38,318 bases of DNA, taken from positions 1 to 38,318 of the forward strand of contig RBNJ01000162.1 in assembly GCA_003990765.1 (NCBI GenBank). The letters are read 5' to 3'. Shown in pieces: positions 1 to 38,318 of the stretch. How positions within the stretch are numbered: the stretch's first letter is position 1; each line of letters begins with the position of its first letter. Both the position numbers and the translations under genes were made by a program. This DNA is from Jimgerdemannia flammicorona (lineage: Eukaryota). The notes under the pieces were generated by a model that was given only the letters and a program-made list of their open reading frames with translations, did no database searches and was not told the origin of the DNA.

Positions 1-400
1 GTATGCAGTCTGTGTGGGATCAAGAGGAGGTCAATGATGAACAAGAAGAGATATTTTTTGGTTGATGGGTTATGGGTTGGTGAGCACACTAACAGGGCAG
101 AAGTTGACAATGTATATATCTGGTCTGATACAGGACTTTATGGCAGAAGAGTGGCTGTATCTGAGCTGTCAATATTTTGTTGATGTCATAGATCCAACAA
201 GTCAATTATCATAGACTATTGCCAATGCAGAATAAAGGCAGTGACTGCATCCTTAGAACAGTCTTGTTGCAGATGGATAATAGTAGTTTGGTGAGTGGTA
301 TACAGCATCTTGGTATCTGTTACATCACTTACTAATTCTTATCTGAAATTTCTCACTGGACTGTTGTCAGAATACTATATTATTATTAACTGAATACCAT
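1..400. mobile_element. Edge of an unidentified decayed repeat
   Basis: No CpG for ~400 bp and TG/CA-rich like the TE island, then an abrupt return of CpG. No motifs recognised. Confidence 0.3.
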
Positions 401-652
401 CGCTTGCTTGCTCATAATGAAGGCTCGTCACTGTTGTCTCACTGGGTCCGGTCAGTCCTGAGTCAGATTGCATTTTCAAAGCCACAAATTTAAGCAGGCA
501 ATTTCGAAGTTCCCCTGCATCCTTAAATGAGCGGATAATAAACCAACAACTGGGAAAAGCCGTCCATAATTAGATTGAGCAATTGCTGCACGGGTAATAA
601 TCGTTTACCTCTCCCTCAAGCTTTATCCCTCTTCATTTGGCATCCCCACACA

Positions 653-1247
653 ATGTTCAACAACTTTTTTGTCCCGCCACCCGCATCATCAGCGAGCACC
701 CCGCTGCGCCACGAAGAGTAGACCTTGCCTCGCAACCTGGGGGATTCGTGCATCTCACTCCCGCTCGTATACATGAGGAATTCGGAATCAACATGGAGGA
801 TCTGACCTACATCCACCACCTCGAAACTGGCACTCAGATGCCGATCCCTCGCACCGGCATGGGCGTCATACTCCCGAATGGTGGTACCTTCATCCTCAAG
901 CAAACGCCACTCCCCCGAAGCACCGGTTCCCGTCTTTGCTGGACAGTCCTCCTGCTGTGTCCCTCCTGATCGTGGCTCTCCTCGGCCGAACCCTGGCGGA
1001 ACGTTTCCGTCAGGGAACTGCAGTCCCACTCTACTTCTTTCTCTGGGGAAAATTGCGTGCGCTGCAATGCCGGTGGGTGAAGAGGAGTATTGTGTGGGCT
1101 TTTGGCTATAGTTTTCACGCGGTTATGGTGTCCTACTATGCGATTTCGATTTTCTGGAAGGAAGTGCCGATGCCACCTGTCGTTGTTGATAACATGTTGT
1201 TGGTTTATCCCATGGTTGCGACAGTGATTAGCATTTGGATAGATTAG
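653..1247 (+). pseudogene. Frameshifted hypothetical membrane protein (pseudogene or sequencing indels)
   Basis: ATG at 653 (MFNNFF) joins ORF 637-969 (PATRIISEHPAAP...CWTVLL) through a shift in a T6 run. A second shift near 950 joins ORF 936-1247, which has three hydrophobic segments (AVSLLIVALLG, SIVWAFGYSFHAVMVSYYAISIFW, MLLVYPMVATVISIWID). Composition is CpG-rich and gene-like. No family recognised. Confidence 0.35.
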
Positions 1248-1296
1248 GCGGATGGTGGATACATAGAAAGTAGTGCACTCGCAAATTGACCAGATT

Positions 1297-1346
<50 letters not shown>

Positions 1347-1365
1347 AAATAAAGAACCTGGGACA

Positions 1366-1433
1366 GCCCATGTGACATGACTTGGTGTGAGCTTACCGCA
1401 CCTTCACGTGACTCTTACCTGATATGCTAATAT
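1366..1433 (+). promoter_or_regulatory. Probable original promoter of the RBBP9-like gene, displaced by the TE island
   Basis: CATGTGACATGAC (~1369) and an E-box TCACGTGAC (1404-1412) lie just left of the ATAT TSD. Removing the transposon places them ~45-85 bp upstream of the ATG at 17764. Confidence 0.35.
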
Positions 1434-3461
1434 GGGGCGCGGTTTTTCAAAAGGTGCCTTAAGGCGATTTTTTAAAAAAATGAGATATTATTAAATCTGA
1501 TAAATGATTAACTTGAGGAATCAGAAAATCCATTTTTTAAGAAAAATATAATATTAAAATAATTAGAAATCAGCAAAACTTGTCAAAGGATGCTAAATAA
1601 TTAAATCTTCATTTAACCTAATTTATAAAAAACCAGTCCTTTTTTTTTTTGGACATCTAAATTGGGGAATACAAATCGAATTTTACAACCACGTGCATAC
1701 ATATGTCAATTTATATAATTCACAGACATTTTTCATTGTATCTTGATAAAAAGACATCTGATTTTAATGATCTTAGGCTTGTTAGAAAGCCCTGAATCAT
1801 GGATTTCTAGAAAAATTTATGGCCTCAAAATAGGATATCCTTTCAGTAATATATGATGGAAAATGTTAATATAAATTTTGTACTTAATATAGTTAGTAAT
1901 AATAAAGTACTACAGTGATGGTAAATTAAATATTTATCCACTTTAATTGAAAATCAAAATAACAAATATATTTATTTCAAGTAAAAAGTTATAATAAAAA
2001 AAAAAACTAAATAACTATAAACTATTTTGATTTTTTTAGATTTAGTATAGATAGAAGAGGATAAAGTTTATTATGAGAATCTTTTCTAACATATTCTCTA
2101 ATAAAATTATATAAATACTACTGATGTTCTACAGAATATCCTATAGCTGAAACTTCTTCTAAACCTATAAGTTATATAGAAAAAATTTCAGTAGTAATAA
2201 TATTATTTCTTATAATTCTGATATATTTTTCACTATTACTTTAAGAATGCTCTTTTACAAGAACTTCTCCCATTTTAGCTAAACTAAAATCAAAATAATG
2301 AAAAGAAAGAAGAGAGGGAAGATTTTTAAAATATTTGCTAAAAAATGAAGACCATACATAAAAGAACACATTTCTTATTTCATCTTCTTCAATAGTAAGT
2401 TGAGGAATATTATAACTATTTGTAGATAATACTCTGATCACAGTTGCTAGATCATCAATTGTATCAATATCAGCAGTTCTAATAATATAAAATATAAATA
2501 AATATAATATAAATAAATATAAATAAATTAAAAACTTACTTAAGAGTTTTTTTAAATAAACCAAAGAAGCTGTCTGAACTAAATTTTGTATATCCTACTA
2601 CTATAAACTTGAGAGTAATATTGATATAAAGACCAATAATAATTCTCCAACACAGATATTGAATCAATGCATTATTCTTATTTTGACCAGAGTAGTTGTC
2701 AGTATGAAGTACTATCTTTTGAGCTTCATAATCTTGTTTTTTAAAATAAAAATACAACTATATATATAAATTAATATTAATATTGAATTTAAAATCTTAA
2801 GACTTTTTATTAAGTTATAACTAAATAATAAATATCTGTGATATTACTGCATCTGCTTCTTTTCTAACAAAATATTTTTCTTTATTCAAAAAAATATATT
2901 AATATGGAATAGCATTATTGCATACTCCAAAGACTTATACTTTTACTGATACCTTGAAATAAATATTACCCTTAAATATAAAAATAATTTAATAAATCAT
3001 TTAACTAATAATTTAAATTGAAATTAAATATAAAAAAGATTGACTAATCTCTTATTGTAAAGAATATAGAATTTATACTTACTGAGCATAGTCAAATGAG
3101 AAATATAATTTAATATCTCTAGAGTTTGCATCAGCATCAGATATACTACTATTAAGCTACTTGAAAGATTGCTTTATATTACTGATATCTTCTTTATATT
3201 GATCATGCTCATTAACTGCATATTAATAATAAGTCAGCTAATTTTTTTTCTGTATAGTATATTCTGATGGTATAAATTTTCCAAACTGTCAATTTTTGCA
3301 AATCCAACAGAGGTCACTTCTTGCTGTTAAAAACTTGATCTCTCTATAATATCTTTTCCAGATAGTATTAAATATTATTTGACTAATGTGAAAGTCAATA
3401 TTTCTGTTATTGAACTTTGCCAATAATTTTCTTTTATTACTGTCTACAGATAAGTAGATAA

Positions 3462-3919
3462 TAGTCTCTTTGTTATGGTAAAAGTTCTGGTCAGATGATA
3501 GTAATCCATATTGTTGACTATATCCTAAGATGAAAGTAACCATCTGTAAGATTTTAATGAAATAGTTAATAAACTTAATACAGTTGCTGACTTCATTAAT
3601 AAATTTATCCTGGTCTTATTCCACTCCATCTTGTTTATCTTGTTCATCTCATCTATCTTGTCTATCTCATCTGTCTTATCTATCTTATCTGTCTTATCTA
3701 TCTGTCTCATCCATCTGTCTCATCTATCTCATTCATCTCACCCATCTCATTTATCTGTCTCATCTATCTTATCTATCTTATCTATCTCATCCATCTTGTC
3801 TATCTTATCTGTCTGTCTCATCTGTCTCATCTGTCTGTCTTATCTATTATCTATCTCATTCATCTTGTCTATCTTGTCTATCTCATCCATCTCATCCATC
3901 TGTCTCATCTATCTCATCC
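3462..3919 (+). repeat. Left copy of a ~458-bp direct duplication flanking the PLE, including a 9-bp tandem array at ~3625-3919
   Basis: tagtctctttgttatggtaaaagttctggtc... recurs at 8402 onward. The copies differ only by transitions and by repeat-unit number. Confidence 0.9.
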
Positions 3920-4422
3920 AGAGGAGGAAGAAGGCCCAGCGGGAGCCAAGGGGGCAAACCCAGAGCCAGTGTCAAAGCGAATAGAAGACATGTGAAAGAG
4001 CATGTATAAGGGAGACGAACAAAGAACATAACTGAAATTGCATCAGCTGTTTATTGCCACATAAAAACGTGGTCCTTATATACAAAATACAATATCCCAA
4101 AAGGGAGGATGCACCACAACTCGGGGTGAACCGAATTAGGAACCACATGACCGCCAGAGATAGGCGGAGATAAAGGGGGAGCCAATCCCAGTTGCAGGAT
4201 AAAAATCACAAACAAACACAAACAAAAAAAATCCAAATTGAGATTAAAAAACATCCACAGACCCCAGAGGGGTAAGCGTGAGTGAGGGGTGAGGCCAAAA
4301 CAGAGCAAGCCACAGTGAGCCCAAGCGAAGCGAGGGGCTGAAGGCAGTGGAGGGGAGTGGAGTGAGGCCGAGACCCCGGAGCGAGCACGAGACCCCAGAG
4401 GGGGCAAGGATGTTTTTTAATC
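3920..4422 (-). repeat. 3' pseudo-LTR of the PLE (~503 bp)
   Basis: Direct repeat of 7578-8080. It begins at the RT stop codon, contains an internal 15-bp inverted repeat (4242-4256 / 4408-4422), and ends inside a copy of the ORF1 5' end. Confidence 0.9.
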
Positions 4423-6366
4423 CTCTTCGGCAGAACTGGAGGCACCAGAAGGTGATGAAAATGCAAAACAAGAGTGATAGATTGAAGAAGAAATAGAAGG
4501 AAGATGTGAACGAGCAATCAGAGGGCATCGGGAAAGAGATGAAAGTCCATGGCATAAAAGAGAAGAGCGCAGGATGGTATCAGGGCATTGAGCAACCCAG
4601 TGAGCACAATCAAATAGTATGACAAGAATTGGGGGTGGGAAAGAAGAGAGGGTACAGAGAGGGTAAGGGGGGAGAGAGGGAAGGGAGGGGGGATAAAGAG
4701 GAGAGAGGAGGGAAGAGCAAACAACAGACTATTCAATAGAAGCAAGCAGATCATGAATAATAGAAATAGGGTAGGCACGACGATGGACCACGAAGTTGCC
4801 AAGAACCCGAACAGCAGACACCCAATTAGAACGATGGGAGCAGTATAGTGCAAGACAATGAGCCTTACTCCAAACACATTCAAGAAGAGTGTAATGAGAA
4901 TGATTGGACAAGAAGTTAGGGAACTGTTGGGAATGGGGAAAATGAGAATAAACAACAGTTCAGAAAGGAGAAAGAGAAATGGAAAGGTCCAAAAAGGGAA
5001 TACTAGTCACACCGCACACCCAGGTAATAGAATGGTGGGGAGGGTAGATGCCCAAGAACACACTAGAGATATCAACATCAGCAACAGTAAAGACAATAAA
5101 GTCATCAATGTATTGGCAAAAGAAGATATCCCCAGCCCAGAATATAATGGAAAGAGGTGAAGTAATATCATGTAATGCATGCAATTCGTGGGCCAGGCCA
5201 ATGAGGTTGGCAAGGGTGGGGGCACAATTCATTTCCATGGCAATACCAGAAGTCTGGTGAAAGGAGCCAAGGGCTGACTCAAAATAATTAGAGCCGCAGA
5301 CGAGGAGCGTAAGCTCAACAATGGAAGCCAATGAAACTGGGGAATCCAAAGGAAAAACAATAGAACCCAAGAAGTGAAGGCAAGTATTGATCTCATCAAA
5401 ACGAATAGCAGTATAAAAGGAGGAGAAGTCACTAGTGGTCAAGTGGGAAAAATGATAAACAGGCACAATGGTGGAGCAGAGAAGGGTGAGCTCCTGAGTA
5501 TCATGAAGAATGGTGTACTCAGGCCCAAGATGGTGTTGTAAGAGAGCCATCCAGGAGAGGAAGAAGCAGGATAACTACTTCGAAATCTTGGTGGTAGGAG
5601 AACTATAAGCAGCTGTAATAGGACGCCAAGCCAAAGTAGGCTTGTGAACTTTAGGAAGAGCATAGAAAACCAGAAGAGAAATATCCGAGGAGGATAAAGA
5701 GTCCTGGAAGAAGTTAAAAATGGGGTTTGCGAATGGGAAATCTGAAAGCAATCTGGCATGAGCCAGAGAAACCCGAAGAAGAGTGAGAACCTCATCCAAT
5801 CTAAGAGCACTATGCTCATAAGCTATGGCTTGAAGGAGGGCAGAAAGGCCATCAAGGTAGAGCGACTTAGGAATAAGTGCAAAACCTTAATTCTTATCAG
5901 TGACTGTGAGCAAGTGTATAGGCAATTGCTTGACCGATTTAAGTATGGTATGTACGGCACAGTCCAAAACTAAGCAAGAGCGAGCATGTCCAGGAATAGA
6001 CAGCAAGCAAGCCATGTCGAGGAATATGCAGTGTGAAGAGATATTGGGAGGGGGGACCCAATCGCTAGGAACAAAATAGTGAGAGAGCATCTCACCATGA
6101 TCTTGAAAGAAAATGGCAAGGTCAAGAGTACACCGAAAATGTGTGAGACGAGCCAGATTGGTGAAGGAGAATTGTGAGGGAGTCGCAGGAAAAACAAAGT
6201 GAGGACCCAAGGATAAGGCAAAGACTTGAAGGGGAGAAAGGGGACAGTCAGCTGAAGAAAAGGGAGGAGATAAAAGAGCTCCAAGAGAAGAGTAAACTCG
6301 AAAGTTTGGGATAAGCAACTGGGAAAGACAAAGGGAGGACAACATGAGGAACCACTCAGGGCGCAC
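4417..6366 (-). pseudogene. PLE reverse transcriptase (ORF2), lacking a GIY-YIG domain
   Basis: ORF-track pieces 5887-6366, 5575-5799, 4960-5550 and 4729-4911 are all in one frame, separated only by in-frame stops. PLE motifs: SLGPHFVFP, TVTDKN, FYALPKVHKPTLAWRPI, TSDFSSFYTAI, QTSGIAMEMNCAPTLANL, QYIDDFIV, IPFLDLSI, thumb ...HRRAYP. The linker PLIARSHLPSIS is followed by stop TAA at 4419-4417. Confidence 0.9.
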
Positions 6367-6431
6367 TAGAAGCGACGACAGAATCTGAGAAGGGATGGGG
6401 ACACTGGGGGAGAACTATACTGGGGGGAAGT

Positions 6432-7649
6432 TTAAGAGTGAGAGGCCTTCCCCTTCCCTCTGACTTTTTTTGAAGGTGGCGAGCCTGATGAATGGGAGCA
6501 CACCCCATCAGAGTGCCAGACCTTGTGGCCACAGGCTTTCATGCAGCCCTTACATTCAGGGGTATGGGTGGAGGAGGCAGAGGAGGAACCGGTAGAGGAG
6601 GCTGAAGGCAAGCGAGCAGCCGAAGGGGCAGCAGCACAAGGAACACCACCATGAGGACAGATGGACTTGGCCGGGTGCCAGTAGGCATGGTGGAGGTGAC
6701 CAGAGCAGACAGCGCAAGGCCAGACCCCGATAGTGCGAGAACCAAGTTGGTGGCCACGCTTGGGGGTAGGGGGAATGGAGGAGGAAGCCTTGGTGGGGGA
6801 GGGGGACCGGGAAGAAGCCGACGAAGCCTGATTGGGCTTGGCAGGAGTCTTGGCAGAGGTCTTGGAGGGGGCCTTGGTGGCGGCAGTGGCGAAGGAATGA
6901 ACCTCAGCATGAGCAGTGGCATGAGCTTCGGCATGGATGGCCTCAGAGACTGAAACCTCAGAGGAGGTGGGCAAGGGAGCAGTGGCGGTGGTGCGAGCAG
7001 CAGCGGCAGCACGTGACAACTCCTGCTTGTGAAGGCGAGTAACAAAAGAGGTGCCGGCAAGGAGGAAATGACATACAGCATCAATGTCAACAGCAATAGA
7101 AGGAACATCTTGGATGGCGAAGCCACAGAAGAGGGCAGTATCTGAAAGGTGGGAGGAGGTGAAGGCCATGAAGGCGGCACAGGCACGATGGAAGGAGGTG
7201 GAAGCGGCAGCAGCGGAAGCAGCAGCAGTATCGGTGGCGGCGAGTTTGGTGGTGGCAGTAGTGGCACAAATCTCTTCAGAGAGGGCTTGGTGGTGGGCTT
7301 TAGGGAGAATAGAGTAGTAGATGGCAGGCAGAGCGACAATGTCGATGTCATGGCGGAGATGAGCCTCCTTGGTAGAGAGGACAAGAACTGACCAGAACTG
7401 AGAGAGGAGTAGATGACCAGAGGGATGAAGGTCTAAGGGGAGAGAAAGGATGGCAGATAAGATGTAGATCTTGAACAAGACAGTGGTGGGGGTGAAGGCG
7501 GGGGGAGGGGGAGGAGGAAGTTCCTCATCCATGAGCTCATTGACAAGGACAGAGGCCCCAAGAGCAGGTGGTATAGCAGAGGAGGAAGAAGGCCCAGCGG
7601 GAGCCAAGGGAGTGAACCCAGAGCCAGTGTCAAAGCGAACGGAAGACAT
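6432..7649 (-). CDS. PLE ORF1: ~405-aa Ala/Ser/Pro-rich protein with two C-terminal CxxC...WH...CxH zinc-binding repeats
   Basis: Uninterrupted ORF (track 6432-7676; likely ATG 7649, MSSVRFDTG). Motifs CAVCSGHLHHAYWHPAKSICPH and CKGCMKACGHKVWHSDGVCSH; basic tail KKVRGKGK. Confidence 0.7.
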   Translation of the reverse strand: MSSVRFDTGSGFTPLAPAGPSSSSAIPPALGASVLVNELMDEELPPPPPPAFTPTTVLFKIYILSAILSLPLDLHPSGHLLLSQFWSVLVLSTKEAHLRHDIDIVALPAIYYSILPKAHHQALSEEICATTATTKLAATDTAAASAAAASTSFHRACAAFMAFTSSHLSDTALFCGFAIQDVPSIAVDIDAVCHFLLAGTSFVTRLHKQELSRAAAAARTTATAPLPTSSEVSVSEAIHAEAHATAHAEVHSFATAATKAPSKTSAKTPAKPNQASSASSRSPSPTKASSSIPPTPKRGHQLGSRTIGVWPCAVCSGHLHHAYWHPAKSICPHGGVPCAAAPSAARLPSASSTGSSSASSTHTPECKGCMKACGHKVWHSDGVCSHSSGSPPSKKVRGKGKASHS

Positions 7650-8402
7650 GTGGAAGAGCATGTATAAGGGGGACAAACAAAGAACATAACCGAATTTGCA
7701 TCAGCCATTTATTGTCATGTAAAAATGCAGTCCTTATATACAAAATATGACATCCCAAAAGAGAGGACACACTACAACTCAGGGTGAACCAAATTAGGAA
7801 CCACATGACTGCCAGAGATAGGCAGAGATAAAGGGGGAGCCAATCCCAGTTGCAGGATAAAAATCACAAACAAATACAAACAAAACAAATCCAAATCGAG
7901 ATTAAAAAACATCTACAGACCCCAGAGAGGTGAGTGTGAGTGAGGGGTGAGGCCGAAATGGAGCGAGCCACAGTGAGCCTGAGCGAAGTGAGGGGCTGAA
8001 GGCAGCAGAGGGGAGTGGAGTGAGGCCGAGACCCTGGAGCGAGCGTGAGACCCTGGAGGGGGTAAGGATGTTTTTTAATCTCGATTTGGATTTGTTTTGT
8101 TTGTGTTTGTTTGTGATTTTTATCCTGCAACTGGGATTGGCTCCCCCTTTATCTCTGTCTATCTCTGGCAGTCATATGGTTTCTAATTCAGTTCACCCCG
8201 AGTTGTGGTGCATCCTCTCTTTTGGGATGTCATATTTTGTATATAAGGACTGCATTTTTACGTGGCAATAATTGGCTGATGCAAATTTGGTTATGTTCTT
8301 TATTCGTCCCCCTTATATATGCTCTTCCACATATCTTCTGTTCACTTTGACACTGGCTCTGGGTTTGCTCCCTTGGCTCCCGCTGGGCCTTCTTTCTCCT
8401 CT
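7578..8402. repeat. 5' pseudo-LTR (7578-8080) plus inverted arm (8066-8402): a palindrome with ~337-bp arms and a 151-bp spacer
   Basis: 8066-8402 is the reverse complement of 7578-7914 and of 3920-4256. Confidence 0.9.
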
Positions 8403-9000
8403 AGCTTCTTTGTTATGGTAAAAGTTCTGGTCAGGTGATAGTAATCCATGTTGTTGACTATATCCTAAGATGAAAGTAACCACCTGTAAGATTTTAATAA
8501 AATAGTTAATAAACTTAATACAGTTGCTGACTTCATTAATAAATTCATCCTGGTCTTATCCCACTCCATCTTGTTCATCTTGTTCATCTCATCTATCTTA
8601 TCTATCTCATCTGTCTTGTCTATCTTATCTGTCTTGTCTATCTGTCTCATCCATCTGTCTCATCTATCTCATTCATCTCACCCATCTCATTTATCTGTCT
8701 CATCTATCTCATCTATCTTATTCATCTCATCTATCTTGTCTGTCTTATCTGTCTGTCTCATCTGTCTCATCTGTCTGTCTTATCTATTATCTATCTCATT
8801 CATCTTGTCTATCTTATCTATCTCATCCATCTCATCCATCTCATCCATCTCATCCATCTGTCTCATCTGTCTCATCTATCTCATTTGTTTCATCTATCTG
8901 TCTTATCTATCTCATCCATCTTGTCTAACTATCTCATCCATCTATCTCATCTATCTCATCTGTCTTATCCATCTCATCTATCTTGTCCATCTCATCTATT
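8402..9000 (+). repeat. Right copy of the duplicated segment (8402-~8885) and continuation of the 9-bp tandem array in a transposase intron
   Basis: Units TCT[CA/TG/TA]TC[CA/TG/TA], consistent with an ancestral (TCTCGTCCG)n. The array lies upstream of the acceptor ttacag|GTGGTT on the minus strand (~8483). Confidence 0.85.
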
Positions 9001-9784
9001 TTATTTGATTTGTTCTCATTCTCTTAAAAAATTAAAAATAATATACATATCTCCAGAGTTTTCCCAAATGTCAATTGTCTGTATTGAATAAGTTCTTCAT
9101 TTCTATATATTCTTTATACAATATCATGTTCTTTGAAATGTTCTTGAACATTATGTAATCTTTTTTTGAAAATACTATATATCAATTCATATATATTTTT
9201 GTATATAGATATATTATAAAAGATATAAGTAATATTATTTTATTTACATTTACCAGTAATGTCAAATTCTTTCAACTGTGAATTTATATCTATAGCTTCT
9301 TTTAAAAAGGCATCTTGAACATCTCTTAACTAAGCAGAAATTTTCTCTAGCTATTTTTCCAAATATTGAAGAGAAAGCTAAGAGTGCTTCAAATAGTTGT
9401 AAGGTTTTTTGTTACAATAATTTAATTTTCACAATTTTTGAATATATATTTTAACTTTCTCCTCTTTTTTCTCTTTCTTTTCTTTCTTTTCTTTCTTTTC
9501 TTCCTTCTCTTCTATCTGCTTATTATCTTTATTGTCTTTTTTGATGATTTGAGTAAGCTTATCTAATACATAAGATATATTATAAAGTAATTATATTTAG
9601 TAAAGTTGTTGAGGTGTTATAATATCTAGTTCCAGTTCTATATTAAATTCAGCAATAAATTCTATATTATCAATTCTGATAATATTAGATTCAACAATAG
9701 GTTCTATATCAATTTCAGTAATATTAGATTCTATATCTAAAGTAGATTGATTAAATATAAATAAAATTATTAGATTAATATATG

Positions 9785-9932
9785 CAAGTTATAAGCTATA
9801 AATTCTAAGCTACTATATAAGTTTTTTTTTTTTATACTAGCTGTTAGCTAAGCCACAAGCCATAAGCTGCAAGCCACAAGCTACTGTAATAACTATAAGC
9901 TATAATAACTGTAAGCTACAATAACTATAAGC
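9785..9932 (+). repeat. 7/10-bp tandem array (AAGC[CA/TG/TA]C), left part
   Basis: aagccac/aagccat/aagctgc/aagctac units; the array continues after the LINE at 15813. Confidence 0.8.
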
Positions 9933-10105
9933 AGGGACTTTTTTTGCTTAAACCACTTAGAGTGAGCTAAGCCACATAGGCATCTTTCAGCAAAAGACAA
10001 TATGTTTTCAAGTTTTTATTTCGAATATACTGGTATACATCACATGGCAGGAGTCTACCTACAAGGTACAATAAGTTTCAAGGAAAACTGTCAAGTTTTG
10101 ATAAT

Positions 10106-11975
10106 ATGGCTAGTCAAGATTTCTCTAGCTCTGAGTATCTGGAGAAGAGAAGGCCCAGTTTGGATATTCTCAAGAGCTTTGCAGCTACTGCAGGGGCTGG
10201 TATAGCTGCAAGAGGGGCTGGTGGGCTAGGGAGAACTGGAGAGATTGAGGTCTGGCATATGGTGGTTGAGAATAGGAGGGCTGCAGCTAGGTCCATGGAA
10301 GTGGAACAGGGGGAGTATAGTGTTGACAGGAAGAGAGGTCAGGTGATGAGTCAGGTGACAGGTCGGGTGGCTGGCAGGAGACAGGGGTCTGGTGGCGTGA
10401 TGCTGGGGACTAATTCTTCTGTAGCTGAGCAGATGGCTGGGGAGAGGACTGTAGGTAGCATAGCTGTACTTGGTGAGATAACTATAGGTATTTTAGGGAC
10501 TAAGAGAAAGATGATGCTGGCAGCTGAGATAGGTGAGTTAGTGGTGAGGCCCTTCTTCTATAAATCAGTATTGATATTAGTGATCTCAGTGAACTTTCTA
10601 AGATTGGTGATGTCAGTGTGGGAGGTTCTGAGACTGGTGGGGGAGGAGGTGGCTGGGGCAGAATCTCTGAAGTTCATCTCTTTGGCAGAGGCTGTGGAGA
10701 TTGGATTTGTGGAGGAGAATATAATGGTGAAGGTACTGAAGAAAGGGATGATGGTCAAGGGTGTCCAGATTGGGATGGCAAGGTGTCTGAGGTGGGATCC
10801 ACGTGCTGTTTGGCTGGTGGTGGAAGGACTGCCAACCCTGGGCAGACAGGAGACCAAGGAGATGGTAGTAGAGGCACTGGGTGGATATGGTGAGATGGTG
10901 GACTTCAGGTTCATGTTCTGGGAGGGCACCAAGTTGAGAAATGATAACTGTGAGGTAATGCTGTGACTGGAAGGCAAGGAGGTGACTGGGCTGGGCCATG
11001 ATTAGCCTGAAGGGATTAGAATTAGGAGATAAGAGTGCAAGGTGTGGAGGAGGAAGAGAGCAGAACAGGAGGAGAAAGAGTTAGCAATTGCTCTGGAGGA
11101 GAGAGAGGCTACCAAGGAGCTGTAAAAGAGGAAGTGAGAGGAGTATGCCAAGGATTGGGTCTGGATTCAGGCAGATGGCAAGCAGAAGAGGTGGAGGAAA
11201 GGGAACTGGGAGTGTCTGCAGGTGGCCCTTCAGGGGGCAGTAGTGGAAGAGAAGGTAAGAATAGAGGCAGCCAAGAATCAGATGGAAGGAGTAGAGGCAG
11301 CAGATGTGTCCTTCTCCCAGCTGGGTGGTGTAGAGGACTTGGCACATGCACTGGTGAGAGGAAAGTGAGCAGATAAGGAGAAGGCTAGTAAAGGAGGCTT
11401 TGAGATTGATATTGAAGTGGTGCTGGAGACTTAGGTAGAGGACACCCATATGGCTGGGGCAGCGAATGTTCATTGAGAGTGCCCAGAAGCTGGTGAGGTA
11501 ATTTATTTAGAGAAAGTAGTGGAGGAGAATGAGCTGGTGGATATGGCTTCTGATGTGTTAGTAGATAGAGAATAACTGCAAGAGCTGAGCAGGACCCCCA
11601 GGCCTTCAACTCCTGGGCCCCTGGTGATGATGGCGGAGAGTTGGTACCAGGCAGTGCTGGAGGAGCTGGCCGAGGAAGATATCAAGGAAGTGGACATGTT
11701 TCATGGATCTCAGGAGGCATGGGAAGGATTTCTCAATGTAGCGATACAGGGGCCTAAGCTGGTGATGGCAATAGTAGCTGCCCTTCTGGATGATGAAGGA
11801 TATGATGTTGATAAGAGTAGAATGGCCGACATCAGGAAGGTGGCAACAGAAAGAGTGGACCTTTTCTGCAGTAGTATAAATGGTGATCGAATCTGGAGGG
11901 TAATTTGTGAGGACCAGTGAGAGATTATTAGAGGAAGGGCTGAGAAGGTGGTGGCGGTCCCAACTGAGCTTTAAA
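10106..11975 (+). pseudogene. LINE ORF1 relic
   Basis: Segment WLVVEGLPTLGRQETKEMVVEALGGYGEMVDFRF...TKLRNDNCEV resembles the RRM-like region of L1/Tx1 ORF1. Multiple stops. Confidence 0.7.
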
Positions 11976-11986
11976 TAATTTTCTTA

Positions 11987-14900
11987 ATGATGATGAACAA
12001 TCTATGTATTTTATTGATCAATGTCAATAGATTGCAGGATAGTGTTAAAAGATGGTGGCTTTTCAGATGGCTTAAAGTCAGGAGGTATGATATTATATTT
12101 CTTCAGGATGTTTGGACTTATGGTGAGTCAGACTATGAGATTTGGAGTAAAGAATGGTATGGTAGAGCAGGTTGGAATATGTAGGTGGGCATCTTGGTTG
12201 ATATAGGCAAAGACAAGTTGGTGGAGGTAGAGAGTTATGGCAACAGACTGATTTGGGGAAGACTAAAAGGAGGGGCAGGAGATGGTTTGACAGTTGGCTC
12301 AGTTTACCTCCCTGCAGTTGGCAGAGAGTAAAAGCAATAGGTTGAGAGATGGCAGGCATGAGATGGTCAGAAGGTAGTTGCTTTGGACATTCTGAGGGGG
12401 GACTTCAATATGGTGCATAATTGAATACTGGATAGATCTAATGGTGGAGCAGGAGTCACGGTATCCTCTGGACTTTCTCAATGGCTTCAGGTGGAGTATG
12501 ACATGGACTTGGTGGATGGCATTCATCAATGACAGGGGGATGAGTTGGGACCTTTCACCTGGTGGCACCCAGTTGGAACAGTATTGGTTGGGATACGAAT
12601 AGATTGGGTACTAGTGGTGGAGTACTGGGGTAATGTACTGGATACTGCTGAGGTGTGCTGGTACTCTTGGTCTGATCACTGGGGAGTGGAGGTTTGTAGG
12701 AGATTCCAAGTAGTAGGCAGTGGTGGAGGGTGCTGGTATCTCAATATGGCCTTACTCAAGAGGAAGAAGGAGAGGGACAATTTTGTGATAGTTATGAAGC
12801 AGAAAGTTATGCGATAGTAGAACGAAGAGCAGTTGATAGCAGAATGGTAGAGTAAATTCAAATATTTGGCTGATGCTTACTAGTGTGATATTGGAGAAGT
12901 GGCTGAGAAAGAACAGAAGGATAAGAAAAGGAGAGTAGAGAAGGGACTGAGATGGCAATTGAAGCTTTTAGAAAAGGGGAACTTATCTGGGGAGGTGTGC
13001 CACTGATTGGTATTAGAGGTGGTAGAGTTGCAGGTGGATTTAAAGGTGTCTGAGACCAGGGTAGTAGATGGTCTGCTGGCCAGGCTGTGAGCTAGATGGT
13101 TGGAAGAAGGAGAGAGGTCGATGAGATATCTGTCTGGTATCTTGAAGGCCAGGAGAATATGACATAGTTGGGTCTTAGTATTGTACAAAGATGGAGTAGA
13201 GGTCTCTGGGATTACTGACATGTTAGGGAAGATATCTGGCCAATGGCAAGCTCTTTGGCAGGATAGTGGAGAGTATGTGGAGAATACTGGGCTTGAGGAG
13301 GATAATGACAATATGGTGAACAGTTGGCCAGTGACAGCGATACCTGAGAATAGGGGAAGCAGTCATGGGGGAGGTATCTCTAGATGAAGTATTAGAAGTA
13401 CTGAGGAAAATGCAGACTGGTTCATCTCCTGGGGAGGATAAGTTGCCCTGGGAATTCTGGAAGGAGTTCAAGGCCAAGTTTGGTGACTGGTTGGTGGAGA
13501 TAGCCAATGCTGTTCAGAAGGAGGATTGCTGGATTAGCAATGATTCCTTGGGGCTAGTGTCTCTTCTATACAAGGAAAAGGGAGATTGATGGGTGTGGCA
13601 TAATTGGTGACCTATCATGCTGCTGAATGTGGATAGAAAGTTGGTGTCAAAGATTCTAGCAGGGAGGATGCAGCAGTATGTTGGTACACTAGTTAGAGAA
13701 GAGCAGTGAGGCTTTGTCAAGGGGAGGCAGATCAGAGATAGTATTGCCTGGGTGCAGAATGTCTTAGAGAGCTGTAGGAGCTGGCAAGTAGATGGCCAGA
13801 TAGTCTTTCTGGATCAAGAGAAGGCCTATGACAGAGTGTGGTGGAGTTACCTAGAGGCTGTCCTGAGGAGGGCAGGGTTTGGTGTAGTAGAGGCAGAGCA
13901 TCTGATGGGCTTGGTATGGAGATACTGAGCAGTGGTAATGATGAATGAATGGTGTAGACCAGAGTTTGCCTTGGAGCAAGGGGTACTACAGGGGGATCCT
14001 CTCTCCCCCCTTCTTTATGTACTTTCTCTAGAGCTTTTGCTAGTAGGGCTGAATGGGTGGCTCTCTGGACTGAAGATGGGAGATGTGGTCTGGCAGCTGA
14101 GTGTCTTTGCAGATGACATAGTGGTAGGGTTGGGTAGTCAGGAGGATGTAGAAGCCCTACAAGAGGGGGTTGGACAGTATGAGAGACTGGCAGGGGTAAA
14201 GTTGAACTGGGGCAAGTATGAGACAATGGAACTTGGTGCTGGCCTGGGAGGCCATGGACAATTCAGACAACTGGTAGCTGCAGGGAGTGCTGTTTGATAT
14301 CTGGGTATCTAGTTCTTGGTGTATGGGACAGTTCTGCCAAGGGAGTGATGGTGTGAATTAATTCAGAAGCTGGAAGGTACACTGGCTGGTTGGTCAGAGA
14401 GGAGCTTCTCCTTGGTTAGCAGGATAGTGGTCTTGAATATATATTGGCTGCCCAAACTGTAGTATCTGGGTTATCATCTAGATTTTCCTGGGTGGGTGGT
14501 GCAGTAGCTGAAGAAGATTGTAGAAGGGTGGTTGTGGCATAGGAGATATCTGCAGATTGGATGGGAGACTTTGATGATGAGGACTTCTGATAGAGGCCTG
14601 GGGCTGGTGGATTTCAGGTACCAGCTGAAGATACTTCAGAGTTGGTGGGGGTGCCAAATGATGGAACTAGGTGAGGAAGGTTGGGGCAGGCTGGCTATGG
14701 ACAATTGGGAGGTCCAGTTCTGCCCTCATGGTGAGGTTTGGAAGGATATGTGGGGCTTGCTTCAGGTTAGGAGTATAGGCAGACTGTGATTTAAGGGGTT
14801 CTGGTGGAGTATTGTAGAAGCCTGGCTGGCCATGGGGTTGGCAGGCCCAGAGATAGAGGTGGGTGAGAACTCTGAGCAGAGGTGGTGGCAACTAAGAGAC

Positions 14901-15620
14901 CTTCACGTTGGTGGCCATAGTCTGAAGGAGTACTCTCTGATTGAGGCAATGGAGTGAATCAGGTCCAGCCCTCTAGAGAGATGACCACCTGGGTGGCAGA
15001 GAGCTGATATTGGTGAAGACTGGGAGTGGGTTCAAATTTGGAATTAGGGAGCCTCGGTATACAAGATGGTGCCACTCAAATACTGAGTGGTTTGGTGGTG
15101 ATTTTTGAGATGTAATGTGATGCTGAGCTATTGGACAGACTGGATGGAGATAGATGGCTGTTGGGACTATGAGTGGTGTAATGAGGTAGATAGAGGAGTT
15201 GTTCAGACACCAGAATATGTTCTGGGGGTCTGCCCAGATGTGGAAGGGTTTTGGTAGAGTTTGGAAGATTACTGGAGCTCAGGGAGGTAAAGGGCAGAGG
15301 ATCTGACCAGTCTGGTGGTCAAGTGCCAGCTGGTAGGGGAAATTGGTGATATATGGGAGAGTCTAAATTAAGTTTTGGGGGTCTAGGTCTTGATGGTGGT
15401 ATATTGGTAGTGGATTTTTGAACAAGACCTATGGATGGGGATTGGAGAGATGGTAGAGTAGTGGAGGTGGCTTCTCCAGGAGGTGGTTCAGGGGTGGTGG
15501 TATCAGGGAAAGCAACTTCAACCAAGGGCCTTAAGAAAGGTACAGGACATTGTACAGAGAAGTCAAGAGTACTTGGTTTTAGATGATCGTAGGGTAAGAT
15601 AGAAGGAAAGAATTGACTGA
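11987..15620 (+). pseudogene. LINE ORF2 relic (APE endonuclease, RT, C-terminal Cys-rich region)
   Basis: APE motifs: LINVNRL, YDIIFLQD, GDFN, RIDWVLV, SDHWGV. RT motifs: SSPGEDKLPWEFW, PIMLLNVDRKLVSKILA, FLDQEKAYDRV, GVLQGDPLSPLLY, VFADDIVV, YLG, GLGLVDF. Many stops. The 3' end is approximate. Confidence 0.92.
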
Positions 15621-15714
15621 AGGGCTCTACTTATGTATATTATGTGATATTAGTAGTAGTTTGTGGTTGGTTGTTATTGTATTAGATAGTTCATAATAAA
15701 GAAGTCTAAGTGAC

Positions 15715-15748
<34 letters not shown>

Positions 15749-15777
15749 AAAACAAAAAACAAAAAACAAAAAAAAAA

Positions 15778-15812
<35 letters not shown>

Positions 15813-15814
<2 letters not shown>

Positions 15815-16055
15815 CAATAATTGTAAGCTACAAGCTGTAAGCTACAAGCTACAAGCCACAAGCTATAAGCCACAAGCTGCAAGCTGCAAGCCATAAGCCA
15901 CAAGTTATAAGTCACAAGCTACAAGCTGCAAGCTACAAGCTGTAAGCCACAATAACTATAAACTACTATAAACTATTATAAGCTATTAAAAGCCACTATA
16001 AGCTACTATAAATTACTACTAGTTACTATGAGTTACTATAAGTACTATAAGTTAT
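15813..16055 (+). repeat. 7/10-bp tandem array, right part (in transposase intron 1)
   Basis: aagctac/aagccac/aagctgc units followed by aactactata-type 10-mers; the intron donor is at 16069 on the minus strand. Confidence 0.85.
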
Positions 16056-16264
16056 AAAAAACTCCTTACCTATGTTCAGCTAGTATATTATTTTCATTAT
16101 CAGAATCTGCATTCTTCTTATTAGTAGAAATATATATAGATATGAGTTTTTGAAAGTCCTCAATTAAAGATATAAGTTCTAGATGAGTTTCAGAGAAAAT
16201 AGAAGTTAAAAAATCTTGTAACATATTGATAGTGTTTTTGAATATATATAGAATATAAATGAGA

Positions 16265-17450
16265 CAGCTCCTTTCTCCACTACCTTACCAGTCATAAGAT
16301 TTGGTAGGCGACCTTCTGAGTCCCCTTTCCCCTATTATTACCCCCTCTACCTCAGGTTGGTTTGCTGTGCCTGTAGAGGCATAGTGAGAGGAGGGCAATG
16401 GTAATGAGTTGCCCCTTTATCGATGTCAGATTGGTGCTTCCTTTACTTTTTCATGGATTCTGGTGCCTTTAGCTGCATCTGGGGTATATCTGTTTTGGTG
16501 CAGCACCTTCTTCCTTTTGCCATTGCCAGTAAGGTATTGTCTCAGTATATCTCAGACTATGTAGGGAGTTGGCCAACCTTGGGTGTCAAGTGCTCAGTGT
16601 AGGTTACCTACAGATCCTCAGTATCTGTAGTGGGGCCCTCTGGCTTTAGCAAGCTTCCTGGCGAGTGCAGTTCTGGCATAGGTGACTGCTTTTCAGATGT
16701 TGTCAGGATGGGAGAGGAGATGGCCATTACAGATAGGAGGAAGGACAATAATGGTGAACCAGTAGGATGCCAGGCTGGGGGTAGTCATCAGAGCTAGGGC
16801 AGATATTGCTTCGGTGGGGCCTTTTGATTGGTATGGCATAATTAGGTGGTAGGTGTCACTATTGACTTCTTTTGACAGTCAGCGGAGTTGGGCCCCAGTC
16901 ATCAGGGGGGGTCAAGAGGCCCAAGGCTACCTATTTCAGGCATCTTGACTGCACTCAACTGGAACTGGGAGCTGATATAGCAATGTGATCGAGGCCTGCA
17001 GACTTGAGTAGTGGGGTATTGGAGGTTTCCTCCCATCTCACATGTAAGTTCTTTACTTATCTCGACTGGGAGAACCAGGCCCTACCCACCGTGTTGTACT
17101 TTGATGAGAGTTTTTTCTTTGTCTATTATTCTCTTTGGAGTGGCAGGGACTATTCTATTTGGCTCAGGCATGGCCTTGTACATACGTTGGGTTCTCAGGC
17201 ATGTACTTTCAGTCATTGGCATATGGTTGGGTTTCCCCTGGTGGTAGAGAGAGCATGGTATGCAGAACGAGGTGCAGGTCTATTTGGCCCTGCTGCACCT
17301 GATATGGTCGAGCTGCTGGACAATAGCTAGCCTAGGTTAATGGGGGGGCAGTGCTTAGTGGGTGGTGGGGGAGGGTTTTGGCCTATATAGTCTAGGTTCC
17401 CTTCCAATAAAAATCCACGGAACATGAGTCCATTAAAAAAAAAAAAAAAA
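16265..17450 (+). mobile_element. 5'-truncated non-LTR retrotransposon (second family, probably L1-like)
   Basis: Perfect 17-bp TSD ATAGAATATAAATGAGA at 16248-16264 and 17451-17467; AATAAA 17406-17411; poly(A) 17435-17450; abrupt GC shift. Only weak ORF2 C-terminal resemblance (QCDRGLQT, YYSLWSGRD). Confidence 0.8.
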
Positions 17451-17763
17451 ATAGAATATAAATGAGATATAGTTGACAGAATAAAAAAGTTGACAGTTTA
17501 TAGCATATAGCATAATATAAATAGTCATGTGACTGACTCAATATACAGTCACTAGGAAAATTAATGAAGCACGCCATAGAGCACCTTTTAACAAAATTTG
17601 CACATTGTGTCTCTAAAGTTAAATTTCTGAACATGTGACTGACTCAGAGCAGTGATAAAAATCAACTTTGGTTTTAATAGATTTTCTGTAATTTCTCGAA
17701 AACAGTCCAGGGGTCATAAGGCACCTTTTGAAAAATTTCACGTCATATTGTCTCCACTTCACA

Positions 17764-18870
17764 ATGGACATCGACCCACCCCCGCAAGGTGTTGTTATCC
17801 CATCTCTTAGTGCCTCGCCTCCAGGCTCGACATGTGTGATTGTCCCGGGAAACTACAACAAGCGCCCCGAGACGAGCATGTGGTATCCGGACGTGGCGGA
17901 ACGTCTGCGAAAGGCCAAACTCGAATCCGGGGGACCCTTGTTCCCTGGAGGGGTCGTGCTGCGACAGTTCCCGGATTACAAGATTGGGAGGGAGTCGGTG
18001 CGTGTGAGATTGTCTGGGTTGGTGAGTGGATGTGACCATGGTGGGTTGATCTCTAATGTTTATTTATTGTGTCGTGGTAGGTTTGGATACCATTTTTGCA
18101 GAATGAGTTGAAGGTTGGACAAAATCATGTCATTATCGGTCACAGGTTAGTACTTACATTTCGTTGTTATTGTGAATGGATATTGCAAAGTGACAATTTT
18201 TATTCCTACGAAATTACAGTACTGGCGCGATAGCTGCTCTGAGGTGAGAACGATCATATCCTTTATTCATATCAACGTGTTTGAATCAAACACCAAAAAT
18301 AACGCACGATCGTATATCCAATGTAGATACGCTGAAACCCACAAGGTCCTTGGGTTGGTTCTAGTATCAGCCTATCACACCGATCTGGGAATACCGACCG
18401 AGGTTCATTTTCTATGAATTTGTTCTGCGACTGCCAAAACCATCGAGTCACTTAAATCCTACACAATCAATTGCAGCGCCAAGCGGAATACTTTTCGCGA
18501 CCCTGGAACTGGTCCGCCATCTCGCAAAACGCCAAATGGATCCTGCAGTTTGGTAAAGCAATTCCCACCCACTCCTAACTTCTACTATTCGCAAACGCCC
18601 GCCGCTCTTTTCACACATTAAACTCTCACCATCCCAGCCTCGCCGACGGACGAGCTCGTCCCGGTCGCAGAGCAGCGCCACGTGGCCGAGATGACAGGGT
18701 CGCAGTACTTCGAGTTGGACGACCGCGGCCATTTCACCGACGACTACGAATTCCCGGAACTTGTGGAGGCCGTTCTGGAGTGGATGAAGGGGGTGGAGGA
18801 GAGAGACGAGGAGGCGCCCATGCCGGATACGGAGAGGATGGCCGTGACGGACGAGGATCTGTTCGCGTGA
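17764..18870 (+). CDS. RBBP9/YdeN-family alpha/beta serine hydrolase (6 exons)
   Basis: Exons 17764-17997, 18081-18145, 18220-18243, 18327-18402, 18477-18552 and 18638-18870, all with GT-AG introns. They give [68 protein letters not shown] and DRGHF, a complete Ser-Asp-His triad. Confidence 0.92.
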
Positions 18871-19182
18871 TGCGTGTTGAGATCGATGGGTTTGTGGGGA
18901 TTATGATAATAGGTCTTGTTTTGTCATTACGTTGCACGGCGAGGAAGGAAGCAAGTCTATGTGATTATGTGTATGTACACTCGGATTATTGAATGCCTCG
19001 ATCTGCTTCGTGCGTGCGGTGGGAAAGGGGAGGAGAGGAGTGTGGGTATGTGCCTAACTAAGACGTCCATTGAAAGACCAAGGTGCATATGCTAGGAGAC
19101 ACCAATAATTTGGTTGCAGATAAAAGAAACTAAGAATTCAAGATGGATTGAAAAAAAAAAAAAAAAAAAAATGCCGCTCCGC

Positions 19183-22100
19183 TCACACCGCCGCACCGAA
19201 TGCCGTATCCTCCAATTTACGACACTTGAGCGAGAACTCCTGCACGACTTCCCTGAACCGTCTTGGGGACCTTGTTCTGCAAAACATTTCCGTACGTCTG
19301 TTAGCGAAGCTCATTGACAACAAAAAAAAATGAACTTGACTGTTCGAGCATGGCCAATACATCAAAGTGCTCTTACCCTAAGATACCCTTCGCAAACGCC
19401 TCCTTCGACGATTGATCGATGTACGGCGACGGGAAAGTATCCTGCAGCATCGCGAAAAGATTTCATAAGTCACTGTGGCGCAGCAAAACGTGGCACGAAC
19501 TCCGCTACTCACCTGTGCGAGTAAAACCTGCAACCATTGTCGGCTAGCCTCGACATACCGCGAGACGAGCTTGTACAGAACGTCGATGAGCTGGCTGCCG
19601 AGCGATCTCGGCAACCGGCCGCCGATGCCCTGATGCGATAGAGGCCCATGGCATATCATCAGATCATTGCGGGTATCAAATTATGCACATGCGGTGAAAC
19701 CCGCCAAAAAATTGAAGACCTACCGCCAGCAGCTCCTGCATTATCCGCATGCCCAGGTTCATCATGACCGTCTCTACGAGCTTGGCCAACTCCGGGTTAC
19801 TCTCGTACTCCTGCCCAACAAAATCGGCCTACAAGGGTTCAAGTTCATTGCATCACTCATTAACTCTGATCCAAGCCCCCTTCCCTCCAACGATACACAC
19901 CATGAAGCTCAGCGCAGATTTGAGCGCCAAACGTTCCTGCAGCCCCATCCCTGCCACAGCGAACATGAGGATAGTGTCGAGCATGTCACCAGGGAGCTGG
20001 TAGAAGGCCAATGGACACCGGCGGATGACCTAGGTGTGTGAATGAATATGGCGTTGGTGATTCTGCGTGCAATGTCAAAATGAGATGAAACGAATTGAAG
20101 AGTGCCGATCGAAAGGGCTTACCCGTGACAGGAGGTTGAGGAAAGAGCTCACGACATCCGGATACTGCTCCATCGCTACTCCATTATCAAACCAGACCAA
20201 AATTAGAACCTCTCTTGATCCCGCACACCTTCACTACTTCAAACCTCAATTCCCCAACCCAACCCAACACGCACCCTCAGTACTCCTGATCCCTTCCAAC
20301 GTCTTGCTCGCCATACCCGTCACCAAGTCCCTGAGCACGTTCCCATGCCCGTCCCTCCCACCATACACAGCCACGACCTGCGACGCGGTGTCGAGCCAGC
20401 ATGCGTACGGGTGGCGCTGGTACGACGTCTGGATCAGGTGTACAAGCTGCGGGAAGGGAACCGAGAGCAGAGGACTCGTGGTCCGGATGCCTGTGTCGAG
20501 GAAGTGGCACAGCGCCTAGCGGAACGAGATAGCGACACCCCAAAAAGGCCGATGAATATTAAAATATCTAAGGGACAATAATTAAATAATCGATTGGAAC
20601 AGACAAACTCTCACCCTCATGACCTCCTCATCCCCGCCCCACACAGCCGCAACCTCTTGCGTGATCTCGCCGACAGCGGTGAGGAGGGCGCGCGCAGGAT
20701 CAGAGCGTTCGAAAACGGATCCAAAGTTTCCACTAGCGAACTGGTCGTAGAGCGCGGTGCGCTCAAGCGATGATTGGTAGTCGTCGTCAGGGGACTGGAT
20801 TCCGCGGCAGCACGCCGTCAGGTACTCGAGCTGCGACAGGATCAGAGGCTGGGCGTGCGCCGGGTCTTGCTGTTAGGCCCGAGGGAAGGGGAAGGGAGTG
20901 TTAGCAGGTTGTGGTGGGTGGAGTGAGTGAGGTGGATGGATATGAACAAACAAACCTTTTTGGATATTAGCAAGGCTTCTTTGAGTGATTGGATAATGTC
21001 ACTGGTCAAAGCCTATGAATGGGGATACCGAGGAACGAGTCATCACCAAATTGTTACACCAGCATTGATTCATTGCGTCACACATAATGCATAAATCAAA
21101 CTCCATACCAGTAACGGCTCGACCATCTTCTCCAGTGGCAGAGCTTGGATCACGTCTGCGATCGACTCGATCACCTTCTGCTTCTCCCTCGGCTATACAC
21201 CCCATTATGCAACGGACCACAGCATCAATACAAATCAACCAATTCACCTCAATCTCATCACCTACAAAATACCTCCCGACCCCATCCCAAACGTACCCCA
21301 CCACCTACCACCCTCAAATCCTTCAAAAACCTACCTGCACGCTCTTTCCAACGACGGCATACATATTTATCAGGCTCCCAATTCCATCGATCAGCGAATC
21401 CCGACACACGTCGCACACGTCCTTGAATCCCGTCGCGGCCGCCGGGGCGACCCTGGGGTCACTCAACGCAGGGATGAGGTAGTTGAGCGCCGGGAGGAGG
21501 AACTCGGGGTGAGACTTGAGCCACTCGGCGTAGGAGCCTGTGGGACGAGAGAGGGGGGAGGGAGGTTAAGCTTCAAGAAACAAGAGATTAAGTGCGATAT
21601 GCGAAGTAAGAGAAGACTACATGCCGATGACCAAGAGCGCCGTGTTCCGCAGCCGGTGGCTCCCTTCTGCGGGCAGCCTCCCAAAGATCTCCGGGCCGAA
21701 CACGCGCGTCATGTATACGTTCTCGTGGCTCGGGACGGCCTCCGAGATGCACTTGACGCAGAAGAGGGTCGACTCGAGGGCCTTGAGGGGAGGTAGAAAT
21801 CAGACTACGTGTTTCAGGGGGTCGGAACCAGTGTTGAGCACGAGACCCATGTAAATATGCGTACCTGCCACCGCATGGCGTGCACTAAATTTAGTTGTGC
21901 AATTGCCATGTCAACGAGGATGGCGAGCATCTGGTCGCGCAGGACGTGGTATGAATTGATGAGTGTGTCACCCACGTCACGGCGGAAGATGCGAAAGCGG
22001 TCCTTGAGGTCTGCAGGATTTTTTTTTTTTTTTGGGGGGGGGGGGTTGTTCGTCGGGATCGGCGTTACTCGATATCAGTAAGCAACGTCCTGACGCGTTC

Positions 22101-24270
22101 GTCTCTCAACCCTTACCCAAACCAAAACCACAACCCACCTTTCGTCCACCCGGCCCACTCCTCATCTAGTGGATACTCGACCTTCATCCTCAACACACCC
22201 ACGAGCTTTCTATACACAAGATAGGCAGCCTCCCTCGCCCTTCTCGCCTCCTCCTCTCTCACGATCCTCTTCGCCGTCTCCTCAGGGTCGACGAGTTCCT
22301 CATCATCGCCGTTTCCGCCCCCACCGCCCAGTACCTCCGCGTCCACAAGCGACTCTTGTAGGTCGTACCAGAAATTGAGGGGGATCTCACTGATCTCCTG
22401 ATCGGCGCCAAAGTGGCCGGGAAAGCCTGCAAACCCGATCATCATGTCCAAGTATGAGATCACGTCCCCCCGAAGCAGGTGCCGCGCGATGAAGTCGGTG
22501 TAGCTTTCGCCGAAGCTCGTCATGATCCGGCAGAGGGTGCGCGCGGATTGGTCGTCGTTTTCTGAGCGGGAATGGATTTCGGAAACGTTAAGAGCTAATC
22601 AGTGGGATGTAATACCAATACGCTACATTCCTAGTCTCAATCCCACACGTTCGCGCCTTCTCCAATCCCCGTATCCCCAACCACGCGTTGCGACAATCTA
22701 CCCATCCACCAACCCCATTCCATCAAACTTACCGTTGACACACCTCGCAAACTCGCCCTGCGCCCACTCGCTCGTCACACACACCAGCACATCCTCGCAC
22801 AGCCTTAGGAACGACGAGTGAGTTGGATGCGACATGACCTCCAATAGTGCGTCCGCCGCGGGTTCAAACAGCGCGGGGACGGGGAGGAGCGACATTGTGA
22901 GCTGCACGAGGGGGTAGGATGTTCTGTTCAGGAGAAAGAAAAGGAGGGGTATCGGTGTGAGATCCAATGTCGGTCGAAACAAAGTAGAAGCAATAATTGA
23001 TGAAAGGCAGGGAAACGTACAGCAGCGGGATCCCGTATTGCACCCAGCTCTGGAAGCACCGCAACGCCTTCTGCTTGACCACGACATCGGCATTGCCGTG
23101 GGGAAGGGGCTCGGCGAGGAAGGTTTGGAGGGTCGTAATGACGAGGGGAACGGCATCCAGGAGTTCCTGATTGATCTTGGCCCTAGGAGAGGGCACAGTG
23201 AGGTGAGGCGTTGGTGGGATACCGTTACGTTGTCGGGGTTATCTCGCCACTACGCTCTAAATCCCTTTCTTTTTCATTCCTTTCCCACCTCTCCTATCCG
23301 ATTAGGAGAACCACTTACTTCCGGTCGCCGATCAGATCCGCCGTGCTGACCTCCTCCGGTACGACGGTCAGGAACTCGAGTAGTGTGACCTTCACGTTGC
23401 GTGGATTCTTGCCCTGGGCCTGCGCACCGGACTGAAGGATGTGGCAGAAGTCCGTGATAAAGTGGGGCCATTTCGTGGGAACAGCGTGGAGGGCGTAGGC
23501 TGTCAGCTGGAGGAGAGTTGTTTGGTTAGTCAGGAGGTAGTCGGGATATCGAACGAGGGGTGAGCGAAGGAGGAGAGTCATGTACGAACGGCCAGGCAGA
23601 GTTTGGTGGTGACGAAGGTAGGGCCGTCACAGAGCCGGATGAGCCAAGTCAGGAGTTCCTGTCGTAGCCATGGGATACGGTCCTCCGGAATTGTGTCCCT
23701 GCGTGGTGATTATTTTCGAATTTTACAAGGAGAGCTTGGTACTCCTGTAGATGAGCGCGAAAAGAGTAGAGAGCTAAATCACGATACCAGTCTCTCGATA
23801 TTTTCACTTGGAACGTATGGGCACCGAAGAACTGGCAGTTGATGGACTATTTATCACAGTTCGAGGCAGAACGGAGAAGAACGGCAAAGAGAATGGCATA
23901 ACGTCGCGTTAAAACTCGTGGGACGCAGTACGCGTCATTCCGATGGACGACAAGCCCCACGTTAAGAGCAAGTTTTCACGTCTCCCTCCTCTTCTCGGAA
24001 CGCGACGTACCGGCGAGGCAAGAAGCTGCGGGGCTAATTCCCAGGCGTATGGCTGCTTCTGCAGGGTGTGCAGGAAGTCTTGGGCCTGTTTCGCGAACTG
24101 GGGGTCGCTGCTTGCGTACAACTGGTCGATAACCTGTTGGGTTTGTATTATTTTGTGGGGGTGTGCAAGCAAACGAGTTGGTGTTTGTATATTTGGATGG
24201 TTTATTCGGTTGGTGTCTTTGTCTTGCATACCTGCTGAACCTGTACTATATTTTGCTGCTGGTGCTGCAT
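19183..24270 (-). CDS. IPO13: Importin-13-like karyopherin beta (multi-exon)
   Basis: Spliced product MQHQQQNIVQVQQ|VIDQLYASSDP..AWELAPQLL|..FFGAHTFQVKISRDW|..LLEFLTVVPEEV|..EISEIPLNFWYDLQESL..|FRIFRRDVGDTL..|SYAEWLKSHPEFLLPALNYL..|RFREVVQEFSLKCRKLEDTAFGAAV*. Confidence 0.85.
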
Positions 24271-24368
24271 TAATGGTGGGTTGGGTGTTTGTGGGCCAGG
24301 CCAGCTTCTTTTCTATATGACATGTGGCTTCGTGCGAATCATGTGACACCCTTCTACACTCCGACACC
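24271..24368. promoter_or_regulatory. Compact bidirectional promoter
   Basis: Only 98 bp separate the divergent ATGs (24270 and 24369). The interval contains TATATGACATGTGG and ATCATGTGAC. Confidence 0.6.
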
Positions 24369-25277
24369 ATGAACCACCGACACTCACTGCTTCTGCTCCT
24401 CCCCCTCCTCCTCGCCGTCTTCTCCGTATTTCCTCCATCCGTTCGCGCCCAGGGTGAGATCCCTCCCAGCGTTGTCGTCGACTTGACTGACTCAGATATC
24501 GGCCAACTCGAAAAGGGCGAGTGGTTGATCGAATTGTAGGTCGTTTCCGCCCCTCTCGATCTCGCGCTTACTCTATGCCACCCCCACCCCAAGGTTCAGC
24601 CTCAAACGTTACATCTAAACCAACCGCCCAGCTATGCTCCATGGTGCGCCGCCTGCCACCGCTTCAAAGGGTTCTACGACCTGGCCGCGTTTATGGTCTT
24701 CGACCACGACCCTAGCATCCAGCTAGCAAAGGTCAATGTCGATGACAACCCGGGACTGTCAAGCCAGTTCTTCGCGTTCCGGTTACCCGCCTTCTACCAC
24801 ATCAAGGATGGGCAAGGTAAGCATTATTATTCATAGTATTGAGGTCTACCGCCGCATCACGTTACCGATCACGATTATTCGCTTGCAGTCCGCGAAGCAC
24901 GCATCAGGCTAGATACGCCCCAGGGCGCCATCGACTACCTTAAGCGCCAAGAATGGAAGAATTCCAAAGTGTGGGACAACCTCTTTTCGCCTTTCTCAAC
25001 CTTGTAAGTGCCCTCATTTTCATCTCTTTTCTTCCCATCCGACCCCACCACGTTCTCACTCAACTCCGTCCCCAGCGGCCACTTCATGAACCGGATCGGC
25101 CGCTCCGCAAAGTACATAGTCGACCATCGCGAGGATATCAAGCGGGGCGCACTCTACGTCGGCGTCGCCTGGCTCGCCTACATTGCTTTCGCCAAGGTCG
25201 CCGAGGTAATATCCCTGGTGAAGGTGACGATTCCTGTAGCAGCTGTGGAGGTAGACGAGCCGAAAAAGACGAAGTAG
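24369..25277 (+). CDS. Thioredoxin-related transmembrane protein (TMX1-like ER oxidoreductase), 4 exons
   Basis: Signal peptide; GEWLIEF|YAPWCAAC active site; AKVNVDDNPGLSSQFFAFRLPAFYHIKDG; one TM helix; C-terminal KKTK dilysine ER-retrieval motif. Exons 24369-24535, 24632-24816, 24889-25003, 25076-25277. Confidence 0.88.
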
Positions 25278-27000
25278 GGTCGCATGTGGTGGTTGTGATG
25301 ATGGGTTTAGCGGCGAGCATAAAGGTGGTGGGCAATTTCCACTAAGCGATGGAAAAATAAAATGAAGAATGATGTTCAATATCTTTGAGAACGACCGACA
25401 TCATGCCCATCGAGTCCACCCCTTTAATACGCCATGACAGCGTCCAATTTACCAGGATTTGGATGCTGGAATACTGTCTAGTTCTCAATTTGTCGACAAG
25501 CATTTTTTTTTTTTTTTTTCTAGCCTGATGCTGTGGAACAAAGGACGGACCGTGAGAAAAACCAACGTATATGTACACATGTACATATGCATTGATACTT
25601 CGATTCATCATGGCCGAAAAGGACAGACACCATCCAAGCTACCATCATCTATCATAGACTCAAACCAACAGACTCAGAACTCACTCTTGTCATCTATCTC
25701 CGCACAACCCTGATTATGGGCTCGCATGTCCATGGCTTTCCTGGCCCAAACGAGCGACCCGGACGTGGCCGTCGTACCCGTGCCATCCCTCTCTCACCCC
25801 ACACACATCACGAACAAGCAGGGCCTTTGACAAGATCCTCCACGACCCTACCGGCATTGTTCACACGCTCTAACACACCAATGGCGCACCCCGCGACATC
25901 TTGGCTCCCATGCTATTCCAGGTGTACTTATAGTTGTGATGTTGTTGCTAATTACACCTCCCTCAAGTTTGAACATTGTACACCTGGCTTTGGCCATTAG
26001 TTGGTTAGATTTATGTCATGACTACTACGTATGAGTCCAAATTATAACATGAACAAATATGTAATATATAAATAGCACTTGGGCAGTGGCGCAGCGATGC
26101 ATATCGCCTATGAAGTAATTATAATAGTTTGTAGATCATTAAAACAACGTCTGTATTAGATAATTGCAATACGGAATATAGCCAAAACTAGGGCGCATGG
26201 TCTTCAAGGCATACAAACCTGGCCAAAAGATAAATTACTGCATTACATAATACAATAAGCTATGGTGCATGGATCGGATATATTTCTCCCATCCATCCAA
26301 CCTGAATCTGAACCAACACTGAAAAACTTCAACTCTTTGCGAAAGGTGTCGTCAGATCGTGATTTAATGATACAAGCCAACAAATTCAACTTTCCGAGCA
26401 ACGGCGTCTCAACTTGGCAAGTGAATTTCACACGTATGCCTTACTCGGGAATTTCGGCCTTTGGGACAATAAGGATTTTACACATCTGCATGATGTTTCA
26501 AACTCGTCACATTTTCATTTCTGCCGGCGACATTTTGGTAGTGGATCGAATGAGTCGGCTTCGATTCGGCGTTCTTTGGTCGCCCTGTCTTTGTGAAGTT
26601 GGCTTATATAGGCGAAGGTGTATATACATCCAACAACATTTCTATTCCGACGGAATACCCCCAATTTGTACCATCCAGCATTCATTGTACCAGTCTAGCA
26701 TTCATTACACCGTCCAGTATTATGTGGTTACTCTCAACTTTCGAAGGATTTATCATGCATTGCGTCCCTTATGGCAATGAAACAGACATTTGTATTTAAT
26801 CGTTTGAAACATTCCCTTGATTAATGGGTTGACCACTGAAAACTCAGAGGTAAATATATATATATCTAGGCCCTTAAAAGCAGACCCGTGGGATTGAATG
26901 ATTGTCTGATGTCGTGGTGGATAAAATATCACCAGCTGACGAAAAGCCTTTAGGCACGCGATTCGACAACGCTATTGTAGCTTGAAATCAAAGCAACACT

Positions 27001-27045
<45 letters not shown>

Positions 27046-28997
27046 GCCGTTTAGCTATAATGGATGGATTCACTTTATGGCCGCCCGGCAGCATCCGCAA
27101 CCGAAATATCAATATCCGATGCGGCAAAAACATTAAATTGAGCGGAATTTCTCGACAAATTCACACACATCGATCCGTGTAGCTGATGTGATTGCATCGC
27201 GTATGTATCCTTCATTGTGTGGATTTTGTCCCGCGTGGGCATACGCACAAGCATTCGCGCGTGTTGGCGAATTGGAGCTCTCATCTTCAGAGGTTCATTC
27301 GTTATCACCGACTTGGTGAGATTTGCCTATCGTCACCCATAATTTTGGGATGATGTTCGCTCGAGGCTGTTAACCTTTTCGTTGGCACCTGCTACCAAAA
27401 TAACAGAATAATTTTATTTATTTATAAAAATAAAAAAAAAAACTCGGCGGATGTCGTTGACGTTTCCAATGCTATTATTGGTGTTGGCCTTTTATAGTAA
27501 CCTCCACATGGGTTTGAAATGATGTGCTATTTTGTTCGCGCATCACACTGACGAAACATGCCCCGTCTGACCAGCAAGGTTGACTTTGCAATTGGCCAAA
27601 TAGGGGTGGGAGCTTCGAAGGATTAAGTGTAGGGTACGCCACTGTAACATATAATTGCCGTTCGTTGCTTAAATCCCCTTTTTCCCATTCGCTGAATTGG
27701 AAGGCGTGGCGGGTTTTCTGGTCCGCAGCAATCTGGTGAAACTTTGCCCCGTCTTTTTCTCACGCGCCAACTTTGACGCGATGGGTTCGAATTGCTAAAT
27801 TTCACCTTACCAAACAATCGTGCGTTCGATACGCTCGATTCTGAGCGACCAGTGGCGTCACAAGGTTTCGAACGCCACCGTGTAATTGGAGCCAAGAAAA
27901 AAATAATAATAGACGGAAGCTGCGGCGTCGGAAATAATAGTGTAAAGTCATCTGATAAACGAAAAAAGAAAACAGGCGGATGTAAAGGCTCGAAAACGTG
28001 CATGAAATTTACAGATCGTCATCTGATGGTGCCAGACAAAGAAATTCTAATCGATACAGACCTTGGAAAACGTGGATCAATATGGCCCCCCATGCACCCC
28101 CTCTTTCGTAAAAGCGATTTTATTACCGTCCCCAAAACCCGATTATGTCAACGACGGCATGTAGTACCTCTAATTTCCGCAACGGTCGGACCGCATCACT
28201 TATTGACTTTTTGCCCGCGGCAACTGCACTACGCATGCAAATCCGACTAAAGAGGCTAACACCAACATTTGGTCACGTGAGCGTGCAGCACCGCCAGTGG
28301 TCGGCAAGGAGTTGCCGCGGTGGGAAGGAAAAGAAAATTTACAAGAATCTTATCGGTTTATTATTTATAGATCTAACCAGCACCACGCGATGTTTATATA
28401 ATTACATGACGCAAAAAACGATCCTTGCCTATTGGGCCAACCCATTCCAATTTTCCCGACTTTCCGTTCCGCCATCTCGAGGTTCAAACTGTATTCCAAA
28501 AATTGCCCAACCCTCCGCAGTCTATGGTGACACGTGGCCGCTCGTTGTCGGGAAGGGAAGGCGAGCACTCGCCCCTTGGCCCTCAAAAGATACGTCGGGG
28601 AACCAGCGGATCGGCCAGTCACCGTGCGCTGCTGGCTCGTGTGACGGGATAATTTTCCAAAGGAAGTGTGCTTCGAGGGCCCCGCTCGGCAATTAATTAA
28701 TTATTAGCTCCGTAAGTCGAAGGGACAGCAGTGACGGAGGCAATTTCGTTTGTTTGTTGATTGATTACGCCGACTATCTTCATTTTCTTTCTTTGCATTA
28801 TCGTTTGAGTCCGTCTTCCCTCCTTCCTACCTGGCCTTGCGGATACGATCTATAGCATTCGAGAGCGCCTAAACTTCTCGCAATCAAATCGATCCCTGGA
28901 ATCGGTCGCACACTAGCCAGGACACTGCCATCTTTTCCACCACTCAGGGTGCATCAAAACAAATCCCACTCATAACTCCCCAAACCCCTCATCGGAT

Positions 28998-30714
28998 ATG
29001 GAGTCCCACTCTCTGGCCACATCCCCTTCTCCCATCCCCTCCGTCGCCACCCCTGCCTCTCCCATCCCCTCCGTCGCCGCCCCTGCCTCTCCCATCCCCT
29101 CCGTCGCCACCCCTGCCTCTCCCATCCCCTCCTTCGCCGCCCCTGCCTCTCCTCTTCCCTCCCTCGCCATTCCTGCCTCTCCCACTGCCCCTGACCATCA
29201 CCACTCCATCATCGTCTTTACCCCCGCCGATGAAGAGGAAGGTTACGAGCTGGAGAGAGAGGAGTACGAGGGCGTGGCGTACGACCTCGAAGAGGAGGAC
29301 GGGCTGGTGCAGGGCGACGACGAAGACGACGAGAAATTGATGCCGCCGGCACCGGCGTTCAAGTTGTCCATAGAGAGCGCGTCCAGGCCCGCCAGGGTGT
29401 CGTCTATGACGGCGTTCCCAGCTATGCATATCCAACCGCCAGAGCCTGGTACGTGAAGGGGCTATGCATGTGGTGGTAACGATGGAATGAAAGTTTGATT
29501 TACGAATTAATTACTAAACGGTTACTCTTGAACTTCTCTAGAGGAGGGAATGGATTTCATGGGACCAAAGATCAATTACTTGAAGAAAATTGCACCACAG
29601 TTCAGTATGTATTCATTTAATCTATTTAACTTAATCCCCAACTCATCCGCGGTCATGACCATGAACTTACCGAGCCCTCCAATACCCACCACAGATATGC
29701 GCACGACCATCGATGACGACATGGGCTACCCGAAGCCTCACCCCCCGCGCCGCGGCATTCTGGTCATTGAGCACGGCACGACCCGCTCGGAGGTCAACTT
29801 CTCCACTGACTGGTCCCCCGCCGATCTCCTGCACAACACACCCGGCATAATCCCGGGAGCGCTCGAGTACAACCGCACCTTCTACCCCCTCATCCCCACC
29901 TCCATCCTCCCAATCCTCGGTGAGGGCGTGGCTTCCGTATTCTACCGCATCCATCCGATCCCGGAGAACGGCAAAGACTTCGACCCTGTCCGCTTGCCCT
30001 ATCGCGCAACCAAAGACCTCCCGGCCTTGGCATTCCGTATGCGCGTGCGTGACGCAGACGAGGACATGTACCCGGTCATCTCAAGGCGAATGAAGACAAA
30101 GCAGGACCCCGTGCAGGGCCGGAGCTTTAACTGCATAGTGAGCCTTGGAATGAGTGGTACTATGTTCTTGGATTATTTGAGGGCCGTGTGCCAGAAGGAG
30201 GTGCTGGAAACGATCATATCAGAGGACAAATTATTCAGGTTGGAGATGGGAAAATTTGATAATGGGAGCCTGGTCGAACTATATGAGGCTGTGTCGGAGA
30301 GGGGCGGGAGGCCGATTGAACCCAATAACGAATTGTATGGGAAGGACGTGCCGGACGATTTGATGATGCCCGAATTTTACGTCGAGTTCGTGAATAGTAA
30401 GTACCCTTTGTTCTACGTCTTTCGTGCCGCCACACCCCAAATCTCGCACTCAAACTATCGGAATCTCACCAACCCATTTCCTGCTTCCCCTTTGCGCTTC
30501 CACAGCCGCTTATCGTAAATCCCGTGGTGGTAAGAAGTCTCACGAGAAGCGGCGCAGCGCCACCGACGGCGAGCTAGACCACAAGAGCAAGAGCAGCAAA
30601 AAATCTAATAGCAAGTTTGGTGACTACTGCTGGACGATCACGGTAGCCTTGGGATTTATCGGGTTCATAGCCCTGGCGTGTGGCGGGTTCGTGACTAGCA
30701 AGAGCGGCCAATAA
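28998..30714 (+). CDS. Hypothetical tail-anchored membrane protein (4 exons)
   Basis: Phase-consistent GT-AG introns at ~29449-29541, ~29605-29694 and ~30396-30505. Architecture: N-terminal (PASPIPSVAT)n, acidic tract, globular core, basic tract, C-terminal TM (CWTITVALGFIGFIALACGGFV). Confidence 0.72.
29013..29190 (+). repeat. Coding 30-bp tandem repeat (~5.5 copies)
   Basis: CCCTGCCTCTCCCATCCCCTCCGTCGCCRC units encoding PASPIPSVA[T/A]. Confidence 0.9.
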
Positions 30715-32282
30715 AGCGATGTGTCCCAGGCGACGGGTTCGACTCTTGGTACACAAGTTGATTACATGTATTTGAACGAACGATAAGGGGCGAGAATGTC
30801 TGGCAGGAGTCAGCATGGCTCGACGTCCGCTTGGGACGACGCCAGTTCATAGATACCGGTTAAAAAGTCCATAGCCATCAATTGCCAAGGTCTTGTCAGG
30901 GTGTACATACAGGACATTGAACAATTGAATTTCACGCCAATCCTTTGTCATTGCATGTTTTAGACAAATTCCTGTTCCCTTTCATTGTATGATAAACTCA
31001 GGGAATATAAATGACCAATCATCGCAAGCACTGTTGACCGCGATTGCGATTGGGACAGCATATTCTTTATTTTTCATGGAAGGAATCGGTAACAAGCATT
31101 GTCGCGGAGATTACGATGAAAATGGAGAAGGCCCGTATCAGATGGGAGGGGTATAATAGTTTTCGCACGCCTCAAGCATCAGCAGCAACAGGCAACGCCA
31201 AAAGGCAGAGTGGCGGGAGCCGAAATACCATTGCCTTCTTGATACGCACCATGCAGCAAAAACGCCCCCTGAATTATTTTCGTGCAACACATGGTACCAA
31301 GGCGATGCGAAGGTAACCAGTTTTGATAAACTTGGGCCTACAAGTCACAGTTCCATAGCGGAGTGGAAAACTGCGCGTCGGAAAATGCACAGGGGTGGGT
31401 GGCCTGTCATAGAAAAGTGTCCTCTGAGCTTTCGGGCTGGAAAACTGGATGGTTTTTTTTTTTTTCGCACTCTGCTCGCGGATCGGAAAGCTGCAAACAA
31501 AAAGACCATCGATTTCGGATACAAAAGATTCCGTTTTGTTGCCTCGTAAGAAAATACCACTGAAAACGTTCGAGAAAGGTTGAAAGACGGTATTGGAAAA
31601 TGTCTGGTCCTGTAACTGTGGACTTGCAAAAATTGGATTGTCGGAATCTGTAATGTAATCCCGATTTTTTTTATTTTATTTTTATTTTTTATTTTGGTCG
31701 TGCCCTGTCATCGAGACAGCGAAATCTCTCGTCGGCGGATGCAGAATAAAATTCGAGTTGATGCTTAACACCAGGCAATGGATAGATGTTGAGCATAGTT
31801 CGCTTCATCAAGGTGAAGCAAAGACGAAAATAAGTGTTTTTGATTGGTTGATTCCACATTTTGTTATTATCTCTCCGTTTTTTGTGTCGATTGCAGTGGA
31901 GATGCCCCCCCCCACCCCCACCTGTCGAGACTCGTGTTATTTGTGAATTTACGGATAGGTTCAATATTTACCGTTTCCATTAGACGCGCCCTCCAATCAA
32001 ACGTCTGTAACCTGCCCGCTCTCTGGAAGAAGTTGAGTCCGATTGTGCGAACTTCTGTCGGTTGGCATGGTACGGATGACGACAAACCACTGAGATTTTC
32101 GTACGGAACATGCGACCATTTATTAAGCTAATAAAATTTCACGATTTTATGTATGCGTTCGACACGTTACAAGTATTGCTTTTATTATTTACAATTCCGA
32201 GATCCTACAACCTACCGTATATATAACATGCCCTTCTCACGATGTGCTCGAATACAAATATCAATCCAACACTTATGGCTCT

Positions 32283-34049
32283 TTACCGCTTCCTCCCATA
32301 AACGAAGAACAGGTTTCCCCAAGATTTGTACTTGCGAAGCTCTTCCCGAGCCAGCTCTACCATTTTGTCATGTTCTTCCTCTGTGCATTGAAGTTGCGCC
32401 ATCACTGTTGGCTTCAGTGTCACGAACAGCATCTTGTATATTTCGCCAACCAAATTGCCTATCCTGCCACCCCAGCTAATAGGCCAGGATGCGTAATCCC
32501 CAGAGATTTCTTCTAAAGAAAAATGGTTGAGGAGCTCAGGAAGAGCCTCCGCCCGGTCGCAATCGATCTTGTGGTTTCTCTGGGTTTCGATAACTGGAAG
32601 GGTGGAGTTTAGGTATTTGAGATGGATCCTATGTAAATTGTAACATCGTATATACACATACATACCGGCGTCATTCCATCTGGCAAAGTTTGGCCCTCGC
32701 GATTTGATATTTTGGTCGTACTCAACTATTGGATAAATATATAAAAAATTCAAATTGAGTAAGAATTGCCTGCCAAGACCAAAAGATGCACGCCTCGAAT
32801 TTCGATGTGCGTGGTCAGTTTTGAAATGACGTTTATTTATAGTTTTTCGTGTTAATAATAATAAAGATATCATTATTTGGCGGGGAAGAGTGGGGAGGAG
32901 GGGTGTGTGGAGGGGAAGAGGGTTCAAACGTGTCCCCGAACAGAGAGAAATGAGAAAATGCAACAACGTACTTAATTCAATCCATCCTCCCGGTTTTGTG
33001 ACTCTGATCAGCTCAATGATTGCTTTTTCCCATTGATCAGAAGAAAATGCGCCGGTCATCCCTCTGCAATAAGAATATGAAGCTTAGTTTTCCGGTACGT
33101 GTTCCGTGTAACACGCACAATAAAATCGACCAATCTACTAACCTTTGATACACATAATCAAACTCTCCGTCTTCGAACGGTAGCCCAGCTGGACCGACGG
33201 TATCTTCAACCATGAAGGATAGGTTCGGCGGAAGGGATTTTGTAGGGAAAGTTTTGGCAATGTCTGTACCTATGAACGTGGAATCCGGATACGCAGTGGC
33301 CATTTCCTACAAGAGAAATTTCTGAGGGGTTAAAAAACGGAGCCAAATGCAATAGACAATAATGTAGAGACAAGATAACATCACAGCGTGCGATTGTATC
33401 TTACCATAGTCCAGAGGCCTGGTCCACAACTAAGGTTAAATTATGGAAAGGATCGAAGTATGAGACCACTGATTCAGCGAGACACCGATAGCATACATGA
33501 GCAAAGATACCCTACCCAGCGTCGAGCACTTTGATCCCTCGAGTCAATGCTTCTTCGACGGGAGCGTTGTAGTTGCTGTTGTAAAAAAACGAGAGCCGTC
33601 AGATGCATCCCGTGTATATGCTCTGCAAATCACTAATATGTGGGACAGAAGATTGTTGCTTACCCGTGAAATACGAAGCTGATGCATGAATAAAATATTA
33701 ATATATATGTTAGTTTGCTATGTTGTTTCAGCTATCTGAAGTGTCATGATCAGCAATAGGTGGTGTTCTAAGTTACCGGGCTTGGTAGTGTTGCATTTGC
33801 AAACGGTTCAGCTCTGCGGTATCCCTGGACGGCTTGTAACTGTCGTCGTCAGTGGCGACGAGACCCCTTGAGCCAACAAACCGGAAGCCTCGAGGAACTG
33901 CATGGATGTAATCGGTGAGACGCGCGAATATTAAATTGATTGTTGCATTGATTGTGTCTTTACTTACCGGGTGACGTGGTTTTTATTGATAGATAGGTGA
34001 GAATTTGTGAAATGGAGGTGGTGGGATCTTGCTCGGCTTGGGCAGACAT
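32283..34049 (-). CDS. Class I SAM-dependent methyltransferase, LaeA-like fungal family (multi-exon)
   Basis: Spliced motifs ELNRLQMQHY, FHG|NYNAPVEEALTRGIKVLDAG|CGPGLWTM|EMATAYPDSTFIGTDI, LPFEDGEFDYVYQR, ELIRVTKPGGWIEL, WGGRIG, FVYGRKR*. Confidence 0.9.
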
Positions 34050-36049
34050 ATCAGGGGCTTTTGTTTTGAGGGATGGATGCAAAGAGAAGGAAACACAAGT
34101 TGTACCAAGAAGATCCGAGTTTTGACGGATAGATGGGGAAGTTTGATTTGCTACATCACCTGAATTGTGACAAGAATACAAATTTAAGTGTGATGCCGTG
34201 TGATAAGGCAACCCAGATCTCGCCAAATTTATAAGGTAGGATCGTTTCCAAGTTAGTGTTTCGTGTCACCCGCAGCCTGTAAGCCGGCTTTTGACGTTGG
34301 CTTGAATGCTAGCATTGTCCGTAGTACACTAACCGGGTCTTCAGGAGTGCAGGTTGCCCCTTCATTCCTTGGTTTGTTTGGATTGGTGGAATATACAAGT
34401 CCCGAATTTTTCATCAAGGACATTTATTTGTTTGTTGCAGATGTCCCAGTGATACGGAATTTCGCGGCCCGATCTCGAAGGGATTCACCATAGTTTCCAT
34501 GTGTCTATGCGTAAACATAGCTGTAAGTGGACGACTCCGCCCGCCATTGCGGATAACTAATATGCAGGGAGAACAAAACAATGGTCTCGCTGGCTCTGTG
34601 GTATCCAATTAGATAATCTTCCGAAGACTTTGTTATACTGAATTGGTTGGGAAATCCATCAGAGTAGTCTGCTTCCAGTCCGATGCCACCAATAGACCCT
34701 TCGCCCATACGAGGTGTGTAGGTCAGAAGTGATACATATTCATGCTGGCCATTGAAGCCCATAACCCGGTTTCTGCATTGTTTGCATTCCACACTGGGCA
34801 TTGAGACTCGCACAACCTGGGTAACTTTGTTTGCATTCCATCTTATACAAGAACCGACACTACGACAAGGGGTGAGAACGCCCGCGAGCAAATACACTAA
34901 TTCCGGCACTCATTCTCAACAGACGACAACTGCGCAATGAAGTTTACCCTATCATCCCTCCTTTGCACATCTTTGGCATTCATTTGCAACGATAAACCCC
35001 GCCCCTCCAAAACTGGTATCGGAGATTGCTCTTGTTGAGCAACAGCGTATCAGCGATGGCAAGTCTATGATGGTTACTTGGCTCACATCCACAATCATCT
35101 TGTACGAGGAAGACAATCTGATCTGGGAGGACATCACCGCCAAAATCGCGTATCAACTCGACATTCGGGCACTTACAGAATGATCCGCTCCAAGTTTGCG
35201 AGGATCGCGAAAGGACAATGGTACTTGAGTTTTTACAATCAAACGGCGCACGAAGGTTGGGTTCCAGATGCAGTGGAGACCTTGTGAATAGTGATTGATT
35301 TTGTCGAAGCGCTTGAAAAAGGGGGTTTAATGTTGGTAATGGTGGCGAACAACATGATACATGGCCAATTTTATTAAACTATTATGACTATTATGTTAAT
35401 AATACCATAGGAAATGATGATCATACTGGATTCGGAGGTTTCGGGCATCCAGAGGAAAGAAAACGAAAACTCCACAGGTTCTAACATACACCGTCACGGT
35501 CTCTATTGTAGTTTCAAATGGGTGAATGATTGAAATTGGGAGTTTTTAATTTTATTTTTATTTTTTATTTTTTGTCAAGTTGTTATGATAACCCGAAGAG
35601 AGCCTTGCTTTTTATTATTATTATTATTATTTAAACTAGTCGATGTGCAACTCAGCCATCTATGTTCGCAATGTATGACACGCGAGTGGAGAATCCGTTA
35701 CCGACACTGAAATTGCCATGATTACCACGAGAAACTCAACACATGCGAAGGGACCTCGACCAAAATTGGCGAGACTGGCGGATAATTATTTAGTCTATAT
35801 TACGTAAGTACCCAGGCCTAAAATAGGTTACACGACCGCGAAATCGTTTTCTCGGCGCCTGCCCGTCGTCGATCCAGTCTATCTTGGGGTCTATCTTGGG
35901 TTCAGCTCTGTTGCAGGGTTGGAGTTAACTTCGGCGAGGGGCGAGGGGGCCGAGGGGCCCGAGGAGGGCCGAGTCTGTGGAAGATTTGCACATGTGGGCT
36001 CCGCGGCAGCATGCAGATATGGTACATACGCCACGGTCTCTTAAGTTGA

Positions 36050-36650
36050 AAAGCATCAAGTGAAGCGAGTTCATCCGACGCTACTCCAGAGGCCGCGGAG
36101 GTTGTCGAATGTCAGCAGCAGGTCCAGCGAGCGCGGGGCGCTGTCGCTATCCGAGTAGGGCCCGATGGCCCGGGTCAAGGCCCTTCTCGATCCTGCAGCA
36201 CGAGCGTGACCGTGGCCGCGACCGCGACCACGCACAAGCCGCCCGTGCCGTTCCACCCGCCGCGACGCGTCGTGGTCCAGCCAATAGTGCCGACGACGGC
36301 AGTCACTTCGACGGCGCTGCGGATGCCATGGCGATCCGTCGGCCGGCGGAAGTGACGACGGCGCAGAAAGAGGTGATGCTTACTGCGGCGGAGAAGGCCA
36401 AGAGGGCGGCGGGAGGAGGAAGCCCACACAGGCACGAGCAAAGGCTAAGGCTGAGGAGATGGCGAGAAGAAAGCCTGAGATTGGACGGTGGGATGAAAGA
36501 GAAGGGCCTCGGGGGCGGACTCCGTCGCCGTCACCGCGGCCGACGGATACGCACGAGCAGAACCCGCGACCGGTCAAGATTGCGCAGATCGACAATGTCA
36601 TGTCGAAAATTCGTGAGTCGTTGGGCGTCCGATTTACAGGGATAACCCAA
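36050..36650 (+). pseudogene. Fragmented relic of a large low-complexity/coiled-coil protein gene
   Basis: EVTTAQKEVMLTAAEKAKR / RREEEA / ARAKAKAEEMARRK is joined across two frameshifts, followed by KIAQIDNVMSKIRESL. GC-rich island with no clear start or splice structure. Confidence 0.45.
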
Positions 36651-37155
36651 GGTTTGCAATGGGAATTTAAATTTATGGCACACTTGCCTTGATGGTGGCA
36701 ATATGAAATTAGGGTGTCGTCCAAGAAACTTCCCCCCAATTGCCGTGACAGGATATAGATATAGATGACGAAGCCGGCCGGTGTTGGTATCGGAGACCGA
36801 TTGTTGCGGTTGCGGTCGGTGATGAATGACTGTATCTCTTCGGCATCTACTGTACACATGCAGTCCACCACTTCGTATTTACAACACGGTTCCGCGTAGT
36901 AAAACTGTCATGAGACACTGACCATTTTTCTCGCTATCCTTCAAAACAATTACGTTTACATTTCGTCATAATAAAGTTCAAATCTGACAAATTAACGATT
37001 ATGTACACACAATATTGTCGATGAAAATAGCTTGACAGAACAGATGGGCGTAAATAGGCGCGGAAATAAAGTGATGCTTCATTTCCTCGCGGACAATCTC
37101 GCACCTGGTTGACTCTCGCCAGTGAAATAGAAAAGAGTCAAGAAATCGTCCTAAG

Positions 37156-37253
37156 GATCATCCTTAACATGTCCAATGCTGTGATCTTCCTTAATATGCC
37201 CAATGCTGCGATCTTCCTTAATATTCCCAATGCTGTGATCTTCCTTAATATGC
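37156..37253 (+). repeat. 27-bp tandem repeat (~3.7 copies)
   Basis: GATCTTCCTTAATATGCCCAATGCTGT units. Confidence 0.85.
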
Positions 37254-37515
37254 CGCCAGTAAACCTTAGGGGATGCCTACTGTTGTCGGTTAATATCGTA
37301 GTCGAGTTCCGCGGCACAGGGCATTAGGTCGACGACTCGCTGTCTCCTTTTTGGTAAAAGAATATCAAGGATGTCCGCCACAACCTCTACGCTACAATCT
37401 CTAACCCAATCCCTCCATCGCCTGCCAATCGTGTATATTATCGCGAAATAAATGTACGAACGCCGCCATCCCACTTCTCCCGGCAACAGATGCGCGCAGC
37501 CCCCTTGCGGAGAAA

Positions 37516-37559
<44 letters not shown>

Positions 37560-38318
37560 CTTGGATGCCTTGTGGCCGGGGTTCCCGTCGCGCCATGAGC
37601 GCACCAAGGAGACATGGCGGAACCGGTGCACGAGCCCACAACGAAATTTGGGGTAAGCATGTTGTCGACGTGCGCGGAAGGGCCATCCCGCTCGATCCGC
37701 CGAGCAGCTCCGTGATTTCCATCGTATTATTACTTTTATTATTATGCTGGAAGTTTCAGGCCATTCCCCTCATGATTTCCATCTGGCGCGGTCTCTTTTT
37801 CGGGCCTGTGCAACGATTTTTTCAGCTAAGCCTGGAGAGGAGAGCATGGCTATAGGGCTCTTGCCCCATAAGGGGGTGATTTACAGAAACTATTTCCGTC
37901 CCTAGGTTGTAGAGCATGTCCGAGGAAAAACTGTGGTCGTAGACAATCCAGAATGCCTTTTTTTTTTTTTTTTCCGCCACGCCGCATGACGAGTAACCCC
38001 TCGTGATAGTAATTGCATGGTATAGGCGGGTTAGGCCAGCCAAAAGGGTCCTAGCTTCAAGCTAATATGAAAATCACACAAACTTTGATTAATGCTTTGA
38101 TAATGTTGTCACATCGAGTAAAGAGACACGGATGAAAGGTTCTGAATGCACAGTATTATGTAAGGCAACGAATATAATGTAAGCTTGTATTCAAATCTGT
38201 AACATAAATTTATGATGTTCACAGGGGGCAGTATGAAAGTCTGCAAGGTGTATAGGGGTCGTGACGCATTGAAGATCCGATAAATAAATCAATGTATTAA
38301 AAAAAAAAAAAAAATGTA

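What the first reader, a model, noticed from the sequence alone, without database searches (positions are those of the whole stretch)
3920..8402. Endonuclease-less, two-ORF Penelope-like retroelement inserted at an internal, non-telomeric site
Seen: a PLE-type RT starts with the usual N-terminal SLGxxFxP motif and stops right after the thumb/linker (...SSSAEED*), with the stop codon inside the first bases of the pseudo-LTR. No GIY-YIG, HNH, RNase H or tyrosine recombinase is visible, and there is a separate 405-aa ORF1. Established: EN-deficient PLEs (Athena, Coprina) typically attach to chromosome ends using telomeric repeats at their 3' end. Seen: no telomeric repeat at either junction, and the element sits inside a DNA transposon among housekeeping genes. 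Inference: this is a PLE lineage that integrates at pre-existing internal 3' ends or borrows a nuclease in trans.
Basis: partly seen in the sequence, partly recalled or inferred. Interest (0 to 1): 0.82.

Follow-up and report, generated by a model that had tools for sequence, protein, structure and literature searches.

The report
Nuclease-less Penelope element, 457-bp duplication
A dead jumping gene from a lineage that encodes no DNA-cutting enzyme sits inside a chromosome arm between two 457-base copies of its target, which suggests that it got in by copying its RNA from two ready-made, overlapping DNA ends.

Summary
3920-8402 is a decayed Penelope-like element (minus strand): ORF1 with two zinc-knuckle-like motifs, an RT frame ending inside a 503-bp pseudo-LTR, a direct pseudo-LTR and an inverted partial copy. 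The nuclease was not simply deleted here: the RT forms a well-supported clade (100/98) with five relatives, two from Glomeromycota fungi, and the three that reach past the thumb end at the same place without GIY-YIG. No telomeric repeat lies at either junction. Best reading (0.47): reverse transcription primed from two pre-existing, overlapping 3' ends, the two cDNAs joined at a built-in 15-nt inverted repeat. Two ORFs (Athena, Coprina-1_Alen), the repeat layout (Pen2a_Av) and dispersed nuclease-less elements (PLE-X of Chara) are each published; their combination with a long duplication I did not find in print. Clade placement against labelled Coprina could not be tested; no genome was held, so this is one copy. 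The scan noted the same pattern before on other DNA of this genome and in one other genome (unchecked). New variant of a known kind.

The parts
3462..3918 (.). Left copy of a 457-bp target duplication (part of the host DNA transposon's coding region, with a 9-mer repeat tract)
   Evidence: 18 mismatches in 437 ungapped bases against 8402-8838, all C/T or G/A, 12 decayed on the left and 6 on the right
3920..4422 (-). 3' pseudo-LTR (503 bp): the whole 3' UTR from the RT stop codon plus a second copy of the first 84 nt of ORF1; TATATAA at 4082
   Evidence: 90% identical to 7578-8080, ungapped; 37 of 51 differences at CpG
4242..4422 (.). 15-nt inverted repeat (4242-4256 / 4408-4422) enclosing the first 181 nt of the pseudo-LTR; one arm contains the RT stop codon
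   Evidence: the predicted fold closes this stem in both the sense RNA and the cDNA
4417..6441 (-). PLE-type reverse transcriptase frame (N-terminal motif, DKN, RT core, thumb, short C-terminal domain), no endonuclease; dead through four internal stops
   Evidence: 45% identical to intact P0002
6465..6471 (-). A AAA AAA heptamer in the phase that would shift ORF1 by -1 into the RT frame (candidate programmed frameshift)
   Evidence: 534 of 20000 codon shuffles give an in-phase slippery heptamer in the last 90 nt; needs the TAG at 6417 to be later decay; inferred
6432..7661 (-). ORF1, 409 aa (405 from the second ATG): Ala/Ser-rich, helical middle, two Cys/His motifs (6716-6657 and 6554-6498) and a basic C-terminal patch; gag-like nucleic-acid-binding protein (inferred)
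   Evidence: no Pfam family; Atlas lead only, a cluster with zf-CCHC in 41% of members at score 0.77
7578..8080 (-). 5' direct pseudo-LTR, overlapping the start of ORF1; TATATAA at 7740
8067..8402 (+). Inverted partial pseudo-LTR (336 bp); overlaps the direct copy by the 14-nt arm 8067-8080 and ends at the same element base as the 3' pseudo-LTR
8402..8887 (.). Right copy of the target duplication; far end uncertain (about 8858-8887) because the 9-mer tract differs in unit number
1429..17749 (-). Host of the insertion: decayed DNA transposon with terminal inverted repeats, also carrying a LINE and a third insert
   Evidence: DUF7869 E 1.6e-5; arms 1429-1461 / 17717-17749, 82%; removing the element and one duplicate gives an open frame across the empty site

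Best explanation
This is one dead copy of a deep, endonuclease-less Penelope-like lineage found in fungi. SHOWN: the anatomy, the family-wide lack of GIY-YIG, the lack of telomeric repeats, an internal site, a 457-bp target duplication, and two outer ends at the same base. INFERRED: a read-through RNA from a tandem donor is bound by ORF1 and RT (RT possibly made by a -1 frameshift). The RT starts at a fixed internal site 84 nt into ORF1, without homology to the target. It used two ready-made 3' DNA ends on opposite strands whose sequences overlapped by 457 nt, as would be left by a broken or restarted replication fork or by two distant nicks. One end (3918) was extended through the whole unit, the other (8402 side) through 336 nt of the pseudo-LTR. 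The two cDNAs annealed at the built-in 15-nt inverted repeat, and host fill-in fixed the unit between two copies of the overlap.
For: Both outer ends stop at one base, with at most 1 nt shared with the target on either side. The internal joint is exactly the element's own inverted repeat. The duplication abuts both ends, and its removal restores the transposase frame. CpA decay is alike in the duplication (12 of 65 sites) and the pseudo-LTRs (6 of 57; Fisher p 0.31), which fits one event. Relatives end 217-227 aa after YxDD, like the 230 here, against a median of 355 in 52 C-terminal GIY-YIG bearers. The purified Anolis PLE protein starts reverse transcription inside its ORF, without homology to the target, and extends both strands (PMC11167929). 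Endonuclease-bearing PLEs with this same layout make 8-10-bp duplications (PMC3846280).
Against: One copy only; no genome, no reads, no empty allele. Over all non-CpG sites the duplication is somewhat more decayed than the pseudo-LTRs (18 of 155 against 12 of 207; p 0.055). Among 43 variable columns of the three repeat copies, the 3' copy is the odd one 20 times, the 5' copy 12 times and the inverted copy 11 times, so the inverted copy may derive from the 5' copy, which fold-back also predicts. Long duplications (median 900 bp) are also made by Dualen LINEs, where they are ascribed to two endonucleases (PMC9977147). The source of the two DNA ends is not shown at all.
Confidence: 0.47

Rival explanations
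1. Borrowed nuclease. A LINE endonuclease, an endonuclease-bearing PLE or a host nuclease nicked the two strands 457 bp apart, and the element primed at these nicks. Same priming, but the ends are made in trans and perhaps recruited.
For: An AP-endonuclease LINE lies in the same host transposon (Exo_endo_phos E 0.033, RVT_1 E 3.8e-21). Dualen makes duplications of median 900 bp, ascribed to nicks (PMC9977147).
Against: No GIY-YIG in the window. PMC3846280 states that fungal genomes hold only endonuclease-less PLEs and saw no cross-mobilisation in a rotifer. No shared motif at the two primer ends. 457 bp would have to be unwound between the nicks.
Confidence: 0.2
2. Self-primed free cDNA captured at a break. 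The cDNA folded back at the 15-nt inverted repeat, made a linear molecule with two identical ends, and was patched into a lesion; repair synthesis switched template and duplicated 457 bp.
For: The stem forms in the cDNA. Self-priming at such palindromes was proposed for Penelope (PMC3846280). The inverted copy is a little closer to the 5' repeat (23 of 322 mismatches) than to the 3' repeat (31 of 336).
Against: Local fold-back copies the 5' repeat and would run on into ORF1; it gives no reason to stop at exactly the base at which the 3' end also stops. A primer for the free first strand is missing from this model.
Confidence: 0.18
3. The duplication is unrelated to the insertion: a later local rearrangement, or an assembly join between two paralogous transposon copies that each carry one end of an element.
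For: Repeat-rich region; no reads to check; the duplicates differ in the number of 9-mer units and decay slightly more than the pseudo-LTRs.
Against: Both duplicates end exactly at the element; each has its own C-to-T decay; the host transposon has one pair of terminal repeats with ATAT on both sides (a 4-bp match is weak).
Confidence: 0.1
4. An ordinary telomeric Coprina-type element that lost its telomeric repeats or was carried inwards, or an endonuclease-bearing element that lost its nuclease in this copy.
For: Two-ORF, DKN-type, nuclease-less Coprina of similar size (4.5 kb, 422-bp direct repeats) is published (PMC13159263). The contig left of base 1 is unseen.
Against: Target DNA continues on both sides; the ORFs point away from the gene-bearing side, whereas telomeric Coprina point towards the centromere; no telomeric repeat in any of the three repeat copies, while 11 of 73 nuclease-less loci of distant relatives show C-rich tandem units; relatives end at the same place without a nuclease.
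Confidence: 0.05

Closest known systems
Pen2a_Av of Adineta vaga, the typical endonuclease-bearing Penelope insertion (PMC3846280; parts 2-3 of 5 and passages read)
   Same: Two direct pseudo-LTRs that include the first codons of the ORF, a TATA box, and an adjacent shorter inverted pseudo-LTR overlapping the direct one by 15 bp (here 14-15).
   Different: Pen2a_Av has one ORF with GIY-YIG and a 9-bp duplication; here two ORFs, no nuclease, 457 bp. That paper concludes that fungal and protist nuclease-less PLEs do not share this layout.
Coprina, e.g. Coprina-1_Alen of Ascochyta lentis (PMC13159263; passages and section 17 read)
   Same: Fungal, no endonuclease, two ORFs, DKN motif, about 4.5 kb, direct repeats of a few hundred bases.
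   Different: All 13 Coprina-1_Alen copies lie at chromosome ends between telomeric repeats with ORFs towards the centromere, and ORF1 is a coil protein. Here: internal site, no telomeric repeat, inverted copy, long duplication, Cys/His motifs in ORF1.
PLE-X (Chara braunii, Selaginella), nuclease-less members of the Chlamys group (PMC8557442, section 9 read)
   Same: No identified endonuclease, yet non-telomeric: genome-wide in Chara, 28S rDNA in Selaginella; the mechanism is stated to be unknown.
   Different: PLE-X has the CxC motif and canonical hammerheads, and Chlamys RTs carry an insertion in the fingers. Here there is no CxC before the N-terminal motif, no such insertion (59 aa between motifs A and B' against 76-83 in two N-terminal-nuclease proteins) and no hammerhead was detected.
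Athena / Terminons of bdelloid rotifers (known here only through PMC8557442 and PMC3846280; original papers not held)
   Same: No endonuclease; ORF1 separated from the RT by a frameshift with pseudoknot (legend of fig. 1, PMC8557442).
   Different: Rotifer-specific, telomere-attached through reverse-complement telomeric repeats and hammerheads.
Dualen-4b_cRei and R9 LINEs (PMC9977147, passages read)
   Same: Very long target duplications (median 900 bp; 126 bp for R9).
   Different: LINEs with their own endonucleases; unrelated RT clade and no pseudo-LTRs.

Membership tests
Penelope-like elements (class) | PLE-type RT (N-terminal GxKF-like motif, DKx, RT core, thumb), related to telomerase RT | tested here: met
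   Motifs in order; the hits examined are PLE-type RTs, 54 of 226 with a PLE GIY-YIG domain; the model of relative P0002 has TERT as first Foldseek hit, weakly (E 1.5e-6, TM 0.39, other polymerases close behind)
Penelope-like elements (class) | Pseudo-LTRs that include the start of the ORF, often with an inverted 5' copy | tested here: met
Penelope-like elements (class) | Hammerhead ribozyme in the pseudo-LTR (absent from Naiad and most Chlamys) | tested here: inconclusive
   No Rfam hammerhead up to E 5, no core motif by pattern; 37 of 62 CpG sites differ between copies, so decay could hide one
Penelope/Poseidon, Neptune, Nematis, Hydra | C-terminal GIY-YIG endonuclease | tested here: not met
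   No hit; 230 aa after YxDD against a median of 355; outside the branch that holds all 13 such proteins in the tree (98/95)
Naiad / Chlamys / PLE-X | N-terminal GIY-YIG (lost in PLE-X), CxC motif, insertion in fingers | tested here: not met
   None of the three present; relation to two N-terminal-nuclease proteins unresolved in the tree (88/67)
Coprina | No endonuclease | tested here: met
Coprina | Reverse-complement telomeric repeats and attachment to chromosome ends | tested here: not met
   No tandem telomere-type motif in the window; target DNA on both sides
Coprina | RT falls in the Coprina clade | not testable with these tools
   No labelled Coprina sequence could be had: 20 of 20 candidate reference proteins looked up carry no informative name. 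The clade stands apart from ten unlabelled long single-ORF nuclease-less proteins that resemble Coprina by my recall only
Athena | ORF1 joined to RT by a frameshift with pseudoknot | tested here: inconclusive
   In-phase A7 heptamer; no pseudoknot computed; an in-frame ATG at 6345 is an alternative start
Athena | Rotifer clade, telomere-attached | tested here: not met
   Named relatives are from Gigaspora margarita and Racocetra fulgida; the one rotifer protein (P0223, not labelled as Athena) lies far off on a long branch; no telomeric repeats

The most novel reading that the evidence does not exclude
A deep fungal branch of telomerase-related retroelements has left the telomere without acquiring a nuclease and lives on replication damage: its RT routinely extends both ends of collapsed or overlapping forks from a fixed internal start site and seals them through a built-in inverted repeat, so that each insertion repairs a lesion and leaves a duplication of hundreds of bases. 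The canonical inverted Penelope layout would then be a product of the RT alone.
Probability: 0.33. Interest if true: 0.8.

Novelty: new variant of a known kind. Interest (0 to 1): 0.56.

Why it matters
Craig et al. 2021 (PMC8557442) leave open how PLEs without an endonuclease reach internal sites, and Arkhipova et al. 2013 (PMC3846280) concluded that fungal nuclease-less PLEs lack the direct-plus-inverted layout. This copy has that layout, and it sits in a target whose original sequence can be read, so it gives base-exact junctions and the distance between the two primer ends. If siblings show the same, the distribution of duplication lengths becomes a direct read-out of the DNA lesions these elements use, and the short intact RTs of the clade (P0006, P0007) are candidates for an in vitro test of nuclease-free, homology-free priming by a telomerase relative.

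Tried and rejected
Whole genome: not held, so no copy collection, consensus or telomere map. Sequencing runs: none was listed for 3400-8900. Metagenome scan with alignment A2: 80 loci kept of 229 confirmed, all at most 29% identical, so none shows the architecture of the clade; they served only as a control for the telomere and nuclease scans (7 of 80 with GIY-YIG; 11 of the other 73 with tandem CCCTAA/CCTAA) and were not placed in a tree. Viral contigs: 38 pattern matches, none confirmed. Search for longer, fused forms: 5 proteins of 1183-3375 aa, all 26-27% identical, none a close relative; lengths 712-1182 were covered only. PDB by sequence: no match. Rfam: one chance-level match. ORF1: no homologue among 226 session proteins or 80 loci, Atlas scores at most 0.80, single-sequence fold uninformative (pLDDT 38), so a novel nuclease fold in ORF1 is not formally excluded. 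Naming reference clades: failed; the supplement of PMC8557442 was listed but not read. Earlier scan notes by sequence and by nearby place: nothing shown. Rejected: nuclease deleted in this copy (relatives end alike); homology-guided priming (at most 1 nt shared); the 9-mer tract at the left junction as a telomere (it is part of the host transposon and continues on the right); the duplication as a pure assembly echo (18 transitions, spread over both copies). Tree caveats: 11 of 226 proteins were dropped as too short; one search used 44 rows that I chose, LG+G4 without mixture, midpoint root, no TERT outgroup, and it warned of long branches.
Full report
1. What is in the sequence. The unit 3920-8402 (4483 bp) reads on the minus strand. 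From its 5' side it holds an inverted partial repeat (8402-8067, 336 bp), a direct pseudo-LTR (8080-7578), ORF1 (7661-6432), the RT frame (6441-4417) and the 3' pseudo-LTR (4422-3920). The two direct repeats are 503 bp, ungapped and 90% identical; 37 of their 51 differences fall at CpG sites and 2 are transversions. CpG is depleted in the element (observed/expected 0.39), more so in the surrounding transposon (0.17 and 0) and not in the gene region to the right (1.03): the host decays its repeats by C-to-T change. The RT frame has the PLE motifs in order, four internal stops and no frameshift against an intact relative. Its stop codon is bases 4-6 of the 3' pseudo-LTR. The host is probably a fungus; this is inference from the named relatives.

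2. No endonuclease, and not by loss in this copy. Pfam finds only RVT_1 in the RT and nothing relevant in ORF1 or the C-terminal piece. A profile grown from Pfam-confirmed GIY-YIG domains of PLE proteins detected 54 of 226 session proteins (52 C-terminal, 2 N-terminal) and nothing in six frames of the window (best E 1.9). With half of their residues randomised, 52 of 53 such domains were still found, an upper bound on sensitivity because they had built the profile. There is also no room: 73 codons lie between the ORF1 stop and the N-terminal RT motif, and about 35 between the last conserved motif and the stop. The nearest proteins are P0002 (45% identical, unnamed), P0006 (Gigaspora margarita), P0077 (Racocetra fulgida, partial), P0007 and P0078 (unnamed). 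With the window's RT they form one branch (0.993 among 215 rows; 100/98 among 44 chosen rows). Three of these five reach past the thumb and end 217, 223 and 227 residues after YxDD, against 230 here and a median of 355 in the 52 C-terminal nuclease bearers; the other two break off earlier and say nothing. The end of P0002 could be a contig edge (1271-nt contig). All 5 clade members that cover the site have DKN; 36 of the 52 nuclease bearers have DKG.

3. No telomere link. None of 13 telomere-type motifs occurs as a tandem pair in the window. As a control, 11 of 73 nuclease-less loci of distant relatives do show tandem CCCTAA or CCTAA on the sense strand. Target DNA continues on both sides, and the ORFs point away from the gene-bearing side, whereas telomeric Coprina-1_Alen copies point towards the centromere. 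What lies left of base 1 is unknown, so a subtelomeric region is not excluded; terminal addition is.

4. The feature that the finding does not mention. Bases 3462-3918 are repeated at 8402 to about 8858-8887. In 437 ungapped bases there are 18 mismatches, all transitions, 12 decayed in the left and 6 in the right copy. Taking out the element and one copy leaves an open frame across the join in the host transposon's coding region (DUF7869; terminal repeats). At CpA sites the duplicates differ at 12 of 65 and the pseudo-LTRs at 6 of 57 (p 0.31); over all non-CpG sites 18 of 155 against 12 of 207 (p 0.055), so the ages are compatible but the duplicates lean older. I read it as a 457-bp target-site duplication. 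Both outer ends of the unit stop at the same element base, 84 nt after the first ATG of ORF1, and share at most one base with the target. The inner joint between direct and inverted copy is a 14-15-nt inverted repeat that the pseudo-LTR carries in itself, with one arm on the RT stop codon.

5. ORF1 and expression. ORF1 is Ala/Ser-rich with two related Cys/His motifs and a basic tail; I infer a gag-like RNA-binding protein. No homologue was found and its fold is uninformative. An A7 run at 6471-6465 stands in the phase that would move ribosomes by -1 from ORF1 into the RT frame; 534 of 20000 codon shuffles do as well. This needs the TAG at 6417 to be decay, and an ATG at 6345 offers another start, so it remains a suggestion. 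No hammerhead was found; decay could hide one.

6. Mechanism. The purified Anolis PLE protein starts reverse transcription at fixed sites 111-118 nt inside its ORF, without homology to the primer, and extends both strands (PMC11167929; parts 1-2 of 4 read). Carried over, each outer end here is one such start, primed by a target 3' end; the two cDNAs meet at the inverted repeat; the duplication length is the overlap of the two primer ends. With a nuclease the overlap is 8-10 bp (PMC3846280). Without one, 457 nt points to ends made by replication or by distant nicks; that overlapping fork ends give tandem duplications is recalled knowledge, not tested here. I give this 0.47, a borrowed nuclease 0.20, capture of a self-primed cDNA 0.18, an unrelated or artefactual duplication 0.10 and a displaced ordinary element 0.05. 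The first two share the two-ended priming and differ only in who made the ends. Local fold-back is disfavoured because it has no reason to stop at the same base as the 3' end, but the inverted copy is slightly closer to the 5' repeat (23 of 322 against 31 of 336 mismatches), which fits fold-back as well as a second priming at the 5' start site of the same RNA.

7. Comparison with what is known. The layout is that of Pen2a_Av, down to the 15-bp overlap, and that paper says that fungal nuclease-less PLEs do not share it (PMC3846280; parts 2-3 of 5 and passages). Two-ORF Coprina is published, at telomeres (PMC13159263; passages and section 17). Nuclease-less PLE-X families are genome-wide in Chara, with the mechanism left open, and a Chara Chlamys family has an upstream zinc-knuckle ORF (PMC8557442; passages and section 9). 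Long duplications are known from R9 (126 bp) and Dualen (median 900 bp) (PMC9977147; passages). Fungal PLE hammerheads are described in PMC4209133 (passages); a 2026 preprint lists eight PLE clades (10.64898/2026.07.22.740005; passages). Eight full-text searches (listings only, apart from the papers named) showed no report of a nuclease-less fungal PLE at internal sites with long duplications, nor a description of a Glomeromycota clade. The two founding papers on nuclease-less PLEs (2007, 2017) were not held, and the supplement of PMC8557442 was not read; they may bear on this. So it works like a canonical Penelope insertion without the nuclease; it is a PLE; it fails the telomere test for Coprina and Athena and the domain tests for the other clades; its place against labelled Coprina is untested.

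8. Earlier notes of the scan. AI notes on other pieces of this genome describe nuclease-less PLEs at internal sites with duplications of 252, 311, 457, about 700, 880 and 1005 bp, one without duplication, one unit of the same length as this (4483) joined at a 15-base inverted repeat, and one case of 1.42 kb in another genome. Others place TTAGGG at chromosome ends of this genome, and one has PLE-type copies joined by TTAGGG tracts. I could check none of them. They raised my odds that internal insertion is routine here, and the last one warns that some nuclease-less family in this genome may still use telomeric repeats.

9. Verdict. Real; a new variant of a known kind; interest 0.56. The value lies in the base-exact footprint (two identical ends, built-in joint, 457-bp duplication) of a nuclease-less lineage, which makes a stated open question testable. 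It is held down by resting on one decayed copy and by published precedents for each single trait.

Noticed in passing
window 1429-17749: Decayed DNA transposon with a DUF7869 transposase remnant, 33-nt terminal inverted repeats and ATAT on both sides (which recalls the AWWT duplication of Sola1 elements; recalled, not tested). It has collected three inserts.
   Followed up: partly
window about 9960-15815 (+): Full-length decayed LINE (ORF1, AP endonuclease, RT) with a long poly(A) tail, inserted in a (AAGCTAC/T)n tract of the DNA transposon.
   Followed up: partly
window about 16250-17450: 1.2-kb GC-richer insert ending in poly(A), apparently flanked by a repeat of about 19 bases (ATAGAATATAAATGAGA...); no Pfam family in six frames. 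Possibly a non-autonomous retroposon.
   Followed up: partly
window 1-600 (-): Stop-ridden frame with an SDQIYTL motif that recalls a LINE RT; no Pfam hit. Suggests repeat DNA, not a gene, left of the transposon.
   Followed up: partly
window about 21000-24600 (-): Intron-rich transportin-3/importin-13 gene (PF24138, PF24140, PF08389).
   Followed up: partly
window 4256-4408 and 7914-8066: The 153-nt loop between the inverted-repeat arms is G-rich on the cDNA strand and made of short repeated words; function unknown.
   Followed up: no
L006, L007, L017, L024, L030, L032, L055, L062, L067, L076, L077: Nuclease-less PLE contigs from metagenomes with tandem CCCTAA or CCTAA units on the sense strand; many of the 80 loci also have terminal direct repeats, as collapsed tandem arrays or circles would.
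   Followed up: no
protein set P0002-P0226: 172 of 226 PLE-type proteins fetched gave no GIY-YIG hit (some are fragments), and they fall on many deep branches: nuclease-less PLE diversity in environmental data looks much wider than the named clades.
   Followed up: no
window 28976-29184 and 37156-37254: 30-bp and 27-bp tandem repeats inside the gene region.
   Followed up: no

What the first reader, a model, noticed from the sequence alone, without database searches (positions are those of the whole stretch)
4242..4422. Pseudo-LTR carries a 15-bp inverted repeat that sets the inversion breakpoint and encloses an array of GNA-triloop DNA hairpins on the cDNA strand
Seen: GATTAAAAAACATCC (4242-4256) and GGATGTTTTTTAATC (4408-4422) bracket a 151-bp purine-rich spacer. 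In the other pLTR the switch into the inverted arm happens exactly at this repeat (8066-8080). The spacer contains GC-GAA-GC (4325-4331), GCT-GAA-GGC, GT-GGA-GT and twice CCCC-AGA-GGGG. Comparing the two copies (CCCCAGAGGGG vs CCCTGGAGGGG) reconstructs an ancestral CCCC-GGA-GGGG. Established: d(GNA) triloop mini-hairpins such as GCGAAGC are exceptionally stable and nuclease-resistant in ssDNA but not in RNA. Here they lie on the strand antisense to the ORFs, i.e. the first-strand cDNA. Inference: an encoded ssDNA structure for second-strand priming, cDNA joining or end protection, reminiscent of hairpin termini of ssDNA replicons.
Basis: partly seen in the sequence, partly recalled or inferred. 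Interest (0 to 1): 0.72.

Follow-up and report, generated by a model that had tools for sequence, protein, structure and literature searches.

The report
Strand-specific fold-back hairpin in fungal retrotransposon
The end of a fungal jumping gene carries a 181-base stretch predicted to fold into one long hairpin, far more stably on its DNA-copy strand than on its RNA, and the element flips into a mirror copy of itself at that hairpin, which offers a testable explanation for the puzzling inverted ends of Penelope-like elements.

Summary
The 15-bp inverted repeat is real. It closes the pseudo-LTR start of a high-copy, endonuclease-less Penelope-like element (window 3919-8402, minus strand) in an Endogonales fungus. 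The inversion sits at it in 81 of 85 junctions (sample partly junction-biased; 27 of 27 ORF1-drawn junctions lie at it or just inside).

The spacer is not an array of mini-hairpins. In CpG-intact copies it is one rod continuing the stem: 41 Watson-Crick pairs against 18-21 in shuffles, helices separated by GA/GA and GGA/GGA loops, and a forked tip with two C-GAA-G loops. It folds much better on the purine (cDNA) strand. Between two subfamilies, all three helix changes are compensated. The four off-site junctions fall in the rod's register.

Best reading (about 0.58): the cDNA end folds back and primes the inverted copy. Junction palindromes, a 15-bp overlap and self-priming are already in print (PMC3846280); I found no paper on the G·A rod. 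This scan noted the feature before on other DNA of this genome, several notes calling the G·A/GNA pattern chance; my tests disagree. No bench, RNA or second-species evidence.

The parts
3919..8402 (-). Whole endonuclease-less Penelope-like insertion: inverted arm, 5' pseudo-LTR, ORF1, RT ORF2, 3' pseudo-LTR
   Evidence: self-BLAST; 779 candidate matches in the genome; same layout in many loci
3919..4422 (-). 3' pseudo-LTR, 504 bp, 90% identical to the 5' copy
3917..3927 (-). Fixed outer end of the family, used at both ends of insertions; equivalent to about 70 nt inside ORF1; inferred reverse-transcription start
   Evidence: 137 outer ends, mode 3920-3921; ORF1 position; role inferred by analogy with PMC11167929
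4242..4256 (+). Left arm of the 15-bp inverted repeat (5' strand of the closing stem on the cDNA-polarity strand)
   Evidence: columns 97-100% conserved except the CpG at 4256
4257..4407 (+). 151-nt spacer forming one rod. Helices CCCC/GGGG, GGGGT/ACCCC, GCGC/GCGC, GC/GC, GGGGT/ACCCC, GGCC/GGCC, AC/GT, GC/GC, CC/GG, GC/GC are separated by GGA/GGA, GA/GAG, GA/GA, GA/GGA, GA/GAG, GAA/AA, GGA/GGA, GAG/GGA and GCA/GGA loops (letters of a CpG-intact natural copy, window register)
   Evidence: folds and shuffles; covariation; off-site junctions
4320..4336 (+). Tip ear 1: CCC-GA-GC-GAA-GC-GA-GGG; subfamily B has one more base pair (GGC-GAA-GCC)
4337..4345 (+). Tip ear 2: GCC-GAA-GGC (decayed to GCT-GAA-GGC in the window copy)
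   Evidence: drawn as a side ear by inspection, alternative pairings exist in the computed folds
4408..4422 (+). Right arm of the 15-bp inverted repeat; start of the pseudo-LTR; contains the ORF2 stop codon (4419-4417 on the minus strand)
4417..6507 (-). ORF2, telomerase-like reverse transcriptase, 696 aa in unbroken copies, five in-frame stops in the window copy; no GIY-YIG endonuclease
   Evidence: best structural match TERT, E 2.9e-08
6422..6471 (-). Run of seven A followed by a possible pseudoknot at the ORF1/ORF2 overlap; candidate -1 frameshift signal
   Evidence: A-run 97-100% conserved in 91 copies; complementary words seen; function inferred
6432..7700 (-). ORF1, 422 aa stop to stop, conserved Met near 7649, Ala/Pro/Ser-rich with Cys/His motifs; no family assigned
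7577..8080 (-). 5' pseudo-LTR with its own inverted repeat (7900-7914 and 8066-8080) and spacer (7915-8065)
8066..8402 (+). Inverted arm, 337 bp, 93% complementary to the adjacent direct arm; ends at the mirror of the fixed outer end
3467..3920 (.). Left copy of a 454-bp flanking direct repeat (long target duplication)
   Evidence: 95% identical to 8407-8856
8407..8856 (.). Right copy of the flanking direct repeat

Best explanation
The 15-bp repeat and spacer form one fold-back hairpin at the 3' end of the first-strand cDNA of an endonuclease-less Penelope-like element.
1. (Inferred) The RT is primed by a host DNA end at a pre-existing break and starts at a fixed site about 70 nt inside ORF1.
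2. (Inferred) It copies to the RNA 5' end, near the right arm of the repeat.
3. (Predicted computationally) The last 181 nt fold into a rod of short Watson-Crick helices joined by sheared G·A loops, closed by the 15-bp stem, so the 3' end is base-paired to its own strand.
4. (Inferred) That end primes DNA-templated copy-back, producing the inverted arm or, if copying runs through, a head-to-head dimer.
5. (Inferred, least certain) The second host end is attached at the same start site on the copied-back strand.
Because the mismatches are G·A on the cDNA but U·C on the transcript, the hairpin would be strong only on the cDNA, which could spare the mRNA and the chromosome a perfect palindrome (inference). 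Shown here: junction position, rod complementarity, strand bias of predicted energy, covariation, fixed mirror ends, shared template of the arms.
For: - Junction at the repeat in 81 of 85 inversions; the other 4 end exactly at rod helices: GGGGT/ACCCC in L071, L149, L177 and CCCC/GGGG in L072, with the outer part replaced by a perfect copy of the left strand.
- A search allowing 0-450 nt between arms found 87 junctions: 84 at 173-177 nt, 3 shorter by internal deletion.
- Rod: 41 Watson-Crick pairs against 17.8-21.4 (maximum 35) in 2- to 5-mer and block shuffles, with no G·A term. Turner energy -72.8 on the purine strand (0 of 200 shuffles as low in each of six nulls) against -55.1 on the other strand; strand difference reached by at most 1 of 200.
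- Subfamily B versus A: C-G to T-A (4295/4367), A-T to G-C (4300/4363) and a paired insertion in ear 1; other differences lie in loops.
- GGA sits in internal loops and GAA in terminal loops, matching NMR reports that GGA triplets prefer zipper duplexes and GAA hairpins (PMC11014236) and that CGAG blocks form stable DNA hairpins (PMC10085684).
- The two palindrome arms share a six-site haplotype in 67 of 76 junctions (18% expected at random), and follow the 5' rather than the 3' repeat where these differ. Dimer halves differ by 0-3 transversions in 12 of 13 pairs against 6-11 to other copies.
- Both outer ends lie at 3917-3927 (137 ends); 29 of 32 complete inserts have no target duplication.
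- 4 of 18 head-to-tail jumps stop at 4392-4414. 0 of 86 3' repeats carry a reversed spacer.
Against: - No experiment, no RNA data, and the transcript start is unknown. If transcripts begin in the inverted arm, the junction is simply inherited.
- Plain copy-back does not give monomers with a reversed spacer, yet 6 occur against 48 normal ones, in different lineages (L170 reclassed as a dimer by eye).
- Nothing shown explains directly why the copy-back ends at the fixed site.
- ViennaRNA DNA parameters give the spacer alone no advantage over shuffles (z +0.4), though they have no GNA bonus. The G·A-aware evidence uses RNA parameters or a score I designed after seeing the fold.
- Covariation rests on three events between two subfamilies of one family in one genome. 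The ear-1 insertion was forced by the search pattern for the later B copies; it is independent only in the first 12.
- No related locus was found in metagenomes.
Confidence: 0.58

Rival explanations
1. Twin priming: both ends of a break are primed at the fixed RT start site, on the same transcript or on transcripts of the same master. The two cDNAs then join head to head by pairing each 15-nt end with the other's internal complement. The rod only organises or protects the unpaired spacers.
For: Explains directly why both outer ends are the same site, why dimers are common (16 of 85) and why reversed spacers occur (6 in the main family). The RT model is telomerase-like, and a related PLE protein extends both target strands in vitro (PMC11167929).
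Against: Symmetric annealing predicts about 1:1 spacer orientation; observed 48:6. Short-plus-short solo palindromes are predicted, but none was found in the main family; the three 'solo' calls are diverged subfamily B copies with bodies. Arms and dimer halves share a template. The four off-site junctions need intramolecular rod pairing or an equivalent register.
Confidence: 0.17
2. The purine strand acts as an antisense RNA, whose 3' end folds back and self-primes reverse transcription, as hypothesised for rotifer Penelope elements.
For: Tandem G·A pairs are scored as stable by RNA parameters (z -4.3). Self-priming on an antisense template is proposed in PMC3846280.
Against: Both terminal loops are C-GAA-G triloops in both subfamilies, the DNA mini-hairpin type (PMC5009754), not GNRA tetraloops (the RNA preference is recalled). 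The fixed end inside ORF1 parallels initiation on the sense RNA in PMC11167929. No antisense transcript is known.
Confidence: 0.1
3. The junction is an old scar passed on by read-through transcripts that contain the inverted arm. The CpG-rich, repetitive spacer is a promoter or protein-binding element, and its complementarity is a by-product of repeated words.
For: Head-to-tail copies show that templates can run through the hairpin (L005, L011, L089, L156). The whole element is purine-biased on this strand. Part of the junction sample was drawn with a junction query.
Against: Rod complementarity survives shuffles that keep 5-mers or 10-nt blocks. Helix changes between subfamilies are compensated. 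New junctions arose in rod register. Dimers and reversed spacers occur in several lineages. A transcript start mirroring the RT start would be a coincidence.
Confidence: 0.1
4. One reading: an array of independent GNA mini-hairpins that mainly protects the free cDNA end from nucleases.
For: CGNAG occurs 9 times against 3.2 expected in an intact copy. ACCCC-GGA-GGGGT and CCCC-GGA-GGGG could fold locally with as many pairs as in the rod. Such mini-hairpins resist nucleases (PMC5009754).
Against: Only 4 of the 9 CGNAG words have a stem of 2 bp or more. The compensatory changes and off-site junctions follow the long-range register. GGA triplets are reported to favour zipper duplexes (PMC11014236).
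Confidence: 0.05

Closest known systems
Endonuclease-bearing Penelope elements of Adineta vaga, e.g. Pen2a_Av (PMC3846280; part 1 of 5 and passages read)
   Same: Two direct pseudo-LTRs plus an adjacent inverted one; in Pen2a_Av the inverted copy overlaps the direct one by 15 bp; 18- and 38-bp palindromes at pseudo-LTR 5' ends; self-priming proposed.
   Different: Those elements have a GIY-YIG endonuclease and 8-10 bp target duplications, and the paper favours an antisense template. In the parts I read, no G·A rod, 151-nt loop or reversed-spacer isomers are described.
Endonuclease-deficient PLE clades Athena and Coprina (as described in PMC8557442 and PMC4209133; passages read)
   Same: Telomerase-like RT without endonuclease; separate ORF1 with a possible frameshift and pseudoknot; fungal host.
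   Different: They attach to telomeric repeats and carry hammerhead ribozymes. This family is dispersed in hundreds of copies, has no telomeric repeats at 147 ends and no hammerhead core in four copies. Clade placement was not tested by a tree.
PAc (Poseidon) of Anolis carolinensis (PMC11167929; parts 1-2 of 4 read)
   Same: Reverse transcription starts at a fixed site inside the ORF (111-118 nt there, about 70 nt inferred here), and this site defines the genomic ends.
   Different: PAc cuts its own target. Second-strand synthesis and inverted repeats were not resolved in that work.
pFOXC retroplasmids of Fusarium oxysporum (PMC3035579; passages read)
   Same: An RT-replicated fungal element whose DNA has a hairpin end; its RT can extend snapped-back and loosely paired primers and copy DNA.
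   Different: Free linear mitochondrial plasmids, protein-primed, with a covalently closed end; not integrated, and no G·A rod in the passages read.
G·A-rich DNA hairpins: CGAG blocks (PMC10085684), satellite III guanine zippers (PMC11014236), GCGAAGC mini-hairpins (PMC5009754); passages read
   Same: The same building blocks: tandem sheared G·A pairs, GGA/GGA zippers, GNA triloops, with the purine strand far more stable than the pyrimidine strand.
   Different: Those are short repeats or synthetic oligos with no tie to reverse transcription. Here the blocks are ordered into one conserved rod of about 55-57 Watson-Crick pairs including the closing stem.
Forked terminal hairpins and flip/flop isomers of parvoviruses (recalled, no call)
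   Same: Long terminal hairpin with a forked tip; both loop orientations occur.
   Different: No Rep nuclease or capsid here; orientations are 48:6 rather than equal; the hairpin is strand-specific. A resemblance only.

Membership tests
Penelope-like elements (PLE) | RT most closely related to telomerase RT | tested here: met
   The AlphaFold model (pLDDT 83.6) has TERT as its top four PDB matches; DK motif at 204-205 and catalytic DD in the alignment; ESM neighbours are mostly rotifer RT clusters.
Penelope-like elements (PLE) | Pseudo-LTRs, direct and inverted, from tandem and inverted copies | tested here: met
Penelope-like elements (PLE) | Ends defined by an initiation site inside the ORF | tested here: inconclusive
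   The fixed end lies about 70 nt into ORF1; initiation itself was not measured.
[quoted passage not shown] | GIY-YIG endonuclease at either end of the RT | tested here: not met
   No GIY-YIG Pfam hit in two 696-aa copies, in ORF1 or in 20 of the top relatives scanned.
[quoted passage not shown] | Short target-site duplications | tested here: not met
   29 of 32 complete inserts show no duplication above chance length within 900 nt; 3 have duplications of about 214, 251 and 1000 bp.
Coprina/Athena endonuclease-deficient PLE | No endonuclease domain | tested here: met
Coprina/Athena endonuclease-deficient PLE | Attachment to telomeric repeats | tested here: not met
   0 of 147 outer ends have two tandem TTAGGG-type units within 100 nt; the host's own telomere unit was not determined.
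Coprina/Athena endonuclease-deficient PLE | Hammerhead ribozyme in the pseudo-LTR | tested here: not met
   No Rfam hit in the window or three other copies; no CTGANGA...GAAA core on either strand of four copies. Atypical variants could be missed.
Coprina/Athena endonuclease-deficient PLE | RT falls inside the Coprina clade | not tested
   No named reference set was available. Nearest named relatives are RTs of Racocetra fulgida (36%) and Puccinia sorghi (27%).
DNA GNA mini-hairpin / sheared G·A zipper | C-GNA-G loops and tandem GA or GGA motifs in an antiparallel stem | tested here: met
   Sequence pattern only: 17 of 18 internal-loop strands of the shaft begin with G and contain GA or GNA (read from the structure).
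DNA GNA mini-hairpin / sheared G·A zipper | Thermal and nuclease stability as single-stranded DNA | not testable with these tools
   The DNA energy set has no GNA bonus; needs melting, probing or NMR.
Hairpin-ended ssDNA replicons (parvovirus type) | HUH/Rep nuclease that resolves the hairpin, with equal flip and flop | tested here: not met
   No such family hit in either ORF; orientations 48:6. The defining features are recalled.

The most novel reading that the evidence does not exclude
This family defines a route of endonuclease-free retrotransposition in which a genome-encoded, cDNA-only G·A-zipper hairpin with a forked GNA tip acts as a self-priming end. The RT heals both ends of a chromosome break at one fixed start site, and the hairpin intermediate is resolved into monomers, dimers and flip/flop isomers. 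That would explain inverted pseudo-LTRs mechanistically and how a non-telomeric, ribozyme-less, endonuclease-less PLE reached hundreds of copies.
Probability: 0.35. Interest if true: 0.8.

Novelty: new variant of a known kind. Interest (0 to 1): 0.56.

Why it matters
How Penelope-like elements make their tandem and inverted repeats is stated as unresolved in PMC8557442, and the one in vitro study leaves second-strand synthesis open (PMC11167929). This family supplies a defined, covarying 181-nt candidate structure, natural mis-primed products that map its register, and an RT with no endonuclease to confound the test. If it holds, it is a case of a retroelement using a non-canonical DNA structure that forms on the cDNA but only weakly on the RNA. 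The layout itself is known for the class, and the scan has flagged this family before.

Tried and rejected
- Hammerhead or other known RNA family: none.
- Symmetric 1:1 flip/flop: my first idea, rejected at 48:6.
- Reversed-spacer monomers arising from dimers by direct-repeat recombination: disfavoured because the matching solo palindromes were not seen in the main family. Inversion between the two arms after insertion is not excluded.
- DNA-parameter folding of the spacer alone is uninformative (z +0.4 and +1.0). With the 15-bp stem both strands beat shuffles (z -3.8 and -3.1).
- In one search, several 'both sides changed' cells in the GCGC helix are CpG decay, and G-U is counted as paired; only columns 102/177 and 107/172 were taken as real covariation.
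- More distant families for independent covariation: protein searches of the own genome listed only close copies, judged by identity and ORF length; the metagenome scan found none; the first protein search found none.
- RNA runs: none was listed, which is no evidence either way.
- I recalled long target duplications for Chlamydomonas PLEs; the paper attributes them to a Dualen LINE (PMC9977147, passages).
- PMC6431247 and bioRxiv 10.64898/2026.07.22.740005 (passages) added nothing on the junction. The 2007 paper on telomeric PLEs was not held.
- Literature searches for a G·A or GNA hairpin at PLE junctions, or for this host's PLEs, returned no such paper. The library lacks most subscription papers, and I read no supplements; the consensus files of PMC8557442 or Repbase might hold this family.
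- No complex prediction was run.

Full report
WHAT THE ELEMENT IS. Window 3919-8402 is one insertion on the minus strand: an inverted arm (8066-8402), a 504-bp pseudo-LTR (7577-8080), ORF1, an RT ORF and a second pseudo-LTR (3919-4422), flanked by a 454-bp direct repeat. The family is abundant, with 779 first-look candidates. Unbroken copies encode a 696-aa ORF2 whose model matches telomerase RT best. No GIY-YIG domain was found in it, in ORF1 or in 20 top relatives scanned. Named relatives are fungal RTs at 27-36% identity. A host gene in the window is 99% identical to proteins labelled Jimgerdemannia flammicorona and 71% to Endogone, so the host is an Endogonales fungus. There is no hammerhead and no telomeric repeat at 147 ends. 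It is an endonuclease-less Penelope-like element that departs from the Athena/Coprina description in PMC8557442 (passages).

THE OBSERVATION. The repeat occurs 809 times in the genome against 0 for the control. Two points fail. The window copy has no excess of GNA hairpins (p=0.46); only CpG-intact copies do (p=0.001 for stems of 3 bp or more). And the spacer's purine content (71-72%) is close to that of the whole element (65-69%).

BREAKPOINTS. Among 180 loci I found 172 distinct spacer-bearing repeats: 85 followed by the end of ORF2, 85 by an inverted arm, 2 other. Of the 85 junctions, 80 switch at 4254-4256, 1 differs only by an A-run length change, and 4 lie at 4269-4273. Part of the sample was drawn with a junction query. 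In the 30 loci drawn by ORF1 alone, all 27 junctions lie at the repeat or at these inner positions. A motif search allowing 0-450 nt between arms gave 87 junctions, 84 at 173-177 nt and 3 shortened by deletion. The classes are 48 monomers like the window, 16 head-to-head dimers, 6 monomers with the spacer reversed, 12 complex or contig-cut cases and 3 subfamily B copies the script could not class (L170 moved from reversed to dimer by eye). Reversed copies and dimers lie in several lineages. No 3' repeat has a reversed spacer (0 of 86).

THE STRUCTURE. Folding a natural CpG-intact copy (L025) shows one rod that continues the 15-bp stem. Ten helices of 2-5 bp are separated by loops such as GGA/GGA, GA/GA and GA/GAG, and the tip can fork into two ears capped by C-GAA-G. 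With no G·A term, 41 Watson-Crick pairs fit, against means of 17.8-21.4 in shuffles that keep 2- to 5-mers or blocks of 6 or 10 nt (40 shuffles each, maximum 35). Turner energies, used as a proxy because they score tandem G·A, give -72.8 on the purine strand (0 of 200 shuffles as low in each null) and -55.1 on the other; at most 1 of 200 shuffles reaches that strand difference. The DNA parameter set has no GNA bonus and gives the spacer alone no advantage, so DNA stability rests on the literature: CGAG blocks (PMC10085684, passages), guanine zippers with GGA preferring duplex and GAA hairpin (PMC11014236, passages), and GCGAAGC (PMC5009754, passages). The placement of GGA in internal loops and GAA in terminal loops fits those rules.

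INDEPENDENT SUPPORT FOR THE REGISTER. An older subfamily B (22 copies, 13 of canonical length) differs from the main family by C-G to T-A at 4295/4367, A-T to G-C at 4300/4363 (the C inferred from CA/TG decay), one added pair in ear 1, a swap of GAA/AA to AA/GAA and one loop change at 4406. No fixed difference breaks a helix. One search shows the first two pairs in a ten-copy alignment chosen by me. The ear-1 insertion is independent of the search pattern only in the first 12 B copies. Second, the four off-site junctions end exactly where the right strand's ACCCC or GGGG pairs with the left strand's GGGGT or CCCC in the rod, and continue as a perfect copy of the left strand. That is what extension of a slightly short, folded 3' end would leave. 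Two copies delete the whole hairpin through a 4-nt microhomology and one deletes its tip.

THE OUTER ENDS. Both ends of insertions map to 3917-3927 (137 ends, mode 3920-3921), with 50% matches at 3917-3918 suggesting short microhomology to the target. This site is about 70 nt inside ORF1, paralleling internal initiation in PAc (PMC11167929, parts 1-2). Of 32 complete inserts, 29 have no target duplication and 3 have 214 to about 1000 bp, as expected for use of existing breaks (inference). The palindrome arms share a haplotype in 67 of 76 cases, and dimer halves are near-identical in 12 of 13 pairs, the exception being misaligned by a deletion. Of 148 outer ends, 18 distinct ones follow element DNA, and 4 of these stop at 4392-4414, hinting that first strands end near the right arm.

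MECHANISM. The most likely path (0.58) is target-primed synthesis from the fixed site, fold-back of the cDNA end on the rod, copy-back, and attachment of the second host end at the same site. Twin priming with intermolecular annealing (0.17) explains the mirror ends and reversed spacers better but predicts equal orientations and solo palindromes. An antisense-RNA version (0.10), simple inheritance of an old junction (0.10) and independent protective mini-hairpins (0.05) follow. All priming steps are inferred; no RNA run was listed.

COMPARISON AND NOVELTY. Inverted pseudo-LTRs, a 15-bp overlap, junction palindromes and a self-priming hypothesis are published for rotifer Penelope elements (PMC3846280, part 1 and passages). 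A hairpin-ended RT replicon is known in pFOXC (PMC3035579, passages). My searches found no report of a strand-specific G·A rod, reversed-spacer isomers or in-register mis-primed products in a PLE, within a library that lacks most subscription papers; I read no supplements. The scan's notes list this feature on other pieces of the genome (8 shown of 355 fitting). They agree on the element and junction; three call the G·A or GNA pattern chance or a by-product of repeats, which contradict once CpG-intact copies and subfamily B are used. Verdict: a real feature, a new variant of a known kind, interest 0.56.

Noticed in passing
window 6422-6471 (minus strand): A conserved run of seven A followed by a possible pseudoknot at the ORF1/ORF2 overlap suggests a -1 frameshift joining the two ORFs.
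   Followed up: partly
window 3467-3920 and 8407-8856; L154, L164, L165: Very long target duplications (454, 214, about 251 and about 1000 bp) flank a minority of inserts, while most have none.
   Followed up: partly
window 4417-4422: The ORF2 stop codon lies inside the right arm of the 15-bp repeat, so the stem overlaps the end of the coding sequence.
   Followed up: no
window about 9980-15815: A decayed LINE-type retrotransposon on the plus strand (QGDPLSP and FADD motifs at 13929-14297, poly-A at about 15712-15812), flanked by 7-bp-unit tandem repeats near 9836-9930 and 15829-15961.
   Followed up: no
L211-L290 (viral contigs): The ear-1 15-mer occurs in at least 124 viral-contig stretches; in 52 of 79 distinct contexts the stem extends by at least 1 bp and in 27 by at least 2, more than an even base composition would give. 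No control pattern was scanned. None of the 22 best-folding contexts printed shows the long rod.
   Followed up: partly
L139:5857-5859 and L165:1087-1089: Two copies lack the entire stem-loop of the 3' repeat, deleted through an AATC microhomology; L064 lacks the rod tip.
   Followed up: partly
L018, L045, L048, L078: Several head-to-tail jumps join the fixed start site to body positions 5278-5410, a possible pause or truncation hotspot inside ORF2.
   Followed up: no
L138, L153, L168: The 5' and 3' pseudo-LTRs belong to different haplotypes, suggesting recombination or template switching between copies.
   Followed up: no
window about 3609-3918 and 8549-9029: A TCTATCTCA-like 9-bp degenerate tandem repeat lies in the duplicated flank, into which the element inserted.
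   Followed up: no
window 22113-24595 (minus strand): Exons of a host armadillo-type (importin-like) gene, used to place the host among Endogonales.
   Followed up: partly
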